Assembly: GCA_951812955.1 (NCBI GenBank)
Contig: OX638340.1
Coordinates: 2,112,001 to 2,176,000 of the forward strand
Length of the DNA: 64,000 nt
Origin: an uncultured Gemmatimonadota bacterium
Lineage (GTDB): Bacteria; JAAXHH01
Reading direction: 5' to 3'
Shown here: piece by piece, positions 1 through 64,000 of the stretch
Layout of the letters: each line of letters opens with the position of its first letter
Numbering within the stretch: the stretch's first letter is position 1
The notes under the pieces: generated by a model
What the model saw: only the letters and a program-made list of their open reading frames with translations
The model's database searches: none
Told to the model about the DNA's origin: nothing
Position numbers and translations under genes: made by a program

Positions 1-589
1 ACCCATCGCCGGCGCGGTAGCGATTGGTGTTCTCGGCACAGCTTCCATCCGTGCCGTCCATGCCGATGAAATTGGGTATCGAGCCGCATACGGCGGCCGA
101 GACAGGGACATCGGTCCGGTTGGTCAGCACGTACCGGAACACAGCCACGGGCAGACCGCTGCGGTCGGCGTCGCATGGCACGAGGGGATTGAAGGCCTCC
201 AGCCGTACTTCGACTGGCACCTCGTCGTCGGAAAGGTGGACCTGGCCGAAGGGGTAGGCCGCGTCTAATGCGCATCGGGCAAACCGCGGCAAGCCGTGGT
301 TGGCGGCGGGACTTCCGCTGGCGCCTTCGTACTCGAAGTATTCGAGGGGTCCCTCGAGCAGACGCGTTACGGCATCGCCGCCCTCAGGCCGGGCGTACAA
401 CGTGAAGGACGGGGGGCTCCGGGTGTCCCGGCCCGGTATGAATCCCTTGGCCGGCCGGTTCATCAATTCCCAATCTCGAAGGTCGCCCCGTCCGCCCAGT
501 GAAACCGTACCCGTGCCGATCCCCCCGAGCGGCAAGGCGATTCGCGAGAGATGATCCTGGTCGTAATGATGTAGAACGGGCCACGTCAT
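1..589 (-). CDS. Partial CDS: N-terminal part of a glycoside hydrolase family 116-like protein (glucosylceramidase/beta-glucosidase-like). It continues beyond the left edge of the window.
   Basis: My own translation of the minus strand from ATG at 589..587 gives MTWPVLHHYDQDHLSRIALPLGGIGTGTVSLGGRGDLRDWELMNRPAKGF... with no stop before position 1. The LGGIGTG(T/S)(V/I) motif near the N-terminus is characteristic of the GH116 N-terminal domain. GAAGGGA lies ~10 nt upstream of the ATG. This ORF is not in the supplied track because it is open-ended. Confidence 0.5.
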   Translation of the reverse strand, partial: MTWPVLHHYDQDHLSRIALPLGGIGTGTVSLGGRGDLRDWELMNRPAKGFIPGRDTRSPPSFTLYARPEGGDAVTRLLEGPLEYFEYEGASGSPAANHGLPRFARCALDAAYPFGQVHLSDDEVPVEVRLEAFNPLVPCDADRSGLPVAVFRYVLTNRTDVPVSAAVCGSIPNFIGMDGTDGSCAENTNRYRAGDG

Positions 590-692
590 GGGTATTCGTC
601 CCTTCTGAATCACAGTTGAAATCGAATAGCGGTTCGAGTTCGCACAGGCTGATTGTTCGAAGTTTCGTGCGGGATCCGGTCTCGCTCCGGAT

Positions 693-2087
693 CTACCTGC
701 CCGCGGAAACCCGGCTCGACGAATCCCGCACCGGCTGATGGCGTCGCCGGTAATCCCGGAGCGCCGCCATCACCTTCGGAGAGAGCACCAGGGCCGAGAT
801 CATGGTGGGAATGGCCATCAGGGCGAACGTGCCGTCTATCAGGCTGATTGCGGCATCCAGCGAAGAGACCGACGCGAGGATGACGCATCCCACGTAGAAA
901 TAGTTGTACAGAAACTGGTACCTGGCTCCGATCAGGAATCCAAGGCACTTGGTACCATAATAGGAATAGGTGAAAATCGTACTCGCGCTGAAGAAGACCA
1001 CGCAGATGATCAGCATGTACGAACCGAAGCCCGGCATGGCGGATTCAAAGGCGTTTGACGTCAGCGTCACACCGTTGTCCGTTGTCGTCTGCCATACCCC
1101 GGTTATCATGATCACGAGCGCCGTGCAGGTACACACGATCATCGTGTCGATGACGGGCTCCAGCATGGCCACCATACCCTCCCGCGACGGTTCCTTGGTC
1201 TTCGTCGCGCCATGTACGAGGGACTCGGTTCCGATCCCCGCCTCGTTCGAGAATGCGGCCCGGCGCACGCCGGTGATGATGACCGCGCCCACGGCGCCGC
1301 CCGCCGCGGCTTCTCCAGTGAAGGCGTCGGTGATGATCAGCATCATGTACTGTGGAACGTCGCCTATGTTGAGCACGATGATCCAGAGGGCGCAGAACAT
1401 GTACAGGATCACCATGGCGGGAACGACGCGCGAGGCGACGTCGGCGATCCGGGTGATGCCGCCGAAGATGATGGTTCCCAGGATCAGTACCAGCACGATG
1501 CCGGCGGTGAGATCGAACCAGAAGTGATCTTCGCCCACCACGCCCATGGGTACGAAGATCACGTCGCGGATGATCTGCACCAGCTGGTTGACCTGGAACA
1601 GCGGCAGGCATCCTATTACGCCGACGACGGCGAAGAAGACGGCCAGCGGCTTCCAATGCCGGCCCAGTCCTTCCCGGACGACGTACATGGGTCCGCCCTG
1701 CGTTTTCCCGGCGCTGTCCTGCCCCCGGTACATGATCGCCAGGGAACAGGTAAAGAACTTGGTCGCGATACCGACGAGGGCGCTGACCCACATCCAGAAC
1801 ATGGCACCGGGCCCACCGACCGCGATGGCGACGGCCACACCGGAGATGTTGCCCATGCCGATGGTGGCCGCCAGCGCGCTGACCATCGCCTGAAAATGGG
1901 TAATGTCGCCGGTTTCGTTCGGGTCGTCGTATTTCCCGCGGATGATCTCGATCGCATGCTTGAAGTATCGGAACGGCATGAAGCGGGAGTATAGGAGAAG
2001 GAACAGCCCGCCGCCGATGAGCAGGTACAACAGGTACGACCAGGCAGTATCTGCGAACAGGACGATACCCCGTTCCACAAAATCCAT
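693..2087 (-). CDS. Alanine/glycine:cation symporter (AGCS family, TC 2.A.25)
   Basis: 464-aa polytopic membrane protein. The N-terminus MDFV...ETGDITHFQAMVSALAATIGMGNISGVAVAI and the overall layout are typical of sodium:alanine symporters. Confidence 0.85.
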   Translation of the reverse strand: MDFVERGIVLFADTAWSYLLYLLIGGGLFLLLYSRFMPFRYFKHAIEIIRGKYDDPNETGDITHFQAMVSALAATIGMGNISGVAVAIAVGGPGAMFWMWVSALVGIATKFFTCSLAIMYRGQDSAGKTQGGPMYVVREGLGRHWKPLAVFFAVVGVIGCLPLFQVNQLVQIIRDVIFVPMGVVGEDHFWFDLTAGIVLVLILGTIIFGGITRIADVASRVVPAMVILYMFCALWIIVLNIGDVPQYMMLIITDAFTGEAAAGGAVGAVIITGVRRAAFSNEAGIGTESLVHGATKTKEPSREGMVAMLEPVIDTMIVCTCTALVIMITGVWQTTTDNGVTLTSNAFESAMPGFGSYMLIICVVFFSASTIFTYSYYGTKCLGFLIGARYQFLYNYFYVGCVILASVSSLDAAISLIDGTFALMAIPTMISALVLSPKVMAALRDYRRRHQPVRDSSSRVSAGR

Positions 2088-2138
2088 GAATCGCCTCCTC
2101 TGTGGCGCGCTGCAATGATTAAAGGCTGTCTGTCGAAC

Positions 2139-3404
2139 CTATTTCTTGGTGAAGACCAGGGTCCCGCTGTTGAGCTGGGAGGTGTCCGGAACGTTGGCGG
2201 CGACGACCACTTCGCTGCGGGGTACCAGGAACACGGTATCGTTCCGCTTAACGGCCTGGAGGCCGGCGCTGTTCAACGCGACCGGCGCGTTGTAGTGGAC
2301 CAGCACACGCGTCCCGGGCGGTATCCGGGACCAGCGGCGGACCTGCCTGCCGTGCTTTATCGTGCCTCTCGGAAAAATGTAATAGGTGTCGGACCGCTTG
2401 TAGGCGGGACCGGCGATGTCGAAGGCCGTCGTCCCCTGTTCGATTACGGGCACGGTGGCTGTGACCGACTTGACGTCTTCGGTGCGATCGCGGTTGAGAA
2501 AGACCACGGTTCCGACCGGGATCCGGTCCCAGTTCCTGATCTGGTTCCCGCGCATGACCGTGCCGTTCGGAAAGCGGTAAACCGTCGTGGCTTCGTTATA
2601 TTCGCCCCGGGCGATACGCCAGGCCGAGTTGCGGCGGGTTATTACGTTTTCGGACAACTGGGCGACTTCGGCGTCGTACCTTCCACGGTCGACCAGGCGT
2701 ACTCTGGCGATATCGATGTCGGGATCGGGTATCAGCCGACCAGCACGCACATCCGGGTCGTAAAGTATACTGTTGCGCGGATCCTTCGAATCCAGCCCCG
2801 CCCTCGCCCGGCTGAAGTTAAACACCCCGGGATCCTTCTTGCGTCCGCGGTGGGGCCGCTTTACCCATTGGTTCGGCCTGCCATAGGCGACGCGGTAATG
2901 CTCCAGCACGTGGTGATCGGGTATCTTGTACACCCGCTGCATCACCTCGATCAGCCACTTGAGGGACTCGTACTGGGACGCGGTAAATGGGTCGTTATGG
3001 TACCCCACCAGTTCGATACCGATGGAATGACTGCTGATGTCCCTCAGCCCGTTCCACATGCTCAGGCCCGCATGATGCGAACGATACTGCTTGTTCAAAA
3101 TCCGATAAATGGTCCCGTTCCGGGCGACCAGGTAGTTGGAATGTCCCCTGCGGGAAAGCGTTCTCAGCGCGCTTCTCAGGCCCGATTCCGTGCTGTGCAA
3201 TACGACAAAGCGCGTGGATTTCCGGCGGCGTTTCTTGAAGGACCGGGGCAGGTGTTTCTGATAGTCTACAATCCTGGGGGTCGCCTGGTCTGCCTCGAGG
3301 ACTTCAGGTTCCAGGGAAACCGGCCAGAGCAGGGCCAGGCAGATGAGCCAGACCGGTGCATGGACCAGCGCGTGGTATCTGTACTTGTTTGGGATCAGGG
3401 CCAT
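2139..3404 (-). CDS. Secreted N-acetylmuramoyl-L-alanine amidase (Amidase_2/PGRP fold) with two C-terminal ~28-aa repeats (SH3-like or peptidoglycan-binding).
   Basis: N-terminal signal peptide. Amidase_2-type motifs VVLHSTESG, SHHAG and HSIGIELVG. Internal repeat RFPNGTVMRGNQIRNWDRIPVGTVVFL / IFPRGTIKHGRQVRRWSRIPPGTRVLV. Confidence 0.75.
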   Translation of the reverse strand: MALIPNKYRYHALVHAPVWLICLALLWPVSLEPEVLEADQATPRIVDYQKHLPRSFKKRRRKSTRFVVLHSTESGLRSALRTLSRRGHSNYLVARNGTIYRILNKQYRSHHAGLSMWNGLRDISSHSIGIELVGYHNDPFTASQYESLKWLIEVMQRVYKIPDHHVLEHYRVAYGRPNQWVKRPHRGRKKDPGVFNFSRARAGLDSKDPRNSILYDPDVRAGRLIPDPDIDIARVRLVDRGRYDAEVAQLSENVITRRNSAWRIARGEYNEATTVYRFPNGTVMRGNQIRNWDRIPVGTVVFLNRDRTEDVKSVTATVPVIEQGTTAFDIAGPAYKRSDTYYIFPRGTIKHGRQVRRWSRIPPGTRVLVHYNAPVALNSAGLQAVKRNDTVFLVPRSEVVVAANVPDTSQLNSGTLVFTKK

Positions 3405-3499
3405 CGTGTGAGTATGTTAATGCACATACTTTAATTTTTGTACTGCTTTTTACAATACCACTACTCAGGCGAAGCAACCCGTCGACTGGGCAAGGTCCG

Positions 3500-4633
3500 C
3501 TACCAGTTCGTAAAGGATCCATCCTCGCGCTGCAGCGTGTGGCCCCGGGCCGGGCGGTACGGAAGACGTTTCGCCGCATCTTCGTCGAATTCCAACCCCA
3601 GCCCCGGACGGCCGGGCGGAAGCAGATATCCTTCCTTCCATTCGACCTGGACGGGAAAGATCTCCGGGAGCATGCCCGGCAGTATAGGCAATTCCTGCAC
3701 GGCGAAGTTCGATGACGCGAGGCTCAGGTGCAGGCAGGCCGCCGTGGACACGGGGCCAAGCGGGTTGTGCGGCGCCAGGTCGATGTAGTGGGTCTCGCAC
3801 CAGCCCGCGACCTTACGCGCCTCGGTCAGTCCGCCCACGAGGCATAGGTCTACCCGGGCGTAGTTGATCAGGTCTTCCTCGATCAGTTCCCGGAATTCCC
3901 ACTTGCTGGTGAAGTGCTCGCCGACGCCGAGCGGCACGGCAACGTGCTGTCTGAGCATCCGGTAGGACGACTTGTTCTCGGAACGCAGGGGGTCTTCGAT
4001 GAAAAAGGGCCGGAAGGATTCGACGGCACGGCAGAAGGCGATCGCATCGGGTGGATCAAGACGGGTATGGACATCGCAGATCAGTTCGACGTCGTCGCCC
4101 AGGGCTTCTCTTAGCGCCTTGAACTGCGCGATGCCCTCGCGCACCGCCCTTGTGGGCTCCAATACCTCGCCTTCGTGGGGCAGCCCCCAGCGGATGAACT
4201 TCCATCCGTCTTCCACCCTGCCCTGCGCCTGGCTGACCAGTTCCTCGGAAGGGCCGTCGCCGCCGCAATGCGTATAGCAGACCACCTTGTCCCGGCACCT
4301 GCCGCCGAGCAACTCGTAAACGGGAACGCCGAGCGCTTTACCGTGGATATCCCAGAGGGCGATGTCGATAGCGCTGACCGCGGCGGACAGGGCGTGGGCG
4401 CCGGGGAAAAAACCGCCGCGGAACATCACCTGCCACAGGTGTTCCCTGCGGATCGGATCCTGGCCGACGAACCGGTCCCGGAGGGCGAGGACGATCTCCC
4501 GGACGGCCAACTCGCACCAGGTCAGGCCGCTTTCACCGATCCCGTAGATACCTTCGTCCGTCTCCACCTTGACGAAAAGGTAGTTTCGGTTTCCACCCCA
4601 GACCGGGAAGACTTTAATGTCGGAAATGCGCAT
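3500..4633 (-). CDS. Enolase-superfamily dehydratase (mandelate racemase/muconate lactonizing enzyme family, D-galactonate dehydratase-like).
   Basis: MRISDIKVF...NYLFVKVETDEGIYGIGE N-terminal capping domain followed by a TIM-barrel domain with acidic metal ligands. The size of 377 aa is typical. Confidence 0.8.
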   Translation of the reverse strand: MRISDIKVFPVWGGNRNYLFVKVETDEGIYGIGESGLTWCELAVREIVLALRDRFVGQDPIRREHLWQVMFRGGFFPGAHALSAAVSAIDIALWDIHGKALGVPVYELLGGRCRDKVVCYTHCGGDGPSEELVSQAQGRVEDGWKFIRWGLPHEGEVLEPTRAVREGIAQFKALREALGDDVELICDVHTRLDPPDAIAFCRAVESFRPFFIEDPLRSENKSSYRMLRQHVAVPLGVGEHFTSKWEFRELIEEDLINYARVDLCLVGGLTEARKVAGWCETHYIDLAPHNPLGPVSTAACLHLSLASSNFAVQELPILPGMLPEIFPVQVEWKEGYLLPPGRPGLGLEFDEDAAKRLPYRPARGHTLQREDGSFTNW

Positions 4634-4715
4634 GGGTATCGCAGGCTCCCAAGCCGTGCCGGAAGCCTGCCGGTTATTCCTTGCCGGGAACCTGCTCCCT
4701 GTGCCTTGCCGAAGC

Positions 4716-5288
4716 CTACTCCTCGGGCTCGAAGTCCAGGGAAGCGGAATTCATGCAGTACCTGAGTCCCGTGGGCTTCGGTCCGTCGGTAAATACGTGG
4801 CCCAGGTGGGAATCGCATCGCTTGCACAACACCTCGGTGCGGACCATGCCGAAACTGCGATCCGTTTTCTCGTCGATGTTCTCGTCGGCGACCGGCTCGT
4901 AGAAACTGGGCCAGCCCGTGCCCGAATTGAACTTGGTCCTGGACGAGAAGAGCGGCGTTCCGCAACCGATACACTTGTAGATACCGTCTTCGTAGTGCCT
5001 GTCGTATTTGCCGGAAAAGGCCCGTTCCGTGCCATTCTCCCGGGCAATGGCGTACTGCTGGTCGGTGAGTCGCTCTTTCCATTCTTCTTCGGTCCTGACT
5101 ACTTTTTCCACCGTAACAGCTCCTTTCTTCGTTCCGTCGGAAGCGACCTCGACGATGGTCACTTTCTCTGCGGGGCCGGACTTGCCCTGTGCCGCTGCTT
5201 CGTCCTGTTTCGCCATGCCCGAATCGCACGCGGCAATGAAAACGAACGCGGCTACGAACGCGACTACGTTTACAATCATTCTGTACAT
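4716..5288 (-). CDS. msrB: Peptide-methionine (R)-S-oxide reductase MsrB, lipoprotein form.
   Basis: Lipobox IAAC after a hydrophobic leader. SelR/MsrB zinc and catalytic motifs [11 protein letters not shown] ... [12 protein letters not shown] ... [11 protein letters not shown]. Confidence 0.85.
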
Positions 5289-5421
5289 GACACCACCTCC
5301 CGGTCAACGAAGGTACATCTGCAGGCCGGGGCCAGTCGCGACCGGCAGAAACCGGCCGGTACGGACAGACGCAGGCAGGGGCCGGCATGGTCCGACAGAA
5401 ACCGGCCGGTGCGGACCGGCG

Positions 5422-6738
5422 CTATCCGGTTCCCGTCTCCTGCATGAGCGCCGCCTCGGTCGTGGAAATTCCAGGGACGGGGAAACCTTTGCATAGATCC
5501 CTGACCTCGTCATGGATCGACGAAAGTGCTTCGTCGTTTCCGTGGTTCTCGATCGCCCTGTCGATCCACCCGGCGATCATCTTCATTTCGGGTTCCATCA
5601 TACCCCGCGTCGTGGCCGCCGGCGTACCTATACGGATCCCGCTCGGGCTGAATGGCGATCTCGTATCGTAGGGTACCGTGTTCTTGTTCACGGTCAGCCC
5701 GGCCTTGTCGAGGGCGGTTTCGGCATCTTTTCCTATGATGCCCTTGCTGGTCAGATCCACCAGCACGAGATGGTTGTCGGTCCCGCCGGAAACGAGATCG
5801 AAACCATGCCCGATCAGCGATTCGGCCAGGGTCTTCGCATTGTCCACGATCTGGCGGGCGTAGTCCTTGAACTCCGGCTGCATGGCCTCCTTGAAGGTCA
5901 GCGCTTTGGCGGCCGTGATATGATCGTGGGGGCCGCCTTGAAGTCCGGGGAATACGGCCCGGTCGATATCCTTCGCGTATTTCTTATGGCACATGATGAT
6001 CGCGCTGCGCGGACCGCGCAGCGTCTTGTGCGTCGTTGTCGTAACCACGTCGGTGAAGGGCAATGGACTGGGATGGACGCCGCCCACGATGAGACCCGAT
6101 ATATGGGAAATATCCGCCATGGGAATGGCTCCGGCCTCGTCGGCGATGGACTTGAAGGCCTCGAAGTCGAACTGGCGCGGATAGGCCGTGGCACCCGAGA
6201 TGATCAACTTCGGACGGTGTTCGAGGGCCAGATCGCGGACCTCGTCCATGTCGATGCGGCCCGAATCCTTTCGAACCCCGTAGGAAACCACGTTATAGGA
6301 CTTGCCGGAGTAGTTGACATGCAGCCCGTGGGTCAGGTGGCCGCCCTGGTCGAGTTTCATGCCCATGATCGTGTCGCCGTAGTCCAGCAGGCCGAACATG
6401 ACTGCGGTATTGGCCGGACTGCCCGAATAGCACTGGACGTTTACGTGCTCGGCGCCGAAGAGTTCCTTCGCCCGCCTGCGGGCCAGGTTTTCGATCTTGT
6501 CGATGTATTGCTGGCCGCCATAGTACCGCTTGCCCGGATACCCCTCCGAGTACTTGTTGGTCAGCACGGAGCCCATGGCTTCCAGGATGGCCGGCGAAAC
6601 ATAGTTCTCCGACGGGATGAGTTCAATGCCGTCCCGCTGCCGTTCGCGCTCGGCGATCAACAGGTCGTACAGCACTTCGTCTCGTTGCCTTACGGCGGAA
6701 AACTCCTGCATGATCGACTCCATGTCACGGTCCACCAA
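5422..6738 (-). CDS. glyA: Serine hydroxymethyltransferase
   Basis: IELIPSENYVSPAILEAMGSVLTNKYSEGYPGKRYYGG and the PLP-lysine region VVTTTTHKTLRGPR are canonical SHMT sequences. Confidence 0.95.
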   Translation of the reverse strand: MVDRDMESIMQEFSAVRQRDEVLYDLLIAERERQRDGIELIPSENYVSPAILEAMGSVLTNKYSEGYPGKRYYGGQQYIDKIENLARRRAKELFGAEHVNVQCYSGSPANTAVMFGLLDYGDTIMGMKLDQGGHLTHGLHVNYSGKSYNVVSYGVRKDSGRIDMDEVRDLALEHRPKLIISGATAYPRQFDFEAFKSIADEAGAIPMADISHISGLIVGGVHPSPLPFTDVVTTTTHKTLRGPRSAIIMCHKKYAKDIDRAVFPGLQGGPHDHITAAKALTFKEAMQPEFKDYARQIVDNAKTLAESLIGHGFDLVSGGTDNHLVLVDLTSKGIIGKDAETALDKAGLTVNKNTVPYDTRSPFSPSGIRIGTPAATTRGMMEPEMKMIAGWIDRAIENHGNDEALSSIHDEVRDLCKGFPVPGISTTEAALMQETGTG

Positions 6739-7116
6739 AAACCCTGCGGCCTACGGATTCATGGTAAGAAATCCGAAAGAGACTCGCAAGCAAAAAGGGA
6801 CGGGATTGCCCTGGTCCGGCGCAGTTGACAGGGTGCGTTTCCTCAGTGCATTCGGGTGCAGTCCGAACGATGAGACATGAATCGATCAGCTGGATTTCAA
6901 AGATGGGTTGATCTCGAATGAAAGCACAACGGAGACCATATTGCTGAAATTCAATTCGAGATATTCGCGTAGTTCTACACTATATTACATACATCATGCT
7001 CCATCAGTGGCCACGCTAAGACATCTCCGGTGAGCGTCGGTCGGCACATATTTGTTGGAAGACGTCATTGCTTTTATATTTGGGGTATGTCATCAACCCA
7101 CCGCGAAGGAGTCGAA

Positions 7117-7323
7117 ATGTCAGGACAAGATCCACTGGAAGTACCATCGACCCGGTGGGACTTCCTCGTCGAACGCCTGAACAAGATCGACAACCGTCTC
7201 TCTTCCCTCGAAAATGCCCAGAAACATGTCGCAACGAAGATGTGGGTCGTCGGAACCGGGCTGACGACCATCGTCGTTCTCACCGGACTGATCATCAACC
7301 TGCTCAATTACCTCAAGCCCTGA
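7117..7323 (+). CDS. Small single-pass membrane protein, XhlA-like architecture (N-terminal coiled-coil and C-terminal TM helix); hypothetical.
   Basis: The track ORF 7030..7323 is trimmed to the internal ATG at 7117, which is preceded by GGAG. The product is MSGQDPLEV...FLVERLNKIDNRLSSLENAQKHVATKMWVVGTGLTTIVVLTGLIINLL. Confidence 0.4.
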   Translation: MSGQDPLEVPSTRWDFLVERLNKIDNRLSSLENAQKHVATKMWVVGTGLTTIVVLTGLIINLLNYLKP

Positions 7324-7339
7324 TCCGCGCTTCGAAACT

Positions 7340-8824
7340 TTATTTCTGCAGCATGCCCGCGGCGCTGACGACGAAGGCCGATAGAAGCACCACCGTGGAG
7401 ACGACCCCGAGGACGAGCATGGCGGGCCGGGTCCGGTAGGCCGGAGGCAATTTGAAATTCAGGTAGACCGCCGCGAAGCAGACCAGGCCCACGCCCATGT
7501 TGGTCGCCAGAAGGGCAACGATCTGCGTGATCAGGTCGAAGGTGATGTCGCTCCAGATCGCCACGGAGGATGAGATGAAGAACCAGATCACGATGAAAGC
7601 CTGCAGCTTGCGGTAGGAATAAGACGCGAAACGCGGCCAGACTGCCGTGAGGAACTCGTGGGCGAACCGGGTCAAGGCTTCCGGTATGGTAGCCAGCGTA
7701 CCCCAGAGAGCCGCGAGAATGGCCACGTAGTACACCGGGATAAGGGCGGCGTGGATCTGCGCCCAGATGGAAGACTGTCTCGTAAGTAGGTCCCACGCGT
7801 TGCCGGGAAGGATCGTCTGCCGCGGGTAAAGCACGACCGCGCCCGCGATCATGAAGGCGGCCGTGACGATGAAGAGCACGAGCGCCCCCATGGATACGTC
7901 CCACTTGAGGGGTGAGAGCAGTACGCGCATGCGCTTCACCTGGGATGGATCCTCCCTAAGGTAGTTGATCTTCAGCGTGCCGTCAATCCGGTCGCCAAGC
8001 CGCTTCATTACCGGGTTTCCAGTCAGGCCCCAGCCCCGGTGAGCTACCCAGCCGGAATAGGCCAGGTAAGTACTCAGCGTGCCCCCCACGTAGCCGAACA
8101 CCGTGACCAGGTTCAGGAAGTAATCGTTCCGCGCGGCCGACGGCGCCCAGTCGGGGGCTGCGGGCAGGTTCCCGATGGACAGCGTTCCGAAGAGGATGGC
8201 GCCGATACTCGGCCAGACGATGATCGTGGCCACGATCGTGCCGGTCACCAGGATGCCGCAGATGATGATCTGCTGCTTTTCGAGGATGTCGTAGGAGGTA
8301 AGCAGGCTCAGGCCGATGGCCAGTCCCAGGAACACCGTGGTAACCAGGTTCTCCCAGAACGTATCCGTCGGGCCCACAGGCAGCGAATCCGTGAAGATAT
8401 GGACAACGAGATTCCCGCAGGGCTTGGCGACTGCCGTCAAGGCGATGCTCAGGGCGAGCAGTTCGATGGTCAACAGCGTCAGGATGAACCAGCCCCTGGG
8501 ACCGGGCAACTTCGCCAGCATGCGGCCGAAAGGTTGGCCGCTCACCGCCGTAAACCGCCCCAGCAGGTACGTCACCGCAACGCCCTTGACGAGCACGCTC
8601 AGCAGGATCAGCCAAAGCAGGCCGTATTCGGCCCAGGCGCCAACGCCGGTGACCAGAATGGTCTCCCCCGCGCCTACCGCCATGGACGCCACCAGCGCGG
8701 CGGGCCCGAAGAAGCCCAGCATATGCTTGAACTTCTTCCAGGACCACGGTTCCGTGTAGACGCCGGTGGGCTCAGGTATGGACAGTATTTCGGAGGATCC
8801 GGCCGATTCTTCGTCTTTGTTCAT
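7340..8824 (-). CDS. Polytopic membrane transporter, Nramp-family-like (divalent metal transporter-like). The assignment is tentative.
   Basis: About 11-12 predicted TM segments. The N-terminal region FGPAALVASMAVGAGETILVTGVGAWAEYGLLWLILL...LLGRFTAVSG resembles the Nramp core but has GAGE in place of DPGN. The track ORF begins at a TTG at 8848; the first ATG is at 8824. Confidence 0.45.
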   Translation of the reverse strand: MNKDEESAGSSEILSIPEPTGVYTEPWSWKKFKHMLGFFGPAALVASMAVGAGETILVTGVGAWAEYGLLWLILLSVLVKGVAVTYLLGRFTAVSGQPFGRMLAKLPGPRGWFILTLLTIELLALSIALTAVAKPCGNLVVHIFTDSLPVGPTDTFWENLVTTVFLGLAIGLSLLTSYDILEKQQIIICGILVTGTIVATIIVWPSIGAILFGTLSIGNLPAAPDWAPSAARNDYFLNLVTVFGYVGGTLSTYLAYSGWVAHRGWGLTGNPVMKRLGDRIDGTLKINYLREDPSQVKRMRVLLSPLKWDVSMGALVLFIVTAAFMIAGAVVLYPRQTILPGNAWDLLTRQSSIWAQIHAALIPVYYVAILAALWGTLATIPEALTRFAHEFLTAVWPRFASYSYRKLQAFIVIWFFISSSVAIWSDITFDLITQIVALLATNMGVGLVCFAAVYLNFKLPPAYRTRPAMLVLGVVSTVVLLSAFVVSAAGMLQK

Positions 8825-9091
8825 GGAAATGAAATGATAAGAACACAAAGCCGTTACATCAAGTGTTTATACTGGCACTGGATTTTCCGACCGGCCGGAA
8901 CGCACAACAGGTTATGAAGACCGCCATGCGGAACCTGCATTACCCGTACATTCCGGTTCATAAATCCCTGTTTCGACTGGACTGCTCGTTGTATAATCAT
9001 CCCATAACCACTACGTACTGAGACTCGGATAGCCCCATGTCAATCCGGGTGTTTTCAGATCCTGATCCGGCTGAAGAAAGGAAGCCAATTG

Positions 9092-10654
9092 ATGGACGCC
9101 CTTCTTAAATCGAAATCCAATGAAGCCGATCGGTCGTCAGCCAGCTCCGGAGACCGGGAAGCCCTGACCCGTAGATCCTTTCTCAAGCAGGCGGCTTTCG
9201 TGGCCGCGGCGATGGCCGCCCCCTTTCCCGTGCTGGCGGATCCCTACGCACCGCAGTCCAGGAGCGCTGCGGCGGCCGGCGTGCGTCCGGTCCGCGTCTC
9301 CGGCCGCGTGCTTTCAGGCAGGGCGGGTCTGGGCGGCGTCGCGGTAACGGACGGACTGTCCGTCACCGCCACCGACTCGGAAGGTCGATTCGAGCTCGTG
9401 TCCAACACGATTCAGTCCTTCGTATCGATCTCAACGCCCAACGGCTACGCGTTGGAGCAGAATCCAAGCGGCATTGCCTCGTTCTACCGGCCGATCATGC
9501 CGGACGACTCCGGAGAGATGGCTGTCAGCTTCGATCTCGCGGAACTGGACGGATCGGACGAACGCCACGGATTTCTGGTGCTCGCCGACCCGCAGACCCA
9601 GGACGCCTACGAAATGGGACTCTTCCACGCGGAGACCGTGCCGGACGTCAAGGAGACCTCCGCCGCGCTGGCCGGCCGCCGGCTCTTCGGCGTGGGCTGC
9701 GGAGACATCATGTTCGACGATCTGACCCTGTACCCCGAGTACGAGCGGGGCGTGCTTCGCATGGGCATGCCCTTCTTCCAGGTCGTCGGCAACCATGACC
9801 TGGACTTCGGGCCGACCGACGACGGATCCGTCCGCACGTTCTGCCGACACTTCGGCCCCAACTACTATTCCTTCGATCGCGGAGAAATCCACTACATCGT
9901 GCTGGACAACGTGTTCTGGCACGGAGAAGGATACATCGGGTACGTGACCGACGACCAGCTCAACTGGGTAACCCAGGACCTCGCCCTGGTCGAGACCGGC
10001 AGGACCGTGGTGGTCTTCAATCATATTCCCCAGTATACCACCCGTCATATCAGAACCGGGGTCGACAGCCCGTCCATTTCGTCCACGACTGTGAACCGCG
10101 AGCGTATGTACCGCCTCCTGGAACCCTACAAGACCCACGTGTTCTCCGGCCACGTGCACGAGCACGAGCATATCTTCGAGGGCGGGATACACGAGATCGT
10201 TCAGGGCACGGTCTGTGGCGCCTGGTGGAGCGGCCCCATCTGCTGGGACGGCACGCCCAACGGTTATGGCGTCTACGAGGTCGACGGATCGGATATCCGC
10301 TGGCGGTACAAGTCCACGGGCTTGCCCGAAGACCACCAGATGCGGGTCTACCTCCGGGGCAGCGATCCCGGAGCGCCGGACGAGATCGTTGCCAATGTCT
10401 GGGACTGGGATCCCGAATGGCGCGTCGTCTGGTACGAAGACGGCATGCGGAGAGGCGCCATGGCCAGACGTCCCGGCACCGATCCGCTGGCGGAATCCCT
10501 GCACAGAGGGGCCGACCTGCCCGAACGCCGGCCCTGGGTGGAACCGGTGATCACGAATCACCTGTTCTACGCGCCGGTTTCGACCCAGGCCCGGAAGGTG
10601 GTGGTCGAAGCGACGGACCGCTTTGGCCGGACTTATGCATCCGAACTGATCTGA
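9092..10654 (+). CDS. Tat-exported calcineurin-like metallophosphoesterase.
   Basis: Twin-arginine signal TRRSFLKQAAFVAAAMAAPFPVLA. Metallophosphoesterase motifs GDIMFDD, GNHD and GHVHEHEH. The ATG at 9092 is preceded by GAAAGGAAG; the track start is a TTG three nt upstream. Confidence 0.8.
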   Translation: MDALLKSKSNEADRSSASSGDREALTRRSFLKQAAFVAAAMAAPFPVLADPYAPQSRSAAAAGVRPVRVSGRVLSGRAGLGGVAVTDGLSVTATDSEGRFELVSNTIQSFVSISTPNGYALEQNPSGIASFYRPIMPDDSGEMAVSFDLAELDGSDERHGFLVLADPQTQDAYEMGLFHAETVPDVKETSAALAGRRLFGVGCGDIMFDDLTLYPEYERGVLRMGMPFFQVVGNHDLDFGPTDDGSVRTFCRHFGPNYYSFDRGEIHYIVLDNVFWHGEGYIGYVTDDQLNWVTQDLALVETGRTVVVFNHIPQYTTRHIRTGVDSPSISSTTVNRERMYRLLEPYKTHVFSGHVHEHEHIFEGGIHEIVQGTVCGAWWSGPICWDGTPNGYGVYEVDGSDIRWRYKSTGLPEDHQMRVYLRGSDPGAPDEIVANVWDWDPEWRVVWYEDGMRRGAMARRPGTDPLAESLHRGADLPERRPWVEPVITNHLFYAPVSTQARKVVVEATDRFGRTYASELI

Positions 10655-10722
10655 GGCCGGTCCAAGACCGACTCCGAGGCATCCGAACTGATCTGAGGCC
10701 GGTCCAAGACCGACTCCGAGGC
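10639..10722. repeat. Perfect 42-bp tandem duplication (2 copies plus a partial third) spanning the stop codon of the metallophosphoesterase gene.
   Basis: atccgaactgatctgaggccggtccaagaccgactccgaggc occurs twice in tandem, followed by gtccgaaact. The first copy contains the TGA at 10652..10654. Confidence 0.9.
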
Positions 10723-10812
10723 GTCCGAAACTCACGGTGAAAACGAAGAACGGGTCATGAAGAGTCAACCATTCCCGGCAGAACGACACCGCCGGATAAA
10801 AGGGAGAACAAC

Positions 10813-11772
10813 ATGGCGAACGACGGCCTGATAAGCCCCTTCGACATCGATGACGAGGGATACTTCTGGCTCAAGGGCAATCTGCATTCCCACACGACCA
10901 ATTCCGACGGGAAGCCGTCACCCCAGGAACGGCTGGACGGGTACGTCAACCAGGGATACGATTTCCTGTGTATTTCCGATCACTACACCATAACCAGGAT
11001 CGACACGGTCAGCGCGCCGGACGATTTCGTCCTGGTGCAGGGTGCGGAGATCCATCCTGAGAACCCCTTTGGCGGCCAGACCCACCACTTCCTGGCCTAC
11101 AACATCGACGAAGACATGGATTCGAAGCGCATGCCGCCGCAGCACGTCATAGACGAGGTGCGCCGGCAGGGCGGCTCGATCTGGCTCGCCCATCCCCACT
11201 GGAGTTCGGTCAACATCCTCCGGGATACCCTGCCCCTTCACGGCCTGGCAGGCATCGAAGTCTTCAACACCACTTGCCGGTGCGCCGGACGCGGCGAGTC
11301 CTCCGTACACTGGGACGACTGGATGGACCTGCTGGGAAGGCCGATTCCAGCGCTCTCCAACGACGACTCCCACGCCCTCGAGTCGGAAAACCGGGATACC
11401 TACGGGGGCTGGAACATGGTGAAGGTCAAAGAACGCACGGCGAAGGCGATCATCGACGCGCTGGAAAGAGGCTGTGCGTACGTCAGTTCCGGACCCGAGA
11501 TCCGGGACATCCAGTTGCACCGCGTCGACGATATGGGTGATGGGAAACAGGTCGTGGAGGCGAGTATCCGGTGTTCAGAGGCGCAGAGCATTCTCGCCGT
11601 GTTCGATTCCCATGGTACGGAGTTTCGGGACCGGACAGGCCATGGAAAAACCTTCGAAGATGCCACGTTTACGCTGCGGCCCAATGTACGGTGGGTAAGA
11701 TTCGAGATCATCGCCCCGGACGGCACGAAGGCCTGGTCGAATCCCATGGATCTGGCGAAAGTCGGTCGGTGA
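10813..11772 (+). CDS. PHP-domain (polymerase/histidinol-phosphatase-like) metal-dependent phosphoesterase.
   Basis: GNLHSHTTNSDG N-terminal PHP motif, further His/Asp clusters (ISDHY, AHPHW, NDDSHA) and a size of 319 aa. Confidence 0.8.
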   Translation: MANDGLISPFDIDDEGYFWLKGNLHSHTTNSDGKPSPQERLDGYVNQGYDFLCISDHYTITRIDTVSAPDDFVLVQGAEIHPENPFGGQTHHFLAYNIDEDMDSKRMPPQHVIDEVRRQGGSIWLAHPHWSSVNILRDTLPLHGLAGIEVFNTTCRCAGRGESSVHWDDWMDLLGRPIPALSNDDSHALESENRDTYGGWNMVKVKERTAKAIIDALERGCAYVSSGPEIRDIQLHRVDDMGDGKQVVEASIRCSEAQSILAVFDSHGTEFRDRTGHGKTFEDATFTLRPNVRWVRFEIIAPDGTKAWSNPMDLAKVGR

Positions 11773-11897
11773 TACCGCCGCGGACCGCTACAGTGGGCGT
11801 TCAGAACTCGGAGGTCGAATCCCATGGATCTGGCGAAAGTCGGTCGGTGATACCGCCGCGGACCGGCACGGTGGGCGTTCAGGACTCGGAGACTGCC
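11722..11897. repeat. 88-bp tandem duplication (2 copies, 3 mismatches) spanning the stop codon of the PHP-domain gene.
   Basis: ggtcgaatcccatggatctggcgaaagtcggtcggtgataccgccgcggaccg...ggcgttcag.actcggag is repeated with an 88-bp period. Copy 1 contains the TGA at 11770..11772. The duplication is mirrored in the spurious ORFs 11571..11972 and 11400..12041, which show repeated peptides. Confidence 0.9.
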
Positions 11898-11946
11898 GTC
11901 CCGCGTGTTGGAGGGCGTCTGCGGTCGGCCGATGGCCGATTCGAAG

Positions 11947-13581
11947 CTACGGAAGGTCCTGCCGAAGCATGACCTCGGTGAGAACGACGGCCGATGTCGA
12001 CGCATTGTCATCGTAGTAGGTAACGAAGCGCTTCGTCTCATGGGCGTCGTAGGGGGCGAGGTTCTGCGCCCACCGGAAGCCGATGGTCTGGAACATCAGC
12101 CGTGCCCTGACTACGATTCCCTGCACACCCGGCCGCGCGGCGACGCGGTACTGGACCCTGTCGCTTCCGGCCTGGAAATCCCCATCTTCCCGCGCCGCTC
12201 CATGCACCATGATTGCGGCTTCGGCGCTCTCCTTGTCGAACCCCTCGGGCAGCAGGCGGTTGTCCTTGGCGTAGGTGACGGCCGATAGCAGGCCCGTGGT
12301 AACTCCACCTGACCCGTCCGCGATGATCGGCTCATAAATCTGTACCTGGCCGGGGTCGTCGATCACTTGGTAATGCGGCTCGAAGCGGCTACCGTCCGCG
12401 TCGTTGTCGTTACCCTTAATGCTCCCGTCGGGAAGCATGGCACCGGATTCAAACACCACGTCCCCGCCGTCATCACGAACCTCGAGGTGGATCCAGGCCC
12501 TTCGCGACGGATAGGCCGTCGGCAGCTTGTGGCCCGCCAGGTTCGACACTTTAAGATCGATAACGTATTGGTTCTCCGCGCGGGAGACTGCCAGCACCTC
12601 CAATTGAGCTGTCGCAGTCTGCAAGTGCTCCCGCGTCGCCTCGGCGGCGCGCTGAAGATCGCTTGACGGCGCGGTGACCAGCAGCTCGTCCCGATACCTG
12701 TCCAGCAAACGCAACATAAACTCGTTGCCGCCGCGAAACACATGGCGCGAGACATTCTCCCTGTACTCCCCGAGCACCGAGGAGATGGGGGCCGATGAGG
12801 TCTCCGGCATGTGGCAGGACTGGCAGCTTTCGGTCGCCGAAAAGGCGCTGTGTCGCCATTCCAGGTAGGGCGTCTGCTCCGGGAAACGGGCTGTTTCTCG
12901 CCCTTCCGCGTCCAAACTTGTCGTGAACAGGGTGTGGCAGGTCGCGCACAGTTCCGATTCCTGCAGATGCGCGGATGAATCCGGTGTGAAACCGGTGGCG
13001 GACTGCATGATCCGGCGCCGCCCGTCGTCCACGTCGAAGGGCCCGAAGATCTGAGGGTCGGTGCCTGTGCTTGAACGGATCACGAAGTTCCCATCGAAAC
13101 TCGATTCCTCGCCGAAATTGTCGGGCCGGATCTGATGGCAGGTGGTGCAGGACACCCCATCGAGGGCCAACATGGCGCGCTCGTCGCCCTGCCGCGCGGC
13201 TTCCAGGTGTGCGAACACTTCTCCCAGTCCGCCGTTTTCCTTCGCCAGCACACGCGCCATGGGCATATGGCAGGTCGAGCAGGTGTCCTCGATCTCTGCC
13301 CGGGCGTCCGGATGGTCGGTCACTTCCCGGCGTACGGATGCCTGCCAGTAGGGATCCCGCGCCGAATGCGCCATGACGGAACCGCGCCATACGTGCCCGA
13401 TGGAGACGTCCGTTCCGTCCGGACCGGTTATATTGCTGTGACAGGCGATGCACTGGTCCGAAGTGACGAACGTGCTTTGATCCCCGGACTGCGCCTCGAC
13501 CGATGCGCACGCGAGCCAGGCGAAGGCGAGCGGCGCCAGCGTGAGGCACGTCAGCAACCGCCCCGTGTAGTTACCAGCCAT
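11947..13581 (-). CDS. Pentaheme c-type cytochrome (five CXXCH motifs) with a ~280-aa heme-free C-terminal domain; probable lipoprotein or secreted protein.
   Basis: CIACH, CSTCH, CTTCH, CATCH and CQSCH all fall in the first ~260 residues. Signal peptide with LAC lipobox-like cleavage region. The start overlaps the upstream gene by 11 nt, so the two are likely co-transcribed. Confidence 0.85.
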   Translation of the reverse strand: MAGNYTGRLLTCLTLAPLAFAWLACASVEAQSGDQSTFVTSDQCIACHSNITGPDGTDVSIGHVWRGSVMAHSARDPYWQASVRREVTDHPDARAEIEDTCSTCHMPMARVLAKENGGLGEVFAHLEAARQGDERAMLALDGVSCTTCHQIRPDNFGEESSFDGNFVIRSSTGTDPQIFGPFDVDDGRRRIMQSATGFTPDSSAHLQESELCATCHTLFTTSLDAEGRETARFPEQTPYLEWRHSAFSATESCQSCHMPETSSAPISSVLGEYRENVSRHVFRGGNEFMLRLLDRYRDELLVTAPSSDLQRAAEATREHLQTATAQLEVLAVSRAENQYVIDLKVSNLAGHKLPTAYPSRRAWIHLEVRDDGGDVVFESGAMLPDGSIKGNDNDADGSRFEPHYQVIDDPGQVQIYEPIIADGSGGVTTGLLSAVTYAKDNRLLPEGFDKESAEAAIMVHGAAREDGDFQAGSDRVQYRVAARPGVQGIVVRARLMFQTIGFRWAQNLAPYDAHETKRFVTYYDDNASTSAVVLTEVMLRQDLP

Positions 13582-14692
13582 CGCGGAAACCTCCGTCGAA
13601 CCAGTCCCACAACAGGTACATGACGATCTGCGGTTTACGGCTTAACTTCCTGGCGACCGGAACCCGCAACCCCACGTTGAGCAGAATGTGCTGGCGCGTG
13701 TTGAGCGAGACCTGCAGTTGAGGCACGAGGTCCATCGCGACACCGGAACCGGAATCAAGTTCGCGCCAAGCCAGGACCTCGACCATGGGACTCCAGGCCC
13801 GGCCGAACTCGCCATCCGTGAAGGTCCTGCCGATCAGCGCCCTTATGGCTACTTCATCCTCCACGGAGCCGCTCACGGCGAATTCACCCAGCGCCTGGGC
13901 CTGGAAAAAGGCGTCTCCGGGCATAAGCTGTACGATGGCCAGGTAAGGCTCCAGTTTCGTGGAGCCCGTACCGAAGCCGTTTTCTTCGTCGCCGGATGGC
14001 AAGATGACTTCGCCGCCTATACTGAAGGCATGACCACGCCCCAAGTCGTGGTACAGGGCATACTTGTAGCCAAGCGCCAGGTCCCCGAAGCCCAGGTTGG
14101 TCCCGTCGTCCCGCTCAGAATCGCGCCTGCCGAACGGGACCTTCACTTCGATCATGCCCCGGGGGCCGAACCGCTTCTCGTATACCGGCTCGATGATAAC
14201 GGCCTTGCTGTCGTCCGTGTCCAGCGTCAGATTGAATACCGTCTCGTCTTCGGGAAAGGCTTTCTCGGTAAACAGGGGCTTTGGAACGTTGAATTCGCCG
14301 CGTGGCCAGTTCTTGTTCGTGCAGAAGGTGCGGACATTGCCGAGGATAGCGTAGATTTCCTCGTCCGTGAGGGCATCCCCGAATGCGGGCATCATGCGGT
14401 CGAAGGCCCGCACCGGTCCCCCTTCATGGATCACGGCGTGCCAGTCGGGGTCGGGTTCGCGGGAAGCGAATTCGCAGTCCGTAAAGTCCGGAAGTTCCAG
14501 TGCAAACCCGCGCTCTTCGAGCGGACTTCCTCTTCCGTCCGATCCGTGACAGGCCGCGCAGGCCTGTTCATAGAGCTTTGCTCCGTCGAGCTTCGCCCCG
14601 ACGAGCTGGTCGGCGAAGGTGGAACGCTCCACAAACAGACCGTAAAGACTAAACAGTACCACTAAGCATTTGCAGCTATATCGCATATCCAC
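13571..14692 (-). CDS. Monoheme class-I cytochrome c domain fused to a ~250-aa C-terminal beta-rich domain (putative outer-membrane beta-barrel).
   Basis: Signal peptide, then CAACHG with a downstream Met ligand candidate (RMMPAF). The C-terminal half has alternating-hydrophobicity strands (AFSIGGEVIL, LEPYLAIVQL, FFQAQALGEFAV) and an aromatic-rich C-terminus ...MYLLWDWFDGGFRDGW. Confidence 0.7.
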   Translation of the reverse strand: MDMRYSCKCLVVLFSLYGLFVERSTFADQLVGAKLDGAKLYEQACAACHGSDGRGSPLEERGFALELPDFTDCEFASREPDPDWHAVIHEGGPVRAFDRMMPAFGDALTDEEIYAILGNVRTFCTNKNWPRGEFNVPKPLFTEKAFPEDETVFNLTLDTDDSKAVIIEPVYEKRFGPRGMIEVKVPFGRRDSERDDGTNLGFGDLALGYKYALYHDLGRGHAFSIGGEVILPSGDEENGFGTGSTKLEPYLAIVQLMPGDAFFQAQALGEFAVSGSVEDEVAIRALIGRTFTDGEFGRAWSPMVEVLAWRELDSGSGVAMDLVPQLQVSLNTRQHILLNVGLRVPVARKLSRKPQIVMYLLWDWFDGGFRDGW

Positions 14693-14858
14693 GCCGGATC
14701 CCGCGCCATCGGGAGCCGCACTGGCCGGACTGGCCGGACTACGCCTGGCACGCTACGAACCGACCGGCCGGAAGGGCTTTCCGCGCTACCGTTGACGCGT
14801 TGATTGTAACTGTGTGTTAAATTAGACGGTTTTAGGAGAGGTTTCCTGCGATTCGAAT

Positions 14859-15308
14859 TCAGACCACCCGCTCGATCCGAACGCGCTTCACCCCTTCCCT
14901 GCGTATGCGGTAACACACTGCGATGAAATCATCGGCGTCGCCAACCATCCGGGCGAAGAGATTCACCGCGACGGGGCCGTCCGGCATATTTGGCCGGCCG
15001 TCCCTGCCGTAGAACCAGCACAGTTCGGTGATCCCGTCCAGCCACCCGTGCATGCGTCCTGGCTCCAGCCTGAAGTAGCAAATGTCACCGGGCAAGGTGC
15101 GGCTTGTCAGGTTCTCGGGCGGGATGACGATGTCCTTAGACAGGAAGTAAGCGATCTCGCTGCCCGAGTACACGGCGTGGATGCCCTCTTCCTCCAGGGG
15201 CAGCGCGTCCCAGACAGCCTGGCAGGTCTTCGGCGCCTCGTCCTCAAGCAACTCGGCAACTACCGAAACGCCTTCTTCGACAAAGGTCAAACGGATCCTA
15301 CGGGCCAT
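14859..15308 (-). CDS. Cyclophilin-like fold protein (DUF3830-like); hypothetical.
   Basis: 149 aa. MARRIRLTF..GVSVVAELLEDEAPKTCQAVWDALP matches the N-terminal pattern of DUF3830/cyclophilin-like proteins as I recall it. No catalytic assignment is possible. Confidence 0.4.
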   Translation of the reverse strand: MARRIRLTFVEEGVSVVAELLEDEAPKTCQAVWDALPLEEEGIHAVYSGSEIAYFLSKDIVIPPENLTSRTLPGDICYFRLEPGRMHGWLDGITELCWFYGRDGRPNMPDGPVAVNLFARMVGDADDFIAVCYRIRREGVKRVRIERVV

Positions 15309-15361
15309 GGCTTACTTTCAGATTCGCTTGCGTGGTCTTGATATAGCCAATCGAAATTGAA

Positions 15362-16171
15362 CTACAACTTCATGAATATCCCGATGTCCCAGGCCGACGC
15401 ATCCAGCAGATTGTGCGCACCCGTGTATTTCGTCACGCCCGCGGTAATCCCCGCGTCGGACGTGATGTAGAAATTGAGCTCCGGACCGAATGACACGTAC
15501 TGCTGGTCGTTTCGGGTCCACTCGCCATCCGACTTTCCCAGGGCTTTCACACCGCGAATCCAGCCGGAGAACCCGACTCGCTCGCCAGCCATGAAACCCG
15601 CTTCGAGAGCGTACCTCAGTTCGTCGGAGTAATCGCTTTCACGATTATTGAAGCCGATTTCGGCTTTCAGGTAGCCCGGTGTCGGCCACAGGGAACGACC
15701 GACCTGGAGCGAGAATAACTGGTTGAATTCACCATCGCCGGTGAACAGGCCGATTTCCTGGTCGGTATAGGAATCTCCCAGCGGCAATCCCGCCATGACC
15801 TGAATGCTCACGACCGTGGGCCCGCTGGTGAGCAACCCAATCCTGGCGCCAAGCTCCCAGTCCCCCGTACCCGTCTTGGTGTCGGACCCGTGCCTGTCTT
15901 CACTGATACGCTGATAAAAGGGAATGTACCCTACAAGTGTCAACCGGTCTACAAGGCCGAATTCACCATACAGGCTGGTCGTATATCTGCTCAGATCCGT
16001 TATGTCTACCCTGTCTCCGGACGGCTCGAAATACGAATTGCTCTTAATAAACTGCTCGTTCAGCTTGAAATAGCCCTTGCCCTGGGGATGGGTCCATCCA
16101 CCGGCGAATACCGTGGATACCTGGAGGATGAACCCCGCGAGCAAGGCGCCGGCATAGATGAGTTTGGACAT
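15362..16171 (-). CDS. Outer-membrane beta-barrel protein (paralog A), ~250 aa mature.
   Basis: Signal peptide MSKLIYAGALLAGFILQVSTVFA. Amphipathic beta-strand periodicity is seen throughout, and the protein ends ...WDIGIFMKL. It is about 55% identical to the next gene. Confidence 0.55.
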   Translation of the reverse strand: MSKLIYAGALLAGFILQVSTVFAGGWTHPQGKGYFKLNEQFIKSNSYFEPSGDRVDITDLSRYTTSLYGEFGLVDRLTLVGYIPFYQRISEDRHGSDTKTGTGDWELGARIGLLTSGPTVVSIQVMAGLPLGDSYTDQEIGLFTGDGEFNQLFSLQVGRSLWPTPGYLKAEIGFNNRESDYSDELRYALEAGFMAGERVGFSGWIRGVKALGKSDGEWTRNDQQYVSFGPELNFYITSDAGITAGVTKYTGAHNLLDASAWDIGIFMKL

Positions 16172-16210
16172 GGCACACTCCCCTTAACGGATGCCGAACA
16201 GCAATATCTT

Positions 16211-17035
16211 CTACAGTTTCAGAAACAGCCCGAATTCCCAGGCTGGCGCGTCCAGCATGCTATGAGCCCGGGTGAATTTCGACATGCTGGCGGTAATTCC
16301 CGCATTAGGCGTAACATAGAAATCGACCTGGGGGCCGAAGGACAGGTACTCGATTTCGTAACGCGAACGGAATTCATCATCCGCTTTGCCGAGGACTTCG
16401 ATCCCGCGGAGCCAGACCGATACGCCCAACCTTTCAGCGACCGTGTAACCGGCTTCGAGACTATACCGAAGTTCATCGGAATAGTCGTCAATAGGATCGT
16501 CGTCGCCCTGTCTATTGTTATACCCGATTTCGGCTTTCAGGTAGCCGGGTACCGGGTAGAGTGAATGGCCCACCTGGAGCGAGAAGTGCTGGTTGAATTC
16601 GCCGTCGCCGGTCCAGAGGACGACACCCTGGTCTGATTCTCCCAACGGCAATCCCGCCAGGGCTTGCAGGCTGACCACCGTGGGGCCCTGTGCCAGAATA
16701 CCGATCCTGACCCCTATGTCCCAGTCGCCAATGCCTGAAGTCGAATCGAAGCCTTCGGCATCCACGCTGAACTTCGAATAAAACGGCATGTAGCCCACAA
16801 GAGTCACCCGGTCGAGCAAGCCGAATTCACCGTAAAGGCTCGTCGTATTGCCGCTTACGGTCGGTATCTCGGTTTTGGACCCGGTTGCCAGGAACAGTGA
16901 TTCGGCGCGCACGAACTGCTGGCTTAGTTTAAAGTACCCCTTGCCCTTCGGCTGAGTCCATCCGCCTGCGTGGGCAAGAGTTGAATAGCAGATCAACGCG
17001 GCTGTCATCAATGTGGCTGCTATGAACCTGTTCAC
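16211..17035 (-). CDS. Outer-membrane beta-barrel protein (paralog B); tandem duplicate of 15362..16171.
   Basis: Signal peptide MNRFIAATLMTAALICYSTLAHA. Shared blocks GGWTxPxGKGYFKL, TTSLYGEFGL.DR.TLVGY.PFY, GDGEFNQ.FSLQVG.SL.P.PGYLKAEIG.NNR and a C-terminal ...W.FG.F.KL. Confidence 0.55.
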   Translation of the reverse strand: MNRFIAATLMTAALICYSTLAHAGGWTQPKGKGYFKLSQQFVRAESLFLATGSKTEIPTVSGNTTSLYGEFGLLDRVTLVGYMPFYSKFSVDAEGFDSTSGIGDWDIGVRIGILAQGPTVVSLQALAGLPLGESDQGVVLWTGDGEFNQHFSLQVGHSLYPVPGYLKAEIGYNNRQGDDDPIDDYSDELRYSLEAGYTVAERLGVSVWLRGIEVLGKADDEFRSRYEIEYLSFGPQVDFYVTPNAGITASMSKFTRAHSMLDAPAWEFGLFLKL

Positions 17036-17061
17036 CTCATGCTCCTTTGTGATTCAGTTGC

Positions 17062-19452
17062 TCAAAATGATCCACTGCCGAGTGGCATATTCACAAACGC
17101 GCAATGAAGAATGACATTGCTGTAGGAGTCAATCGTCTCGCCCGCACGGGGTGTGAAGGTACTTGTAAAACTGCGGCTGCCTGTGACGTTCCCAAAATGC
17201 CTGGCGCCAGTAGGAGCGGGACCGCTACGCCAATTGATAGAGGCACTGGTGTATAGAAACAAATGTGCAGCAATCCCGCCTCCAGTGTTCATTCCGGTTA
17301 TGGTCAGTTTGAGTCGACCGCCGGAGACTTCTTCGAAGGTCACGGACCCGGCGGTGCTCGGATAGCTGCTCGTACCGGAAATTGAAGCAGTACGGCTTCT
17401 CAACATCGGTGGAGGCGGCGGAGGCTCGGTCACCGTCAACGACGCCGTACCGGACTTGCCGTCCACCTCTGCTGTTATCGTCGTGGATCCGGCATTCCGT
17501 GCCCTGGCCAGTCCCGTGGTGCTTATGGTCGCAACCGACGTGTTGCTGCTCGTCCACGTAAAAGTCTTCCCGGTAATCTCCATGTTGTTCGAGTCATAGG
17601 CTGTCGCAGTGAATCGTTGCGTCTCGCCTTCTTCGATCGAACGGGAAGATGGAGACACGGCAACCCGGTCAACTACGGGGGGTGGAGGCGGAGGTTCCGT
17701 CACCCTTAACGTCGCTGTGCCGGATACGCCGTCGACGGTTGCCGAGATCGTCGTGGAACCTGCATCCAGGCCCCTCGCCAACCCAGTTACACTTATCGTG
17801 GCTACCGTCTCATCAGAACTTGACCACGTAAACGTCTTGCCCGTTATCTCGGAATTGTCCGACGTGTGGGCGGTGGCAGAAAACCGCCGGGTCTCACCCT
17901 CCTCGATTGACGCTGAGGAGGGACTCACTGTCACGGTTGCGACCATCGGTGGTGGTGGCGGAGGTGGTTCGGTCACTGTGAGCGTCGCCGTGCCGGATAC
18001 TCCATCAGTCGTCGCCGTGATCATCGCTTCGCCCATTCCGACACCAGTCGCCAGGCCGTTCGCGTCGACCGTCGCCACCATGTCATCCGAACTCGACCAT
18101 GTAAACTCCACGTCCGGGATTTCCATCCCGTCCGACGTCATTGCCATCGCCGCGAACTGCTGCGTCGCGCCTACCTCGATCGTCGCTTCAAGTGGACTCA
18201 CTGACACCGTCGATACCACCGGCTCGGGTGGCGGTGGTTCGGTCACTGTGAGCGTCGCCGTGCCGGATACTTCGTCAGTCGTCGCCGTGATCATCGTTTC
18301 GCCCGTTCCGACACCGGTCGCCAGGCCATTCGCGTCGACCGTCGCAACCATCTCGTCAGAACTCGACCACGTAAACTCCGCGTCCGGGATTTCCATCCCG
18401 TCCGACGTCATTGCCATCGCCGCGAACTGCTGCGTCGCGCCTTCTTCGATCGTGGCTTCCGATGGACTCACTGTCACGGTTGCTACAACTGGCTCTACTG
18501 GCTCGGGTGGAGGCGGTTCGGTCACCGTCAGTGTCGCCATGCCGGATACACTGTCCGCGGTAGCCGTGATCATCGCCTCGCCTGCTCCTACACCACTCGC
18601 CAGGCCGTTCGCGTCGACCGTCGCCACCATCTCGTCAGAACTCGACCACGTAATCTCCGCGTCCGGGATATCCATCTCGTCCGATGTCGAAGCCATCGCC
18701 GCGAACTGCTGCGTCGCGCCTACCTCGATCATCGCTTCAGGTGGACTCACCGACACAGTCGATACCACCGGATCGGGAGGCGGAAGTTCGGCTACGTTAA
18801 TGGTAACCGGCGAACTCGCTATACCGTCCGCCGTGGCGCGGACCGTTGCCGTACCCGCTGCGACTGCCGTGGCAACGCCGGCCGATGTAATGGTCACTTT
18901 GCTGGTATCGCTGCTCGCCCATGAGAAACTGACACCTTCGCGAATGGCGCCTCCAGACGTCCGGGCCGTCGCCGTGAAGGTCACCATTTCCCCAACCATC
19001 AGCTCCTGGGTCGAGGAAGGAGAGATCGTGACCCGGGCCACGGCGGCCTGGGTGACCGTGATCGTCACCGGTTCGCTCACGATGCCGTTTCCCGTCGCTC
19101 TGATGGTCGCCGTACCAACACTTACCGCGGTTGCCCGTCCACCGGCACTGATGGTTACTACGGCGGTATTACTGCTGGACCAGGTATAATTGACACCGCT
19201 TATTACGGCGCCGTCGGAAGCCTTGGCGGTCGCAGCCAACTGTTGTGTTCTGCCCACTTCCAGAGACACCATGTTCGGACTCACTTCGATGCGAGAGACC
19301 GTCGGTGCGGGGGGAGGTGTCGGCGTCGGTGTGGGTGTTGTCGGCTCGGCCGGTCTGGTCGGGGAGGAGTCCCCACCGCCGCACCCGACATTCAGCAATG
19401 CGCTTGAAACCGCTATCATGATGAGACCGGTAGCAATCGACCTGAATGACAT
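17062..19452 (-). CDS. Large surface lipoprotein with about 8 bacterial Ig-like (Big_2) domains, Pro-rich linkers and a distinct ~120-aa C-terminal domain.
   Basis: The lipoprotein-type leader ends ...ALLNVGCGGG. The module V.VSP...V..G.T.QL.A.....G..I........W.SS...VATV...G...AV..G.A.I.A...G is repeated and separated by TEPPPPEP linkers. Three central copies are nearly identical at the DNA level. Confidence 0.75.
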   Translation of the reverse strand: MSFRSIATGLIMIAVSSALLNVGCGGGDSSPTRPAEPTTPTPTPTPPPAPTVSRIEVSPNMVSLEVGRTQQLAATAKASDGAVISGVNYTWSSSNTAVVTISAGGRATAVSVGTATIRATGNGIVSEPVTITVTQAAVARVTISPSSTQELMVGEMVTFTATARTSGGAIREGVSFSWASSDTSKVTITSAGVATAVAAGTATVRATADGIASSPVTINVAELPPPDPVVSTVSVSPPEAMIEVGATQQFAAMASTSDEMDIPDAEITWSSSDEMVATVDANGLASGVGAGEAMITATADSVSGMATLTVTEPPPPEPVEPVVATVTVSPSEATIEEGATQQFAAMAMTSDGMEIPDAEFTWSSSDEMVATVDANGLATGVGTGETMITATTDEVSGTATLTVTEPPPPEPVVSTVSVSPLEATIEVGATQQFAAMAMTSDGMEIPDVEFTWSSSDDMVATVDANGLATGVGMGEAMITATTDGVSGTATLTVTEPPPPPPPMVATVTVSPSSASIEEGETRRFSATAHTSDNSEITGKTFTWSSSDETVATISVTGLARGLDAGSTTISATVDGVSGTATLRVTEPPPPPPVVDRVAVSPSSRSIEEGETQRFTATAYDSNNMEITGKTFTWTSSNTSVATISTTGLARARNAGSTTITAEVDGKSGTASLTVTEPPPPPPMLRSRTASISGTSSYPSTAGSVTFEEVSGGRLKLTITGMNTGGGIAAHLFLYTSASINWRSGPAPTGARHFGNVTGSRSFTSTFTPRAGETIDSYSNVILHCAFVNMPLGSGSF

Positions 19453-19578
19453 ACATCCTCCCGGTTTAACGATGGGCGAATCGCGTATTGTAGTTCCTCA
19501 TTGGGCAACCAAATACGTCGGAAAGTCCATCAATGGGTCATTCCACTAACTGGTCATTCCACTTGAACCCTGTGATTT

Positions 19579-22500
19579 TCACTTCCCGTTCCCGTTCCAG
19601 CGTCCTCTGCCGTTGCGTTTCCTTCCATTCATTTCCACCTGTTTCCATCCGCTTTCACCGCTGTGTACGGGAGCACCGGCCAGTCGGACGCGCTTCGCGT
19701 CGATCGATTCGCGCAGCGTTTTCAGCAACTCATCCGAGGGCCTGACGCGGAAATCACTCCCTGCCCTGACGCCGATCTCACTCTGATCTGCTGTAGACAC
19801 TTCTAGCACTACGTCGCAATTCCCCGGGTAAGTCTCCAGCACGTGTTTGATCGATACGAGGTTCTCATCCGCTACCTGTTCGTGCTCCATGGTCACCACG
19901 ACGGACCGCGCCAGCCGGTCCCGCGCATCCGTCAGTGAAATGATCTCGGAAGCGATGACCTTGTTGTCCTCTTCTTTTTTCGACAGGTGTCCATGTACGA
20001 GGACCAGCGAGTCGATCGTCACGAGTTCGCGATGCAGTGCGTACGGTTCCGAAAAGACGAGCACCTCACCCGAACCGGAGAAGTCTTCGAGCGTTACGAA
20101 GGCCATGGTCTTGCCGTTTCGATCCACGATGGGCTTGATTTCGGTCACGATACCACCGACCACGACGGTGTCCTGCCGGCCGTTTGCGTGGTCGAGGCGC
20201 CGCATTTCCGCCGTCGTAAAGGCCCGAATGTCTTCCTCGTATTCCTTCAGCGGATGCCCCGTCACATAAAATCCCAGCAGTTCCTTCTCGAGGCCCAGTT
20301 CCTGGCTTGCCGGCCAACGGGGGACGAGCGGCAGCACCGGCTTGTGTACTTCCAGATTCGCACCCGCTCCCATCCCGTCGAGGTCGAAAAGGGAGGTCTG
20401 TCCCTTCTCCCTGTCGTTCTGACGGGTCTGCGCCCCTTCAATGACCGTGTCGAGCACTTCCATGAGCTGTGCCCGGTGCCCCTCGAGGCTGTCGCAGGCG
20501 CCGGCCTGGATCAGGCTTTCGAGCACCCGCTTGTTTACCAGCCGCAGATCGATGTGCTCGCAAAGTCCGTACACATCTTCGAAGCGTCCATGTTCCTTCC
20601 TCGCCTCGACGATGGATTCCACCGCGGCCTGGCCCACGTTCTTGATCGCACAGAGCCCGAATCGGATGGAATCTCCTTCGACGACGAAGGTCTTGTCGCT
20701 TCTGTTGACATCGGGCGGCAGCACGTCGATGCCCATTTTCCTGCATTCGTTGATCAACACGACGATTTCTTCGGTATTCGACATCGTGTTGGACAGCAGT
20801 GCGGCCATGAACTGTACCGGGTAGTGCACCTTCAGGTAAGCTTCCTGGAAGGCGAGGACGGCATAGCCCGCCGAATGGCTCTTGTTGAACGCGTAACCGC
20901 CGAAGTATTCGATCAATCCAAACACTTCCTCCGCGATATCCTTCTCGATGCCGTTCTCAACCGCGCCATCGACGAAATTCCGACGTTCTTCGGCCATGAC
21001 TTCGGGCTGCTTCTTGGCCATGGCCTTCCTAAGGAAATCGGCCCGTCCCAGGGTGTAGCCCGCCATGTCGCGGGCGATCTGCATCGCCTGCTCCTGGTAG
21101 ACGATGAGCCCGAAGGTTTCCTTGAGTGCCGTCTCCATCACGGCGTGGTGATACGTAACCTTCTTGCGGCCGTGCTTCCGGTCGATGTAGTCGTCCACGA
21201 CACCGCCGTTCAGGGGTCCCGGCCTGCAGAGCGCGTTCATGGCGATCAGGTCATCGACGCCGTCCGGCCGCAGGCGACGGAGGAATTCGTGCAGCCAGCC
21301 GCTATGGAACTGGAAAATCCCGGTCGTTTCTCCCCGCCGGAACAGGTCGAGGGTCTTCGGATCATCCAGGGGGATATCATCCAGCTCGATCTCGTCGCCC
21401 GTCGTGTCTTTGATCATCGCGATGGCGTCCTGGATGACAGAAAGGTTCTGCAGTCCCAGGAAGTCCATCTTCGGCAGCCCGATGTCCTCCATGAGCTCGC
21501 CGGGATACTGGGTAACGATCGTATCCTTGTTACTGGGCTTGTACAGCGGCACGTAGTCGGTCAGTTCGCCCGGCGTGATCACGACGCCGGCCGCGTGGAC
21601 CGAGGCGTGGCGCGCAAGACCTTCGAGGGTCTTCGCGTACTGGATCAACTGGCCGTCCGTACCGCCGCCGTCGGCCATCTGGCGAAGTTCCGGGACCTGG
21701 TCTATGGCCCGGTCGAGGGTGATCTTCAATTCGGTCGGAACCAGCTTGGCCACGCGATCCACGTCGCCGTAGGACATGCCGAGGACGCGGCCCACGTCAC
21801 GGATCGCCGCCTTCGCGCCCATGGTGCCGAAGGTGATGATCTGGGCTACGCTGTTCTTGCCGTATTTCTCCACCACGTAGTTGATGACCTTGTCCCGTTC
21901 ACGGTCCGCAAGGTCGATGTCGATATCGGGCATGCTGACGCGCTCGGGATTCAGGAAGCGTTCGAAAAGCAGACCATAGCTGATGGGGTCGATATTCGTG
22001 ATGCCCAGCACGTAGGCGACCATGCATCCGAGGCCCGATCCCCTCGTCATGAGCGGGATACCCTGCTCCGCGGCAAAACGGGCGATATCTTCGACGATGA
22101 GGAAGTAGCTGGGATAGCCCATCTGGTTGATTACCCCGAGTTCGTATTCGAGGCGGGCCTTCAACTCGGGGGTGACGGTGTCGTAACGCGCCTCCATCCC
22201 GTCGAAAGACAGCTTGCGCAGGTACGCGTCCGCACTGTCATAGTCCTCCGGCAACGGGAAGTGGGGAAACTTGAAATTGCCCATTTCCATTTCAAATTCA
22301 ATGGACTCGGCGATGGATACGGTGTTTGCCAGGGCGCCGGAAACATGGCCGAACAACTGGCCCATCTCGTCCGCGTTCTTGAAGTAGAGCGAATCCGTGG
22401 CAAACCTGAGCCGCTTGGGGTCGTTCAGTTCCTTCCCGGTCTGGATGCAGACCAGTACGTCCTGGGCGGGCGCGTCGTCCCGTCTGAGGTAGTGGGCGTC

Positions 22501-23124
22501 GTTGGTCGCGACGATGGGGAGGTCGAACTCCCGGGAGAAATCGATCATCGCGTTGTTGATGGGCTTGTCGAAATCCAGTCCGTGATCCTGAATCTCCAGG
22601 TAGAAGTTGGATCCGAAGATCTCCTTGAGCTGCCGGCACTTCGTCCGCGCCTGGTCTATCTGGCCGTCCACCACCAGGTTGGCGAGCGGTCCCTTGGCGC
22701 AGGCGGACAGGGCGACCAGCCCCTCGCTGTGCTTTTCCAGCAATTCCATGTCCACGCGCGGCTTGTAGTAGAAACCCTCGAGATATCCCGCGGAGGTGAG
22801 CTTCATCAGGTTCCGGTAACCGGTCGCGTTCTGCGCTAGCACGACGAAGTGGGTCGTCTGGTCGGCGCGCTCGCCGCCCCGTACCGGACGTTTTTCCTTC
22901 CGGCTGCCCGGCGCCAGATACAACTCGCAGCCGATGATCGGCGTCAGTCCCGCGGCCGTGACGGTCTTGTAGAATTCCACGGCGCCGAACATGTTCCCAT
23001 GATCGGTCATGGCTATGGCGGGCATGCCAAAGGCTTTGGCGGTATCGGCGAGATCCTCGATTCGGCTTGCGCCGTCGAGCAGGCTGTAGTGGGTATGGTT
23101 GTGCAGATGAACGAACGAGGACAC
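19579..23124 (-). CDS. dnaE: DNA polymerase III alpha subunit
   Basis: 1181 aa. The PHP-domain N-terminus MSSFVHLHNHTHYSLLDGASRIEDL, the pol III alpha core and the OB-fold region are canonical DnaE. Confidence 0.97.
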   Translation of the reverse strand: MSSFVHLHNHTHYSLLDGASRIEDLADTAKAFGMPAIAMTDHGNMFGAVEFYKTVTAAGLTPIIGCELYLAPGSRKEKRPVRGGERADQTTHFVVLAQNATGYRNLMKLTSAGYLEGFYYKPRVDMELLEKHSEGLVALSACAKGPLANLVVDGQIDQARTKCRQLKEIFGSNFYLEIQDHGLDFDKPINNAMIDFSREFDLPIVATNDAHYLRRDDAPAQDVLVCIQTGKELNDPKRLRFATDSLYFKNADEMGQLFGHVSGALANTVSIAESIEFEMEMGNFKFPHFPLPEDYDSADAYLRKLSFDGMEARYDTVTPELKARLEYELGVINQMGYPSYFLIVEDIARFAAEQGIPLMTRGSGLGCMVAYVLGITNIDPISYGLLFERFLNPERVSMPDIDIDLADRERDKVINYVVEKYGKNSVAQIITFGTMGAKAAIRDVGRVLGMSYGDVDRVAKLVPTELKITLDRAIDQVPELRQMADGGGTDGQLIQYAKTLEGLARHASVHAAGVVITPGELTDYVPLYKPSNKDTIVTQYPGELMEDIGLPKMDFLGLQNLSVIQDAIAMIKDTTGDEIELDDIPLDDPKTLDLFRRGETTGIFQFHSGWLHEFLRRLRPDGVDDLIAMNALCRPGPLNGGVVDDYIDRKHGRKKVTYHHAVMETALKETFGLIVYQEQAMQIARDMAGYTLGRADFLRKAMAKKQPEVMAEERRNFVDGAVENGIEKDIAEEVFGLIEYFGGYAFNKSHSAGYAVLAFQEAYLKVHYPVQFMAALLSNTMSNTEEIVVLINECRKMGIDVLPPDVNRSDKTFVVEGDSIRFGLCAIKNVGQAAVESIVEARKEHGRFEDVYGLCEHIDLRLVNKRVLESLIQAGACDSLEGHRAQLMEVLDTVIEGAQTRQNDREKGQTSLFDLDGMGAGANLEVHKPVLPLVPRWPASQELGLEKELLGFYVTGHPLKEYEEDIRAFTTAEMRRLDHANGRQDTVVVGGIVTEIKPIVDRNGKTMAFVTLEDFSGSGEVLVFSEPYALHRELVTIDSLVLVHGHLSKKEEDNKVIASEIISLTDARDRLARSVVVTMEHEQVADENLVSIKHVLETYPGNCDVVLEVSTADQSEIGVRAGSDFRVRPSDELLKTLRESIDAKRVRLAGAPVHSGESGWKQVEMNGRKRNGRGRWNGNGK

Positions 23125-23377
23125 GGGGGTCGTCCTTAGGACAGTTTCAACGGGCTGCCCTTCATGAAAGGGCGGGACGCTGGCGATGAGGAAAAGACCG
23201 GCGATGTGATGCGGAACTGAATATAAAGGTTAACATAGCAAAAATAGGTTGATATGAGCCATTGGCGCAAGGTATTTTACGTTTTTTTCGGACGGCTGCG
23301 ATCACGGTCCGTACGACGTGGAAAGAAACCGGTTCAACCGGCTGTTTGACCCGCGTAACGGGATTTGGAAGATCGCT

Positions 23378-25006
23378 ATGAACCGCATCATCGTACTCGA
23401 TAAACTGGCCCGGGAAGGGCTCGACCGGCTCGAGCGGGCGGAAGGCGTAACGCACGACGTGCGCACCGGCCTCGGCGCTGAAGCCCTGCGCGAGACTTTG
23501 CTGGAATACGACGGCGCAATCTGCAGGAGCGAGGCGAAGCTCACGGCAGAGGTCCTGAGGGGCAACCGTCGACTCCGCGGCGTCGTCCGCGCGGGCGTGG
23601 GGACGGACAACATCGACCGGGATGCGGCGACCCGCCAGGGCATCGTGGTCATGAACACCCCGGCCGGGAACACGCTCAGCACGGCAGAACACACTTTTAC
23701 CCTCATCGCGGCCCTGTCGCGCAACATAGCGCCGGCGAACAGAAGTCTCATGGAAGGACGGTGGGACCGCGGCGCATTCACGGGAGTCCAGCTCGCCGGA
23801 AAGACCCTGGGCATCATCGGGATGGGACGCATCGGCCGGGAGGTCGCCGCGCGTGCGCAGGCCTTCGCCATGCGCGTCATCGGTTTCGACCCGTTCCTTT
23901 CGCCCGAACAGGCCGCCAAGTTGGGTGTGGAGTATGTAAACGACGTGCGAGACCTGCTGCCGGAGGTGGATTATCTGACCGTCCATACACCTCTCACACC
24001 GGAGACGCATCACCTGGTGAGCAACGAAGAAGTCGATCTGCTCAAACCCGGTGCGCGGCTGGTCAACTGCGCCCGCGGGGGCATTTACGACGAGGAAGCG
24101 CTGATCCGGGGTCTGGAGTCCGGGCAACTGGCCGGCGTAGCGCTGGACGTCTACGAGGAAGAACCCTGCGTGGACAGTCCGCTGTTCAACATGCCGGGCG
24201 TGCTGTGTACGCCCCATCTCGGCGCCAGCACGGAAGAGGCGCAGGCAGGCGTCGCCGTGGAAGCCGTCGACCTGCTGGTCAGTTTCCTGGTCTCGGGCGA
24301 AGTCCGCCACGCCGTGAACGCCGTCGCCATCGATTCGAACACGTTCCAGACGCTGGGCGGCTATCTCGACGTTGCCTACCGGTTGGGCATCCTGCTTTCC
24401 CAGTGGCACAGCGGAGGACCGCGCGCGTGCCGCCTTACCTACCGGGGGAAGGTGGTCGATGAGAATACGCGCCTGCTCACCTCCGCCTTCTGCGCGGGAT
24501 TGCTCGAACATGCGCTGGACGAAGAAGTCAACATCATCAACGGTGAGATGCTGCTCCGCGAACGGGGGATCCACCTGTCGGAAGAGACGCGGAGCGCGGG
24601 TGGATTTTTCACCTCGGCTATCAGTGCGGAGATAGACTGCGCCGACGAGACCTACCGGGCCGACGGTACGGTTTTCGGCAACAACATGCCCCGGTTGATC
24701 CGCCTGGGCGAACACCGCATGGAGGCGTACCTGGACGGCAACCTCCTGGTGTTCAGCCACAACGACGTGCCCGGTATCATCGGCGCCATTGGGGATACTT
24801 TCGGACGGTACAGGGTCAATATCGCCCAGATGGCCGTCGGAAGGCTGGGGAATACGCCCGGCGGCAAGGCAGTGGGCGTATTGAACCTGGACGACGTCCC
24901 GCCCCAGGCATCCATCGACGAGATCCTGCGGCATCCGGCCATCAACAACGCGCGGTTCATCCGGCTGCCTGCGCACGGGGAACTGCCTCCGTGGATGCCC
25001 GGATGA
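23378..25006 (+). CDS. serA: D-3-phosphoglycerate dehydrogenase with C-terminal ACT regulatory domain
   Basis: 2-hydroxyacid dehydrogenase NAD-binding motif GIIGMGRIGREVA, catalytic RGG...D...H residues and an ACT-like C-terminal domain. The start is trimmed to MNRIIVLDKL (ATG 23378); the track start at 23318 adds 20 unconserved residues. Confidence 0.9.
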   Translation: MNRIIVLDKLAREGLDRLERAEGVTHDVRTGLGAEALRETLLEYDGAICRSEAKLTAEVLRGNRRLRGVVRAGVGTDNIDRDAATRQGIVVMNTPAGNTLSTAEHTFTLIAALSRNIAPANRSLMEGRWDRGAFTGVQLAGKTLGIIGMGRIGREVAARAQAFAMRVIGFDPFLSPEQAAKLGVEYVNDVRDLLPEVDYLTVHTPLTPETHHLVSNEEVDLLKPGARLVNCARGGIYDEEALIRGLESGQLAGVALDVYEEEPCVDSPLFNMPGVLCTPHLGASTEEAQAGVAVEAVDLLVSFLVSGEVRHAVNAVAIDSNTFQTLGGYLDVAYRLGILLSQWHSGGPRACRLTYRGKVVDENTRLLTSAFCAGLLEHALDEEVNIINGEMLLRERGIHLSEETRSAGGFFTSAISAEIDCADETYRADGTVFGNNMPRLIRLGEHRMEAYLDGNLLVFSHNDVPGIIGAIGDTFGRYRVNIAQMAVGRLGNTPGGKAVGVLNLDDVPPQASIDEILRHPAINNARFIRLPAHGELPPWMPG

Positions 25007-25194
25007 GCCATACAGCCAGAGGAACCGAACGCGGCGCGGCCGACAGCACGTCCGGCGGCTCGGCAACCGAACGCGGTGCGGCAACCGGCGCGGCCTACAG
25101 CGGTCCGCAGCGCGGCCGGCGGAACGTTTGAAGATAAACAGCGGTTTAAGGGAATACAGAGTCTATTCAGTTTGACATGGAAAGCGTACCAGGA

Positions 25195-25310
25195 AGCGCG
25201 TACCAGGAAGCGCGTACCTACGGACCGTCGCGCTTCTGAGCAGGCCGTCGCACTTCTAAGCAGGACGTCGCACTTTCGAGCAGGCCGTCGCACTTCTGAG
25301 AATTGACGGC
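25195..25310. repeat. Intergenic tandem repeats upstream of pdxJ: a 14-bp unit (gcgcgtaccaggaa, ~2.6 copies) followed by a 20-bp unit (gtcgcacttctgagcaggcc, ~3.7 copies with point variants).
   Basis: Read directly from the sequence at 25195..25232 and 25237..25310. Confidence 0.85.
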
Positions 25311-25371
25311 GGCGACCGTACCACGTACTGAACACACGACAATCAACGGTTACGTATCGGAGCTTGCACTC

Positions 25372-26133
25372 ATGACCAAACTCAGCGTCAACGTCAACAA
25401 GGTGGCCCTGTTGCGGAACACGCGCGTGCACGGCATACCCAGCGTGACCGGTGCGGCACGGACCGCGATCGAGGCCGGGGCCTACGGCATCACCGTGCAC
25501 CCCCGGCCCGACCAGCGGCACATCACGCCCGGCGACGTGGACGACCTGGCCGAAATGCTGAAAGTTTACCCGGAGATCGAGTACAATATCGAGGGCAATC
25601 CATTTCACCAGGTCATGGACATCGTCCGCAAGGTCCGCCCCACCCAGGCGACCCTGGTTCCCGACGATCCGGACGCTTTCACATCGGATCAAGGCTGGGA
25701 TGTGACGGCCAATGCCGAAAGACTGATACCGATCATCGCGGAATTGAAAGACCTTGGCTGCCGGGTCAGCCTGTTCATGGACGCGGATCTCGATCAGATC
25801 GAGCGCGTTCCTGACATCGGCGCAGACCGGATCGAGCTGTACACCGAACCCTATGCCGTGGCCTTTGCGGAAGGACCGGAACAGATGCAACCCGTACTGT
25901 CATCCTTCGCCAGGGCGGCGGAACGCGCCCACGAGATCGGCCTGGCCGTCAACGCCGGTCACGATCTCAACCTCGACAACCTGGCGGTGTTCTGCGGAAC
26001 GGTCCCGAACGTGCTCGAAGTCTCCATCGGCCACGCGCTGGTCGCCGACGCGCTGGATATGGGGTTGAAGAACGCCGTGGGGGCCTACCTGGGCGAACTT
26101 GAGAAAGCGGAAACGATTTCCACCAGTTCGTAA
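25372..26133 (+). CDS. pdxJ: Pyridoxine 5'-phosphate synthase
   Basis: MTKLSVNVNKVALLRN...GITVHPRPDQRHI...EGNP is canonical PdxJ. The start is trimmed to ATG 25372; the track ORF starts at 25303. Confidence 0.9.
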   Translation: MTKLSVNVNKVALLRNTRVHGIPSVTGAARTAIEAGAYGITVHPRPDQRHITPGDVDDLAEMLKVYPEIEYNIEGNPFHQVMDIVRKVRPTQATLVPDDPDAFTSDQGWDVTANAERLIPIIAELKDLGCRVSLFMDADLDQIERVPDIGADRIELYTEPYAVAFAEGPEQMQPVLSSFARAAERAHEIGLAVNAGHDLNLDNLAVFCGTVPNVLEVSIGHALVADALDMGLKNAVGAYLGELEKAETISTSS

Positions 26134-26298
26134 ACACTTGAGCGATTCGAGTAACTTGAGTACTTGAGTACTTGAGTAGTTTGAGTAATAAAGTATTATG
26201 GAGTTTATTCTGAATGAGGAAGTTTGTACCGAACGAGATGTTTATACTAAACGAGTTCATCTGATTCACAAACACGATACCCCCTGGAGGTTGTTTAC

Positions 26299-27810
26299 AT
26301 GATAGTCCGATTGACGCGGTACTTCCCACTGGTTATCGCGATTCTTGCGTTGTCCGGCCCTGCGCAGGCCCAGGACCTGGCCGCATTTGAAAAGAACGTC
26401 ACGGAATTCACCCTCGACAACGGACTGACTTTCATCGTGGTGGAGAACCATGACGCCCCCGTCCTCACCGTCCTCACCTACGCGGACGTCGGCTCCGTGG
26501 ACGAGGTCAAGGGCATTACCGGCATGGCCCATGTCTTCGAGCACATGGCCTTCAAAGGCACGACGACCATCGGCGCAATGGACCTGGAATCCGAGTACGC
26601 GGCCATGCAGAAAGTGGACGAGATATTTGACGATCTCCGTAGCGAGCGGCACAAGGGCCACCAGGCCGACCCCGAGCGCCTGGCAAGCCTCGAACAGGAC
26701 TTCGAGGACGCCAAGAAGGCGGCCCGTGAATTTGCCGAGTCCAGCGCCATGGACGAAGCCATCGACAGGTCGGGCGGCACCGGCCTGAACGCGACCACCA
26801 GCCGGGATGCCACGAGGTATTTCTACAGCCTCCCTTCGAACAAGCTCGAGCTATTCTTCGCGTTGGAGTCGAGCCGCTTCCTCGACCCGGTGCTCCGTGA
26901 GTTCTTCGTCGAACGGGACGTGGTCATGGAAGAACGGCGGATGAGCGAAAGCAGTCCGACCGGACGCCTGGTGGAGGAGATGCTGAGTACCGCTTACAAG
27001 GCCCATCCCTATGGCGAGCCGACCCTGGGCCACATGTCGGACCTGGAATCAATGACCCGCACGGAGGCCATGGATTTCTTCAGACGGTATTACGGCGCCG
27101 ACAATCTGACGATCATCATCTCGGGCGACGCGGACCCCGCGCACGTCAAGGAACTGGCCCATGAGTATTTCGATCGCCTTCCGGCCGGGCCTCCCATAGA
27201 ACCGGTTGAAACGGTTGAACCCCCTCAACTGGCGGAGCGCCGCGTGATCATGGAGGACAAGTCACAGCCGGTGATATTGATGGGTTATCACAAGGTCGAC
27301 ATCAATCACGAAGACGACGTGGTCTTCAATGTACTGTCGGATATTATCGGAAGCGGTCGGACCAGCCGCCTGTACACGTCACTCGTCAAGGAACAGAAAA
27401 TCGCGGTCAACGCGTCTTCCTTTACGGACTTTCCTGGCAGCAAGTACCCCAACATGATGGTGTTCTTTGCCTTTCCCAGCAAGGATCATACCGCTGCGGA
27501 CACTGAGAAAGCCATCGAGGAAGAAATCGAACGCATCCGAAACGAAGAAGTTACCGAAGAGGAACTTTCCAGGGCAAAAGTGCGAGCCCGGGTAAACCTG
27601 ATCCGCCAGCTCGACTCCAATATGGGACTTGCGCTTCAAATGGCTTATTTTCATGTGCTTACGGGTGACTGGCGGGAACTCTTCCATAGTATAGACCAGA
27701 TCAGTGAAGTGACCGCCGAGGATATCAAGCGCGTTGCCAATCAGTACCTGGTTCCCAAGAACCGGACGGTGGCTTCAATCGTAACCTTGGAAGATGAATC
27801 TACGGAATAG
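26299..27810 (+). CDS. M16 (pitrilysin/insulinase) family zinc peptidase, catalytic subunit; secreted.
   Basis: Signal peptide, inverted zinc motif HVFEHMAFKGT (HxxEH), the downstream Glu region and a two-domain M16 layout. Confidence 0.85.
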   Translation: MIVRLTRYFPLVIAILALSGPAQAQDLAAFEKNVTEFTLDNGLTFIVVENHDAPVLTVLTYADVGSVDEVKGITGMAHVFEHMAFKGTTTIGAMDLESEYAAMQKVDEIFDDLRSERHKGHQADPERLASLEQDFEDAKKAAREFAESSAMDEAIDRSGGTGLNATTSRDATRYFYSLPSNKLELFFALESSRFLDPVLREFFVERDVVMEERRMSESSPTGRLVEEMLSTAYKAHPYGEPTLGHMSDLESMTRTEAMDFFRRYYGADNLTIIISGDADPAHVKELAHEYFDRLPAGPPIEPVETVEPPQLAERRVIMEDKSQPVILMGYHKVDINHEDDVVFNVLSDIIGSGRTSRLYTSLVKEQKIAVNASSFTDFPGSKYPNMMVFFAFPSKDHTAADTEKAIEEEIERIRNEEVTEEELSRAKVRARVNLIRQLDSNMGLALQMAYFHVLTGDWRELFHSIDQISEVTAEDIKRVANQYLVPKNRTVASIVTLEDESTE

Positions 27811-27872
27811 ACACAAGACTGAAATCGCGGACGGCTCGATTGTCCCTGGCACTGAACACAGGAGTTGCACCC

Positions 27873-30011
27873 ATGCGCAGTACCCGTCTGAAAATCGCTA
27901 CACTTGCCCTGATGATGGCAGGAATGGTCCTCTCGGCCGTGCCGGCCGCGGCCCAGAAGGACTACCGGGAGCTGGAATTCCCACCGCTCAACGACATAGT
28001 AACGCCGACGCCAACCAGGGTCGTCCTGGATAACGGGATCATCCTGTACCTGGTGGAAGACCGCCGGCTGCCGATGATCAACCTGAGCGCGCGCATCGGC
28101 GTGGGCGCCGTCAACGAACCGGCGGACAAGACCGGCCTGGCAGGAATCACCGGCGCGGTAATGCGCACGGGTGGGTCGACGACCATGTCGGGCGACGAGA
28201 TCGATGAAACGCTGGAAGGTCTCGGGGCGGCCGTGGAGACAGGGATCGGGCCGGTTTCCGGGTCCGCCTTCATGTCGGTCCTGAAGGACAACGTAGACAC
28301 CGTACTGCCCATTCTCGCGGACGTGCTCATGAATCCAGCCTTTCCGGAAGACAAGATCGAACTGGAGAAGGTCACCGCGCGGTCATCGATTTCGCGACGA
28401 AACGACGATCCGACCAACATGGGATTCCGGGAATTCCGCAAGCTGATCTACGGGGCGGAGAGCGTGTACGCGCGGCAGACCGAATACGCCACGATCGATG
28501 CCATTACCCGGGATGACCTCGTGGCCTTTCACCAGGCCTGGTTGCATCCGGACAATACCATGCTCGGCGTGTGGGGTGATTTCGACACGGACGAGATGGT
28601 CGAGAAGATATCCGATGTCTTCGGAGGTTGGGAAAAGGCCGGGTTCAAGCGACCCGAGCTGCCCGGTGTCGACTATACCTTCGACAGTTCGGTCAACTAC
28701 ATCAAAAAAGACGATATCAACCAGAGCACGGTCGTCATCGGCCACATTGGCGGGCTGATGAACAATCCCGATTATTTCGCCCTGCGGGTCATGAACGACA
28801 TCCTCAGCGGGGGATTTTCCGGCAGGCTCTTCCGCAACGTGCGATCGGAACAGGGCCTGGCCTACGCGGTCTTCGGTATCTACAGCGCCAACTACACGTA
28901 CCCCGGCATATTCTACGTGGCCTGCATGACCAAATCGGAAACCACGGTGCAGGCGGCCCGATCCCTGCTGCACGAAGTGGAACGGATGAAGACGGATGAG
29001 ATCACGGAAGAAGAACTGAACCTGGCGAAGGACAGTTTCCTGAATTCCTTCGTTTTCAATTTCGATACCCGGCGCGAAATCATCAACCGGCAGATGACCT
29101 ACGAGTACTATGGTTATCCCCAGGATTTCCTCGAAAAAACCAAGACCGAGGTGGAGAAGGTCACGGTCGAGGACGTTCAGCGGGTGGCGCGCAAGTACCT
29201 GCAGCCGGACAAGGTGCGTATTGTCGTAGTCGGGAATGACGAGGACTTCGACGAGCCGCTGACGGTCCTTGGCGAAGTGAACGAGATCGACGTGACCATT
29301 GCCGTGCCTGCCATGGAAGCGCCGGAAGCCACCGAGGACGACATGGCCAGGGGCAGGGCGTTGCTCGAACGTTCCGTGGAAGCCCTGGGAGGCAAGGAAG
29401 CGCTTGCGGCGGTACAGGCCGTACACAGGACCGCGGAGGTTACCATCATCAGGCCCATGGGCGAGATGGCCATCGGCGTGGAAATGCTCGTTTCCTTTCC
29501 GGATAAGATGAAGACGACCATGCAGACTCCAATGGGTGATATCGAAATGGTAGTGAACGGCGAGCAGGCCTGGATGGTCGGCCCCATGGGCGATACGCAA
29601 CCCGTACCGCCCCAGCAGCGGGATTCGATGCGGGAGGAACTATGGCGGCTCCCCGTCTACCTGTACGGCAGGGTGGACGCGGAAGGGTTGATAGTTCAAC
29701 ATCTCGGACAGGAAGAGATCGAGGGCGCGGCCGTGGAAGCGCTACTCATTACGCCTCCGGGTTTTGACCCCTTCAGGCTCTACCTGGACGCGGAGACCAT
29801 GTTGCCGGTCAAGAAGGCGGGCAAGTCCATGACCCAGCAGGGACCCGTGGATGCGGAGACAGTGATGAGCGATTACCGCGAGGTCGGCGGCATCCAGTTT
29901 CCGTTCACGGAGACGAGTACGGAAAACGGGAATCCAAGCAGCGAGGCCACGACTCAGAACATCGAGATCAACCCTGAGTTGCCTGAGGACGCTTTTGCGG
30001 CGCCGGAATAA
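27873..30011 (+). CDS. M16-family peptidase-like protein lacking the HxxEH motif (likely non-catalytic partner), with an extra ~250-aa C-terminal domain; secreted.
   Basis: Signal peptide from MRSTRLKIATLALMMAGMVLSAVPAAAQ. Has the M16 fold signatures but no HxxEH motif. Lies 30 bp after the catalytic paralog. The start is trimmed to ATG 27873. Confidence 0.7.
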   Translation: MRSTRLKIATLALMMAGMVLSAVPAAAQKDYRELEFPPLNDIVTPTPTRVVLDNGIILYLVEDRRLPMINLSARIGVGAVNEPADKTGLAGITGAVMRTGGSTTMSGDEIDETLEGLGAAVETGIGPVSGSAFMSVLKDNVDTVLPILADVLMNPAFPEDKIELEKVTARSSISRRNDDPTNMGFREFRKLIYGAESVYARQTEYATIDAITRDDLVAFHQAWLHPDNTMLGVWGDFDTDEMVEKISDVFGGWEKAGFKRPELPGVDYTFDSSVNYIKKDDINQSTVVIGHIGGLMNNPDYFALRVMNDILSGGFSGRLFRNVRSEQGLAYAVFGIYSANYTYPGIFYVACMTKSETTVQAARSLLHEVERMKTDEITEEELNLAKDSFLNSFVFNFDTRREIINRQMTYEYYGYPQDFLEKTKTEVEKVTVEDVQRVARKYLQPDKVRIVVVGNDEDFDEPLTVLGEVNEIDVTIAVPAMEAPEATEDDMARGRALLERSVEALGGKEALAAVQAVHRTAEVTIIRPMGEMAIGVEMLVSFPDKMKTTMQTPMGDIEMVVNGEQAWMVGPMGDTQPVPPQQRDSMREELWRLPVYLYGRVDAEGLIVQHLGQEEIEGAAVEALLITPPGFDPFRLYLDAETMLPVKKAGKSMTQQGPVDAETVMSDYREVGGIQFPFTETSTENGNPSSEATTQNIEINPELPEDAFAAPE

Positions 30012-30163
30012 ACGGATGCTGACGCGGCAACCTGGCGCAGCATGTTGTACAAAGCCCTGGTACAGAATGGCGCATACGAGCGTAGAAACAGCATGACGCC
30101 TTCGATGCGTCCGGTCAAACCGATGCAGGGAAGAGGACTGAACGTTTTGAAAAGGACAATCGG

Positions 30164-31096
30164 ATGTCCGCTGACATCAAGCACCTGATCGACTGGAAGT
30201 ACTGGGACGACGGCGAGGTCGTGGAGATCCTCGACCTGGCTCGGCGCGTCAAGCACTACCGCTGGGAGTACCAGGGCCATATGCAGGGCAATACGCTGGT
30301 CATGATCTTCCAGAAGACTTCCACGCGTACACGGGTGTCCTTCGAAGCTGGCATGACCGAAATGGGCGGACACGCCATCAACCTGGACTGGATGGCGACC
30401 AATTTCACGCTGAGCAAGGTCCGCTTCGAGACCCGGTACCTGGGCCGCAACGCGGCGATCATCATGGCCAGGTTGAAGGACAACAGGGACCTGATGGAGA
30501 TGGAAAAGGCTTCCACGGTACCGGTCATCAACGGGTGCTGCAACCTGTACCACCCCTGCCAGGCGCTGGCGGACGTGCTGACCATCGCGGAAGACCGTCC
30601 CGAGGGCGTCAAAGGCGCGCGGCTGACTTACATTGGCGTGTACAACAACGTGGTAAACTCGCTGGTCTCCATCGCCGCGCCGCTGGGCGTGCACCTGACG
30701 CTGGTCTGTCCGATCCGGGAGCCGGCCAGTGTGGATGAGGAAAGCCGCCAGAAGCTATTGAAACGGGGATTGCTCACGGAGACGCTGGACGCCGAGGCGG
30801 CGGTCGGGGAGGCCGACTACGTCTACACGGACACCTGGCTCGACATGGAATTGTATAACGATCCCGCCTACGCGGCAGAGAAGGAGAAACGGAGCGGGAT
30901 CATGATGCCCTACCAGATCAACCGTACCCTGCTCGGCGACAGCCGCGCGAAGATCATGCACGACATGCCCATCCACCCCGGCTACGAGATCGCCGAGGAC
31001 ATGGTCGAGCACGAGCGATCGATCATCTACGACCAGGCGGAGCACCGGCTGGACGCCCAGAAGGCCATCATGCTGAGGCTTCGGAACCGGTTGTAG
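30164..31096 (+). CDS. Aspartate/ornithine carbamoyltransferase-family protein (ornithine-type or acyl-ornithine-type transcarbamylase; atypical motifs).
   Basis: Carbamoyl-phosphate-binding STRTR motif (FQKTSTRTRVSFE) and HPCQ in place of HPTQ. The second-substrate motif region reads MHDMPIHPGYEI instead of the canonical HCLP of OTCases. Confidence 0.75.
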   Translation: MSADIKHLIDWKYWDDGEVVEILDLARRVKHYRWEYQGHMQGNTLVMIFQKTSTRTRVSFEAGMTEMGGHAINLDWMATNFTLSKVRFETRYLGRNAAIIMARLKDNRDLMEMEKASTVPVINGCCNLYHPCQALADVLTIAEDRPEGVKGARLTYIGVYNNVVNSLVSIAAPLGVHLTLVCPIREPASVDEESRQKLLKRGLLTETLDAEAAVGEADYVYTDTWLDMELYNDPAYAAEKEKRSGIMMPYQINRTLLGDSRAKIMHDMPIHPGYEIAEDMVEHERSIIYDQAEHRLDAQKAIMLRLRNRL

Positions 31097-31153
31097 CTAC
31101 TTGGTAGCTTTATCGCCAGCTCACCGGGCCTCGCCGCTACACCCATTCGGCGT

Positions 31154-33166
31154 TTAAATCCCAGGCATCGCCAACACCACCAGTTCAGCCCTTTCCGACG
31201 CCCCTCCGATCGGCACGGCGATGTACTGTTTTCCACCCGTCATGTAGGTCATGGGATTCCCCGTCGCGTTTCCCGGCAGCGGTATTTCCGCGACGAGCTC
31301 TCCGTTATCCGGATCGAAGGCCCTCAGGAACGCCTCGGCGCTCTCCGAATCGTAGGTCATGGCGTTGCCGCGGTCCGACACCTTCCGGTCCAGCACGATC
31401 CCCATCTGCGCGGCGAAAAGCAGCGACTCGGTCAGCAGCGGGAAGGTCCGGCGGTCCCATCCCAGGGGCGGCAGGTCCAGACCGTCGAGGGCGGGATGAT
31501 TGCGGGGGCCGCTTCCCACGGGGCTCATCCACACGTGCTCGCCCGTGTTCAGGTCTATGGCGGTAATACGTCCGTAGGGCGGCTTGATCACCGGCAGGCC
31601 GTCCATGATGGTGGGACCGTAGGCGAACCGGCCGGTGTACGTGTACGGCGCGTCCTCCTCTTCCGACTGATTCACCGTCATGATGGTCGGCAGGCTGTAG
31701 GAAGGCACGTACAGCATGCCCGTTTCCGGGTTCACGGCCGCGCCCGACCAGCTCGCACCGCCCACCAGCCCGGGCACGGCAATCATGCCTTTCTCGGTCG
31801 GCGGCGTGAAAAGCGGACCGTAGTCGTACTCGGCGATCGCGTCCATGGCCGCCTGTCGCAGCTCGGGCGTGAAATCGACGAGATCGTCTTCCGTCAGGCC
31901 CTGGCGCTCGAAGGCCGCCGGCTTCGTGGGAAAGGGCTGCGTGGCCGAGGCAGATTCGCCGGGCACCGTGGAAGGCGGCGTTTCCCGCTCCTCGATCGGC
32001 CAGATCGGCTCTCCCGTCGCCCGGTCGAATACGTAGGTGAAGCCCTGTTTCGTGACCTGGGCCAGCGCTTTTATCTCGCGGCCGTCCACCGTGAGGTCCA
32101 CCAGGCTCGGCGCGGCGGGCAGGTCATAGTCCCAGATGCCGTGATGCACCATCTGGAAATGCCAGACCCGTTCGCCCGTCTCGGCGTTCAGACAGACCAG
32201 GCTTTCGGCGAAGAGATTGTCGCCCAGCCTGTGGCCGCCGTAGAAGTCGTTGGTGGGTGTGCTGACCGGCAGATAGACGTATCCCAGCGCTTCATCCGCG
32301 CTCATCCAGGTCCAAACGTTTGTGCTGCCCGTGGTCTTCCAGGACTCGTCCTGCCAGGTCTCGTTACCGAACTCGCCTTCCTGGGGTATCGTCTGGAACA
32401 CCCATTTCTGTTCCCCCGTGCGCACGTCGAACCCGCGCACGTCGCCCGGCGGCATGTCCGCGTCCGGCATCCGGAATACGGCAAAGGAGTCGAGCACCGT
32501 CGCCCCGACCACGACCACCCCACGGACGATCACCGGCGGGCTGGAAACGGCGTAGAGGCTCCGGTCGATGGGACGGCGCAAGCCCTTCGTCAGGTCCACG
32601 CGACCGTTCTCGCCGAAGTCCGCAATCGGTTCGCCGGTTCCGGCGTCCAGCGCGATGAGATAGGCGTCGCCCGTTGCATAGAGGATTCTCCGCTCGTCAC
32701 CCTCCTCCCAGTAGGCCACGCCGCGATGGACGAACCCGACATTGGCGGGCGTCCCGTCCTCCCACGTCCGGGGATCGTATGACCAGATTGTCTCTCCCGT
32801 GGCCGCGTCGATGGCCGCCACCTGGCTCATGGCGGTGCTCGTGTACAGCACGCCGTCGACCATGAGGGGCGTCGCCTCGTTGACGAATACGCGCAGGGTG
32901 GAATCGGCCTCCAGTATGGCGTTGTCGATGGAATCCCAGCGCCACGCGACTTCGAGATCGGCCACGTTATCACGGTCGATCTGACCCAGGGGCGCATACT
33001 TGGTGCTCGCGTGGTCGCCGGCATATGCGCGCCATTCCGCCTGGGAGGCGTCGGAGGCGTCACCGGTCTGCGTGGCGTCACCAGCGCAGGATACCATCAT
33101 CATGCCAATGCAGAGGACCGGGATCACCAACCCCGTCATTGCAGCGAGCGGACTTAACTTACGCAT
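31154..33166 (-). CDS. PQQ-dependent (quinoprotein) dehydrogenase, 8-bladed beta-propeller type; probable lipoprotein.
   Basis: N-terminal W.AYAGDHASTKYAPL quinoprotein signature, repeated W-motifs and a size of 670 aa. The leader ends MMMVSCAG. Confidence 0.8.
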   Translation of the reverse strand: MRKLSPLAAMTGLVIPVLCIGMMMVSCAGDATQTGDASDASQAEWRAYAGDHASTKYAPLGQIDRDNVADLEVAWRWDSIDNAILEADSTLRVFVNEATPLMVDGVLYTSTAMSQVAAIDAATGETIWSYDPRTWEDGTPANVGFVHRGVAYWEEGDERRILYATGDAYLIALDAGTGEPIADFGENGRVDLTKGLRRPIDRSLYAVSSPPVIVRGVVVVGATVLDSFAVFRMPDADMPPGDVRGFDVRTGEQKWVFQTIPQEGEFGNETWQDESWKTTGSTNVWTWMSADEALGYVYLPVSTPTNDFYGGHRLGDNLFAESLVCLNAETGERVWHFQMVHHGIWDYDLPAAPSLVDLTVDGREIKALAQVTKQGFTYVFDRATGEPIWPIEERETPPSTVPGESASATQPFPTKPAAFERQGLTEDDLVDFTPELRQAAMDAIAEYDYGPLFTPPTEKGMIAVPGLVGGASWSGAAVNPETGMLYVPSYSLPTIMTVNQSEEEDAPYTYTGRFAYGPTIMDGLPVIKPPYGRITAIDLNTGEHVWMSPVGSGPRNHPALDGLDLPPLGWDRRTFPLLTESLLFAAQMGIVLDRKVSDRGNAMTYDSESAEAFLRAFDPDNGELVAEIPLPGNATGNPMTYMTGGKQYIAVPIGGASERAELVVLAMPGI

Positions 33167-33314
33167 GTTCGTTTCTCCCGAGTGTGCAGGTGTATAAGGA
33201 TTTCATTATGTGATGGCATCGTCAACGCATGAAAGCATATCGCTTGGAAGCATATTGTACAATTGTACAACTGATCAGTCTATGAGCTATGCGGCTCATC
33301 GAACGCGCAACCCG

Positions 33315-34454
33315 TCAAATATATCCGGTAGACCCATCCGGACGGACGTAACACGTACGCTGCCAGTGTACGACCTCGTTGTCCTTCACGGCTTCTTCAT
33401 CTACGTCGATACCGAGTCCGGGTGTATCGCGTAACGGCAGGTAGCCGTCTTCGGGCAGGTAGGGGTCGATGATGCACTGCTCCCATTCCGTGCCCAAGGG
33501 CAGGATGTATTCGAGGATCTTGAAATTGGGGGTGGCCGCCGCGAAGTGCACGTTGACGGCCGTGGCCAGGGGTCCCATGGGATTGTGCGGGGCGATCGTG
33601 ACGTAATGTGCCTCGGCGATGGCCGCTATCTTGCGCATCTCCAGCAGTCCGCCGCAGACGCAGACGTCCGGCTGGATGATGTCGGCTCCCTGTGCCGCCA
33701 TGAGCTCAAGGAACTCGAACCGGGTGTATAGCGACTCGCCCGTGGCCAAAGGGACCTGCATCTGCGAGCGCAGGCGAGACCACGCGGGCAGATGCTCGGG
33801 CCGAAGCGGCTCTTCGTAGAAATAGGGATCGTAGGGCGCCAGGGCATTGGCGAGTTGCAGGGCTCTTACCGGCTCGAATATCCGGGCGTGGGGATCGAAG
33901 GCAATTTCCCATTCGCCGGGCGTGTTATCCCGAACATCCTCGAAAAACTCCGCGGCCGCGCTACAGACCCGGCCCCAGCGCTCGGCCTCGATGTCCACCT
34001 GGTAGGGGCTCGTCTTGAACGCCGTGAACCCCCACGATTCATGCAGCGCATGGGCGCGCTCAATGAAGCCGTTCGCGTTGCCTCCGACGCCGTGATACAC
34101 CCGCACGCGGTCTCGGACCGTCCCGCCCAGGAGCATGTACACCGGCAACCCCGCCGCCTTGCCGCTGATGTCCCACAGGGCATGATCCACGGCGGACATG
34201 ACCGCCAGTCCCGTCCCGCCGGGCGGAAAGCGAAACTGCTGGAACAGCTTCAGCATGATGTATTCGATGCGGCGGGGATCTTCTCCTTTTATCATCTCGA
34301 AGATGTAATCAGCGATCGGCTCCACGGATTTGTCCGGTCCAACAGAATAAGCCTCTCCCCAGCCATACAATCCTTCGTCCGTCTCCACCTTCACCAGGCC
34401 CCGGGACCGGTTTCCGAAGGTGCCGGCGTATGTTTTAATGGCGGTAATTTTCAT
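33315..34454 (-). CDS. Enolase-superfamily dehydratase (mandelate racemase/muconate lactonizing enzyme family), second copy in the window.
   Basis: MKITAIKTYAGTFGNRSRGLVKVETDEGLYGWGE capping domain plus barrel domain. The start is trimmed to the ATG at 34454, which is preceded by GGAG. The track ORF extends a further 50 codons upstream with no conserved sequence. Confidence 0.8.
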   Translation of the reverse strand: MKITAIKTYAGTFGNRSRGLVKVETDEGLYGWGEAYSVGPDKSVEPIADYIFEMIKGEDPRRIEYIMLKLFQQFRFPPGGTGLAVMSAVDHALWDISGKAAGLPVYMLLGGTVRDRVRVYHGVGGNANGFIERAHALHESWGFTAFKTSPYQVDIEAERWGRVCSAAAEFFEDVRDNTPGEWEIAFDPHARIFEPVRALQLANALAPYDPYFYEEPLRPEHLPAWSRLRSQMQVPLATGESLYTRFEFLELMAAQGADIIQPDVCVCGGLLEMRKIAAIAEAHYVTIAPHNPMGPLATAVNVHFAAATPNFKILEYILPLGTEWEQCIIDPYLPEDGYLPLRDTPGLGIDVDEEAVKDNEVVHWQRTCYVRPDGSTGYI

Positions 34455-34683
34455 TAGTGAAGGCTCCATCGCATACGGGGATTGATACCCGCATCCGTAG
34501 TACGATTCCTGTTGAGTTAAGGTGCCGAATTTGGTCAGATGGGTCTCTGCAAGATAGACGGGTGAAGCCGGGCTGTCAAGGAACGGCCGGCGGTTCAGAA
34601 ACAAACGGTTCCTTGCTTACCGGATTCCATGAGACGCTGTTCTTCGGTGTGGTTGACTTGCACATTCCAATGCGTATTTTGAT

Positions 34684-35220
34684 TTGATGGGCTACGCGGT
34701 TGTACTGTCTTACGATGACGAGGCTGAACAGGCTGTTCGCGAAATCTGGGACGGCCTGGGGGCGGCCCTCGGGCAACCATCCCTTTCGGAATTGGGCGCC
34801 CGGCCACATGTTTCGCTTGCAGTTTACAACGACGATCTCGATACGGCCGGTTTCTCGGAACGATTGCGCGAGTTCGCGCAATCCATCGACCCTTTTGATT
34901 TCTGTTTAAGAAGCTTAAGTGCCTTTACCCGACAGGAAGGTGTGGTGTTCCTTGCGCCCGTGGTTACCCGGTACCTTTTGACTGTGCACGAGCGATTTCA
35001 CGAGGCGTTTGCGCAGAACAAGGATTCAGTCGTGGCACACTACCAGCCCGGCAACTGGATACCGCACTGTACGGTCGCAATCGATCTGGTTCCTGCCGAA
35101 ATTCAGAAGGCTGTTGGGTATAATCGCGAAGCATTCAAGCCTATATCGGGACGGTTCCAGGAGATTGGTCTCATCGAATTCCGTCCCGTAAAGGAACTGT
35201 TTACCTGTAAGCTCGGTTAG
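34684..35220 (+). CDS. 2H-phosphoesterase superfamily protein (LigT/2'-5' RNA ligase-like).
   Basis: Two H-x-[ST]-x motifs, PHVSLAVY and PHCTVAID, at the expected spacing in a 178-aa protein. A candidate sigma70 promoter TTGACT-16-TATTTT lies ~30 bp upstream. Confidence 0.6.
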   Translation: MMGYAVVLSYDDEAEQAVREIWDGLGAALGQPSLSELGARPHVSLAVYNDDLDTAGFSERLREFAQSIDPFDFCLRSLSAFTRQEGVVFLAPVVTRYLLTVHERFHEAFAQNKDSVVAHYQPGNWIPHCTVAIDLVPAEIQKAVGYNREAFKPISGRFQEIGLIEFRPVKELFTCKLG

Positions 35221-35272
35221 TAATTATTCGTCCAGGTGAAGCCGGTTACTCATCGCATTCGCAAGGATTTCC

Positions 35273-36574
35273 ATGGCCAGTCTGATTGTTGAAGGAGGGA
35301 AGCCGCTTTCCGGAACAGTCGTTCCATCCGGCAACAAGAACGCCGTGCTGCCCATTCTCTGCGCCACGCTGTTGACTGATGAGACGGTGACGATCCGGAA
35401 CGTGCCGGACATCACCGACGTCCAGAAAATCGTCACGTTCCTCGAAGCCCTGGGGTCCCGGATCGACTGGGACAGAGCCTCCGGTTCGCTTCAGATCAAC
35501 AACGCCGGCTTTCACGACGACACCGGTGAAGTGGCCCTGCCGGAAGGCATGCGCTCGGCCCTGTTGCTGCTTCCCGGCCTGTTGCACCGCACACGCTCCA
35601 TCCGGTTTTCTAATGTCAAGGGGTGCGCCCTCGGCGTGCGGGAGATCGATCCGCACGTGGAGGTACTGCGTTCCCTGGGGGGGCGCATCGTATCGGAAGA
35701 TCCCATCGAATTCGAGTTGAACGGACGTTTTAAGGGTGACCGGATCTGGCAGGATTACGTATCGGTGACCGGGACCGAGAACTTCATCATGGCCGCGGTC
35801 CTGGGCGAGGGCAGGTCGACCCTGGTCAATGCCGCGTGCGAACCCAACGTGCAGGACCTGTGCCATTTCCTAAACACCATAGGGGCGCGGATCGAAGGCA
35901 TCGGGGCGAACGTCCTGCACATACAGGGTGTGGATCGCCTGGGCGGCGGGTCGGTGGAGATCACGCCCGATCACCACGAGATCACGACGTTCCTGGCAGT
36001 TGGTGCCATGACGGGCGGCGAAGTTCGGGTCGAGCGGGCCATACCCCACCATTTCGACCTGATCAATCGCTGCTTAAGGAAACTGGGCGTAACCATCGAA
36101 TACGAGGGTGATACGGCGATAGTGCGGGGTAGCCAACCTCACAGGATCGAGGATCCCTTCACGTCCAATATCCTGGCCAAGATCGAGGCCGCGCCATGGC
36201 CGTACCTGCCCGCCGATCTCTTGCCCCTGATGATCCCCCTGGCCATCCGGGCCGAAGGGTCGATCATGTTCTGGAACAAGGTGTACGAAGGCGCCTTCTT
36301 CTGGATTTCGGAGCTGGTCAAGTTCGGCGCCCACGTGGTCATCAACGACCCCCACCGCATCATCGTCTTCGGAGGACGTCCGCTCCAGCCGGCCGTGGTG
36401 GAAGCGCCGTACATCATCCGGGCGGCCGTGGCCCTTTACATGACCGCTGCCAGCATACCGGGCACCAGCGTCATCAATGGCGCCGAGTCCATCCTTCGGG
36501 CGCATCCCAATTTCGTGGAGAATCTGCGTGCCCTGGGCGCGGAGGTGTCGTGGGAAGGGTTGGAGGGAGAATGA
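35273..36574 (+). CDS. murA: UDP-N-acetylglucosamine 1-carboxyvinyltransferase
   Basis: PSGNKNAVLPILCATLL N-terminus, catalytic Cys region KGCALGVREIDPHV and the EPT fold length of 433 aa. Confidence 0.88.
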   Translation: MASLIVEGGKPLSGTVVPSGNKNAVLPILCATLLTDETVTIRNVPDITDVQKIVTFLEALGSRIDWDRASGSLQINNAGFHDDTGEVALPEGMRSALLLLPGLLHRTRSIRFSNVKGCALGVREIDPHVEVLRSLGGRIVSEDPIEFELNGRFKGDRIWQDYVSVTGTENFIMAAVLGEGRSTLVNAACEPNVQDLCHFLNTIGARIEGIGANVLHIQGVDRLGGGSVEITPDHHEITTFLAVGAMTGGEVRVERAIPHHFDLINRCLRKLGVTIEYEGDTAIVRGSQPHRIEDPFTSNILAKIEAAPWPYLPADLLPLMIPLAIRAEGSIMFWNKVYEGAFFWISELVKFGAHVVINDPHRIIVFGGRPLQPAVVEAPYIIRAAVALYMTAASIPGTSVINGAESILRAHPNFVENLRALGAEVSWEGLEGE

Positions 36575-36645
36575 TGGGGAACTTTTCTGATGCCGATCGA
36601 AATCTATAGGGGCCAGGAGAAGGCGGAGAGGATCCGCGCTCCGGC

Positions 36646-38445
36646 CTAGCCGATAACCCTTATCGGAATCAGGGGTTTCGAGGGGTCGACTCCGAAGTCC
36701 AGCCTTACTTCCTGGTCTCCACGGGAGAAGGACATCCTGCCCGTGCCCATAGGAGCGTCCACCCCCGGCGCCTCATACAGCGGGTATGCGTCGTAGTCGA
36801 TGGCCGTACCGTCCACCCCGTGCACCCCATCGTAGTACATCTCCAGCTGATTTCCAGCCATCGTTTCAACGGCGACACGGTCGCTTCCCGGCCATCCGGA
36901 CAGGTCCGGCCTTGAGTCGGCACGACGGGTGCAGAACGCCTCGAACGAGTCCTCGTCGACAGCTTCCCGGGCTTCCAGAATCAATCCACCGTGGACGTCC
37001 GGAATCCGCAGTAGCCAGCCGTCGATCTGGTCGGGATTCGCCGCCAGGTGGCGCATGGACCCTTCCTCCCGGATCTCAGTCCACTCGTAGGGGCCGACAG
37101 GATAGAGGGCGACATACGCGCCGTTTCCTGTATCACCCATAATCCATCCGTCCCGCTCCACCCAGGCGATCGTTCGGGGCAGGAACATGTTGATGAACGG
37201 CGCCTCGTCGTCCGCCGGGATCTTGTACAGCACGATCACGGTGCCCTCGTGCTGCATCATTCGCTCGTAGGGCGACGCGCCGAACAACCGGTCGGGCCAC
37301 TGCAGGTAGGGCTTGTCAGACCCGATCTGGCGCCGGATCTGCTGCGGATAGCCCACGAGAAACGCGCTGAAGCGTTCCGGGCTGCGATAGGGGTGGTTGC
37401 AGCAGATCTTGGCCTGCTGGTTCTCTCCCCGCCACGTCAGATCCCATGAAATGAGGTCGATGGGACCGGACCCCGGACCCGGCAGGCCCAATTGCGAGGA
37501 TCCCAGCGCGTAGGAAGGGCTCATGTAGGTGTATTTCCGAACCGGCTGTGCTTCGTGTTCCACGCGGCGGTATATCGTCCTCGGCGCCTTGGTCTTCTTC
37601 ACGACGTGCGGCCTGGATCGGTCTACGGCCATTTCCGCGAACAGAGCCGGGGGTCGATAGGCGGCCGTCGCCGGCGGGATGCAGAAACCGTGGACGTGAT
37701 GCTTTGGTTCGAATTCCTCGTCACCGAAGTAAAGATACTGCAGCGCGGAGATCGCACCCGATTTACGCCACGTGTTTTCCCGGTATCCTTCGCGGCAGTG
37801 TCCGCCCGCCCAGGCGCCATAGTAGTACTCAAGCGCCATGTCCGCCACGTAAAGGGAAAGCACCTGTTCGACCTGGTGGCGCAGGTGAGGATCGGCCGCG
37901 TGATCGGCGAGCGTGACCATCGGGACCATGTGCTCCACGTGGTACTGGGGAGAATCGTATTCGTGATGGCCGTTGACGGCCGTGCGATCGATCATGCCCA
38001 GGATCCAGCGCGTGGCCTCGGCCCGGTTGGCTTCCGCGGAAAGGCCGTTCCACATGCATTGCTCATCCGGCCACCGTTCCGCCGCCAGCAGGTTGCCGAC
38101 GTAGAACATGAGCCAGTGGTTCTCCGTGTTGCCGCGCTCGAGCACGCCGTCCATCATGAAATCCCGGATGATTTCCAGGGCTTCTTCCGGGAGCCGGTCG
38201 GGCCACCGGGCGATGAGCGCGCCGCAGGGATATACGTGGAACGGTCCACCGGCCGGGCGGCCGCCCCATCCGTCGGTCTGATCCGACAGGGACTGCCGGA
38301 CGATTTCTACGACTTCGGCGTCATCCATGCCGGTCGCCAGGTGGGCATTCACGTCCCAGAGTCCTCCACCGCTCTTCCCGGCCTGGTGCCGAACCACCTG
38401 GTCTGCCCGTGCGCTGACCTGCTGATTATACGTTTCCTGGTCCAT
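36646..38445 (-). CDS. Hypothetical 599-aa protein, possibly a polysaccharide-active enzyme; no family recognised.
   Basis: Long ORF with coding-like composition, separated by 2 bp from the upstream BNR-propeller gene. No signal peptide seen. Confidence 0.5.
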   Translation of the reverse strand: MDQETYNQQVSARADQVVRHQAGKSGGGLWDVNAHLATGMDDAEVVEIVRQSLSDQTDGWGGRPAGGPFHVYPCGALIARWPDRLPEEALEIIRDFMMDGVLERGNTENHWLMFYVGNLLAAERWPDEQCMWNGLSAEANRAEATRWILGMIDRTAVNGHHEYDSPQYHVEHMVPMVTLADHAADPHLRHQVEQVLSLYVADMALEYYYGAWAGGHCREGYRENTWRKSGAISALQYLYFGDEEFEPKHHVHGFCIPPATAAYRPPALFAEMAVDRSRPHVVKKTKAPRTIYRRVEHEAQPVRKYTYMSPSYALGSSQLGLPGPGSGPIDLISWDLTWRGENQQAKICCNHPYRSPERFSAFLVGYPQQIRRQIGSDKPYLQWPDRLFGASPYERMMQHEGTVIVLYKIPADDEAPFINMFLPRTIAWVERDGWIMGDTGNGAYVALYPVGPYEWTEIREEGSMRHLAANPDQIDGWLLRIPDVHGGLILEAREAVDEDSFEAFCTRRADSRPDLSGWPGSDRVAVETMAGNQLEMYYDGVHGVDGTAIDYDAYPLYEAPGVDAPMGTGRMSFSRGDQEVRLDFGVDPSKPLIPIRVIG

Positions 38446-38447
38446 GT

Positions 38448-39368
38448 TCAGTCCGTTTCCGGTGGGAGAATGGCGCGAACGTTAACGAATCCCGGGACAT
38501 GCTGCCACGCGTTGCCCCCGTCTTCCGTGTACCAAAGCCCACCCGGCGTGGCGCCGGCCAGCCAGGTCGATGTTGAAACCGGGTGGCTTCGCACGGCCGC
38601 ACACAGGTGCCGGGGTCCGGTGCGAACCCAGTGGCCCGAGCCATCCCCAACGGCCACTCCGTGTTCCGTGCCGGCAATTATATCGTCGCCGGCCAGCGTC
38701 AATTCGAAAACCGCGCCTCCGTCCGGCGTATGTCCCACCGAGTCCCAGCGCGCCCCGTCTTCGCTGCGCCAGATGCCCCGGTCGTCGGTGCCCGCCCAGA
38801 ACTGTCCGTGCATGAATGCCAGTGCGCGAATGGCGGTGCCCGACAGACTGGTCCGCCGCCATGTCGCGCCCGAATCGTCTGCAATCAGGACGCCGCCTTC
38901 GGTACCGACTAACCAGGAGGATGCATTCCCGGGGTGCACCAGGATGGCGTTGGTAAACCGCTCATTGACGCGGAGGCCGTCCGAGTGGTGGGTCCAGCGG
39001 ACAGCGCCGGTGTCGTCGTGGCGACCGGTGGCGATCCCGTAGGGGGATCCGGCAACCACTCCGGGAGTACCCGCGATCGGCGCGATGGCCATGACTTCCG
39101 TGACCGTTTCGTCGTGCAACTGCTTCCAGCGGTCCGCCTGGTCGGTCTGGTCAGATTGGCCTGCCTGGTCAGCTTGGTCAGCTTGGTCGGTTCCGATCGA
39201 CCACTCCCAGAGCCCACTGCCCCAGCTCGCGCCCGCCACCAGACGGTCCGGTTCGCGGATCAGGCTCGAAATGCCGTATTCCTGGGCGCCGATGCGCGTC
39301 CAGGATCCACCGATCGTGCCGTGGTATACGCCTTTGGAACCGATGAGCCAGTGATCGCGGGGGATCAT
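38448..39368 (-). CDS. BNR/Asp-box repeat beta-propeller protein (sialidase-like / Ycf48-like fold).
   Basis: Repeated S/T-x-D-x-G-x-T/W-W motifs (WRSEDGARW, WYTEDGGNAW, DDSGATW). Contains a DQADQADQAGQSDQTDQAD low-complexity insert encoded by a short ggtcag-type DNA microsatellite at ~39150-39195. Confidence 0.6.
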   Translation of the reverse strand: MIPRDHWLIGSKGVYHGTIGGSWTRIGAQEYGISSLIREPDRLVAGASWGSGLWEWSIGTDQADQADQAGQSDQTDQADRWKQLHDETVTEVMAIAPIAGTPGVVAGSPYGIATGRHDDTGAVRWTHHSDGLRVNERFTNAILVHPGNASSWLVGTEGGVLIADDSGATWRRTSLSGTAIRALAFMHGQFWAGTDDRGIWRSEDGARWDSVGHTPDGGAVFELTLAGDDIIAGTEHGVAVGDGSGHWVRTGPRHLCAAVRSHPVSTSTWLAGATPGGLWYTEDGGNAWQHVPGFVNVRAILPPETD

Positions 39369-39649
39369 GCGCAGTTTACACTCCGAATGTAACTACCTGA
39401 ATTGATTGTTTTTAGCGATTACTACGGTAAATTACTCGGTACAGCTTCCTGACGTGGGCTATCCTACTCGAACAGGACGATTTCGACTTCAACTCGCCGA
39501 AACACCGCCCCAAAGTAACCACTAGGGATATGGTAAACAAGCATCTTTCATGATTCCCTTCAAGTTTACGATTTCGCTAAAGTGAACCTGGTCTCGGATT
39601 TCAGCAACACTCGAAAAAGCCCGCCATTTCAGCACCGAGGCACGACGAT

Positions 39650-40711
39650 ATGACGAAAACCGAAGAACGGATCGACTGGCTGCTGCGGTTGCCGGACCTG
39701 CCCCGAACGCCCCTGGTCCAATTGCCTACGCCGATCCACAAGCTCGCCAGTTTCGGCGCCCACCTCGGAGGGCCGGATCTCTGGATCAAGCGTGATGACC
39801 TGACCGGGTTGGCGGGTGGCGGCAACAAGTCGCGCAAGCTGGAGTTCCTGGTGGGTGACGCCCTGCGGTCCGGTGCAGACACGCTGGTCACGGTCGGAGC
39901 GATCCAGTCGAACCACACCCGTCAAACCGCGGCGGCAGCGGCCAGAAGCGGACTGAAATGCGCGCTGCTGCATTGTGCCTGGACCCGGGACGCCGGTCCT
40001 GGATACAGGAAGACCGGGAATATCCTGCTTAGTAATATCCTGGGCGCTGAACTTTACCTCGACGAACGCGAACGTTCCATCGAGGACAAAGGCCACATTG
40101 AGGAATTGGCCGAACATCTGCGCCGTCAGGGACGCAAGCCTTACCTGATACCGGGCGGGGCGTCGGATCACCCCCTGGGGAGCATGGGCTATCTGGCCTG
40201 CGCCGCGGAGATTGTGACGCAGACGCGCGATCTTGGGGTCCATTTCGACTACGTGATACACTGTACGGGCAGCAGTAGTACACAGGCCGGACTGGTCGCC
40301 GGTTTCACCGCGCTGGGAACCGGTACGCGAGTGATCGGCGTATCGGACGACGACGAGGTGGAAATCAAGAAGGCGCGCGTGCTCCGATTGGCAAATGCCG
40401 CACTGGAGAATCTGGCCCTTCCGCAGCGCGTCGCCCCCGACGACATTGAGATCATCACGGCCATGAAAGATTCCTACGGCGTCGCATCCGAAGAGGTCTA
40501 TGAAGGGATCCGCCTCCTGGCGCGCACAGAGGGCATTATGGCCGATCCTGTCTACGAGGGAAAGGCGGTCCGGGGCCTGCTCGACCTTGCGGACCAGGGA
40601 CGGTTCGAACCGGAAAGCCGCGTATTGCTGATGCACCTGGGAGGCGCCCCGGCAGTCCATGCCTACGCGAGCCAGTTCCCTCCGGTGGAGTTCAAACGGT
40701 TCGAACCCTGA
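39650..40711 (+). CDS. PLP-dependent 1-aminocyclopropane-1-carboxylate deaminase / D-cysteine desulfhydrase family protein.
   Basis: GGNKSRKLEF PLP-lysine motif, Trp-synthase-beta-like fold II layout and a length of 353 aa. Confidence 0.85.
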   Translation: MTKTEERIDWLLRLPDLPRTPLVQLPTPIHKLASFGAHLGGPDLWIKRDDLTGLAGGGNKSRKLEFLVGDALRSGADTLVTVGAIQSNHTRQTAAAAARSGLKCALLHCAWTRDAGPGYRKTGNILLSNILGAELYLDERERSIEDKGHIEELAEHLRRQGRKPYLIPGGASDHPLGSMGYLACAAEIVTQTRDLGVHFDYVIHCTGSSSTQAGLVAGFTALGTGTRVIGVSDDDEVEIKKARVLRLANAALENLALPQRVAPDDIEIITAMKDSYGVASEEVYEGIRLLARTEGIMADPVYEGKAVRGLLDLADQGRFEPESRVLLMHLGGAPAVHAYASQFPPVEFKRFEP

Positions 40712-40835
40712 GGGGATTGGGCCTGATCATCCCTGATTAACCCTGAACAACCCTGATCAATCCTGATCGATCCTGCTAAACTCTGATCGCCCCCATCCTT
40801 GACCCTCATCACCGGCCCCCCTATACTCTCCTACC

Positions 40836-42188
40836 ATGTACCGGTCTCTATTCTGGTTCCTCCTCCCGCTCGTCATAACCGAACTGATATATGAGTTGGG
40901 CATTCAGGTTATCAACGGCGGCATCGCCCGCGTGCCCAGGCCCACAGAAACCCTCGCCGCGTACGGAATTGCCTGGGGACTGACGTCATTCCTGACCGGC
41001 ACCGTCTCCCAGACACGGCAGATGTCCATGGTCCTCGTAAGGGACCGGGCGACATTCCACACGGTCTTCCGGTGCGTCGCCGGGTTCGGCGGCACGCACT
41101 TTCTCATCCTTGTGAGTCTGGCGTTCACACCGGTGGGACTATGGGTGATCGACGAACTTCACGCCGTGGACCCGATCCTCGGCGGCACGGTACGAAGGGC
41201 GCTAGGATTCCTGCTGCCCATTCCGCTGATCGTGGGGATCACGAGGTTTCTTTCGGGGCTGTTGCTGAGGGCAAGACGGACCGACATCGTCAGTTACGCC
41301 ATGATGGCAGGAATCAGTATGAGCGTGCTGTCTGTTTTCTTGTTCCTGCCTACACCGGCCGTTCAGACCGATCCCATTCTCCTGCCGGTTGTCGCGACCT
41401 ATTGTGGTGTCCTGACGGAACTGGCCGTGATTATCTACGGTTACAGGCGATTCGTGCGGAGATCACTACACAGGGGCGGGGCCGCAGAAGGGGAGCAAGC
41501 GGCGGGACAGGATGCCGGCGGCGAGACGGTCACCCGGAGACCGCTCCCCCTGACCGCAGCCTATGTGCTGCGATTCTATTGGCCACTGGCGATAACGATC
41601 GGCATACAGGCCCTGAGCCGACCGATAATCAACCTCTTCGTGGCCCGGGGCACGGACGGGACGGAGTCGCTGGCGGTACTCACCATCGTGTACGCCCTCG
41701 CGCATCTTCCCTACGGGTGGCTGAACGAACTCAAGAATCTGCCCCCGGCCTTTCAGCGTCAGGACCCCGATGGGCGGATCATTCGCCGGTTCACGGCCGT
41801 GTGCGGGATGATTTCCTTCGCATCAATGGCCCTGATGTTCTGGACCCCGGTGCGGTTTTTTCTCCTGGAAACCTTAATCGGCGTGGATCATGACTTTGCC
41901 GTGCGCTGCACCGTGCCGCTTATCATCTTCTCGTTCTTTCCCCTGGCCGTCACGGTCCGGTCCTACCTGCACGGGATCGCTCTGCGGGACCACCGGACGA
42001 GTGCCATCGCACCCAGCGGACCCGCCCGGGCGGGCGCCATCGTCATCGTCGTGAACGTACTCGCCCTATTCGACCTGCACGGGGCGATCCGCGGCGTGGC
42101 CGCTCTTTACAGTGGGTTTGTAACAGAAACCATCGTGGTGCGCTGGCGGATGGGGAGGAGCCGGGTCAAGCCCGGTAGTCAAAGATAA
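40836..42188 (+). CDS. Polytopic integral membrane protein (about 12 TM; MATE/MOP-superfamily-like layout); function unknown.
   Basis: 450 aa, with hydrophobic segments throughout and a charged central loop. Confidence 0.5.
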   Translation: MYRSLFWFLLPLVITELIYELGIQVINGGIARVPRPTETLAAYGIAWGLTSFLTGTVSQTRQMSMVLVRDRATFHTVFRCVAGFGGTHFLILVSLAFTPVGLWVIDELHAVDPILGGTVRRALGFLLPIPLIVGITRFLSGLLLRARRTDIVSYAMMAGISMSVLSVFLFLPTPAVQTDPILLPVVATYCGVLTELAVIIYGYRRFVRRSLHRGGAAEGEQAAGQDAGGETVTRRPLPLTAAYVLRFYWPLAITIGIQALSRPIINLFVARGTDGTESLAVLTIVYALAHLPYGWLNELKNLPPAFQRQDPDGRIIRRFTAVCGMISFASMALMFWTPVRFFLLETLIGVDHDFAVRCTVPLIIFSFFPLAVTVRSYLHGIALRDHRTSAIAPSGPARAGAIVIVVNVLALFDLHGAIRGVAALYSGFVTETIVVRWRMGRSRVKPGSQR

Positions 42189-42321
42189 CGCTCTGGGTGA
42201 CCGCGGCACTTCCAGCCGCCCGTGACTCTCCCGGATGCCCGCGACACCTCTGGCCACCCGCGACGCATCCAGTCGTCAGAGTTAAAGCACCGGCTTCCCG
42301 CAACTCCTTCGATAGTCCAGC

Positions 42322-43584
42322 CTAACTCGCGGCCTCTCTCCACCCCTTCGTGATGTCCAGGAAGGCGTCGATATCCTGCTCGTTGTTGAACATGGCGGGA
42401 CCGACGCGGATCTGGGCGTCGTTTTCCCGGAAGGACAACCGGACCCCCGCGCCTTCGAGTTGTTTCTCGATGATCTCTCGGTCGTTGCCGTGGTTGAAGG
42501 ACACGATGGCCGACTGGTTACCGGGCGGTGTAAATACCTCGAACCCCTGCTCAGTCAGTCCACTATGGAGACGGTGCGCCAGCGTGACGGTGTGCTGCTC
42601 GATCCGGTCGGTGCCCACGTTCAAGATGTAATCGAGCGAACCTGAAAGCTGGTAGATCGCCGCGAAGGCGGGGGTCGCATACCCGAACTTACGGGCGTCG
42701 TTGTAGATCGTGTATTGATTGTCCGGCAGTCTTTCGTCCACCATTCTCCACCCCAGCCGGTCGGGTTTCACCACGTCCATCAAGGATTCCCGCACGTAGA
42801 AGGGTGCCACGCCGAAGCCGCCGAGCAGCCATTTGTACGAGCCCGTGGTGAGGAAATCGACCCCGGTCGGTCCGATGTCGAGATCGATCATGCCCACGCC
42901 CTGTACGGCGTCCGCGTACAGGTAGGCGCCATGGGCATGGGCCAGGTCCGCCAGCGCCTTCAAATCCTGGCGGTAGCCGTTCCGGTTAGAAATCCACGCC
43001 ACGGAGATCAGCTTCGTCTTGTCATCCACCATCTCTGCGAAGGCTTCCGGTGACGTCACTCCGTTCACGTTCCGGACGATGCGCGTCTCGATGCCCAGGG
43101 TCTCAGCCAGTTGGCTATACATTACCAGCGACGTCATGTAGTGAAGATCGTCGATCACCACGTTGTCCCCGGCCTTCAGGTCCAGGGAATTGACCACGAT
43201 GTTCTCGCCCTCGCTCGTGGACGACACCAGGCCGATCTCCCCGATCTGGGCGCGGATCAGGCGGGAGAACTTCTCTCGCACGGCTTCTTCCTCCTCAAGC
43301 ATCGCGCCAAGCAATATGGGATCCTGTGACTTGGCCGCAAGGAACTCGATGGTCTTGTCCACCGCGGGCTGGGGCGACGGACCGATGTAGGGGGTGTTCA
43401 GATACAGGGACTCGGTGGCGACCGGAAAATCCGCGCGCACGCCCAGTGGGTCGTCGCCTGTCGGGACCTGCGCCGTGGCGTCCGTGGTGGATTGGTTTGT
43501 TTCGCCGCTGCACGCAGAACCCGCGATACCAGCGAGAGCCGCCGCGGACGCAATGCCCATGAACTCCCGTCTCGATACGGACAT
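42322..43584 (-). CDS. Tat-exported class-V aminotransferase-fold PLP enzyme (cysteine desulfurase/SufS-like fold).
   Basis: Twin-arginine leader MSVSRREFMGIASAAALAGIAGSACSG and the PLP-lysine motif TTGSYKWLLGG. Mature size is ~390 aa. Confidence 0.75.
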   Translation of the reverse strand: MSVSRREFMGIASAAALAGIAGSACSGETNQSTTDATAQVPTGDDPLGVRADFPVATESLYLNTPYIGPSPQPAVDKTIEFLAAKSQDPILLGAMLEEEEAVREKFSRLIRAQIGEIGLVSSTSEGENIVVNSLDLKAGDNVVIDDLHYMTSLVMYSQLAETLGIETRIVRNVNGVTSPEAFAEMVDDKTKLISVAWISNRNGYRQDLKALADLAHAHGAYLYADAVQGVGMIDLDIGPTGVDFLTTGSYKWLLGGFGVAPFYVRESLMDVVKPDRLGWRMVDERLPDNQYTIYNDARKFGYATPAFAAIYQLSGSLDYILNVGTDRIEQHTVTLAHRLHSGLTEQGFEVFTPPGNQSAIVSFNHGNDREIIEKQLEGAGVRLSFRENDAQIRVGPAMFNNEQDIDAFLDITKGWREAAS

Positions 43585-43886
43585 GAGTTACTCCTTTTGA
43601 ATCCTGGCCAGGTTGATTCTAAGCTGGGTATGGTTAAATGGGTGTGCAAACACGGTATGGAAACCACAGGGAAGCGTCAAGGGAAGAACCGGACAGCCTG
43701 CCTCAAAACACTTGACGGTCCGACCCGGTGGGAATACTGTGGCAGATAGCCAGAACGCCTTTTGAAGTCATCCGCTACATGATCCATACCATTAAGAACA
43801 AGGTTCATCCAGCGATTGTTACCCGCGACTGCCGGTGGCTTGTCTTGTGATAAATGTTTATTAAAACCGACCAAGGAGACCGTACG

Positions 43887-44924
43887 ATGTCTTTACGCAA
43901 CACGCTTCCGCTGATCGCCCTGTTGATCGCGACCACACTGCAGGCACAGGAAATAGACCCGCCCTTCGGTGGTCCGGAGTTCATCTCGCCCGACGCCCGG
44001 CTTGAAATGGTATTCAATGAAGGCCTGGCGCTGACGGAGAGTCCGGCCGAGGGGCCCGACGGGAAGATCTACTTCAGCGACATCACCTTTACCTCAGCGG
44101 CGGGCCCTGATGGACTGGAGGCCGGCCATATCTGGCGCTACAATCCTGAAACCGGGAAAACCACGATCTTCCGGTCCCCCAGCGGGATGTCCAACGGCCT
44201 CAAGTTCGACGCCCAGGACCGGCTGATCGCTGCGGAAGGAGCCGACCAGGGCGGACGTCGGGTGACGCGGACGGACATGAAGACGGGCAAGGCCTACATC
44301 ATCGCCCACGAGTACGAAGGCCGGCCGTTCAACGCCCCGAATGACATCGCCATCGACGAGAAGGGCCGGGTCTACTTCAGCGATCCGAAGTACATCGGCG
44401 GCGAATCGGTGGAACAGCCCGTGATGGCCGTGTACCGCATCGATCCGGACGGCTCGGTCAACCGGATCATCACCGACGCGGGCAAGCCCAACGGCGTCGT
44501 GGTATCGCCGGACCAGAAGACCCTCTACGTGGTCAGCAACGACAATGGATCCATCGACCTGGGCAAGATCACACCGGACATACCTGTGCACAAAGGGCGC
44601 ATGGCACTGCTGGCCTACGACCTGCACGAGGACGGATCCGCCACTTTCCGAAGTGTCCTGGTGGATTACCTGCCTGAGGACGGCCCCGATGGACTGGTGG
44701 TCGATGTGGAGGGCAACCTGTACGTATCCGAGCGCGACATGACCCGGCCTGGCATCGCCATCCGTGCGCCGGACGGGACGGAAAAGGCCTTCATTCCTAC
44801 TGGCGTGCTGCCTACCAACGTGGGCTTCGGGCGGGGCGAGAACGACCGGATCCTGTACATCACCGCCGGGACCGGCCTATACCGGATCCCCGTGATGAAG
44901 GCCGGCTACCACCTGCCGCGGTAA
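43887..44924 (+). CDS. SMP-30/gluconolactonase/LRE-like six-bladed beta-propeller protein; secreted.
   Basis: Signal peptide MSLRNTLPLIALLIATTLQAQ. Repeated blades such as PEGPDG.IYFSD, PNDIAIDEKGRVYFSD, PNGVVVSPD and PDGLVVDVEGNLYVSE. The start is trimmed to ATG 43887, which is preceded by AAGGAGA. Confidence 0.75.
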   Translation: MSLRNTLPLIALLIATTLQAQEIDPPFGGPEFISPDARLEMVFNEGLALTESPAEGPDGKIYFSDITFTSAAGPDGLEAGHIWRYNPETGKTTIFRSPSGMSNGLKFDAQDRLIAAEGADQGGRRVTRTDMKTGKAYIIAHEYEGRPFNAPNDIAIDEKGRVYFSDPKYIGGESVEQPVMAVYRIDPDGSVNRIITDAGKPNGVVVSPDQKTLYVVSNDNGSIDLGKITPDIPVHKGRMALLAYDLHEDGSATFRSVLVDYLPEDGPDGLVVDVEGNLYVSERDMTRPGIAIRAPDGTEKAFIPTGVLPTNVGFGRGENDRILYITAGTGLYRIPVMKAGYHLPR

Positions 44925-45084
44925 TCGAATCGGCCGCGAATCCATCCTGGACATCGGGCGAGCCGGTCCAGTGACCACCCAGACTATCGACAGGCTGGTT
45001 CGACGTTCACCCGGCCTGTCTCTGGTCCGGCACCTATTTAAGTTTCCCTGTGTGTTAACGCCTATCCTCCACCACCCATAGCCC

Positions 45085-46791
45085 ATGTCCTTTCTAGATT
45101 GGACCATCGTCTTTCTCGTCAACGGCGGCATCGTCGTATACGGCCTGCTGGCCTTCCGCGAGAAAGGCGAAAGCTTCGACTGGTACCTGGCGGCCAAATC
45201 CATGCCGTGGTGGGCCATCGGCCTATCCGCCTTCGGAACGGCCGTGGACAGCGGCGACTACGTGGCGATCGCCGGCGGCGCCTATCAGTACGGCCTGTCC
45301 CAGCTCTCGCAGTGGTGGCTCGGGATCGCCATCGGCTGGTTCGTGCTCGCCTTCTTCGTCATCCTGCCCATGTACCGGTCGGGCGTCTTCACCAATGCCG
45401 AGTGGCTCGAGTTCCGCTTCGGTCCGTCCGTCCGCGTCATGGCGGTGCTCATCAACATCCAGTCCCGCACCAACGTCCTCGCCAACATCTTCTTCTCCAT
45501 GTACCTGGTCCTCAGCGTCCTCGCCGGGTTCTCATCGACCGGGAGTTGGTTCGTCGTGGTGGCCGTGGCAGCGTCCGCGACGCTCTATGTCGTCCGCGGC
45601 GGCCTGCAGGCCGGGGTGTTCACCGACGCGGTCCAGAGCGTGGCCATGATCATCGGATCCTTCGTGTTGTGGATCGTGGTCTGGGTCCGGGGAGGAGGCT
45701 GGTCGGGGCTCAACGAACGCCTGGCCGCCGTGGATCCCGCGCTGCCGGACACGCTCCTCCACGTGGGCGGATACGCGCCGCCGGGCGTTCCCGCAGTGGT
45801 GGTCATCCTGAGCTTCATCGTGGTGCTGACCATGTACGCGGTCATCAACCAGTACGAGGCGATCCGGTTCCTGGGCGCCCGGTCGGAGTGGGATTTCAAG
45901 ATGGCGGCTGTGGTAGCCAGCACCGCCACGGCCATATGCCTCTGGTTCAACGTCACCATGGGCCCCATGGCCCGGGCGGACTTTCCCGGACTGGAAACCA
46001 TCGACCAGGCCTATCCTTTGATGATCCAGGCCTACCTGCCCCACGGACTGATCGGTATCGTAGTCGCCGGGCTGATCGCCGGTGGGTACTCCACCTTCGA
46101 CTCCATCGGCATCGGGATCTCCAGTCTCTTCGTCCGCGACATCTATGCCCGGTTCATCGTGAAACGCGCCTCGGACGCCCACTACACGCGCGTGGGACGC
46201 ATCACGGCCCCCTTCATCATGGCCCTGGGATTCGCCTACGTGCCTTTCATCCAGGAGGGCATGCTGGCCTTCTACCTCCGGCTGGCCGGCGCCATCGCCG
46301 TACCGCTCATGACGGTCATCCTCATGGGCGTATTCACCCGCGTGCATCGGCAGACCGGCATCGTGGGCCTGCTCGTCGGCCTGATATACGGTGTATCGGC
46401 TATCCTGGGCGAGAGCCTCGACTGGGGACTGCCCGTGTGGTATACCAATACGTGGTGGACCTACCTGTGGAACATCGTGTTGCCGGCGGGCGGCATGCTC
46501 ATTGCGTCGGCGCTGATCACCCTGCGGCGCGGCCGGCTGTCGGACGATGAACTCGAAGGACTGGTTTACGCCCGGCGGAACGACATCCCTTCGGTGCGGG
46601 ACCGCATGGCTCACCGGCTGAAGACGCTCGAAGGGACGTGGCTGCAGAAGACGCTGGCAGAGAACCCCGTTCGCGGAGCCTATCCCTTCAAGGTGCCGCC
46701 GGGCGGCCTTCCGCTGTTTCGTCGACCTGGTGTGCTGGCCCTGGGCTATCTCGCCATTGCGTCGGGCTTGCTGTTCGGGGTACTGTGGTAA
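45085..46791 (+). CDS. Sodium:solute symporter (SSS family, SGLT-like).
   Basis: 13-14 TM segments and an N-terminal MSFLDWTIVFLVNGGIVVYGLLA...DWYLAAKSMPWWAIGLSAFGT typical of SSF transporters. Confidence 0.85.
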   Translation: MSFLDWTIVFLVNGGIVVYGLLAFREKGESFDWYLAAKSMPWWAIGLSAFGTAVDSGDYVAIAGGAYQYGLSQLSQWWLGIAIGWFVLAFFVILPMYRSGVFTNAEWLEFRFGPSVRVMAVLINIQSRTNVLANIFFSMYLVLSVLAGFSSTGSWFVVVAVAASATLYVVRGGLQAGVFTDAVQSVAMIIGSFVLWIVVWVRGGGWSGLNERLAAVDPALPDTLLHVGGYAPPGVPAVVVILSFIVVLTMYAVINQYEAIRFLGARSEWDFKMAAVVASTATAICLWFNVTMGPMARADFPGLETIDQAYPLMIQAYLPHGLIGIVVAGLIAGGYSTFDSIGIGISSLFVRDIYARFIVKRASDAHYTRVGRITAPFIMALGFAYVPFIQEGMLAFYLRLAGAIAVPLMTVILMGVFTRVHRQTGIVGLLVGLIYGVSAILGESLDWGLPVWYTNTWWTYLWNIVLPAGGMLIASALITLRRGRLSDDELEGLVYARRNDIPSVRDRMAHRLKTLEGTWLQKTLAENPVRGAYPFKVPPGGLPLFRRPGVLALGYLAIASGLLFGVLW

Positions 46792-46962
46792 AAGGACCGA
46801 GGTGAGATCCTTCAGGCCGGTTTCCTGTATCGAGTTACCCGGAATCATGCCAGGGACTTCCCTGAGCATGAAACATCCGATAACCTCAGCAGGTCTTAAC
46901 ATCAGCATACCGGTATTACCACATACTGTGGATAAATCCACCGCTTACTCATGGAGTGTATG

Positions 46963-47076
46963 ATGAGCTCATTTGGAATGACCGAGTTAATCATAATTGG
47001 TATTGGTTTATTCATATTTTTGACCGTAGCGCTGCCCATATGGTTCTTCATCTGGATAATACGGAAAAGAAAATGA
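46963..47076 (+). CDS. Candidate 37-aa hydrophobic single-TM peptide, MSSFGMTELIIIGIGLFIFLTVALPIWFFIWIIRKRK, inside an AT-rich islet.
   Basis: My own translation; the ORF is below the 60-aa track cutoff. GGAG lies 6 nt upstream of ATG 46963 (alternative ATGs at 46951 and 46960). The composition is strongly AT-rich relative to the ~65% GC context. A CCACAtactGTGG palindrome plus ATAAAT lies just upstream. Confidence 0.3.
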   Translation: MSSFGMTELIIIGIGLFIFLTVALPIWFFIWIIRKRK

Positions 47077-47159
47077 CTTTGAGGTATCCCCATAACCGGG
47101 TTGGTCCGAAGTTCGTTTACCAGCGCTTCTGGGACGGAACCACCACGTAACGGCCTTTC

Positions 47160-49571
47160 ATGCTCAAAAACTACTTCACCGTCGCACTGAGAAACCTGCT
47201 CAGGTACAAGGGTTATTCGACGATCAGTGTCCTCGGACTGTCCATAGGTATCGCCTGCTGCATTCTCATTCTGCTGTATGTGCAGGACGAACTCAGCTAT
47301 GACCAGTTCCATGAGAAGCATGACCGAATCTATCGCCTGGTAGAATCCGCCACCATCGCGGGGAGACCGATCGAAGCCGCGGTTACGCCCCCGCCCTGGG
47401 CGCCGGCTCTTGCGAAGGAATATCCCGGAATCGAAGCGTTCACCCGGATCAAACCACCGAATTCCCGCTGGCTGATCCGATATATGGACAAACGTTTTTA
47501 CGAGAAGAACTTCGTTTTCGCCGATTCATCGGTTTTTGACGTCTTCACGCTCCCACTTGTCCAGGGAAATGCCGAAACGGCCTTGACTGAACCCCATACC
47601 GTAGTGGTGTCGGAGTCCATGGTGGACAAGTACTTCGGGGATGAAAACCCAATCGGCAAAGTGATTACCGGCGATGACATCTATGAGTTTACGATCACGG
47701 GTATCATGCGGGACATGCCGTCGAACTCGCATTTTCACGCTGATTTCATGGCATCCTACGCGTCGCTGGCACCGAACAAGCTATACGGCGAGCCGTCCTC
47801 GATGCAGGGGAACGCATTTAATCACACGTTATACACCTATTTTCTGCTGGAAGACGGCTACGGTCCGGAAGCGTTTGAACGAGAACTCCCTGGTTTTCTG
47901 GACAACTATCTGGGTGAAATGCTGAAATCCATCGGCATAGTTGCCACACCCTATCTGCAGCCGCTCACGGATATCCATTTGCATTCCCATCTGGAAGGTG
48001 AAATCGCACCAAACAGCGATATCCGGTACGTTTACATCTTCTCCTCGCTGGCCGTGTTCATTCTCCTGATCGCCTGCGTCAACTACATGAATCTTTCCAC
48101 GGCCCGTTCCGCGCGCAGAGCACAGGAGGTCGGCGTCCGGAAAGTGCTTGGCGCCCAGCGTAATCAACTGATCAAGCAGTTTGTGGGAGAATCCGTTCTG
48201 TATTCCGTAATCGCGCTCGCCGTGGCGATGGGACTGGTCCACGTGCTCCTGCCGCAGTTCAACGTCCTTTCCGGCAAGGCGCTGGCGATGGACTATCAAT
48301 CCGCGTGGCTAGTACCTACTCTGGCAGCCATCGCACTATTGACAGGTGTCGGCGCAGGTGGCTATCCAGCCTTCGTCCTTTCATCCTTCAGGCCGGTTGC
48401 CGTTCTGACCGGCGTGCTGAAAGCGGGCGTTTCCAGTTCACTACTTCGGAAAGTACTGATCACGTTCCAGTTCATCATCTCTATCATCATGATTGTCGGA
48501 ACGGTCGCGATTCTCGATCAACTGGAGTACATGCAGAACAAGAAACTGGGTTTCGACCAGGATCACCTGTTGGTCGTACGCATGCCGGATGAAGAGGTGA
48601 TCAAAGGGTATCCGGTCTACAAGAACGCCGTCCTGCAGTATACTGAAGTCGTAAATGTGAGCTCATCGACCAGCGTACCCGGCAGTCTGCCCAGTCTCAG
48701 CCTGGTAACGCCGGAAGGTGTGGAAAGGGATCAGAGTCCGCTTTACCAGTTGATTTGGACGGACTATGACTTTGTAGAAACACTGGATATCAAATTGGTT
48801 TCCGGGCGTACGTTTTCGCGCGAGTTCGGCTCGGACTCCACCGCCTGCCTGATCAATGAAGCGGCCGTACGCGCCCTGGGTTGGGAAGATCCTGTCGGCA
48901 GAACCTACAGGCTTACCGGCGCTACGGATGAAACGCCGTCTCTGAATGTCATCGGCGTCATGGAGGACTTCCACAACCAGTCGTTGCATCAACCCATCGA
49001 ACCACTGATGATACTGATGACGTCGGAACCATCCGCGTTCATGGTAATTCGAATACAGGGAAGTAATGTATCGCGTGGATTGGAAGTGTTACAGGAACAG
49101 TGGAGGCAGACCTACCCCAGCCATCCCGCCATGGATTATTCGTTTCTCGACGAGGATCTGGAACGGCTCTACCTTGCCGAGACCAGGCTGGGTTCCGTAT
49201 TCATAGCCGGCGCCATACTTTCTATTCTCATCGCCTGCCTCGGGCTGCTGGGACTCTCATCCTTCATGGCGGAACAACGGACCCGGGAGATCGGGGTACG
49301 CAAGGTCCTGGGCGCCACGATAACGAACGTGATCCTGTTGTTGTCCAGGGACTTTACCAAGCTGATTCTGCTGGCATTCGTGGTTGGCGCCCCGGCAGGT
49401 TACTACATCATGCAGACGTGGTTGGAGGATTTCCCATACCGCGTGGAACTGGGCCTGGGCGTATTCGTATTCTCAGGTCTTTCCGCGCTGCTCATCGCAT
49501 GGCTTACGGTGGGATACCAGGCCTTCAAAGCCGCGGCCTCCAATCCGGCGGATGCGCTGCATTCGGAGTGA
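47160..49571 (+). CDS. ABC-transporter permease, FtsX-like family with N-terminal MacB-like periplasmic domain (two FtsX modules, ~800 aa); paralog 1 of 3.
   Basis: MLKNYFTVALRNLLRYKGYSTISVLGLSIGIACCILILLYVQDELSYDQFHEK N-terminus. Two 4-TM FtsX modules, each preceded by a large extracytoplasmic domain. Confidence 0.9.
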   Translation: MLKNYFTVALRNLLRYKGYSTISVLGLSIGIACCILILLYVQDELSYDQFHEKHDRIYRLVESATIAGRPIEAAVTPPPWAPALAKEYPGIEAFTRIKPPNSRWLIRYMDKRFYEKNFVFADSSVFDVFTLPLVQGNAETALTEPHTVVVSESMVDKYFGDENPIGKVITGDDIYEFTITGIMRDMPSNSHFHADFMASYASLAPNKLYGEPSSMQGNAFNHTLYTYFLLEDGYGPEAFERELPGFLDNYLGEMLKSIGIVATPYLQPLTDIHLHSHLEGEIAPNSDIRYVYIFSSLAVFILLIACVNYMNLSTARSARRAQEVGVRKVLGAQRNQLIKQFVGESVLYSVIALAVAMGLVHVLLPQFNVLSGKALAMDYQSAWLVPTLAAIALLTGVGAGGYPAFVLSSFRPVAVLTGVLKAGVSSSLLRKVLITFQFIISIIMIVGTVAILDQLEYMQNKKLGFDQDHLLVVRMPDEEVIKGYPVYKNAVLQYTEVVNVSSSTSVPGSLPSLSLVTPEGVERDQSPLYQLIWTDYDFVETLDIKLVSGRTFSREFGSDSTACLINEAAVRALGWEDPVGRTYRLTGATDETPSLNVIGVMEDFHNQSLHQPIEPLMILMTSEPSAFMVIRIQGSNVSRGLEVLQEQWRQTYPSHPAMDYSFLDEDLERLYLAETRLGSVFIAGAILSILIACLGLLGLSSFMAEQRTREIGVRKVLGATITNVILLLSRDFTKLILLAFVVGAPAGYYIMQTWLEDFPYRVELGLGVFVFSGLSALLIAWLTVGYQAFKAAASNPADALHSE

Positions 49572-50174
49572 AGCGGAAGTAAGAAACTCGGCGAAATCGA
49601 GTGACTAAGATCAAGAATGATCAGGGTAAGGATGGACGAATTGGTCCCCTGCAGTCTCAGGGATGCGGACGCGGCCGTACTGCCTACACACACTGTTGTC
49701 TAGATGATGTTATAAAGAGGTATGTTGCGTTGTAGATGATCGTCGTCCCTACGATGGTGCCTTCGCTCACCATCATGCCCCGGTCAGAAGGGTAGCGCCG
49801 GGTCTGCTCGAACAATAGTCCTGGTCAGAAAGTCCCTACCCCTGCTGCAAGGTAAAAACCTGCGCATCACCCCCGACCCCTATGGGGCGCCTGCCGCCTC
49901 CTGCCTCCCGCTTCCCGCCTTCAGATAATGCTCCAAGATGCGTGTAAGCAAAAGATCCCAGGGCAACAACAACGCCAGAGACTTGGTCAGAGGTTCCGTG
50001 GCTGGATGATTTGATTCCCGGAAGGGTGTTTTTCCGTCTACCATGAATGGGAAATGCAGGCTTTGAAACATCGACGGGCCCCTGGGGGTCTTAATATCGC
50101 CCATATCACTTCATCCGGGATAGAAAGGCCACATGATCTTTTTCGGCGTTTGATTCTCGCACCTGGAGTCCGTC

Positions 50175-52589
50175 ATGTTTAAAAACTACCTGACGATCTG
50201 TTTAAGAAACCTGCTCGGACACAAAGGCTATTCGGCGATCAACGTGCTGGGGCTGGCCATCGGTATTGCCTGCGGCGTACTGATCCTGCTCTACGTGCAG
50301 GACGAGCTCAGTTACGACCAGTATCATGAGAAGAAAGACCGGATCTACCGCCTGGTGGAATCTGCGACGGTAGGGGGCAGGTCAATCGAAGCCGCAGTGA
50401 CACCCGCACCCTGGGCCCCGGTACTGGCAAAAGACTATCCCGTAATCGAGCAGATCACCCGCATAAAACCGCCGAACTCCCGGTGGCTGATTCATTACAA
50501 GGAAAACCGGTTTTATGAGCGGTATTTCGTCTTCGCGGATTCATCGGTCTTCGATATCTTCACCTTCCCGCTGGTCCAGGGTGACGCGAAGACGGCACTG
50601 GCCGACCCGCATACCGTGGTGCTGTCGGAATCCATGGCCGACAAGTACTTCGGGGACGAGAATCCGATCGGCAAAGTGATTACGGGCGATGACCTGTATG
50701 AGTTCACGGTTACCGGCGTCATGCGGGACATGCCGAAGAACACGCATTTTCATTTTGATTTCCTGGCCTCCTATGCCTCCCTGGCACCGAACAATCTGTA
50801 CAATGAGCCGTCCACGATGCAGAACCAGGGTTTCAATCACTATAACCTTTACACCTACCTGATGCTCAGGGAAGGAAACACTCCCGAAGATCTGGAGAGA
50901 GAACTCCCCGCGTTTCTGGACAAGTACCTTGGCGAAAGGCTCAAGACAATGGGCGTAGAGGCCAGACCCTACTTGCAGCCCATAACCGATATCCATCTCT
51001 ATTCCAACCTGGAAGCCGAAATCGCGGCGAACAGCAACATCCGGTATGTGTACATCTTCTCCTCCCTGGCCGTATTCATTCTCCTGATCGCCTGCGTGAA
51101 TTTCATGAACCTGTCCACCGCCCGCTCCGCCCGCAGAGCACAGGAGGTTGGCATAAGGAAAGTACTGGGCGCTCATCGGAATCAACTGATCAAACAGTTT
51201 ACGGGCGAGTCGATCCTGGTTTCCATAGCCGCGCTCGTCATCGCATTGGGACTGGTTCATCTGCTCCTGCCGCAGTTCAGCCTGTTATCGGGCAAAACGC
51301 TGGCGATGGATTACCAGTCCACCTGGCTGGTGCCGGCCCTGGCGGCAATTACCCTTGTTACGGGGATCGTCGCGGGCGGATATCCCGCCTTTATCCTGTC
51401 CTCCTTCAGGCCGTTTGCCGTACTGACCGATGCATTGAAAGCAGGGGCGTCTCATTCGCTCCTCAGGAAAATCCTGATCACCTTCCAGTTCGCCATTTCC
51501 ATCCTCATGATCGTCGGTACAATCGTCGTCCTCGACCAGCTGGAATACATGCAGAACAAGCAACTGGGTTTTGATGAAGACAACCTGGTCGTGGTTCGCT
51601 TGCCGGATGAAGAAGCCATTAAGGGTTATCAGGCCTACAGGGACGCCGTGATGCAGAATCCTGAAATCCTGAACGTGAGTTCATCGACCAGCGTGCCCGG
51701 CAGTCCGCCCAGTCTCAGCCTGGTTACTCCGGAAGGTGTGCAAGCGGATCAGAGTCCGCTTTACCAGTTAATCTGGACGAACTATGACTTTGTAGAAACA
51801 CTGGATATCAAGTTGGTTGCCGGACGTACGTTCTCGCGCGAGTTCGGCTCGGACTCCACCGCCTGCCTGATCAATGAAGCGGCCGTGCGCGCCCTGGGTT
51901 GGGAAGATCCGGTCGGTAGAACCTACAAGCTTACCGTCGCTGCGGATGAAACGCCGTCTCTGAACGTCATCGGTGTTATGGAGGACTTCCACAACCAGTC
52001 GTTGCATCAACCCATCGAGCCACTGATGTTACTGATGAAGTCGGACCCTTCCGCTTTTATGGTTATTCGCATTCAGGGAAGCAACGTTTCGCGCGGACTG
52101 GAGGTATTACAAGAGCAGTGGAGGCAGACCTACCCCGGCCATCCCGCCATGGATTACTCGTTTCTCGATGACGACCTCGTGCAACTATACCGGGACGAAC
52201 AAAGACTGGGTTCCGTGTTCATCGCCGGCGCGATGCTTTCCATTCTCATAGCCTGCCTGGGACTTCTTGGGCTCTCATCCTTCATGGCGGAACAAAGGTC
52301 CCGGGAGATCGGCATACGAAAGGTCCTGGGCGCTACGATAACGAACGTTATCTTGCTGTTGTCCAGAGACTTTACGAAGCTGATCCTGCTGGCATTGGTG
52401 GTTGGCGCGCCGGCGGGTTACTACGTCATGCAGGTATGGCTGGAAGACTTCCCATACCGCATCGAACTGGGTCTGGGAGTGTTCGTATTCGCGGGCCTCG
52501 CCGCACTGCTCATCGCCTGGCTGACGGTGGGATACCAGGCGTTTAAAGCAGCCACGGCCAACCCGGTAGATGCGGTGAAGGCGGAGTGA
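50175..52589 (+). CDS. ABC-transporter permease, FtsX-like family; paralog 2 of 3 (about 80% identical to paralog 1).
   Basis: Collinear with paralog 1 over the full length. Confidence 0.9.
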   Translation: MFKNYLTICLRNLLGHKGYSAINVLGLAIGIACGVLILLYVQDELSYDQYHEKKDRIYRLVESATVGGRSIEAAVTPAPWAPVLAKDYPVIEQITRIKPPNSRWLIHYKENRFYERYFVFADSSVFDIFTFPLVQGDAKTALADPHTVVLSESMADKYFGDENPIGKVITGDDLYEFTVTGVMRDMPKNTHFHFDFLASYASLAPNNLYNEPSTMQNQGFNHYNLYTYLMLREGNTPEDLERELPAFLDKYLGERLKTMGVEARPYLQPITDIHLYSNLEAEIAANSNIRYVYIFSSLAVFILLIACVNFMNLSTARSARRAQEVGIRKVLGAHRNQLIKQFTGESILVSIAALVIALGLVHLLLPQFSLLSGKTLAMDYQSTWLVPALAAITLVTGIVAGGYPAFILSSFRPFAVLTDALKAGASHSLLRKILITFQFAISILMIVGTIVVLDQLEYMQNKQLGFDEDNLVVVRLPDEEAIKGYQAYRDAVMQNPEILNVSSSTSVPGSPPSLSLVTPEGVQADQSPLYQLIWTNYDFVETLDIKLVAGRTFSREFGSDSTACLINEAAVRALGWEDPVGRTYKLTVAADETPSLNVIGVMEDFHNQSLHQPIEPLMLLMKSDPSAFMVIRIQGSNVSRGLEVLQEQWRQTYPGHPAMDYSFLDDDLVQLYRDEQRLGSVFIAGAMLSILIACLGLLGLSSFMAEQRSREIGIRKVLGATITNVILLLSRDFTKLILLALVVGAPAGYYVMQVWLEDFPYRIELGLGVFVFAGLAALLIAWLTVGYQAFKAATANPVDAVKAE

Positions 52590-52698
52590 GGTGTAGCGCA
52601 ACTGCCGTATGGACCAGATGGACGCGGCGCCTGAAATCTGAGCTACGGCGGCCAAAAACTGCCCTCCATCACATAGCTAACCAATCTTTAATAGGACC

Positions 52699-55110
52699 AT
52701 GTTCCAAAACTACCTGACCATCGCGGTCAGAAACCTGCTCAGCCACAAGGGCTATTCGGCCATCAACGTAATGGGCCTGGCCATCGGCATGGCGAGTTGC
52801 GTCCTTATCCTGCTCTATGTGCAGGACGAGCTTAGTTTCGACCAGTATCACGAGAAAAAAGACCGGATCTATCGTATCGCGGAATCCGCAACGATAACGG
52901 GCAGGTCTATCGAAGCGGCCGTCACACCCCCGTCCTGGGCGCCGGTCCTGGCGCGGGACTATCCGGAAATCGAGCACTTTACCCGGATCAAGCCGCCGGG
53001 CTCCCGCTGGCTCATTCGGTATGAGGAGAATCGTTTCTACGAGCGGTACTTCATATTCGCAGATTCGTCGGTCTTCGACATCTTCACCATCCCCCTCGTA
53101 CAAGGTAACGCCAGGACCTCCCTTGTCGAACCGCATTCCGTGGTGCTGTCCGAATCCATGGCCGACAAGTATTTCGGAGAGGAAAACCCGATCGGAAAGG
53201 TAATCACGGGGGACGACCTCTACGAATTTACCGTAACCGGCATCATGCGAGACATGCCGCGAAACTCCCATTTCCACTTCGATTTCCTGGCCTCCTTTGC
53301 CACCCTGCCGCCGAACAATCTTTACTACAGTGATCCGGACAACATCCAAAACGGTGGATTCAACCACGATCTATATACGTATCTACTCCTTCGGGAAGGT
53401 ACCACGCGCGAGGAAATGGAATCCAGGTTCCGGCCATTCCTGGATACGTACCTCGGCGAAACGCTCAAGTCCGCTGGCATTGAAGCCAACCCCTACCTGC
53501 AGCCCCTTACGGATATATACCTTCATTCCAACCTGGAAGCCGAGATCAGGGCCAACAGCGACATTCGCTATATCTATATCTTCACGGCTCTGGCCGTCTT
53601 CATCCTTGTAGTCGCCTGCGTGAATTTCATGAACCTGTCCACCGCCCGGTCCGCCCGCAGGGCGCAGGAAGTCGGGATCCGGAAGGTCCTGGGCGCTCAG
53701 CGGCTGCAGTTGATCAGACAGTTCATCGGCGAATCGGTACTGCTCGCGCTACTCGCACTGATCATCGCGCTCGTACTGACGCACCTGCTGCTTCCGCAAT
53801 TCAACCTGCTGTCCGGCAAGTCACTGGAATTGGACTACTGGTCAAACTGGCTGGCGCCTGCCCTGGCAATCATCGTGCTTTTCGTTGGTTTCGCTGCAGG
53901 TGGATATCCCGCGTTCCTGCTCTCTTCATTCAGGCCGGTGGCCGTGCTGACCGGTGCGTTGAAGACCGGCACCTCCCATTCGATACTCAGGAAAGTGCTG
54001 ATCACCTTTCAGTTCAGCATCTCTATCCTAATGATGGTGGGCACGGCCGTTGTCTTCAGTCAGCTGGAATACATGAAGAATAAAAGGCTGGGATTCGAAA
54101 GCGAGCACCTGGCGGTCGTCCGCATGCCCGATGAAGCAGCGGTCAATGGGTACGGTGTCTACAAGACCGCGGTGCTGCAGTATCCTGAGATCCTGCAGGT
54201 GAGTACTTCGAGCAGCGTACCCGGCGCCCAGGTCAGTCTGAACCTGTTGACACCCGAAGGGATGCCGCCCGACCAGAGCCCGGTTTTCCAGACGATCTGG
54301 GGGGACTTCGATTTCGTGGAAACCATGGAAATCGAGCTTGCTGCCGGACGCACGTTCGACACCGCCTTCGCTACCGATTCATCAGCCTGCCTGATCAACG
54401 AGACGGCCGTCCGCGTGCTGGGCTGGGAAGACCCGATCGACAAGACCCTTCGATTCGCGGGTTCGCAGGAAACCGCCCCGTCCCACAGGGTGATCGGCGT
54501 CATGAGGGATTTCCATCAAAACTCGCTGCGCCAACCCATAGAACCGCTCATGATCCTGTTCAATGCACCCGGGCCGTACATGGTCATTCGGTTAAGGGGG
54601 GAGGACCTGCAACGAGGATTGGAGATTCTGCAGGATCAGTGGAGGCTCACGTATCCGAACCATCCCGCCATGGAGATCTCGTTTCTTGGCGCGAACCTCG
54701 AGCAGTTGTATTCCGCTGAACAACGGCTGGGGAATGTCTTCATCGCCGGTGCCGCGCTTTCCATGTTGATCGCCTGCCTGGGACTCCTGGGCCTTTCGTC
54801 CTATATGGCCGAGCAGCGAACCCGGGAGATCGGGATACGCAAGGTGCTCGGCGCCACGATATCGAACGTGATGCTGTTGTTATCCAGGGACTTTACGACA
54901 TTAGTCCTGCTGGCCTTCGTGATTAGCGCTCCGGTGGGATACTTCGCCATGAGAGCGTGGCTGGAGGACTTCCCTTACCGGGTTGAACCGAGTCTCGGAG
55001 TTTTCATATCGGCAGGTCTTGCCGCCCTTATCATCGCCTGGCTGACGGTGGGATACCAGGCATTCAAAGCGGCGACGGCCAACCCCGCGGACGCGCTGCA
55101 CGCGGAGTGA
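52699..55110 (+). CDS. ABC-transporter permease, FtsX-like family; paralog 3 of 3 (more diverged).
   Basis: Collinear with paralogs 1 and 2; same conserved N-terminus MFQNYLTIAVRNLLSHKGYSAINVMGLAIGMASCVLILLYVQDELSFDQYHEK. Confidence 0.9.
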   Translation: MFQNYLTIAVRNLLSHKGYSAINVMGLAIGMASCVLILLYVQDELSFDQYHEKKDRIYRIAESATITGRSIEAAVTPPSWAPVLARDYPEIEHFTRIKPPGSRWLIRYEENRFYERYFIFADSSVFDIFTIPLVQGNARTSLVEPHSVVLSESMADKYFGEENPIGKVITGDDLYEFTVTGIMRDMPRNSHFHFDFLASFATLPPNNLYYSDPDNIQNGGFNHDLYTYLLLREGTTREEMESRFRPFLDTYLGETLKSAGIEANPYLQPLTDIYLHSNLEAEIRANSDIRYIYIFTALAVFILVVACVNFMNLSTARSARRAQEVGIRKVLGAQRLQLIRQFIGESVLLALLALIIALVLTHLLLPQFNLLSGKSLELDYWSNWLAPALAIIVLFVGFAAGGYPAFLLSSFRPVAVLTGALKTGTSHSILRKVLITFQFSISILMMVGTAVVFSQLEYMKNKRLGFESEHLAVVRMPDEAAVNGYGVYKTAVLQYPEILQVSTSSSVPGAQVSLNLLTPEGMPPDQSPVFQTIWGDFDFVETMEIELAAGRTFDTAFATDSSACLINETAVRVLGWEDPIDKTLRFAGSQETAPSHRVIGVMRDFHQNSLRQPIEPLMILFNAPGPYMVIRLRGEDLQRGLEILQDQWRLTYPNHPAMEISFLGANLEQLYSAEQRLGNVFIAGAALSMLIACLGLLGLSSYMAEQRTREIGIRKVLGATISNVMLLLSRDFTTLVLLAFVISAPVGYFAMRAWLEDFPYRVEPSLGVFISAGLAALIIAWLTVGYQAFKAATANPADALHAE

Positions 55111-55112
55111 GT

Positions 55113-55158
55113 TGTAGAACACTTCTGTTGACATCAACACTTCTGTTGCGTATGTTAC
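55113..55158 (+). promoter_or_regulatory. Candidate sigma70 promoter TTGACA-17-TATGTT for hicAB, embedded in a 12-bp direct repeat (acacttctgttg x2) that is a candidate HicB operator.
   Basis: gttgacatcaacacttctgttgcgtatgttacgatATG read directly. The repeats at 55119..55130 and 55137..55148 flank the -35 element. Confidence 0.5.
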
Positions 55159-55161
55159 GAT

Positions 55162-55350
55162 ATGAACGCAAACGAGCTTCGTAGATGGCTCAGGAAACGA
55201 GGATGTACGTTTCACACACATAAAGGTGGTAGTGGTCACGTAACGGTTCGTTTGGGCGGGCGTTCGACTCAGTTGCCGGTACATGGCGCGAGAAGAGAAC
55301 TGGGGCGGAAACTGGTCGCCAAAATCAAGAAGGACCTGGGATTGGACTGA
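55162..55350 (+). CDS. hicA: HicA-family mRNA interferase toxin (type II toxin-antitoxin).
   Basis: 62 aa. MNANELRRWLRKRGCTFHTHKGGSGHVTVRLGG...PVHGARRELGRKLVAKIKKDLGL matches the HicA layout (dsRBD-like fold, conserved GS.H and HG...L...I.K..GL). Confidence 0.8.
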   Translation: MNANELRRWLRKRGCTFHTHKGGSGHVTVRLGGRSTQLPVHGARRELGRKLVAKIKKDLGLD

Positions 55351-55763
55351 TGCTAAAGTACCCTGTGGCACTCGAAAGAGACGATAACACCGTACAGGTT
55401 ATATCGCCCGATTTTCCGGAACTCAATACGTTCGGCATGGATCGGGAGGAAGCTATAGCCCGTGCATCCGACGCGCTGGAAGAGGCGATCGCAGCCCGTA
55501 TACATGACGGCCTTGATATCCCTTTTCCGTCTAAGGGTCAAGACGTTGCCGTGCTGCCTACACTCACCGCCGTCAAGGTTATGCTATACCGGGGTATGAG
55601 AGAACAGGGCGTTGGCAAGGCGGAACTTGCTCGTCGACTCGGTTGGCATTTGCCTCAGGTGGACCGGGTACTGGACGTGCAGCACAATTCCCGCATGGAC
55701 CAGATTGACGCGGCCATGGGTGCAATAGGCCGAAGCCTGTACGTGCGTGATTCAATCCGTTAG
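55350..55763 (+). CDS. hicB: HicB-family antitoxin (N-terminal HicB/UPF0150 domain plus C-terminal DNA-binding domain).
   Basis: MLKYPVALERDDNTVQVISPDFPELNTFGMDREEAIARASDALEEAI is a textbook HicB N-terminus. C-terminal helix-turn-helix-like region GKAELARRLGWHLPQVDRVL. Overlaps hicA by 1 nt (TGATG). Confidence 0.85.
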   Translation: MLKYPVALERDDNTVQVISPDFPELNTFGMDREEAIARASDALEEAIAARIHDGLDIPFPSKGQDVAVLPTLTAVKVMLYRGMREQGVGKAELARRLGWHLPQVDRVLDVQHNSRMDQIDAAMGAIGRSLYVRDSIR

Positions 55764-55822
55764 AATTTGGCGCTGTTGCGGACTTTGCCCTTCGGTCCGT
55801 CCGTCAGGCCGGGCCTTCCGAT

Positions 55823-57031
55823 CTAACTGCTCACCATCACCTTCTTCAAGGCCGCGATAAACGCCTCGTTCTCCTCCGGAAGCCCGGCGGTGACGCGGAT
55901 CCAGCCATCGATGTTCCAGCGTGCCTTCGCGTTGCCCACCCGGACGTTGTGATCTTCCCGGAGGCGACGCACGAGTTCGTCCACGTCCGTCTTCATGTTC
56001 ATCATCACGAAACTCGACTCGCTGGGCGCGTATTCGATGCCCATTTCGTCCAGTTGCGCGTAGAAATACTTTTTCCCATCGATGGCCAGTTCGCGCGAAC
56101 GCGTCATGTGGGTCTCGTCGTCGAGGGCCGCCGATGCGGCGTGCGTTGAGAGCAGGGTGAGCGTATTGCCCCGGTGGCTGTTCATCCGATCGATCATCGC
56201 GGGGTTGGCGACCGCATAGCCCACCCGCATGCCGGCCATGCCGAACACCTTGGAGAAAGTGCGGGTCACGATCACGTTCGGGTGGTCCGCGATCAGCGAC
56301 GCCGCGCCTTCCCGGTCCTCCGCGTTCTCCGCGAATTCGATATAGGCCTCGTCGACGAGTACCAGAACCCGCTCGGGGATGGACGCGACGAAGGGCTTCA
56401 ACTGGGACAAAGGGGTCAATTGGCCCGTGGGATTACCCGGGGTGGTTACGACCACTACGGCGGTCCGGTCCGTTACGGCGTTGCTGAGACCGTCGAGATC
56501 GGGCTTCATGCCCTCCAGGAGCGGTACCCGAACCGATTCGGCGTTCTGCATGTTGGCGAGTCTTGTCAGAAAACCAAAACCCGGCAGGCTTTCAACGACT
56601 TCCTGTCCCTCGCGAATGAAGGCGTGGCCGATGGCAAAAAGCAGGTCGGACGACCCGGCGCCCACGGCGATCCACGAATCTTTCACCGGCGCGAAGGGAC
56701 TGTCCGTCCACTCCACGACGGGAACGCCGTGCCTGCGGGCGAGTTTTCCCAGGAGGTCCGGATTCTGGCCATACCGGTTGATGCTGGTAACCAGTGACAG
56801 CACCGCCTCCACGGCCCTGGGGGACGGCCCCAACGCGTTCTCGTTGGCGTCGATGCGCACCAGTCCCGGGGGTACGCCCCAGCCACGGACAGAAGGTCCG
56901 CCCACCATCTGCGCTACGGCTTCAAAGCTGCCCACCGACAGTGCACCGGCGCCAACCAGGGCTCCCCTTAAAAACCCGCGTCTCGACAGGCCGGACCCTC
57001 CCGTTGAAAGATCGTTACTGGTATCTTTCAT
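55823..57031 (-). CDS. Tat-exported class I/II aminotransferase of the histidinol-phosphate aminotransferase (HisC) family.
   Basis: Twin-arginine leader MKDTSNDLSTGGSGLSRRGFLRGALVGAGALSVGSFEAVAQ. HisC-like core with the PLP-lysine region RTFSKVFGMAGMRVGY. The start is trimmed to the ATG at 57031, 7 nt after AAGGAG; the track ORF starts at 57115. Confidence 0.8.
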   Translation of the reverse strand: MKDTSNDLSTGGSGLSRRGFLRGALVGAGALSVGSFEAVAQMVGGPSVRGWGVPPGLVRIDANENALGPSPRAVEAVLSLVTSINRYGQNPDLLGKLARRHGVPVVEWTDSPFAPVKDSWIAVGAGSSDLLFAIGHAFIREGQEVVESLPGFGFLTRLANMQNAESVRVPLLEGMKPDLDGLSNAVTDRTAVVVVTTPGNPTGQLTPLSQLKPFVASIPERVLVLVDEAYIEFAENAEDREGAASLIADHPNVIVTRTFSKVFGMAGMRVGYAVANPAMIDRMNSHRGNTLTLLSTHAASAALDDETHMTRSRELAIDGKKYFYAQLDEMGIEYAPSESSFVMMNMKTDVDELVRRLREDHNVRVGNAKARWNIDGWIRVTAGLPEENEAFIAALKKVMVSS

Positions 57032-57263
57032 TTTCATGCTCCTTGATTGCGTTATCGGAATGTTCGATAGGTAGATTATGGATCTGCAACCCATTATGAT
57101 ACAGGCCCGTTGCACGGACAGGCAAGGCCTAATGCGTTGACCTTGACGCTCTTGGGGACCACCCGTAGTTTACAGTGAAGGTGAGCGCAAAGGCCGCGGT
57201 GGTCAAGCGCCGCCGGGACATCCGCGCCGCAAACGCGGATACGACCTGCCCGGTGACGACGAG

Positions 57264-60200
57264 GTGTCGCGGTTTCTGGCATGCATGAGCGACCGTGGGC
57301 GCAGCGACGCGAGGCAACCGTGGCGCAGCGACGCGAGGCAACCGTGGCGCAGCGACGCGAGGCAACCGTGGCGCAGCGACGCGAGGCAACCCACGAAGTA
57401 TTATCTCCTGAAGGAGACCGCAATCTTCAGCAAGTCCCCTCTTGAAACAACAGAAACCCACCACCTGCTGGACCGGCTCCTGGCCGAACGCATACTCATC
57501 ATCGACGGGGCCATGGGCTCGGTCCTGCAGGGCCATGCCCTTGAAGAATCCGATTTCCGCGGCGATTCGTTCAAAGACCACCCTGTACCGCTGCGCGGCG
57601 ACCTCGACCTGCTGTCGATCACACAACCGGATCTCATCGAACAGGTTCACCGGCAGTACCTGGACGCCGGCGCGGACATCATCGAGACGAACACCTTCAA
57701 TGCCACGGCCATCTCGCAGGCCGACTATGGCCTGCAGGACCGGGTATACGACATCAACCTGGCGGCGGCAAAGATCGCGAAACGGGCCGCCGCGTCCGCC
57801 ATGGCCGCCGATCCGGAACGCCCCCGCTTCGTAGCCGGCGCCCTGGGACCCACCACCCGGTCGGCCTCCGTAGCCTCCGACGTCAGCGACCCGGCCTTCC
57901 GGTCCATCACCTTCGACGGCCTCGCTGACGCTTACGGCGAACAGGCCCGCGGACTCCTCGACGGCGGGGTGGACCTGCTCCTGGTCGAGACCCAGATCGA
58001 CACGCTCAACCTGAAAGCCGCGCTGTTCGCCATCAACACCCTCTTCGACGAAGGCATGCGCCGCGTACCGCTCATGGCTTCGTTCTGCATCGTCGACGCC
58101 AGCGGCCGCACGCTCTCTGGCCAGACCGTGGAGGCGTGCTGGACGTCCATTCGTCACGGCGAACTCTACAGCGTGGGGATCAACTGCGCCCTGGGCGCCA
58201 CGGAGCTGCGTCCCTATATCGAGGAACTGTCGGCCATCGCGGACCTTCCCGTCACCTGCTATCCGAACGCGGGCCTGCCCAACGAGATGGGCGGCTACGA
58301 CGACACACCCGAGTACATGGCCGAGATTCTGGGTGAATTCGCCGAAGAGGGCTGGCTCAACATGGTCGGCGGATGTTGCGGCACCACCCCTGATCACATC
58401 GCCGCGATCTCGGAAGCCGTCAGGCAGCGAGGGAAACTGCGCGTTGCCCACCCAGGCGAACCCCTGTCACGGTACAGCGGACTGGAGACCTTCACCGTGC
58501 GGCCCGACGGAAATTTCACCATGATCGGTGAGCGGACGAACGTGACGGGTTCGCGCAAGTTCGCCCGGCTCATACGGCAGGAGAAGTACGAAGAAGCACT
58601 CGGCGTGGCCCGTCAGCAGATCGAGGGCGGGGCGAACATCATCGACGTGAACATGGACGAGGGCCTCCTCGACAGCGAACAGGCGATGACCACGTTCCTG
58701 AACATGGTCGCATCGGAACCAGACATCGCCACTACGCCCGTCATGATCGACAGTTCGAGCTGGCCGGTCATCGAGGCGGGGCTCAAATGCGTGCAGGGCA
58801 AAGGGATCGCCAATTCCATCAGCCTGAAGGAAGGCGAAGAGGTGTTCAAGAGCCAGGCACGGCTGGCGAGGCGGTACGGTGCCGCCGTGGTGGTGATGGC
58901 CTTCGACGAGGAGGGTCAGGCCACGGACCCGGACCACAAGTTGGAGATCCTGAGCCGATCCTACCGGATCCTCACCGAAGAGATCGGCATGGATCCGACG
59001 GATATCATCTTCGATCCGAACATCCTCACCGTGGCCACCGGCATCGAGGAACACGACGCGTACGCCGTCAACTTCATCGAGGCCGTCCGGCGGCTCAAAG
59101 CGCTACACCCTCTGGCCAAGGTCAGCGGCGGCGTGAGCAACATCTCCTTCTCCTTCCGCGGCAACGACCACATCCGGGAGGTGATGCACGCCGCCTTCCT
59201 GTATCACGCCATCCAGGCGGGCCTGGACATGGGCATCGTCAACGCGGGGCAACTGGCGATCTACGAAGACATCGATCCGGAATCGCTCGTCATGGTCGAG
59301 GACGTCCTCCTCAACCGGCGGCCCGACGCCACCGAGCGGTTGCTGGAGTTTGCCGAATCGAGAAAAGGAACCGCCACCGAACGAGCGCGGAAGGACGAAA
59401 ACTGGCGCGCGGGCAGCCTGGAGGAACGCGTTTCCCACGCCCTGGTCAACGGTATTGCCGACCACGTCGAGGAGGACATGGAGGAGGCGCTGCAACGGTA
59501 CGACCGGCCGCTCCACATCATCGAGGGGCCCCTCATGGCCGGCATGTCCATCGTGGGAGACCTCTTCGGTGAGGGTAAGATGTTCCTGCCGCAGGTCGTG
59601 AAGAGCGCGCGGGTTATGAAAAAAGCCGTTGCCCTCCTGATACCGCACATGGAGGCAGAACACGGGGACGGCGGTGAGCGGCAGTACCAGGGTACCATCC
59701 TCCTGGCCACGGTGAAGGGGGACGTGCACGACATCGGGAAGAACATCGTGGGCGTGGTGCTGGGGTGCAACAACTACCGCATCATCGACCTGGGCGTCAT
59801 GGTCCCGGCGGAGAAGATCATCGGTACGGCCGTGGAAGAAGGCGTCGACCTCATCGGCTTGAGCGGGCTGATCACCCCGTCCCTTCACGAGATGATCCAC
59901 GTGGCCCGCGAGGTCGAGCGCAACGGCTTCGAAATGCCACTGCTCATCGGCGGCGCCACGACGAGCCGGCGGCACACGGCGATCAAGATCGAGCCCGCGT
60001 ATCACGGACCTACCGTGCATGTGACGGACGCGTCGAGAGCCGTGGAAGTGGTGGGCAACCTGATCAGCGACGATTTGAGACCCGATTACGCGCGGCGCGT
60101 TCGAGACGATTACCGGCGTGTACGCGACACCTACGAAAACAGGACGCCGCGCTCGCCCCTGGTGCCGTTCGCCGAAGCGAGCGCGCGGCAGCCCGTCCTC

Positions 60201-61151
60201 GAATGGTCGGAAGATACTATCGCCGTTCCCAAATTCACCGGCGTGCGGGTCGACGACGATTTCCCGCTGCAAGAGCTCGTTCCCTATATAGACTGGACAC
60301 CCCTCTTCGGCGCATGGGAGTTGCGGGGACGTTATCCGGCCATCCTGGAGGACGATACGGTCGGCGAAGAGGCGCGGAAGTTGTTTGATGACGCGCAAGA
60401 ACTGCTGGAGGGGATCGTGGACGGCCGTCTGCTAAGGGCCCGGGCCGTATGGGGATTCTTCCCCGCCCACGCCTACGGCAACGACATCATCGTTCACGGC
60501 GACTCAGGCCGCGACGAGGTGCTCACCACATTTCACATGCTGCGCCAGCAGCGTCCCCGGTCGGCTGATGGACCGTGCATCGCCCTTTCCGATTTCGTGG
60601 GCCCCGAAGGCACGGAAGACTACATCGGCGCCTTCGCGGTTACGGCCGGAATCGGTCTCGACGAAGTAGTCAGACGGTACGAGGCCGATCACGACGACTA
60701 CCGTGCCATCATGGTGAAAGCGCTCGCCGACCGGCTGGCCGAAGCTTTTGCCGAGCAAACCCATCAAAGGGCGCGTCGCGCCTGGGGATATGGACGGGAC
60801 GAGAAGCTGGACGGCGAAGACCTGATCCGGGAGAAGTATCGGGGCATCCGGCCCGCGCCCGGTTACCCGGCCTGTCCCGATCACACCGAAAAGCGGCGGC
60901 TCTTCGACCTGCTACGGGCCGAAGAACGGATAGGGATCGAACTCACGGAAAGCTACGCCATGGACCCGCCGCCGTCCGTCGCCGGTCTATACTTCGGACA
61001 TCCCGATGCGCGGTATTTCAACGTGGGTAAAATCGGACGGGACCAGGTGGAAGACTACGCCCTCCGCAAACGGATGACCGTCGAATCCGTCGAACGATGG
61101 CTGGCGCCCAACCTGGACTATGAGCCTGTGGATAGTCCTGCGAGATACTAA
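57264..61151 (+). CDS. metH: Cobalamin-dependent methionine synthase (all four modules: Hcy-binding, pterin-binding, B12-binding, AdoMet-binding). The 5' boundary is uncertain.
   Basis: [12 protein letters not shown] ... pterin-binding barrel ... B12-binding DxHxxG-type region ([11 protein letters not shown]) ... C-terminal reactivation domain. The annotated start is GTG 57264 (ATG 57285 in frame), which would prepend ~50 residues including RSDARQPW x4 from a DNA minisatellite. An in-frame AAGGAG at 57411 suggests the real start may be downstream. Confidence 0.93.
57295..57391. repeat. 24-bp minisatellite (gtggcgcagcgacgcgaggcaacc) x4, lying within the annotated 5' end or leader of metH.
   Basis: Copies at ~57295, 57320, 57344 and 57368. 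The first has one extra g and the others are identical. Confidence 0.9.
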
Positions 61152-61186
61152 GGAGCATAAACACGAGGCAAACCGTCTGCCGTTTA

Positions 61187-61462
61187 CTATCCCACCGTAA
61201 ACAGCAACTTTTTACCAATCGCCTTGGCGTATTTCCCAAGAGTAGACAAGCGGATGTCTTCCGCATGGTTCTCGATTCTGGAAATGGCAGACTTCCTGGT
61301 CTTCAACCTGCGCGCCACTTCTTCCTGGGTAAGACCGGCATCCTCTCTCGCCTGCCGAAGTAGTACACCGATCTTGAACTCCTGGTATCCCTCATCGTAT
61401 TTCTCGGCAAATTCTGCATCCTTGACCCTGCGATATGCCACGTACTCACTCAAGTCGCTCAT
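61187..61462 (-). CDS. XRE-family helix-turn-helix protein with antitoxin-like architecture (RelE/ParE/HigB-partner type); no cognate toxin gene is adjacent.
   Basis: 91 aa. N-terminal acidic segment DAEFAEKYDEGYQEFKIGVLLRQARE followed by HTH GLTQEEVARRLKTRKSAISRIENHAEDIRLSTLGKYAKAIGKKLLFTV. Confidence 0.75.
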   Translation of the reverse strand: MSDLSEYVAYRRVKDAEFAEKYDEGYQEFKIGVLLRQAREDAGLTQEEVARRLKTRKSAISRIENHAEDIRLSTLGKYAKAIGKKLLFTVG

Positions 61463-61505
61463 CGGCTATTCCTCATGAAATAATCCTGTCTTCTCTTCTC
61501 GGCAA

Positions 61506-61517
61506 GTCGGATGTCCG
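61506..61517. promoter_or_regulatory. Perfect inverted repeat TCGGA-tg-TCCGA in the 145-bp region upstream of the XRE gene; candidate autoregulatory operator.
   Basis: Read directly: tcggatgtccga. Confidence 0.3.
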
Positions 61518-61609
61518 ATCTCGGTGTTTTCCGGGTCTTCTTTGCGAAAGCATGATCTGTGTGAACCATGCACAACAAATTTATAGCCCTGAATTAATCG
61601 CCTGCCCGA

Positions 61610-62263
61610 CTACCTGCTTAACACCGCCGTGCCCCAGGTGCTGGGATCGACGTGGACCCGCAGGTCGCGCCCGGCGCTCCACCACTGGGCTGGATATTCC
61701 GAATTATTGAGGAAATAGGTGAAGCCCAGTCGGGGGAACTCTTCAGGGTCGTATCCGCTGAGCGTTTCGGTCGGAAGGCAAACCTCGAGGGTGTATCCGC
61801 GGTCGGTGATCAGGGACGCGATGGGAAGCGCTTCCGGTTCCGGCATGTTCCATTTTTCACGGGCGCGGTCGACCTGTGTGGGCTTGACCACGGGCCGGTC
61901 TCCGTTGTCGCCGCCCCCGGTGGGAAGGCAGTTGAACTGGTGGCAGTACCGCCCGGCCCGCCTTGCGGTCTTCACATCCCGCGTATCCAGCCAGATCTGG
62001 AAGCTGTCCCCGGTCCAGTGCCGGCCGTAGTAGGAACGGACCGGCTTTCGCTTACGCACGTCTACGGCGAAGTACAGACCCTCCTCGTTCCAGGCCATAA
62101 ATACGTCCGCGGCCGTCGGCCGGTTCTCCAGGAAACCCAGGTCGGGCACCAGGTATCCGTTATCCCAGTCATCCAGGACGCCGTTGATCCGGGGCGCCTG
62201 CTCGCGGTACCGACACTGGAAGGCGTAGGCGAAATAGACTCGGTTGGGTATATCCAGCGGCAT
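61610..62263 (-). CDS. Hypothetical protein with a CBM9-like / DOMON-like carbohydrate-binding domain signature.
   Basis: INGVLDDWDNGYLVPDLGFLE...AADVFMAWNEEGLYFAVDV resembles the DG.LDD..W....F....LYFAV pattern of family-9 carbohydrate-binding modules. Weak. Confidence 0.4.
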   Translation of the reverse strand: MPLDIPNRVYFAYAFQCRYREQAPRINGVLDDWDNGYLVPDLGFLENRPTAADVFMAWNEEGLYFAVDVRKRKPVRSYYGRHWTGDSFQIWLDTRDVKTARRAGRYCHQFNCLPTGGGDNGDRPVVKPTQVDRAREKWNMPEPEALPIASLITDRGYTLEVCLPTETLSGYDPEEFPRLGFTYFLNNSEYPAQWWSAGRDLRVHVDPSTWGTAVLSR

Positions 62264-62304
62264 GGGCGGTCGTCACATGTTCGCGTGTTCGGTTGACGGG
62301 CAGA

Positions 62305-62378
62305 CCATTATCCGCGGTCGCAGTCCGCGCCTTGGATACGGGTAGACAACTATCCGCGGTTGTAGGCCGCGCCTTCGA
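62305..62378. repeat. Two ~30-bp imperfect direct repeats (cc.a.tatccgcggt.g.ag.ccgcgcctt) 12 bp apart. One covers the ogt stop codon and last codons; the other lies just downstream.
   Basis: 62305..62336 ccattatccgcggtcgcagtccgcgccttgga and 62347..62378 caactatccgcggttgtaggccgcgccttcga. The ogt stop is at 62350..62352. Confidence 0.7.
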
Positions 62379-62871
62379 GATCGAGCAGAAACGCCTTGAT
62401 GTGCGGCCGGCCGCCATAGCCTCCCAGGCGTCCGTCGCTGGCGATCACGCGGTGGCAAGGAACCAGGATGCCGATGTCGTTGTGGCTGTTAGCCTGGCCC
62501 ACCGCCCTAGCGGCCCGGGGCCTGCGTACCTGCTCGGCCACCCACTTGTAGGAACGCGACTGCCCGTATGGAATGGCCTGTTGCGCTCGCCAGACCTGCC
62601 GGGTGAACGGCGTGCCCCGCAGGAAATCGAGCGGAACGTCGAAATGCTTCAGTCCCCCCGCGAAATACCGGGTAATCTGGTCTTCGACCGATGATAGCAG
62701 TTCGTCATCCGGGACGAAATCCAGATTCGCCTCGAAACGATTCAGCATGTCGGTCTCGAAGACCTCGGCCGTGACGCCATGGGTGACACGGCACACGCCC
62801 GTCTCGCTGGCCGCCGCGTACATGGGACCGAGCGGCGTGGGAAACACCGTGTATTTCAATACGAGTTTCAA
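62350..62871 (-). CDS. ogt: Methylated-DNA-[protein]-cysteine S-methyltransferase (O6-alkylguanine-DNA alkyltransferase)
   Basis: Active-site PCHRVI motif and the IPYGQ..SY...A......RAVG.A...N helix-turn-helix region. Length 173 aa. Confidence 0.85.
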   Translation of the reverse strand: MKLVLKYTVFPTPLGPMYAAASETGVCRVTHGVTAEVFETDMLNRFEANLDFVPDDELLSSVEDQITRYFAGGLKHFDVPLDFLRGTPFTRQVWRAQQAIPYGQSRSYKWVAEQVRRPRAARAVGQANSHNDIGILVPCHRVIASDGRLGGYGGRPHIKAFLLDLEGAAYNRG

Positions 62872-62881
62872 CGGGTCTGGG

Positions 62882-63931
62882 CTATCCTACGATATCGCGG
62901 TCCCGCAGGCCACGGGCCAGCGCCTGCGCGATGAATGCGCTGCCTTCGATGGTGGGATGCCAGGTATCGGCGAAATACCGTTCGCGTTCACCGTTCATTC
63001 CGGCGAAGGCGGCGTTGAGATCGATGAGATCCGTGTCCTCTTCCATGGCCAGCCGGCGGATCGAGGCATCGTAGATATCGTAGAGTTGCCTGAGGCGGCC
63101 AAGGTCGTCCGGTGCCACGAAAGACGGATACCGCATCTTTTCAACACTTTGCAGGGACATCTCTTCGCCGTCGCGGGAGATGAGCGTAGGCAGGGTCGTC
63201 AGGACGACGCGGACGCGGTCGTTCTTCGCCGTCTGGATGAGGCGGCGCATGTTGTACTCGTAATTCTCGGGCAGGAAGTCCTCGAGGTCGAAAGAGCCGA
63301 TGGGCGGCGGGGTTCTCAGTTCCAGGATCTCCTTGGCCTGGTCCAGCAGCCTCAGGCCGGTATCGCCGCCGTTGCCGTAATGCCAGTAAGACTGGGTTTT
63401 CCTGCGCATATCGGGATAGTGCTTCGGATTCCCCAGCCACATGTCGTTCCAGCCGATGTAGACAATCAGGATGTCCGGTTCGAAAGCCAGAAGCCGGGGA
63501 AGGCGCAACTGGGCGTTGATGGACGCGTGGTCGTCGACGCCCGCGTTGATCACCTGGTGATCGCGCTCAAGCTCCATGCCCTCCAACTGCCGTTCGAGCT
63601 GATAGGGATAGGGGGAATCGTCCCCCGGCGCGCCGAAGGTACAGGAATCGCCGAGACACATGATGCGGACGACGTCGGGGTCATTCCGCCGTGGAAAGTC
63701 CTTTCCCCGGAACCCGTAGTCGTTGATCCGGATACCCGCCACGCTGTATCCCGGCATCAGTTCCCAGCCGCTCCGGTTGTGAAACACGATGTAGGGATGG
63801 GCGCCGTCGTATTCCTCGTGGAACCAACGGTCCCGGTTGTACGCGTGATCCTGGCGGCGGAGGTACAATTCCGCACCGACGAGAGCGCCCATGGCGGCAC
63901 CGGCCATGGCGGCAAATGCATAACGCTTCAT
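62882..63931 (-). CDS. SGNH/GDSL-family hydrolase (lipase/acylesterase-like); secreted or membrane-anchored.
   Basis: N-terminal hydrophobic leader. Block I CLGDSCTFG (GDS-x motif with the Ser nucleophile), block III GWND and block V DTWHP (D-x-x-H). Confidence 0.75.
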   Translation of the reverse strand: MKRYAFAAMAGAAMGALVGAELYLRRQDHAYNRDRWFHEEYDGAHPYIVFHNRSGWELMPGYSVAGIRINDYGFRGKDFPRRNDPDVVRIMCLGDSCTFGAPGDDSPYPYQLERQLEGMELERDHQVINAGVDDHASINAQLRLPRLLAFEPDILIVYIGWNDMWLGNPKHYPDMRRKTQSYWHYGNGGDTGLRLLDQAKEILELRTPPPIGSFDLEDFLPENYEYNMRRLIQTAKNDRVRVVLTTLPTLISRDGEEMSLQSVEKMRYPSFVAPDDLGRLRQLYDIYDASIRRLAMEEDTDLIDLNAAFAGMNGERERYFADTWHPTIEGSAFIAQALARGLRDRDIVG

Positions 63932-64000
63932 TCCGTTTCTCCAACTGTCATACTACAGATTCCAACGCTTCCGTCCGGACCGTTTTCGAGCATCAGTCAG

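Follow-up and report, generated by a model that had tools for sequence, protein, structure and literature searches.

The tails of three genes in the window (the whole 64,000-nucleotide stretch of DNA analysed) are each repeated in tandem together with their stop codon, and these duplications, here called TD1, TD2 and TD3, are best explained, with a probability of about 0.85, as products of slippage or of microhomology-mediated tandem duplication that have been filtered by purifying selection. All three have the same anatomy: the copies lie head-to-tail with nothing between them, as judged from TRF and offset-match plots. A filter of this kind acting on a slippage-prone genome was one of the explanations put forward in a first-pass annotation of the window, and it is supported by the density of tandem duplications, by their depletion and frame bias within genes and by a census of where they are found.

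TD1 lies at the end of a metallophosphoesterase gene (ORF 9089..10654 on the + strand, with a probable start at ATG 9092 and the stop TGA at 10652-10654). The product matches Pfam MetallophosN and MetallophosC, and its motif LTRRSFLK reads as a twin-arginine signal, in agreement with the designation 'Tat' metallophosphoesterase that the gene had been given; the orthologues in L001 and others are 520 aa long. Copy 1 of TD1 (42 bp, 10637..10678, + strand) is made up of the final 5 codons (ASELI), the TGA and 24 nt of 3′ UTR, and copy 2 (42 bp, 10679..10720, + strand) is non-coding and matches it perfectly. The perfect 42-bp duplication with its TGA in the first copy, as initially described, is thus confirmed by both TRF and offset-match plots, with the whole array at 10637-10720. 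It is followed on the same strand by GCGTCCGAA (10721..10729), which can be read as a partial third copy and as the downstream microhomology arm and is identical at 8/9 nt to the start of the unit, GCATCCGAA. The same two arms also border the single-copy unit in L001.

Downstream by 158 nt is the gene carrying TD2 (ORF 10813..11772, + strand), which encodes a metallohydrolase of the CehA/McbA family in the PHP superfamily. The 'PHP domain' originally assigned to it holds, since NCBIfam NF038032 (CehA/McbA metallohydrolase) is matched at 112 bits where the cut-off is 80, though a comparison with Pfam gives no match. The protein has 434 homologues, with no exact match to it on record in public assemblies. 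Both phosphoesterase genes are on the + strand, so the pair is co-directional and not, as had been supposed, convergent; the truly convergent partner of the PHP-like gene is a multihaem cytochrome gene (ORF 11947..13581, − strand). Copy 1 of TD2 (78 bp, 11735..11812, + strand; TRF and offset-match plots) comprises 2 nt of one codon, the 11 full codons that follow and end the gene, the TGA at 11770-11772 and 40 nt of 3′ UTR, and copy 2 (78 bp, 11813..11890, + strand) differs from it at 4 positions, all in the non-coding half. Of the earlier description of this duplication, the placement of the TGA in copy 1 stands, while the length of 88 bp and the count of 3 mismatches give way to 78 bp and 4. 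Within the non-coding half copy 2 is nearer than copy 1 to the single-copy sequence of relatives. The microhomology at the TD2 borders is 1 nt only.

The third stop-including case, at ogt (methylated-DNA-protein-cysteine methyltransferase; 62350..62871, − strand, stop TAG 62350-62352), is likewise real and consists of two 42-bp copies at 62296-62379. The gene-proximal copy (62338..62379, − strand) carries the C-terminal codons of ogt and the TAG, and the distal copy (62296..62337, − strand) has TAA at the homologous position; the two are ~81-84% identical (34/42 by counting, 84% by TRF). The border microhomology is again only 1 nt, and with arms this short a strict origin by microhomology-mediated tandem duplication (MTD) is no more than putative for TD2 and TD3. 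Copy number at this junction is variable, at ~1.5 in L010, 2 in the window and in L012 and 3 in L011, and in L014 and L022 the junction is compact with no repeat. The stop triplet of the orthologous distal copy reads TAA, TAG, TAG and TTG across four genomes, and so drifts. A further duplication, in the 3′ UTR of the SHMT gene (5321..5420, − strand; 50 bp twice, 80% identical), begins 1 nt past the stop at 5422-5424 and does not include it; 35 nt of it are missing in relatives.

The clade in which these loci were compared is made up of MAGs from uncultured organisms, labelled Gemmatimonadota or Latescibacterota, the loci being coded L001 and so on, and among lineages of 95-97% identity TD1 and TD2 are now present, now absent. 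L001-L009, with ~95% protein identity, have one copy of each unit. TD1 is in the two-copy state in L026 (JGI) and in L069-71 (three ENA samples), and TD2, lacking in L026, is present in L069-71 with boundaries identical to those in the window. Among four closely related lineages the two-copy state is found in 3/4 for TD1 and in 2/4 for TD2. That the duplications are recent, as was first thought, is therefore only partly right, because the same ones are shared by lineages that have diverged by ~4-5% and their copies have been kept 93-100% alike. In other members of the clade the spacers concerned also carry unrelated duplications, of 24/25 nt in L001 and L026, of 20 nt three times in L026, of 21 nt three times in L075 and of 16 nt three times in L028. 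The stop of the convergent cytochrome gene itself lies within a tandemly repeated 21-mer (2-3 copies) in L077, L078 and L081, and this unit ranges from 1 to 3 copies among lineages.

Tandem duplications are abundant in this clade, and their positions are far from uniform. By TRF the window has 14.1 per 100 kb and 12 clade loci have 13.8, ~10-fold more than a sample of E. coli K-12 that yields 1 in 100 kb, a baseline of just that length and of different G+C content; repeats of comparable strength were absent from 5 shuffles of the window. By density, duplications inside genes are ~12-fold depleted relative to tolerated positions, and those that do occur there tend to preserve the frame, with a period that is a multiple of 3 in 10/13 (p=0.0016) as against 16/34 in spacers, so the frame bias is confined to genes. 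The census, a small one, covered 288 kb of flanking sequence in relatives, outside the ascertained junctions, with genes called by an ORF heuristic. Of its 19 tolerated events 15 lie between genes, 2 span a stop and 2 a start, where random placement leads one to expect 15.0, 1.9 and 1.7. Enrichment at stop codons beyond chance is thus not seen among tolerated positions (2 observed, 1.9 expected), which argues against a special role for them. The window alone has 3 stop-spanning duplications where 1.05 are expected (P=0.067, for a window picked post hoc), and among its duplications of 42-78 bp 3/4 span a stop and the fourth lies 1 nt beyond one (P ~0.03 for at least 3/4, again post hoc). The periods 42, 78 and 42 of the window suggested a multiple-of-3 rule for stop-spanning duplications, which was dropped on account of cases elsewhere in the clade whose periods are 13, 23, 25 and 41 nt; a second stop outside the reading frame is thus frequent.

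A mechanism consistent with these observations would begin with a nascent strand that re-anneals upstream, so that some tens of bases are replicated a second time; for TD1 the re-annealing would be between the arms GCATCCGAA and GCGTCCGAA. Selection would then purge duplications within genes, sparing those that keep the frame or sit at the very ends of the gene. A duplication that runs from the last codons past the stop would leave the protein unaltered and merely lengthen the 3′ untranslated spacer, and it would survive, being in this respect presumably no less neutral than one that lies wholly between genes. In spacers between co-directional genes the start-proximal half would be a conserved leader, shifting tolerated events toward the stop side. 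Once formed, the arrays may act as variable-number tandem repeats (VNTRs), with copies gained, lost, homogenised or formed anew, and such behaviour would place the same duplication in only some of the related lineages and make copies more alike within than between genomes. TD2 provides an instance of the latter: between the window and L069-71 the copies have lineage-specific states (TGA/TGA in the one, TAA/TAA in the other), with an identity of 93-95% within a genome and 78-85% between genomes. Identical boundaries together with lineage-specific states require either homogenisation or a repeated, arm-less event at the same site. MTDs have been found across bacteria (bioRxiv 10.64898/2026.02.28.708716), and for tandem duplications in yeast reversion is ~100x faster than formation, the frame bias is confined to essential genes and long GC-rich arms promote the events (PMC8639346). 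Given those yeast reversion rates, the two-copy state of TD1 in 3/4 and of TD2 in 2/4 lineages exceeds a simple neutral expectation.

Other explanations fare differently against this evidence. That the repeats are assembly artefacts, either uncollapsed contig overlaps or strain variants set in tandem, has a next to negligible probability. The perfection of the TD1 repeat might be taken to favour it, as might the lack of any exact match to the window's junction 24-mer and 26-mer in genome and metagenome collections (the TD2 junction being unmatched in genome contigs and that of TD1 in metagenome contigs); against this, separate assemblies carry TD1 (L026, L069-71), TD2 (L069-71) and TD3 (L010-L012) with substitutions of their own, TD2 and TD3 each show divergence between their copies, and the arm structure of TD1 is that expected of a biological event. 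Since independent assemblies contain TD1 and TD2 where L001-L009 are single-copy, these are loci of variable copy number, and for all three duplications independent assemblies exclude the artefacts feared at the outset. No more credible is an origin as scars or attachment sites of mobile elements, or as members of a dispersed intergenic family of the MIRU, REP or MITE type. Intergenic location, overlap with stop codons (MIRUs are said to have it too) and variation in copy number are all in keeping with such an origin, but the copies abut directly with no insert, each unit derives from the 3′ end of its own gene, and the units are dissimilar and have no extra copies in the window. A dispersed family was rejected when blastn-short of the units against the window and against each other returned self-matches only. 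Nor does duplication of an attachment site fit copies that abut with no inserted element, in a window where a tRNA scan of its whole length found no tRNA gene.

The duplicated tails could instead be selected 3′ elements, serving as in-frame standby stops or, by lengthening the spacer or as 3′ UTR elements, affecting the gene or its neighbour. The periods of 42, 78 and 42 in the window, all multiples of 3, put the second stop in frame, and secondary copies at ~20% divergence mostly keep the stop triplet (~9/10 by eye, the cases not being independent), for instance TAA/TAG/TGA in L075 and TAG/TAA at ogt in the window; several lineages, moreover, are in the two-copy state with the copies kept alike. 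Yet the close relatives L001-L009 do without the duplications and L026 without TD2, the single-copy metallophosphoesterase gene of L001 already has an in-frame TAG 12 codons past its stop, the other periods of the clade (13, 23, 25 and 41 nt) break the frame rule, the distal ogt triplet drifts and the census equals the neutral expectation. No signal of structure was found either: when folded as RNA the units and spacers give z between -1.6 and +1.7, nothing above shuffles, a promoter and terminator scan found no terminator-like site in the spacers, and an Rfam scan of the whole window found no family. The suggested functions, whether standby stops, 3′ UTR elements or recombination scars, are accordingly unsupported, the units being also unrelated and undispersed, and selection of this kind as the explanation is improbable. 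Slightly less so is a mixture, in which the clade is truly biased toward making and keeping short tandem duplications and selection in addition maintains some stop-spanning arrays (TD1, TD2, the ogt junction), where it could act by lengthening or uncoupling compact gene junctions or by preserving one stop triplet per copy; that two-copy states recur across lineages ~5% diverged, with copies 93-100% alike and stop triplets mostly retained, gives it a small probability. An unusual mutational regime, with replication or repair favouring duplication over deletion, is a good deal more plausible than any of these, though still on the unlikely side, as the cause of the abundance and of the persistence of two copies with no selection on the loci. 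A density some 10 times that seen in the E. coli sample, in the window and in the 12 clade loci alike, different independent duplications at several of the spacers in different lineages and the two-copy states of several lineages all point toward it, even if that sample is a baseline of no more than 100 kb with another G+C content; it would refine rather than oppose the explanation by slippage and purifying selection.

With that explanation preferred, the three loci offer a worked example of how purifying selection, in a compact bacterial genome, sets the places where tandem duplications can persist: when the duplicated stretch takes in the stop codon, nothing of it shows in the protein. For a clade available only as MAGs of uncultured organisms the TD loci are strain-level VNTR markers, and annotators can take gene tails repeated after stop codons as real features and not as assembly errors. 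The ~10-fold excess of duplications and the recurring two-copy states could interest those working on replication slippage, for which whole-genome and population data would be needed.

A literature search returned no directly usable description of bacterial stop-codon-spanning tandem duplications or of stop overlap by MIRUs. Three known systems come closest. Tandem back-up stops are resembled in that each of the three second stops of the window follows the first in frame after 14 or 26 codons, but unlike them the second stops here are not conserved in relatives, many clade cases are out of frame and the single-copy relative already has an in-frame stop after the first. In the mycobacterial MIRU-VNTR system intergenic units of 40-80 bp vary in copy number between close strains and can overlap the upstream stop. 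Unit size, intergenic site, copy variation and stop overlap are shared with it; MIRUs, in contrast, form a dispersed family of related units, whereas the TD units are local gene tails that are mutually unrelated. The remaining comparison is with microhomology-mediated or slipped-strand tandem duplication (PMC8639346; bioRxiv 10.64898/2026.02.28.708716). It differs from what is seen here in that TD2 and TD3 have just 1 nt of microhomology and that two-copy states extend across lineages ~5% diverged, though MTDs reportedly revert faster than they form. The likeness is in copies of tens of bases set head-to-tail, in the GC-rich 8/9-nt arms of TD1 that also surround the single copy of relatives, and in arrays that can revert and that differ in copy number, with a reading-frame bias only in genes.

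Three tandem duplications in the window (G+C 60%) contain a stop codon. The first, TD1, consists of two perfectly matching copies of a 42-bp unit (10637-10678 and 10679-10720), and its first copy includes the TGA of the gene 9089..10654 (+), just as the first-pass annotation had it. Directly after copy 2 is a downstream arm, GCGTCCGAA (10721-10729), matching the first nine bases of the unit, GCATCCGAA, at 8 of 9 positions. The product of 9089..10654 carries LTRRSFLK, a twin-arginine motif, together with the Pfam domains MetallophosN and MetallophosC, in agreement with the Tat metallophosphoesterase (MPE) assignment of the gene. TD2 (11735-11812 and 11813-11890) has the TGA of the next gene, 10813..11772 (+), within copy 1; its unit is 78 bp rather than the 88 bp initially read, and its copies have four mismatches, every one in the non-coding half, rather than three; its border microhomology is only 1 nt. 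The product of this PHP-like gene scores above the cut-off of an NCBIfam model for CehA/McbA metallohydrolases, a PHP-superfamily group, which bears out the original PHP assignment, though a Pfam domain search gave no match. The two genes had been described as convergent, but both are on the plus strand with 158 nt between them. The third case, anticipated at ogt (62350..62871, minus), is TD3 (62296-62379), whose 42-bp gene-proximal (62338-62379) and distal (62296-62337) copies are identical at 34 of 42 positions by manual count and carry TAG and TAA, respectively. Each of the three periods is a multiple of 3, which puts every second stop in frame. A fourth duplication (5321-5420; 50 bp x2, 80% identical) lies 1 nt past the SHMT stop codon, which is outside it. 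Throughout, the copies abut head to tail.

The PHP-like protein has close homologues on contigs syntenic with the window. At nine loci from genomes ~95% identical, with complete 3.9-Mb chromosomes among them (L001-L009), the TD1 and TD2 units are each single-copy, and the arm pair GCATCCGAA...GCGTCCGAA already flanks the single TD1 unit. A JGI metagenome contig (L026, 97% identity) shares TD1, whose copies differ there at two positions, and is without TD2, its spacer between the PHP-like gene and the convergent cytochrome gene having a different repeat, 20 nt x3. Three ENA assemblies from different samples (L069-L071, 95.6% identity) have both, with boundaries as in the window. Because independent assemblies share them, the duplications are real and not private to the window's genome; the comparison of orthologous loci proposed earlier thus contradicts an assembly artefact. 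Copies inside one genome are 93-100% identical versus 78-93% for orthologous copies across genomes; at the PHP-like stop, for instance, the two window copies share TGA while those of L069 share TAA. For the four close lineages the gene tree is nearly star-like. The within-genome likeness reflects either repeated origin or homogenisation by copy gain and loss: repeated origin is plausible for TD1 because of its good arms, while homogenisation is more likely for TD2 because of its single nucleotide of microhomology.

With TRF at identical settings throughout (score at least 50, period at least 10) the window has 14.1 duplications per 100 kb and twelve clade loci 13.8, compared with 1 in 100 kb of E. 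coli K-12 (two 50-kb pieces) and 0 in five shuffles of the window. It is this duplication-rich lineage that makes stop-spanning duplications visible. The phosphoesterase spacers of other lineages have additional independent duplications, including one of 24/25 nt (L001, L026), 21 nt x3 across the MPE stop (L075) and a 21-nt repeat in 1-3 copies across the stop of the convergent cytochrome gene (L077-L081). In L028 a perfect 16-nt x2.4 (x3) duplication, GGCTGAAATGGGCGGA (~3800-3850), in the last codons of MPE shifts the frame, and the protein ends ...AEMGGG* at the second copy's TGA, which shows tandem duplication remodelling a C-terminus. Copy number is unstable between lineages.

Repeats and length differences of other kinds are also present. 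A 270-bp in-frame repeat (17963-18791) in the gene for a large Big_2-domain protein (17062..19452, minus), missed by the codon-usage heuristic, has 3 copies in the window (84% identical), 6 in L001 (16610-18231, 100%) and 10.8 in L003 (16482-19406, 99%); the protein is hypervariable and probably surface-exposed. A 24-bp repeat x4.1 (57292-57391, 98% identical) at the 5′ end of a 1296-aa ORF (57264..61151, plus) either encodes an 8-residue N-terminal repeat or is upstream of the true start. Just upstream of a gene start at 25303, the spacer 25184-25300 has a perfect 14 bp x2.5 array beside 20 bp x3.8 (CCGTCGCACTTCTGAGCAGG), and a 10-bp x6.7 array (CCTGATCAAC, 40722-40788) starts 11 nt past the stop of 39650..40711; both units carry TGA. 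In-frame duplications of 12 bp (5242-5268) and 15 bp (14573-14607) at the N-terminal ends of msrB (4716..5288, minus) and a cytochrome c gene (13571..14692, minus) vary, the window having 15 bp more than L003 and L001 18 bp more than the window. Relative to L001 and L003, the region 6739-7339 has a 470-bp insertion at ~6870, containing a weak 98-aa ORF (7030..7323, plus), and 149 bp are missing near 6720. Three tandem paralogous ORFs of ~804 aa (47160..49571, 50175..52589 and 52699..55110) are on the plus strand.

The ogt junction was compared at orthologous loci from 15 genomes, whose records are labelled Gemmatimonadetes, Candidatus Latescibacterota or 'bacterium' MAGs. In L014 and L022 only 6-9 nt separate the ogt stop from the ATG of the next gene; most other lineages have a spacer enlarged by differing tandem duplications containing a stop, of about 15 nt (L016, L018), 13 nt x3 (L024) or three copies (L019, L020). 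The 42-nt unit is present in ~1.5 copies in L010, 2 in the window and L012, and 3 in L011. Among these four genomes its distal copy reads TAA, TAG, TAG and TTG, and so its stop triplet drifts. Further stop-spanning cases are in L022 (25 nt), L024 (9 nt x4) and, at the gene upstream of ogt, L011 and L012 (21 nt x2). Independently of spacer length (window 62264-62349, minus strand; L010-L024), a TGA is retained within the 12-15 nt that precede the downstream gene's ATG (TGA-N9-12-ATG) in 15 of 16 lineages, L011 with TTA being the sole exception. It is often within RTG-TGA, with ATGTGA in the window, L012, L015, L017, L021 and L024 and GTGTGA in L016 and L018, and in the compact L014 and L022 it is ogt's own stop. 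The motif may mark a context constrained for translation initiation or re-initiation.

Placement was assessed with genes called by a codon-usage heuristic and every duplication assigned as in-gene, stop-spanning, start-spanning or intergenic. In-gene duplications are multiples of 3 in 10 of 13 cases (p=0.0016), the remainder sitting at extreme ORF ends, versus an unbiased 16 of 34 in spacers, and per-base density is ~12-fold greater at protein-non-disruptive positions than inside genes. For the null, a segment of each observed period was placed everywhere and only non-disruptive placements retained, giving a window chance of stop-spanning of 0.17-0.18 at 42 bp and 0.26-0.29 at 78 bp. Three of the window's seven tolerated duplications are stop-spanning versus 1.05 expected (P=0.067), and for its four long ones P(>=3 stop-spanning) is 0.03, but both values are post hoc since the window was flagged for exactly such duplications. 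An unbiased sample was drawn from the relatives' flanks (288 kb), leaving out the ascertained junctions; observed and expected counts there are 15 and 15.0 intergenic, 2 and 1.9 stop-spanning, and 2 and 1.7 start-spanning. There is therefore no enrichment at stop codons beyond geometry in these flanks, the result that the first-pass annotation had set as the refutation of a special role. At the two ascertained spacers, independent events in other lineages give 3 stop-spanning versus 1.24 expected (P=0.10). Ahead of the PHP-like ATG, 70 nt make up a candidate leader that includes a GGGAG ribosome-binding site (window 10740-10812 and the matching sites of L001, L026, L069, L075 and L078), 84-93% identical and indel-free among the four close lineages, its core (..ACGACACCGCC..AAGGGAG..ATG) being recognisable in more distant ones; the stop-proximal half of the spacer is hypervariable. 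The ~50-70 nt before the ATG may act as a 5′ leader or a regulatory element; Rfam gave no match to them. The leader is likely the reason for the mild local stop-side excess, as it leaves only the stop-proximal spacer free to vary.

Functional readings fare less well. Standby in-frame stops would suit the multiple-of-3 periods of the window, but other stop-spanning periods in the clade are 13, 23, 25 and 41 nt, and even with a single copy of TD1, the relative L001 has, 12 codons past the MPE stop, a TAG in frame. Secondary copies do tend to retain a stop triplet (e.g. TAA/TAG/TGA in L075), in cases that are few and non-independent; transitions from TAA mostly yield stops, and against retention one clear orthologous series, the distal ogt copy, drifts. 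A role as 3′ UTR elements finds no terminator-like site in the spacers, no Rfam family or tRNA gene in the window, and no folding energy of the units or the spacers better than shuffles (z -1.6 to +1.7). Since the copies abut with nothing between, they cannot be the ends of an inserted element, and attachment or recombination scars find no support; a dispersed repeat family (MIRU, REP, MITE) is ruled out because the units are mutually unrelated and have no extra copies elsewhere in the window.

The duplications are best matched by slipped-strand or microhomology-mediated tandem duplication (MTD), which would generate the head-to-tail copies, with selection filtering them afterwards; a duplication carrying the stop would leave the protein unaltered. 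Such a filter was the first of the explanations originally offered, and the frame bias, the 12-fold density gap and the match to the null favour it. The stop-spanning duplications, though real, are ordinary, and add fresh examples of a type of mutation already known. Of the four close lineages, three are two-copy for TD1 and two for TD2, with copies kept alike. Should duplications be lost more quickly than they form, this recurrence exceeds a simple neutral prediction, and possible causes are a duplication-biased lineage, recurrent formation, inter-strain recombination or weak selection for a longer spacer. MTD is reported across bacteria (bioRxiv 10.64898/2026.02.28.708716); in yeast, long GC-rich arms promote it, reversion is ~100 times faster than formation, and a frame bias is confined to sites under selection (PMC8639346). 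Among TD1-TD3, microhomology arms are clear for TD1 only. The duplications resemble slippage or MTD in their head-to-tail copies, single-copy relatives, unstable copy number and frame bias in genes.

Follow-up and report, generated by a model that had tools for sequence, protein, structure and literature searches.

The block of six minus-strand genes is a mosaic of two unrelated envelope modules, brought side by side in this Gemmatimonadota lineage alone. Its E-F gene pair, uncharacterised and recurring unchanged in several phyla and hundreds of species of bacteria, probably represents a widespread undescribed outer membrane redox pair, in which a channel or anchor with a tethered cytochrome c is combined with a catalytic periplasmic pentaheme cytochrome. 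The six open reading frames in the window (the whole analysed stretch of 64,000 nt) had exactly the coordinates originally predicted:

A, 17062-19452, minus strand: 796 aa, Big_2 repeats, probable surface lipoprotein
B, 16211-17035, minus strand: 274 aa, exported, probable COG4313/Phenol_MetA_deg-type outer membrane barrel, paralog of C
C, 15362-16171, minus strand: 269 aa, exported, paralog of B
D, 14859-15308, minus strand: DUF3830 (cyclophilin-like), without signal peptide
E, 13571-14692, minus strand: signal peptide, monoheme cytochrome c domain, linker, 12-stranded outer membrane barrel
F, 11947-13581, minus strand: signal peptide, pentaheme domain, Ig-like/beta-sandwich C-terminal domain

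The 166-bp gap between D and E was confirmed, as were the flanks: dnaE (19579-23124, minus strand) and two convergent plus-strand genes, one of CehA/McbA type (PHP) and one for a metallophosphoesterase. A promoter/terminator scan of the block returned no more sites than shuffled sequence, and an Rfam scan of the 64,000-nt window gave zero matches.

Composition of the block and limits of its synteny

The original prediction of six genes forming one conserved unit did not hold in a tblastn synteny analysis of 80 loci, nor in a clustering of the neighbouring ORFs: in the former, A-D adjoined E-F in close relatives only (loci L001-L008 and L010), while the remaining E-F loci lacked A-D, including L009, L011 and L012, which have a similar divergence (74-78% identity). 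The synteny in the nine genomes also takes in dnaE, Nramp and the phosphoesterases, and thus reflects close relatedness rather than function. The expected co-conservation of the B/C barrels with the cytochromes was also absent, with B-like barrels occurring elsewhere without a cytochrome within 7 kb. Two of the three findings named in advance as contradicting the six-gene model were therefore made: conservation of the barrels does not go along with that of the cytochromes, and the six genes do not stay together as a unit. A-D are independent of E-F, and the predicted unit of cytochrome and outer membrane barrel is real and strongly conserved only in the form of E-F.

Export signals had been expected on all six products and were present as signal peptides on A, B, C, E and F, with D as the exception. 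The latter was verified as a DUF3830/cyclophilin-like protein (Pfam, E 3.4e-30), but its first 25 residues included several acidic residues and no hydrophobic segment, so that it looks cytoplasmic. Among the 80 loci, D was found only in L001-L008 and L010; it is an unrelated, lineage-specific and apparently cytoplasmic neighbour belonging to neither of the conserved modules.

A, B and C make up a module of their own, consisting of a probable lipoprotein of Big_2/DM13-like type and probable COG4313-type barrels. Protein A contained seven Big_2 stretches (Pfam, E 4.6e-92) joined by Pro-rich linkers, in agreement with its prediction as a Big_2-repeat lipoprotein, and no CXXCH; its signal peptide ended with a non-canonical lipobox (LLNVG/C, N at -3). 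The C-terminal domain of approximately 110 aa was collinear with the DM13 domain (PF10517) that distant homologs carry: the BLASTP match of A to the Big_2-DM13 protein of locus L086 runs through residues 685-792, and DM13 was called in the homologs from L086 (E 1e-15) and L087 (E 1.7e-13). Pfam found no DM13 in A itself even up to E 10, leaving collinearity with the DM13-bearing homologs as the sole support. The paralogy of B and C was confirmed (56% identity, a signal peptide in each, mature length of approximately 250 residues). They belong to a narrow family (158 matches) and gave no Pfam family match themselves, and their barrel nature is deduced from its remoter members, 7 out of 21 matching PF13557 (best E 1.4e-7). 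Direct homology of the B/C family to the E barrel was suggestive at best in hhalign (E 0.008, probability 4.8%). Distant B homologs sit after a Big_2-DM13 gene, with one such barrel per pair and without cytochromes nearby (7 kb).

The cytochrome-barrel fusion and its pentaheme partner

Protein E combines a class-I monoheme cytochrome c domain (approximately residues 30-125; Pfam matches to Cytochrome_CBB3 and Cytochrom_C), having a single CXXCH at residue 45 (C45xxCH49) and invariant M100/M101, C73 and C124, with a conserved linker (WPRGEFNxPxPxFTEKAFPEDE) and a C-terminal barrel (approximately residues 150-373), which ends with the invariant YLLWDWFDGGFxDGW. The beta-rich domain, originally a putative barrel, was substantiated by a Phenol_MetA_deg match (PF13557, residues 174-291, 33.5 bits, gathering cut-off 22) and by structure prediction as an outer membrane beta-barrel with 12 strands, i.e., a 12-stranded transmembrane barrel like Pput2725, closest in structure to FapF and the COG4313 channels. 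The model had a pLDDT below 50 at residues 22-134 and low confidence also in the linker (residues 116-149). The fused architecture is usual in the family, whose full-length representatives (357-415 aa) align over almost the whole query. In the preferred reading, the COG4313/FapF-like barrel of E sits in the outer membrane, with the cytochrome c domain (His/Met) most likely on the periplasmic face. Conservation of the barrel was unusually high for an outer membrane barrel, which could mean a more specific job than anchoring.

Protein F is a pentaheme cytochrome with a heme-free C-terminal half, as predicted, having five CXXCH at residues 44, 101, 145, 212 and 253. The five motifs in a predicted alpha-helical N-terminal domain, the Ig-like C-terminus and a fold like 5ze8 place it in the PHC family (c552/ExtKL fold). 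The two characterised members of this fold family are soluble proteins, MccSep, shown to be periplasmic, and the cytochrome c552 of Thermochromatium tepidum. F, which has no lipobox and the same fold, is most likely soluble and periplasmic as well. In 75 sequences the only invariant cysteines were the ten of the CXXCH motifs, and the best-conserved motif was H351-K-L-P-T-A-Y357-P-S-R-R361 with two invariant arginines. In MccSep, a loop with the active-site selenocysteine adjoins heme 2 (bioRxiv 10.1101/2025.11.18.688581). In a local, low-scoring alignment around this loop, Tyr357 of F, present in at least 90% of the sequences, aligned to Sec325 (U325). By this analogy F is probably catalytic, and the replacement of Sec by Tyr together with the two invariant Arg in the loop suggests a different, possibly anionic, substrate. 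An MccSep-type polysulfide/selenite reductase was rejected, since F has neither of the two catalytic residues and its score to the MccSep equivalog NF040886 (NCBIfam) was far below the cut-off (32.1 bits against 250). An MtrC/OmcA-like identity was considered as well but received no clear support: the match to the MtrC/MtrF pentaheme domain PF22113 was partial (38.9 bits, cut-off 30) and fold support was not found (Foldseek to OmcA, E 0.02, probability 0.21, not significant).

The two genes are tightly linked. Their reading frames overlap by 11 nt, with the start codon of F lying inside the last codons of E (GATGGCTGGTAA); the overlapping stop/start ATGGCTGGTA was common to at least 22 loci and accounts for the conserved N-terminal 'MAG' of F. 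Gene F was located directly downstream of E on the same strand in 57 of the 80 best-matching species-level loci and was divergent, upstream of E, in 12; in 10 loci E had no F nearby despite ample flanking sequence. At four Palauibacter loci, the gene directly downstream of E is not F but encodes a 255-aa protein whose H...C-x2-H-x2-M motif resembles a type-1 copper site, a weak indication of an alternative redox partner of E. Its identity as a cupredoxin was not upheld by domain and structure searches (CarboxypepD_reg alone in Pfam; amicyanin in PDB with E 0.46).

Clustering of the neighbouring ORFs around E-F gave no further gene family in more than seven loci, and the four annotated contexts were wholly different, so the search for conserved accessory genes ended with small lineage-specific associations. 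DUF3300 occurred near the pair in seven loci, an SSF symporter in six and a PQQ dehydrogenase (within 8 kb) in five.

Both families are large and conserved, with more than 6000 protein matches for E and more than 8000 for F, 50-60% identity between phyla and approximately 100 invariant columns in each alignment (18 sequences for E and 75 for F). In a pattern scan of one genome per species, relatives of E were confirmed in at least 556 stretches, and clustering at 90% identity left thousands of clusters in the protein collection. The carriers belong to Gemmatimonadota, Acidobacteriota, Gammaproteobacteria, Balneolales and Rhodothermales, mostly aerobic heterotroph lineages of sponges, soils and sediments; one carrier in culture is Rhodohalobacter sp. 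8-1 (locus L068). Database names of the relatives are just 'c-type cytochrome' or 'hypothetical protein', and literature searches combining COG4313 with cytochrome, fused cytochrome-porin with Gemmatimonadota, and pentaheme with monoheme and beta-barrel found no description of the pair.

Proposed working of the pair and rival readings

The domain composition, predicted folds and tight co-conservation of E and F are established. In the proposed working, the tethered cytochrome c of E would exchange electrons with F, a probable enzyme by analogy with MccSep. The narrow barrel may anchor E in the membrane, act as a dedicated channel through which a small substrate or product (ion, oxyanion or small molecule) passes, or do both. 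It would not sheathe a heme wire: 12 strands are too narrow for enclosing a multiheme cytochrome, so that the pair is not an Mtr/Pcc-type conduit. Conceivably, E-F alone might take part in extracellular electron transfer.

The presence of a monoheme cytochrome and an outer membrane barrel in one polypeptide resembles Cyc2, so that E-F might be read as a compact Cyc2-like electron conduit, unrelated to Cyc2, in which an extracellular donor or acceptor, such as Fe(II), Mn(II) or Cu(I), would meet the heme of E at the barrel or by way of it, and the electrons would pass from E to F (or to a cupredoxin in Palauibacter) and further to the respiratory chain. In the Acidithiobacillus rus operon Cyc2 hands electrons to Cyc1 and rusticyanin, which is paralleled by the dedicated periplasmic partners of E, a multiheme cytochrome in some loci and a putative blue-copper protein in others. 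However, a class-I domain of approximately 90 residues cannot fit a 12-stranded barrel, placing the heme at one mouth of a narrow pore; a surface-exposed cytochrome is not encoded, and F is without a lipobox; the mostly aerobic heterotrophic carriers are not known iron oxidisers, and the type-1 copper assignment of the Palauibacter partner is a motif only. F does share the fold family of ExtKL, whose Geobacter cluster counts among putative electron conduits (PMC6148476), but later work has demonstrated that ExtKL reduces polysulfide in the periplasm and is not a wire. On balance, this conduit seems unlikely. A still lower probability is given to an autotransporter-like E, whose linker would thread the barrel and display the cytochrome c domain outside the cell for reaction with external substrates, F supplying or removing electrons at the periplasmic end only indirectly. 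Although the order of N-terminal 'passenger', linker and 12-stranded barrel is that of classical autotransporters, the linker is modelled with low confidence and the closest structures, FapF and COG4313, have N-terminal segments plugging the lumen from the periplasm. Cytochrome c maturation (Ccm) takes place in the periplasm, and a folded heme-loaded cytochrome c would be a poor substrate for such a pore.

The original idea of a single extracellular electron-transfer machine made of A-F, with A as the surface component, B, C and E as porins and F as the periplasmic cytochrome, appears the most improbable. It draws on the common strand, the short gaps, the synteny in nine related genomes, a parts list like that of ExtHIJKL (lipoprotein, outer membrane barrel, PHC pentaheme) and the collinearity of the A C-terminus with DM13, titled 'Electron transfer DM13' in Pfam. 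That DM13 has a redox role is, as far as is known, proposed on computational grounds only. Besides the shared synteny of dnaE, Nramp and the phosphoesterases, the E-F loci without A-D and the pairing of distant B homologs with Big_2-DM13 proteins in the absence of nearby cytochromes, it is contradicted by the apparently cytoplasmic D, by the 166 bp between D and E and by the nature of the barrels: that of E is a small 12-stranded COG4313-type channel, those of B and C are probably of the same kind, and none is a 20-28-strand porin sheath.

The preferred reading thus remains the redox pair of a tethered cytochrome c and a periplasmic pentaheme partner. Each domain of E and F belongs to a known fold family; what appears uncharacterised is a class-I cytochrome c fused to a COG4313-type barrel, as does the nearly obligate association of this fusion with a pentaheme of the c552/ExtKL fold. 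The conservation of E-F, unusual for envelope proteins, argues for a specific and important reaction. More speculatively, and with considerable doubt, E-F might be a new widespread minimal outer membrane redox device, independent in origin from Cyc2 and ExtHIJKL but analogous to one or the other in function. Its cytochrome c, joined to a 12-stranded channel, would pass electrons, or bring a small redox-active substrate, between the cell exterior and a dedicated periplasmic pentaheme enzyme. If true, hundreds of aerobic heterotroph lineages would hold an unrecognised extracellular or envelope-level redox capacity. Identification of the substrate could add an entry to the short list of outer membrane redox modules, give the orphan c552 family a function and correct genome-mining pipelines, in which E-F would be either missed or over-called as a porin-cytochrome conduit.

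Comparison with known systems

As originally predicted, the module is unlike MtrCAB, Pcc and Cyc2. The likeness to Cyc2 is limited to architecture, with an N-terminal single heme c, a C-terminal outer membrane barrel and an adjacently encoded periplasmic redox partner. In Cyc2 the heme-binding segment is short and the barrel larger, with approximately 16-18 strands, in contrast to the complete class-I cytochrome c domain and just 12 strands of E, and the taxonomic and ecological distribution is also different. The libraries searched, which include no Cyc2 model or structure, showed no relationship to Cyc2 in sequence. With MtrCAB and Pcc, E-F shares the adjacency of cytochrome and outer membrane barrel genes. 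However, the large porin (20-28 strands) is absent, E having 12 strands and B/C, with approximately 250 residues, probably belonging to the same small-barrel family; the block lacks a deca- or octaheme periplasmic cytochrome, and there is no surface lipoprotein multiheme cytochrome, since the lipoprotein candidate A is without CXXCH and F without a lipobox.

The E barrel shares 11-13% identity with the COG4313/Phenol_MetA_deg channel Pput2725 (PDB 4rl8) and FapF (5o65) and is far more conserved across phyla than usual for COG4313-type channels; no description of a member of these families with a cytochrome c domain was found in the literature. An N-terminal segment that closes the lumen and the import of hydrophobic molecules are further traits of the COG4313 channels. 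The PHC family, proposed in PMC11976967, includes the T. tepidum pentaheme cytochrome c552 (PDB 5ze8), which has the same fold as F at 14-21% identity. F differs from it by extra C-terminal elements, being approximately 110-160 residues longer, and by its obligate pairing with a cytochrome-barrel fusion gene. The same pentaheme-plus-Ig fold family includes ExtKL/MccSep of Geobacter sulfurreducens, and in both cases the pentaheme gene adjoins one for an outer membrane beta-barrel, and a gene for a lipoprotein is located nearby (PMC6148476). In extHIJKL-type clusters, a rhodanese lipoprotein, ExtI with approximately 21 strands and ExtJ are encoded with the pentaheme (PMC6148476); neither the rhodanese nor the large barrel was found in the six-gene block. 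ExtI is heme-free, while the 12-strand barrel of E carries a fused cytochrome c, and ExtH is a rhodanese, while A is a Big_2 protein not co-conserved with E-F. Finally, Sec325 of MccSep corresponds to Tyr357 in F, which also lacks a conserved non-heme cysteine in place of MccSep Cys239, the distal ligand of heme 2.

Gene content of the block

The six consecutive minus-strand open reading frames that the original prediction had read as one candidate extracellular electron-transfer (porin-cytochrome-like) module were all recovered with exactly the boundaries it had assigned:

17062-19452, minus strand: A, Big_2 lipoprotein of 796 aa with seven Big_2 stretches (Pfam E 4.6e-92)
16211-17035, minus strand: B, candidate barrel protein with a signal peptide
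15362-16171, minus strand: C, candidate barrel protein with a signal peptide
14859-15308, minus strand: D, DUF3830/cyclophilin-like protein (Pfam E 3.4e-30)
13571-14692, minus strand: E, cytochrome c with one CXXCH (Cytochrome_CBB3 and Cytochrom_C matches in residues 35-116), fused to a predicted outer-membrane barrel
11947-13581, minus strand: F, cytochrome with five CXXCH, all within the first 260 residues

A gap of 166 bp lies between D and E; the reading frames of E and F share 11 nt. The block is flanked, again as predicted, by dnaE and by two phosphoesterase genes, encoding a CehA/McbA-type hydrolase and a Tat-signal metallophosphoesterase. The signal peptide of A ends in a non-canonical lipobox (LLNVG/C). 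B and C are paralogs (56% identical), and neither had a Pfam or NCBIfam match of its own. Export signals had been expected on all six products; D has no hydrophobic N-terminus and its first 25 residues are acidic, so not all six are exported. D appears to be cytoplasmic and is a lineage-specific neighbour.

Each of the two convergent genes below F carries a tandem duplication at its 3' end. One (78-bp unit, x2.0, 94% match; 11735-11891) takes in the final ~38 nt of the CehA-like gene together with the spacer on the F side; the other (42-bp unit, x2.2, 98% match; 10637-10729) extends across the end of the gene for the metallophosphoesterase. A multi-pass membrane protein of 502 aa (7340-8848, minus strand) keeps its position relative to the block in close relatives; it was labelled Nramp-like from its sequence and had no Pfam match at E <= 0.01. 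Three tandem paralogous ~803-aa ABC permeases of the MacB_PCD/FtsX type are encoded on the plus strand at 47160-49571, 50175-52589 and 52699-55110.

Conservation of E-F and of A-D

A pattern scan with one genome per species, derived from an alignment of E homologs, gave at least 599 matches, and at least 556 stretches were confirmed by tblastn; the best 80 of these loci were taken with 8 kb of flank, and ten window proteins were run against them by tblastn. The closest loci came from metagenome-assembled genomes labelled Gemmatimonadetes/Gemmatimonadota, some of them mislabelled Latescibacterota, with a protein identity of 75-97% (isolate names included APA_bin_41 and SB0665_bin_8). To judge by these isolate names, the window probably derives from a Gemmatimonadota lineage living in sponges. 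In nine close relatives (L001-L008 and L010) dnaE, A to F, the CehA-like gene, the phosphoesterase and Nramp were all kept, which is plain synteny of close relatives. The remaining loci of the best 80 contained only E, usually with F. Thus, A-D stood beside E-F only in those nine, and the six genes are not one conserved cluster as had been proposed. Three of the remaining loci (L009, L011, L012) carried E-F at 74-78% identity, matching some of the syntenic relatives in similarity, yet without A-D, indicating that E-F moves independently of A-D.

Gene F was found directly downstream of E on the same strand in 57 of the 80 best loci and divergent, upstream of E, in 12; it was absent near E in the remaining 11, ten of them with ample flank. 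These 80 loci belonged to Gemmatimonadota, Gammaproteobacteria, Acidobacteriota (Thermoanaerobaculia, Vicinamibacterales), Balneolaceae (including the isolate Rhodohalobacter sp. 8-1), Rhodothermales and Alphaproteobacteria. Clustering of all their ORFs produced no further family in more than seven loci, and the neighbours in four annotated E-F contexts were unrelated. At least 22 loci carried GATGGCTGGTA, in which the stop of E and the start of F overlap, indicating translational coupling; the conserved 'MAG' start of F follows from this overlap, whose sequence is forced by the invariant C-terminal DGW of E.

Several other genes were seen near E. A DUF3300 protein (E 1.5e-51; from L040) represents an ORF cluster downstream of E in gammaproteobacterial loci with divergent F (L019, L040, L043, L047, L056, L058, L072), and a separate Tll0287-like gene is divergent from E in a member of the Thermoanaerobaculia (L084:7181-7771). 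PQQ-dependent dehydrogenases use cytochrome c acceptors; one is encoded in the window at 31154-33166 (minus strand), ~17 kb from E-F, and another (L044) represents an ORF cluster within 8 kb of E-F in distant loci (L021, L028, L029, L040, L044). This association is weak and may be due to chance.

The B/C family was narrow (158 matches, mostly from this lineage). Among remoter relatives (~40% identity) seven of 21 sequences matched Phenol_MetA_deg (best E 1.4e-7), so that B and C are themselves most likely small barrels of the COG4313 type; a profile-profile comparison of the B/C and E families was weakly positive (E 0.008). On two distant contigs (L086:6035-7861 and L087:4312-6126) a B-like gene for a Phenol_MetA_deg-type barrel directly followed a gene for a ~310-aa Big_2 protein with DM13 (PF10517, 'Electron transfer DM13'; E 1e-15 and 1.7e-13), and no cytochromes were present within 7 kb of either pair. 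The barrels were not co-conserved with the cytochromes, which speaks against the original prediction. The alignment of protein A with the ~310-aa protein continued through the final ~110 residues of A and took in the HCxxxN motif; Pfam itself did not call DM13 in A. This collinearity and the pairing elsewhere argue that A-B(-C) is a separate conserved pair of a Big_2/DM13-like lipoprotein and a barrel, and the uncharacterised unit on the two contigs is likely the ancestor of this module.

Proteins E and F

Homologs of E (more than 6000; 50-60% identical across phyla) were named at most 'c-type cytochrome', and among 1.84 billion cluster representatives (50% identity) 206 clusters matched at E <= 1e-30. 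Their full-length members were uniformly 357-415 aa and alignable over both domains, making the cytochrome/barrel fusion the family norm. An alignment of 18 sequences had ~100 invariant positions, among them C45xxCH49, M100/M101 (expected to be the Met ligand region), C73, C124, the linker WPRGEFNxPxPxFTEKAFPEDE and the C-terminal YLLWDWFDGGFxDGW. The AlphaFold model contained a confident 12-stranded barrel (residues 150-362), with the cytochrome domain and linker poorly modelled; the C-terminal domain, anticipated to be a barrel, thus resembled outer-membrane channels rather than a soluble domain.

Structural matches of the E barrel
FapF: 22.0
COG4313 channel Pput2725 (4rl8): 21.2
KdgM: 19.4
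NanC: 18.2
autotransporter and intimin barrels: 15.6-17.9
PcoB: 13.6

By Pfam threshold (33.5 bits to Phenol_MetA_deg, cut-off 22) and predicted fold, the E barrel is a member of the COG4313/Phenol_MetA_deg family.

Homologs of F were even more numerous (>8000, all unnamed). In 75 sequences the ten heme cysteines were the only invariant ones, and long invariant motifs included CSTCHMPM, NLAGHKLPTAYPSRR, GNDND, QVQIYE and KDNRLLPxGFD. Sequence similarity to known proteins was weak: profile searches matched PDB 5ze8 (E 5e-4) and MccSep, formerly ExtKL (E 0.01), and the score against NCBIfam ExtKL NF040886 was 32 bits (cut-off 250). F is a member of the c552/PHC fold family, the pentaheme family proposed to take in c552, ExtKL and cable-bacteria cytochromes (PMC11976967). 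MccSep reduces polysulfide in the periplasm; its active site is heme 2, which has a Cys239 ligand and sits beside Sec325, a residue carried by a loop in the Ig-like domain (bioRxiv 10.1101/2025.11.18.688581). Identity of F with MccSep was rejected: Sec325 aligned to Tyr357, and no conserved Cys usable as a heme ligand was present in the 75 sequences. Tyr357 lies within the most conserved motif of F (H351-K-L-P-T-A-Y-P-S-R-R361), and this conserved equivalent of the Sec loop suggests, by analogy, an active site with different chemistry. One homolog of F (P0227, 696 aa) had a fused Tll0287-like (PF11845) domain.

At four loci of Candidatus Palauibacter (L037, L038, L065, L074; e.g. L038:9082-9864) a 255-aa protein took the place of F after E, its start overlapping the DGW stop of E as that of F does. 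It contained a CarboxypepD_reg domain and a conserved H...C-D-I-H-G-W-M pattern (H...C-x2-H-x2-M) reminiscent, as a motif, of a type-1 copper site, which would make it a putative cupredoxin (E 0.46 against amicyanin). If this assignment is correct, E would take different periplasmic redox partners, supporting its role as an electron-transfer node.

Proposed function and relation to known systems

We consider it reasonably probable that E and F make up a self-contained redox pair of the outer membrane and periplasm. The barrel would tether a cytochrome c to the outer membrane and perhaps let a small substrate in or out, electrons would be exchanged between this cytochrome and F, and F would probably be the catalytic component. 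A minimal electron conduit resembling Cyc2 appears unlikely. The module resembles Cyc2 in architecture only, and the 12-stranded barrel as modelled could have no room for the ~90-residue class-I cytochrome domain. Display of the cytochrome domain on the surface in the manner of an autotransporter we regard as improbable. A machine built from all of A-F has the adjacency of the genes in its favor, but with barrels not co-conserved with the cytochromes and a cluster not kept as a unit it is very hard to sustain.

The barrel type of E is also an argument against a classical porin-cytochrome conduit, since 12 strands, as predicted, could not sheathe a multiheme cytochrome as the MtrB/Pcc porins do. 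Full-text literature searches yielded no description of a COG4313 barrel bearing a fused cytochrome c, nor of such a protein paired with a PHC cytochrome. In contrast to MtrCAB/Pcc, E-F has neither a large porin nor a surface cytochrome, and in contrast to ExtHIJKL it has no ExtI, ExtH or ExtJ, so it is a member of neither; the two defining residues of MccSep fail in F. The novel cytochrome-barrel module of the original prediction does exist, albeit as the two-gene E-F unit and not as the six-gene block, and its interest lies in being widespread, conserved and entirely uncharacterised.

Follow-up and report, generated by a model that had tools for sequence, protein, structure and literature searches.

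Within the window, by which we mean the whole 64,000-nucleotide stretch of DNA that was analyzed, a gene on the reverse strand (13571–14692; 373 codons from a GTG in the list of open reading frames) encodes a cytochrome c fused to an outer-membrane barrel. Pfam matches to both parts (PF13442 and PF13557), structure prediction and a fold search uphold the fusion proposed in the initial annotation and confirm a modeled layout of signal peptide, class I monohaem cytochrome c domain, linker and 12-stranded barrel. The explanation that we favor, tentatively and by analogy with characterized systems, is that the protein would hold a haem, anchored in the outer membrane, at the periplasmic mouth of a plugged channel, where it would trade electrons with a partner protein.

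The true start of the fusion gene is probably the ATG at 14686, two codons past the GTG, as a 96%-identical homologue begins at that ATG. Residues 1–27 (...RSTFA/DQ; 14612–14692) read as a signal peptide, and the N-termini of the homologues are all hydrophobic and end in AxA-like sites. The homologue search found the two-domain architecture to be common to more than 6000 proteins, and that thousands of homologues are built alike, together with the significant E-values of the domain matches, argues that the architecture is not a chance one. Literature searches found no description of a fusion between a PF13557-type barrel and a cytochrome c. In current databases the fusion and its partner are labeled only as "c-type cytochrome" or "hypothetical protein".

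The cytochrome domain (residues 28–124; 14321–14611) matches PF13442 (E 2.8e-10) and PF00034 (E 1.4e-6), each above its gathering score and over residues 35–116. A sequence scan found exactly one CXXCH in the protein, the CAACH at residues 45–49 (14546–14560), of which C45, C48 and H49 are invariant among the homologues. The initial annotation had also pointed to a downstream Met, and within the sequence RMMPAFG all of 63 homologues keep M101 and at least 90% of them keep M100. Profile positions 90–114 align with the C-terminal part of cytochromes c6, where the Met ligand of those proteins sits. Judged on these sequence features, the haem is predicted to be His/Met-ligated, with the Met supplied by the MPAF motif, as in class I c-type cytochromes. 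The nearest solved sequences are those of Kuenenia c552, CcoP and cytochrome c6. Residues 62–124 are almost invariant across phyla, and two additional cysteines, the invariant Cys73 and the near-invariant Cys124, may form a disulfide.

The cytochrome domain is followed by a near-invariant linker, WPRGEFNxPxPLFTEKAFPEDE (residues 125–149; 14246–14320), which AlphaFold2 modeled with confidence as coil ahead of strand 1 (pLDDT 81–88). By analogy with FapF, a 12-stranded plugged barrel in which a periplasmic N-terminal domain controls the plug and a PTG motif lies at the base of the strand 5–6 loop (PMC5557850), the linker probably plugs the barrel lumen. The barrel itself (residues 150–363; 13604–14245) is modeled with pLDDT >90. 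Neither a soluble β-sandwich nor a known periplasmic domain, the two outcomes named in the initial annotation as refuting the barrel, turned up in the C-terminal part of the protein. PF13557, the type of barrel against which a comparison had been suggested, matches residues 174–291 at 33.5 bits (cut-off 22; only profile positions 39–168 of 242 are covered) and is also precomputed for most of the fusion homologues. The best Foldseek matches are 12-stranded outer-membrane barrels, with FapF (5o68, E 9e-10), COG4313 (channel Pput2725, 4rl8, E 4e-6), KdgM and NanC as the top folds, so that the barrel is of the PF13557/COG4313/FapF type.

The alternating strands and aromatic C-terminus on which the barrel had originally been proposed are both borne out: the 12 predicted strands show a strict alternation of hydrophobic with polar residues, and the C-terminus (...LLWDWFDGGFRDGW) is almost invariant in the homologues. 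A PSG motif (LPSGDE in the window protein; family consensus EVILPTGDED) is found at the base of the strand 5–6 loop. Polar residues of the predicted lumen are invariant or nearly so (E172, R174, E182, E228, E248, Q264, R298, E305, D321, Q327, R333, H335, N339, and R343); lipid-facing positions vary. Loops predicted to face outward are short and vary for the most part, whereas little or no variation is seen in most of the periplasmic turns TDGEFGR and NTRQHI, of the linker and of the C-terminal tail. The tail, WFDGGFRDGW (residues 364–373; 13574–13603), is itself invariant and predicted to be periplasmic. Barrel topology, and the way in which the outer loops vary while the inner turns do not, suggest that the haem domain is placed on the periplasmic side.

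The partner gene (11947–13581, reverse strand) encodes a Sec-exported pentahaem cytochrome of 544 residues with five CXXCH motifs, in which a five-haem cap at the N-terminus is followed by an Ig-like domain at the C-terminus. Its overall fold is similar to that of the pentahaem cytochrome c552 of T. tepidum (PDB 5ze8), and the protein belongs to the c552/MccSep fold rather than being a generic pentahaem wire. Mean column identity of the partner family is 58%, and numerous His, Met, Tyr and Arg residues do not vary at all. The only conserved cysteines in the family are the ten in the CXXCH motifs, and the remaining cysteines of the window's partner are confined to its signal peptide.

From an 11-nt overlap of the two genes the initial annotation had concluded that they are translationally coupled and that their products form a 1:1 partnership. 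The overlap (ATGGCTGGTAA, 13571–13581) is present, with the fusion ending D-G-W-stop and the partner beginning M-A-G, a start that is nearly invariant in partner homologues, and a GGAGG ribosome-binding site (13590–13594) falls in the last part of the fusion gene, 8 nt ahead of the partner ATG. Partnership is well supported, as a pentahaem gene adjoins the fusion gene in 78 of 88 related loci, spread over at least six phyla and otherwise unrelated neighborhoods. Overlap or tight spacing is common among distinct loci, but the exact 11-nt overlap occurs in only 26 of 71 (the others have short overlaps, small gaps or divergent orientation), and a 1:1 stoichiometry is not inferable from it.

The two-gene module was found in at least 558 species, at 50–95% identity, from sponges, soils and sediments, and its hosts include Gemmatimonadota, Acidobacteriota, Gammaproteobacteria, Balneolales, Rhodothermales and Latescibacterota, among others. 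Fodinibius sediminis DSM 21194 and Rhodohalobacter sp. 8-1 are cultured hosts. All-against-all clustering of neighbors identified no third conserved gene beyond the pair, with the proviso that the crude ORF calls used are noisy at high GC. Neighbors of ~320 residues in the window and in two other loci (L003 and L006) were considered as a third module gene and rejected, being mutually unrelated, and genes for a DUF3830 protein, two small barrel-like proteins, and Big_2, PHP-like and metallophosphatase proteins were set aside because they accompany the pair in close relatives only.

In a sister clade the fusion is retained and the pentahaem protein is replaced, in seven of the nine loci that lack it, by a protein that we tentatively assign from its sequence as cupredoxin-like. 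This assignment is based on an HNV...CDIHGWM motif, a sub-threshold match to Pfam Copper-bind (E 0.14), and JGI and UniRef names; BLAST against an approximate amicyanin sequence gave no meaningful alignment. The protein is currently mislabeled "TonB-dependent receptor". The replacement of the pentahaem protein by a cupredoxin-like one, which as such would do no more than carry electrons, together with the lack of a Sec and of any conserved Cys outside the CXXCH motifs, suggests that the partner is a relay and the fusion the constant, specific element of the module, and that the partner itself is probably not a catalyst. The extreme conservation of the partner would, against a relay role, fit a true enzyme too.

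In the explanation that we favor, the C-terminal FapF/COG4313-type barrel anchors the His/Met monohaem domain in the outer membrane, and the haem domain would lie on the periplasmic face, joined through the invariant linker that probably plugs the lumen. The fusion would be made and work together with a dedicated periplasmic redox protein, the pentahaem cytochrome here and the cupredoxin-like protein in the sister clade, and both types of partner end in a β-sandwich domain with which they may bind to the invariant side of the barrel that faces the periplasm. A small redox-active solute would come from outside into the narrow channel lined by charged residues and, at the periplasmic mouth, trade electrons with the tethered haem, which the partner would connect with the soluble respiratory chain by relaying electrons in one direction or the other. 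Several points count against this explanation. The plugged 12-strand barrel may conduct nothing, and COG4313 channels were reportedly thought by van den Berg et al. in 2015 to import hydrophobic molecules rather than ions. Most of the hosts, moreover, are aerobic heterotrophs or sponge symbionts, and lithotrophy is not known among them.

An alternative that we consider unlikely, yet credible enough to weigh with care, is that the pentahaem protein is the catalyst, with a Tyr in place of a Sec, that the barrel passes its substrate or product, and that the tethered haem is an electron donor or acceptor that holds the enzyme at the channel. The precedent would be MccSep/ExtKL of Geobacter, a periplasmic polysulfide reductase with the porin ExtI, in which Cys239 and Sec325 are essential (PMC13510729). 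Like MccSep and c552, the partner is periplasmic, carries five CXXCH motifs, and combines a helical haem cap with an Ig-like stem. Its fold is homologous to that of MccSep, a proven periplasmic enzyme, and to that of c552. It also shares with these relatives a loop N-x-(A/Q)-(G/P)-H-x-x-P; in the partner this active-site loop is kept as N-x-AGH-x-x-P, with a nearly invariant residue, Tyr357, aligned with Sec325 of MccSep. The very high conservation of the partner would suit a catalyst, as would the position of its gene beside that of an outer-membrane barrel, for which the fold has precedents in ExtI–ExtKL and PtdA–PtdB.

Against this, the partner lacks both of the residues essential in MccSep and scores only 32.1 bits with the ExtKL model NF040886 of NCBIfam, the cut-off of which is 250. 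With no catalytic Sec or Cys and a score under that cut-off, it was rejected as an MccSep-type polysulfide reductase. It also differs from its relatives in having no Cys ligand on haem 2 and in being ~100–160 residues longer, and the barrel differs from ExtI in its family and in its fusion to a cytochrome c. The T. tepidum c552 is itself without an assigned function, and a catalytic role is hard to reconcile with a sister clade that keeps the fusion and swaps the pentahaem protein for a cupredoxin-like one.

It is improbable, in our judgment, that the barrel is permanently plugged and acts as an anchor only, holding the cytochrome c, and by way of it the partner, against the periplasmic side of the outer membrane to organize electron transfer in the periplasm, with nothing crossing. 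Such a role would accord with the closed state of the FapF barrel in its crystal form (PMC5557850) and with the short, mostly variable outer loops, which have no obvious external binding site, and the invariant lumen residues could be mere plug-packing salt bridges. A lipid anchor would, however, cost far less, the relatives of this barrel family are channels, and the invariance across phyla of ~15 lumen residues, the linker and the strand 5–6 loop exceeds the needs of a passive anchor. More doubtful still is a redox-gated channel, in which the redox state of the haem, set by the partner, would move the linker or plug; the idea comes from FapF, since here a cytochrome c takes the place of the periplasmic domain that controls its plug. 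We know of no outer-membrane protein with redox gating of this type, which, if true, would make the permeability of the outer membrane depend on how oxidized or reduced the periplasm is.

We regard as very improbable that the linker threads the barrel in the manner of a type Va autotransporter so as to display the haem outside the cell, or that the pentahaem protein is extracellular, for extracellular electron transfer: the order of signal peptide, passenger, linker and 12-strand barrel resembles that of autotransporters, autotransporter and intimin β-domains are among the weaker Foldseek matches (ranks 24–31), and the partner matches the pentahaem domain family of MtrC/MtrF domains II/IV (PF22113, E 8e-10), but no autotransporter Pfam model matched at E <0.1, the FapF and COG4313 barrels that outrank such barrels have periplasmic N-terminal parts, haem is attached covalently to cytochromes c in the periplasm and a 12-strand pore is unlikely to let a folded holo-cytochrome through, the partners have plain Sec signal peptides with a lipobox-like site in only 9 of 120, and 12 strands are too few to wrap around a multihaem protein in the way of the 26-strand MtrB. 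As an autotransporter the fusion was rejected on the Pfam and fold-search results.

Several known systems bear comparison with the module. It is like MtrAB, MtoAB and PioAB in that an outer-membrane barrel is genetically coupled to a multihaem cytochrome, but the barrels of those systems have 26 strands and enclose a decahaem protein, and one of 12 strands cannot enclose a cytochrome. An Mtr-type conduit was ruled out on this basis and by there being no MtrA-like decahaem protein in the 64-kb window, in which only two ORFs contain a CXXCH. The Ptd system of marine bacteria, including Gemmatimonadota and Acidobacteriota, comprises the pentahaem protein PtdA with its β-sandwich, the porin PtdB and PtdC–G (bioRxiv 10.1101/2023.11.21.568154). 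As in Ptd, a c552-like pentahaem gene here lies beside an outer-membrane barrel gene. Going by its description only, Ptd differs in that the gene order is reversed and PtdB is not described with a haem domain, and it has five further conserved genes (for a flavoprotein, a tetrahaem protein, an Fe-S protein, a ferric-reductase-like protein and a decahaem protein), none of which was found beside the pair in the window or in four contexts with called genes. The genome LB_ACB_1 carries both systems, ptd on QQVD01000056 and the fusion–partner module on QQVD01000006. With FapF and COG4313 the fusion shares 12 strands, a strand 5–6 loop with a PTG-type motif at its base, an N-terminal domain (here predicted to be periplasmic) and a conserved segment right before strand 1, here the candidate plug; it differs from FapF in that its N-terminal domain binds haem where FapF has a coiled coil, and in that fap genes are absent nearby.

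The closest parallel in organization is with Cyc2, whose gene is used as a marker of iron oxidation by microbes and which is, as far as we know, the one family of fused cytochrome-porins described to date. In both, a single polypeptide starts with a signal peptide, continues with a monohaem c-type cytochrome and ends in an outer-membrane barrel. Both are also paired with a periplasmic carrier: a cupredoxin and a cytochrome c for Cyc2 in Acidithiobacillus (rus operon), and a pentahaem or cupredoxin-like protein here. Cyc2 is characterized by the motif PXFAR[Q/K][T/Y] five residues before its CXXCH, PXL four residues after it, and a 16-strand OprO/OprP-like porin, and its haem domain has been modeled at the periplasmic mouth, with Fe2+ entering the pore (PMC8406198). 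Neither motif is present in the fusion, which has ...LDGAKLYEQA upstream of its CAACH and GSDGRGSPLEE downstream, where the first Pro comes eight residues past the His and is followed by L-E. With these motifs missing and 12 strands instead of 16, the protein is not a Cyc2, in keeping with its original description as reminiscent of but not obviously homologous to that family. In place of the short haem peptide of Cyc2 it carries a full c6/c552-like domain of ~100 residues, its barrel is of the PF13557/FapF type and highly conserved whereas the porin of Cyc2 is poorly conserved, and its hosts are without known iron oxidation, in contrast to the iron oxidizers Acidithiobacillus and Mariprofundus.

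Because a 12-strand barrel cannot sheath a cytochrome, a mechanism like that of Cyc2 would work only with a substrate that gets into the pore. Its cytochrome domain and barrel family, both different from those of Cyc2, and its far higher conservation suggest that the fusion may represent a second kind of cytochrome-porin, independent of the first, the wide distribution of which would indicate an unrecognized outer-membrane redox process in common heterotrophs. The two-gene module and its cultured hosts offer a clean experimental handle, and characterization would carry the newly characterized MccSep/c552 fold to a Sec-free and Cys-free branch and reveal how a 12-strand barrel is coupled to electron transfer. 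By analogy, the fusion and its partner would most likely be a functional counterpart of Cyc2 and rusticyanin/Cyc1, assembled from unrelated domains.

The fusion protein is encoded on the minus strand at 13571..14692, an ORF of 373 codons when read from the GTG of the ORF list, and a homologue of 96% identity starts at an ATG two codons after that GTG. It contains a single CXXCH motif (CAACH, residues 45-49) within a class-I cytochrome c domain spanning residues 35-116 (Pfam PF13442, E 2.8e-10; PF00034, E 1.4e-6) that is c6/c552-like, and a methionine in RMMPAFG is the probable haem ligand. Residues 62-124 are nearly constant from phylum to phylum, and the two additional conserved cysteines, C73 and C124, may form a disulfide. 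Across the 64-kb window only this ORF and that of the pentahaem partner carry CXXCH. The leader immediately 5' of the fusion start codon contains 2.9 tandem copies of the 9-nt unit GCCGGACTG (window 14715-14740).

The remainder of the protein belongs at the domain level to the PF13557/COG4313/FapF class of barrels. PF13557 (Phenol_MetA_deg), an outer-membrane barrel family, matched residues 174-291 at 33.5 bits (cut-off 22), and an AlphaFold2 model built from 63 homologues (mean pLDDT 82.7) placed twelve strands in residues 150-363 with pLDDT > 90; the haem domain was modelled at lower confidence, as expected without haem. The top Foldseek match in the PDB was the Pseudomonas amyloid transporter FapF (E 9e-10), followed by Pput2725 (4rl8), a channel of the COG4313 family, and by the KdgM/NanC porins, which have 12 strands. 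With these results the architecture and barrel family are established, and both halves of the initial annotation's proposal, an N-terminal domain with one CAACH and a C-terminal outer-membrane barrel, hold.

Hydrophobic and polar residues alternate along the strands of the barrel, and the invariant or near-invariant polar positions (E172, R174, E182, E228, E248, Q264, R298, E305, D321, Q327, R333, H335, N339, and R343) presumably point into the lumen; the hydrophobic, lipid-facing positions are variable. Outer-membrane barrels usually have both N- and C-termini in the periplasm, and under that topology the loops predicted to face outward are short, with sequences that for the most part vary. 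Invariant or near-invariant residues predominate in the periplasmic turns (TDGEFGR and NTRQHI), in the linker of 25 residues (WPRGEFNxPxPLFTEKAFPEDE) and in the tail at the C-terminus (WDWFDGGFxDGW). The family consensus of the strand 5-6 loop is LPTGDE, matching in position a conserved PTG motif of FapF. In FapF the N-terminal domain, located in the periplasm, also controls a plug in the lumen (PMC5557850).

The partner gene (11947..13581, minus strand) encodes a protein of 544 residues with five CXXCH motifs and a Sec-type signal peptide. Since a lipobox-like site was found in only 9 of 120 homologues, the protein is probably soluble in the periplasm. The profile of its family extends to MccSep (Geobacter ExtKL) at the selenocysteine loop of that enzyme, where NLAGHKLPTAYPS aligns with NHAGHSIPDGUPT and Tyr357 lies opposite Sec325. 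MccSep is a periplasmic polysulfide reductase whose activity depends on Sec325 and on Cys239, a ligand on haem 2 (PMC13510729). The pentahaem family shows no conserved cysteine beyond the CXXCH motifs, and the NCBIfam ExtKL model scored the protein at 32 bits, below its cut-off of 250. These two results make the family a distant, chemically different branch of the MccSep fold; the fold of the partner and its lack of the MccSep catalytic residues are established.

Relatives of the fusion number more than 6000 among 90%-identity clusters, and the best 120 of these are all full-length, 54-96% identical and composed of the same two Pfam domains, with annotation that goes no further than "c-type cytochrome". 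Clustering at 50% left 374 representatives with E < 1e-30, and a scan in which each species was represented by a single genome located the fusion in at least 558 species. Hosts among the matches listed include Gemmatimonadota, Latescibacterota, Acidobacteriota (Thermoanaerobaculia and Vicinamibacterales), Gammaproteobacteria, Alphaproteobacteria, Balneolales, and Rhodothermales, with Fodinibius sediminis DSM 21194 and Rhodohalobacter sp. 8-1 as cultured representatives and Gemmatimonadota MAGs from sponge or coral as the closest relatives of the window. The module of the window is 70-79% identical to those of five related loci (L011, L014, L017, L019, and L021), the MAGs compared being assigned to different phyla (Gemmatimonadota, Latescibacterota, Gammaproteobacteria, and Acidobacteriota) and several originating from sponge or coral metagenomes, which suggests recent horizontal transfer or mis-binning.

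The first 11 nt of the pentahaem gene coincide with the last 11 nt of the fusion gene (ATGGCTGGTAA), and GGAGG lies 8 nt 5' of the pentahaem ATG. Both this overlap and the partnership had been put forward in the initial annotation; the first is present in the window sequence, and the second is upheld as a conserved partnership by adjacency of the two genes in 78 of 88 loci whose surrounding genes differ from locus to locus. The same 11-nt overlap recurs in 26 of 71 distinct loci, other short overlaps or small gaps occur in 34, and the genes are divergent in 11. Comparison of neighbors across the related loci revealed no third conserved gene.

Nine loci have no pentahaem gene within the locus sequence examined. 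In seven of them (L044, L047, L058, L069, L070, L078, and L079, a sister clade from Palauibacter and Longimicrobiales) the gene overlapping the end of the fusion gene (e.g., L078, 7160-7909) encodes a secreted protein of ~250 residues, which ends in a beta-sandwich of the CarboxypepD_reg family (PF13620) and shows a copper-site pattern resembling that of amicyanin (...ATLHNV...CDIHGWM). Pfam Copper-bind matched it at only E 0.14; many of its homologues are named "plastocyanin" (JGI) and one "cupredoxin domain-containing protein" (UniRef). The NCBI label "TonB-dependent receptor" on several of these proteins looks like a mis-annotation. Each type of partner thus joins a redox domain to a beta-sandwich domain; what can be exchanged is the redox domain, pentahaem or putative cupredoxin, and the fusion stays constant. 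The remaining two loci, L061 and L081 (Gemmatimonadota), have neither gene downstream, nor any Met-start ORF of at least 100 residues on the fusion strand within 500 nt, and their fusion genes are possibly orphan copies.

Other genes near the module in the window show narrower conservation. A DUF3830 (cyclophilin-like) gene (14859-15308, minus strand) lies directly 5' of the fusion gene across a 166-nt gap, an arrangement that the closest relatives alone (8 loci) retain. Just upstream are two paralogous genes (15362-16171 and 16211-17035, minus strand) for secreted proteins of 269 and 274 residues, a pair that only close relatives (11 loci) have beside the module; the proteins have no Pfam or NCBIfam match and display barrel-like alternation and GxGD/LPLGD motifs reminiscent of PF13557 barrels. 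A 796-residue Big_2-repeat protein with Pro/Thr-rich linkers (17062-19452, minus strand) has a 270-nt tandem repeat in its gene (17963-18791, 3 copies, 84% matches), and its orthologue in the related locus L001 is twice as long (1647 residues), so repeat number differs between relatives. Near-perfect tandem duplications lie on either side of a PHP-like gene (10813-11772): one at 10637-10729 (42 nt x 2.2, 98% matches), the other at 11735-11891 (78 nt x 2.0, 94% matches), which covers the PHP-like stop codon and extends into the convergent intergenic region by the end of the pentahaem gene.

The model that we tentatively prefer, at somewhat below an even chance, would by analogy with FapF place the haem domain on the periplasmic side and have the linker plug or gate the lumen. 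The partner would dock on the invariant periplasmic face, and a small solute would pass through the channel to the fusion haem, with the partner relaying electrons. Candidate substrates are metal cations, sulfur species, because of the relatives of the pentahaem fold, and hydrophobic redox molecules, because COG4313 channels are believed to import hydrophobic compounds. As the main alternative, the pentahaem protein could be an enzyme, the barrel its substrate channel and the tethered cytochrome a wire. The porin ExtI is a parallel for such a channel, serving MccSep, and the extreme conservation of the pentahaem protein and the tyrosine at its Sec position also favor an enzyme; however, the missing MccSep catalytic residues and the exchange for a cupredoxin-like protein make this the less probable account. 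That the barrel is an anchor only is improbable given the invariance of its lumen residues, and display of the cytochrome at the surface, or a genuine conduit across the membrane, is very improbable because a 12-strand pore is too small to pass or sheath a holo-cytochrome.

We rejected membership in Cyc2, as the PXFAR[Q/K][T/Y] motif, the PXL motif and the 16-strand porin that define it (PMC8406198) are all absent, in agreement with the initial annotation's description of the fusion as reminiscent of, and not obviously homologous to, Cyc2. The proposed handling of Fe2+ by Cyc2, with the haem domain at the periplasmic mouth and Fe2+ entering the pore (PMC8406198), follows the same scheme as our preferred model. 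An Mtr/Mto/Pio-type conduit was likewise rejected, since the 12-strand pore cannot sheath a cytochrome. The cupredoxin-like partner recalls rusticyanin, which is encoded in the Acidithiobacillus rus operon. The pentahaem-porin pairing has a parallel in the Ptd cluster, which comprises the c552-like pentahaem PtdA, the porin PtdB and five further genes (bioRxiv 10.1101/2023.11.21.568154); those five genes are absent at the module, however, and the locus type is different. MAG LB_ACB_1 carries both, with ptd on QQVD01000056 and the module on QQVD01000006. Our literature searches on fusions of cytochromes with PF13557/COG4313-type barrels found no description of this fusion. Fused cytochrome-porins are a kind of protein already known, and the present one is widespread, strikingly conserved and has a partner that can be swapped.

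Follow-up and report, generated by a model that had tools for sequence, protein, structure and literature searches.

A tandem array in the probable 5′ untranslated leader of metH and a candidate AUC start codon for methionine synthase

Results

The metH locus and its tandem array

The window, a stretch of 64,000 nucleotides, carries metH on its + strand, divergent from a neighbouring aminotransferase gene. The mechanical metH open reading frame runs from a GTG at 57264 to 61151 and encodes 1295 amino acids, which include three copies of RSDARQPW followed by one of RSDARQPT. These peptides stem from a 24-bp tandem array on the + strand, placed by Tandem Repeats Finder at 57292-57391 (period 24, 4.1 copies, 98% matches, score 191) and lying within the mechanical frame. 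Perfect copies of the unit, CGCAGCGACGCGAGGCAACCGTGG, begin at 57300, 57324 and 57348; the copy at 57372 has three mismatches at its 3′ end, and a degenerate fifth copy (63%) precedes the array. Shuffled sequence is expected to give zero matches to the unit, and none is found elsewhere in the 64-kb window. The frame stays open back to GTG 57264 only because 24 nt is a whole number of codons and the unit is free of stops in this frame. Upstream, the frame is closed by a stop at 57144, and its canonical starts are confined to GTG 57264 and ATG 57285. An earlier note on this DNA had described a four-copy 24-bp minisatellite at the 5′ end of metH and had named these two codons as its sole canonical starts, and both descriptions are borne out.

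For comparison we used seven related sequences from six lineages, all with the gene order of the window (eight sequences with the window itself). Going solely by the names of the sources of the nearest named homologues, the lineage of the window is probably related to Latescibacterota. None of the seven has this array; each has a single degenerate equivalent instead. We conclude that the array most likely arose recently, in the lineage of the window alone, when a small part of the metH 5′ leader was duplicated in tandem, and we infer that it has no particular role apart from making the leader longer. One relative, L085, has an independent array at the same leader position, built from a different unit with a period of 18 nt. 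The periods of the two independent arrays are both multiples of three, a weak hint of frame preservation. There are about 11 further tandem arrays in the window, and the minisatellite, which seems to be one of many in the genome, looks ordinary.

It is most improbable that the array was created by assembly or sequencing error and is absent from the organism. The three exact copies do occur only in this window, and a metagenome scan with the SD-ATC-GAAACCCAC motif returned one extra relative only (L088, which is array-free), with no second sequence of the window's own species to confirm them. However, the diverged last unit and the degenerate leading copy are as expected from a natural duplication history, the array of L085 arose independently at the same place, and the other arrays of the window argue in the same direction.

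The enzyme and its N-terminal length

Read from an ATC codon at 57423, the metH coding sequence (57423..61151, + strand) would encode a cobalamin-dependent methionine synthase of 1242 amino acids plus a stop. MetH is composed of homocysteine-binding, pterin-binding, B12 cap, B12-binding and activation modules, and all five were identified with Pfam scores far above the cut-offs: S-methyl_trans (PF02574), Pterin_bind (PF00809), B12-binding_2 (PF02607), B12-binding (PF02310) and Met_synt_B12 (PF02965). The match to MetH in the PDB has an E-value of 4.8e-110, with similarity to solved structures starting at residue 69 of the mechanical frame, and the protein shares 90% identity with the product of the intact L088 gene over 1240 residues.

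The 53-codon extension that the mechanical frame adds (57264..57422, + strand) is judged not to be protein. There is no usable Shine-Dalgarno sequence before GTG 57264 or ATG 57285, no protein among 5.8 billion in a database search covers the RSDARQPW part, and the length is an outlier: starting at GTG 57264 places the conserved DGAMG at residue 80, while the maximum among 223 homologues is 58. Starting at ATC 57423 places DGAMG at residue 27, within the range of the same homologues (mode 14-22). The earlier remark that an extension of about 50 residues has no counterpart in MetH therefore holds.

A Shine-Dalgarno sequence and an ATC codon conserved among relatives

A Shine-Dalgarno sequence, AAGGAG (57411..57416, + strand), lies 6 nt ahead of an in-frame ATC (57423..57425), which we propose as the non-canonical start codon. 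In the window this ATC is 27 codons before DGAMG, and the arrangement AAGGAG-N6-ATC is found exactly 27 codons ahead of DGAMG in all eight sequences (the window, L081, L082, L084, L085, L086, L087 and L088), so that a Shine-Dalgarno sequence at functional spacing and the codon it precedes are both conserved in orthologues. The earlier note had drawn attention to the AAGGAG and its spacing of 6 nt from AUC, correctly, but had set the codon about 24 codons before ERIL; it is 21.

Of the 26 AAGGAG sites in the window, 9 stand immediately before the canonical start of an open reading frame of at least 60 codons, that of the neighbouring aminotransferase gene among them. A survey of Shine-Dalgarno sequences over all long stop-to-stop frames was uninformative in this GC-rich DNA with its many spurious open frames. 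Other cases of AAGGAG, ATC and a long frame occur in the window; the two that were checked, near 20678 (minus strand) and near 53297, lie inside longer open reading frames and were therefore rejected as additional AUC starts.

The relatives differ in what lies upstream of the ATC. From the upstream stop down to the enzyme core, L082, L086 and L087 lack any in-frame canonical start, and in L082 all three frames of the 75 nt upstream are free of ATG, GTG and TTG. In L085 the sole in-frame canonical start is a TTG within the conserved N-terminal region. A usable upstream canonical start is thus missing in four of the seven, strictly in three and effectively in L085. The window has its two upstream codons, and L088, L081 and L084 each have an in-frame ATG, without repeats, 15 codons ahead of the ATC. 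At this position (-15) L086 and L087 read ATT and then an in-frame TAG, and L082 reads AAG; L085 would gain an ATG there if sequencing error explained the 1-nt deletion in its final repeat unit. In none of the eight sequences is an upstream canonical codon in frame with metH preceded by a Shine-Dalgarno sequence. As a control, we analysed 78 metH loci that are more distant, and every one has an in-frame ATG, GTG or TTG start. The leaders of four relatives may contain errors, since these sequences appear to come from long-read contigs (two with low stated coverage) and have 1-nt indels in metH; one metH frameshift is common to L086 and L087. A CTG-CTG at -13/-12 was also considered as the metH start and rejected: L088 reads CAG-CTC there, and no Shine-Dalgarno sequence precedes the CTG pair.

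The coding signature begins at the ATC

Over the 15 codons upstream of the ATC, variable alignment columns are distributed 12/10/8 over the three codon positions, without codon periodicity, and synonymous changes make up 9% of the codon differences. Between the ATC and DGAMG the distribution is 6/7/18 with 52% of differences synonymous, and in the MetH core it is 8/5/27 with 66%. For L088 and L081, both of which have the upstream in-frame ATG, there are no synonymous and 7 nonsynonymous differences upstream of the ATC, whereas the counts downstream of it are 12 and 5, respectively (Fisher p = 0.0046). Coding constraint is thus seen from the proposed start onward, and upstream of it there is neither a coding signature nor a homologue with the repeat.

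These observations bear on whether MetH instead starts upstream, at GTG 57264 or ATG 57285 in the window and at the ATG at -15 in relatives, and so carries a repeat-encoded and possibly length-variable tail, either alone or beside initiation at AUC. The frame is open from 57264 with no intervening stop, three relatives have the ATG at -15, the window reads GTG-TCG-CGG where L088 reads ATG-TCG-CGG, and array periods of 24 and 18 nt both preserve the frame. Against this, L086, L087 and L082 could not use -15, all candidate codons lack a Shine-Dalgarno sequence, and the stretch from -15 to -1 has no coding signature even for L088 against L081, where 0 of the 7 differences are synonymous. The AAGGAG itself is invariant, with none of the synonymous-type variation seen in the adjoining coding sequence, the N-terminal length would be unprecedented, and the repeat peptide occurs in no homologue. 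An upstream start is the main rival to initiation at AUC, and we regard it as unlikely. Of the two options that the earlier note had offered, a non-canonical start with the minisatellite in the 5′ untranslated region is favoured over a MetH tail of variable repeat length. One qualification concerns the refuting condition named in that note, close relatives with the extension but not the repeats: L088, L081 and L084 do have the in-frame ATG, although the segment that follows it shows no sign of coding constraint.

Promoter-like sites and the probable leader

The intergenic blocks conserved among the relatives fit two back-to-back promoters. On the minus strand, a consensus scan called TTGCCT-18-TATCAT (57096..57125) in the window as a promoter-like site for the divergent aminotransferase gene; the orthologous TTGCCA-18-TATCAT was called in L081, and both hexamers fall in blocks conserved across the relatives. 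On the + strand, a promoter-like site for metH, TTGACG-17-TAGTTT (57143..57171; hexamers at 57143-57148 and 57166-57171), was read from the sequence in a block that is highly conserved in relatives. This site, proposed in the earlier note, is present and conserved, and its orthologue TTGACG-17-TAGATT was called in L081 (two sites found, 0.2 expected). In the window itself it falls short of a call in the consensus scan, as TAGTTT agrees with the consensus at only three of six positions. Transcription of metH would then start near 57178, and the predicted 5′ untranslated leader (57178..57422, + strand), which has no coding signature, would be about 245 nt in the window and about 130 nt in array-free relatives.

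A leader of this length before a methionine-cycle gene recalls those controlled by SAH (RF01057), SAM-family and cobalamin (RF00174) riboswitches. It has several conserved blocks and a small hairpin, ATCCGCG-N7-CGCGGAT (57220..57240, + strand), and alifold proposes pairing of the leader 5′ end with AUCUUC at the start codon. Nevertheless, that the leader is an undescribed methionine-cycle riboswitch or other regulatory RNA, with the array as part of it or modulating it, is very doubtful. Rfam gave no match on the metH strand of the window's leader region at E ≤ 10, in five relatives at E ≤ 1, or across the whole window at the gathering threshold, and the covariance models of the SAM, SAH and cobalamin riboswitches were among those without a match; the single match in the leader region is on the opposite strand (2dG-I, E = 5.5). 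Neither single-sequence nor alignment folds of the leader show excess stability, with z-scores of +0.08 and +1.30 relative to shuffles, and the covariation term from alifold is positive (+1.17), with no convincing compensatory support. The stem of the 57220-57240 hairpin is kept in most relatives, broken in L088 and without compensatory changes. Local folds around the ribosome binding site are not distinctive and show no conserved sequestration of the Shine-Dalgarno sequence; for a UCUCC-UGAA-GGAGA hairpin in the window, 32 of 200 shuffles do as well or better. Finally, the blocks with the highest conservation match the two promoter-like sites, and the array is in none of the relatives. The earlier failure to recognise an SAH or SAM riboswitch is upheld.

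The leader also contains part of a mechanical open reading frame in the +1 frame (57320..57445, + strand), which opens at GTGs in array units 1-3 (57320, 57344 and 57368), each behind GAGG-N5. It crosses the metH Shine-Dalgarno sequence and ATC and ends at a TGA (57443-57445) 20 nt past the AUC. This frame is not conserved in the relatives because they lack the array; its translation is hypothetical.

Discussion

On balance, we consider it probable that the window has a lineage-private tandem array in the metH 5′ untranslated region and that MetH starts at AUC 57423, on the grounds of the invariant Shine-Dalgarno sequence and codon, the lack of canonical starts in some relatives, the position at which the coding signature begins and the absence of the extension from homologues. 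The perfect AAGGAG would position ribosomes at the AUC, 6 nt downstream, and initiation there would yield the 1242-residue enzyme with an N terminus of normal length. Because MetH appears to start at AUC, the repeat-tailed MetH is best viewed as an artefact of the open reading frame. The enzyme shares all five domains with canonical MetH and matches the solved human and Thermus structures strongly; only the proposed start codon and the leader set it apart, all 78 of the more distant metH loci using ATG, GTG or TTG.

The closest parallels are infC and pcnB of E. coli (both AUU), in which a near-cognate AUN codon likewise lies behind a Shine-Dalgarno sequence and is conserved among orthologues. 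Such AUN starts are expected to initiate at a low level and to be subject to discrimination by IF3. In the window the codon is AUC rather than AUU, and metH does not encode a factor of translation or RNA metabolism; it shows no evident autoregulatory logic, and use of AUC is proposed here from sequence comparison. In E. coli, AUC initiates, with an N-terminal methionine, at about 1-2% of the level of AUG (bioRxiv 10.1101/063800). This inefficiency counts against the AUC reading. Initiation on metH would presumably be inefficient too, as at near-cognate starts elsewhere.

The array resembles the variable-number repeats and contingency loci found at the 5′ ends of genes, both in its near-perfect head-to-tail copies just upstream of or at a gene start and in the independent arrays at one position in two lineages (the window and L085). 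It differs in lying, by our present reading, outside the coding sequence and not between promoter hexamers, and a change in copy number therefore implies no on/off switch. One could go further and suppose that the clade-conserved AUC deliberately throttles translation of MetH, responding perhaps to IF3 or to the status of initiator tRNA. The arrays would be contingency elements that tune the weak start, in the window through the +1-frame upstream open reading frame, and their copy number would set how many ribosomes reach the AUC or occlude it. We hold this to be a long shot.

Most likely, the metH start is a new example of a known phenomenon, near-cognate initiation, and the lesson is chiefly one of annotation. 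Standard gene callers add a spurious 53-residue repeat tail to the MetH of the window and start that of relatives well inside the gene, in L085 at the TTG that lies 9 codons ahead of DGAMG and in L082, L086 and L087 at the methionine of DGAMG itself; they misplace these starts because AUC is not considered. If the assignment is true, an enzyme of central metabolism would have a near-cognate start that a whole clade has kept, which is a rare case, and this would imply that low or regulated translation of MetH has been selected in this uncultured lineage.

Results

The mechanically predicted metH reading frame (57264..61151, plus strand) opens with GTG and encodes 1295 aa, including three copies of the peptide RSDARQPW followed by RSDARQPT. 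The enzyme itself is an ordinary MetH, complete with five Pfam domains, and its similarity to solved structures begins at residue 69 of this frame. No protein in a 5.8-billion-sequence collection covers the RSDARQPW extension (136-residue query); the best match is confined to roughly the final 92 residues. Upstream the frame is closed by a stop at 57144 and, as the earlier note had observed, GTG 57264 and ATG 57285 are its only canonical starts. Also present as described there is a Shine-Dalgarno (SD) sequence, AAGGAG (57411-57416), with a spacing of 6 nt to an in-frame ATC at 57423. This ATC lies 21 codons (not about 24, as previously given) before ERIL and 27 before DGAMG, both conserved N-terminal peptides of MetH.

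Protein searches and look-ups identified relatives in which the same layout, a minus-strand aminotransferase and then a plus-strand metH, is found. L081 and L084 have 86-89% amino-acid identity to the window MetH, and L088 (GenBank LXNJ01007379.1), which was recovered by scanning metagenome sequence for the SD-ATC motif, is 90.4% identical and intact along its full length. L082 shows about 60% identity across a gapped tblastn alignment, with its called N-terminal fragment, P0060, at 78%. The leaders of L086 and L087 are identical to each other. The more distant L083 (75-77% identity) has a normal ATG start (MNTFDQLNQLLSERIL), and the nearest named homologues carry the label Candidatus Latescibacteria, the sole hint at taxonomy. 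Judging by their record names, L081, L082, L084 and L085 are long-read contigs, with stated coverage of 28x for L081 and 15x for L084 and low coverage in L082 (2x) and L085 (4x). Frame changes occur inside metH in L081, L084 and L085, those inspected in the latter two being small indels, and most weight is due to L088, L081 and the window. L086 (about 826-832) and L087 (about 1000-1006), short-read sequences assembled separately, have both lost one nucleotide from the same AAA run of metH, which splits the gene after about codon 117 and leaves the remaining ~860 codons intact; the loss could be a true recent frameshift or a shared error.

The motif AAGGAG-N6-ATC-TTC is kept in all eight sequences (the window and seven relatives: L081, L082 and L084-L088), with the ATC exactly 27 codons 5' of DGAMG in each. 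From the upstream stop to the enzyme core, L082, L086 and L087 have no in-frame ATG, GTG or TTG, and the sole canonical start of L085 is a TTG nine codons 5' of DGAMG, within the conserved N-terminal region. Over the 75 nt 5' of its ATC, L082 lacks canonical start triplets altogether, whichever frame is read. As a control, more distant metH loci were analysed, and each of the 78 offers a canonical start in frame within the expected zone (ATG in 70, GTG or TTG in 8). Variable columns at codon positions 1/2/3 number 12/10/8 in the 15 codons upstream of the ATC, 6/7/18 from the ATC to DGAMG and 8/5/27 in the enzyme core, and the synonymous share of pairwise codon differences is 9%, 52% and 66%, respectively. 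As judged from this alignment, coding constraint starts at the AUC, and both the SD and the AUC are conserved clade-wide. Counted from the ATC, DGAMG falls at residue 27, inside the range of 223 homologues (mostly 14-22, maximum 58); counted from the GTG, it falls at residue 80. AAGGAG serves as an SD in the window: nine of its 26 occurrences, that of the neighbouring aminotransferase among them, precede by 3-8 nt the canonical start of an ORF that is 60 codons or longer. We conclude that MetH probably initiates at AUC 57423, and thus favour the option, raised earlier, of a non-canonical start with the minisatellite as 5' UTR. A CTG-CTG at -13/-12 is ruled out as the metH start, L088 having CAG-CTC there.

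Initiation at an upstream canonical codon, alone or alongside the AUC, would account for the in-frame ATG found 15 codons 5' of the ATC in L088, L081 and L084 (and in L085 too, if the absence of a G from its final repeat unit reflects a sequencing error), for the resemblance of GTG-TCG-CGG at window 57264 to ATG-TCG-CGG of L088, and for array periods of 24 (window) and 18 (L085) that are both multiples of three. We nevertheless suggest that this is unlikely. At -15, L086 and L087 read ATT with an in-frame TAG after it and L082 reads AAG, and in none of the sequences does an upstream canonical codon that shares the metH frame stand behind an SD. For the pair L088 and L081, each with the ATG, the differences in the 15 codons between ATG and ATC comprise 0 synonymous and 7 nonsynonymous, against 12 and 5 downstream (Fisher p = 0.0046), and GAG-AAG-GAG lacks any synonymous variation, which fits an RNA signal better than codons. 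Under this upstream-start reading, were L086 a pseudogene, three lesions would have to crowd into its first ~145 codons while the following ~860, which are open and 89% identical, had none.

The 24-bp x4 repeat reported at the 5' end of metH is present: Tandem Repeats Finder places it at 57292-57391 (period 24, 4.1 copies, 98% matches, score 191). Exact copies of the unit CGCAGCGACGCGAGGCAACCGTGG start at 57300, 57324 and 57348, the copy at 57372 carries three 3'-end mismatches, and a degenerate copy (63%) precedes the array. The unit is absent elsewhere in the 64-kb window, with zero matches expected from shuffles. The array, real in this sequence, was found in none of the seven relatives and is private to the lineage of the window. 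The relatives hold a single degenerate equivalent at the position of the four copies (e.g. GTGCAGCGGTACAGGAAGT in L081), and the array is therefore the product of duplicating a leader segment that was already there. In form it is like a VNTR, but no on/off switch follows from a change in copy number. Units 1-3 each contain a GTG placed behind GAGG-N5, which opens an ORF in the +1 frame; this ORF runs through the metH SD and AUC and ends at 57443-57445; as a route from the array to an effect on expression, this is speculative.

The tandem repeat itself is ordinary. The window has about 11 arrays in its 64 kb, and tandem duplications appear common in this genome. About ten arrays besides that of metH are present; they lie at 5321-5416, 10637-10729, 11735-11891, 17963-18791, 25184-25300, 26149-26187, 39148-39188, 40722-40788 and 62296-62375, and include a 270-nt x 3.0 repeat within a long minus-strand ORF (17062..19452). 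Many frames are open in GC-rich DNA, which makes the intergenic placing of the short arrays ambiguous. L085 has two 18-nt arrays, unrelated to the window 24-mer: one (2349-2417, 3.9 copies, unit including ATG) is just 5' of the SD, equivalent in position to the window array, and the other (2288-2338, 2.9 copies) spans and duplicates the promoter region.

A riboswitch reading of the leader failed its tests (Rfam, folding and covariation). In agreement with the earlier lack of an SAH or SAM match, Rfam gave no family on the metH strand of the window leader (the sole match at E<=10 was 2dG-I, on the opposite strand, E = 5.5), none at E<=1 in five relatives and none at the gathering threshold across the whole window. 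Leader folding was no better than that of shuffles (z = +0.08 in the window, +1.30 in L088), the covariation term of the alignment fold was positive, and local folds around the ribosome-binding site were unremarkable. A small hairpin (57220-57240) is retained in most relatives without compensatory changes. The window alone has CTCCTG where relatives have CTCGAG, giving a UCUCC-UGAA-GGAGA hairpin across the SD (57404-57417); the 48-nt fold that holds it (-8.5 kcal/mol, 46% of the ensemble) is statistically ordinary, 32 of 200 shuffles matching or bettering it.

The intergenic blocks most conserved among relatives coincide with two back-to-back sigma-70-like sites: TTGACG-17-TAGTTT (57143-57171, plus strand), which would serve metH and had been guessed earlier as its promoter, and TTGCCT-18-TATCAT (57125..57096, minus strand), which would serve the aminotransferase. 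Both were called in L081 (2 found vs 0.2 expected). Just 5' of the metH -35 hexamer is a GGA(C/T)GGGCAAG motif, which could be a regulator-binding site; its single window copy (about 57114-57126) coincides in part with the -35 hexamer of the aminotransferase promoter, and L088 has three copies (about 4150-4215, minus strand) at roughly 20-nt spacing. The divergent gene (55823-57035, minus strand) encodes a class I/II aminotransferase (PF00155 in orthologues) that probably starts at the ATG found 7 nt past the AAGGAG at 57044; its N-terminus, MKMKDTSNDLSTGGSGLSRRGFLRGALVGAGAL, resembles a twin-arginine export signal, which would be unusual in this enzyme family. Directly 3' of metH, on the opposite strand, is a small HTH-domain gene (61187-61462, minus strand), conserved in position in L081 (9807-10082).

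Discussion

We suggest that the metH transcript begins near 57178 and that a leader of ~245 nt, array included, would be untranslated as regards MetH; ribosomes would dock at AAGGAG and start at the AUC by means of initiator tRNA. In E. coli, AUC initiation reaches about 1-2% of that of AUG, with N-terminal Met, and the only confirmed natural non-canonical starts are those of infC and pcnB, both AUU (bioRxiv 10.1101/063800). The proposed metH start would belong to the same rare near-cognate class but differs from them in codon and gene and, unlike those confirmed starts, is proposed from sequence comparison. Gene callers add the repeat tail to the window MetH, choose the upstream ATG in L081 and L084, and put the start well within the gene in L082, L085, L086 and L087; the conserved AUC start is a recurring trap for them. 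We regard it as a modestly interesting, testable lead: a weak AUC start would be predicted to hold MetH translation low or to tie it to initiation-factor status.
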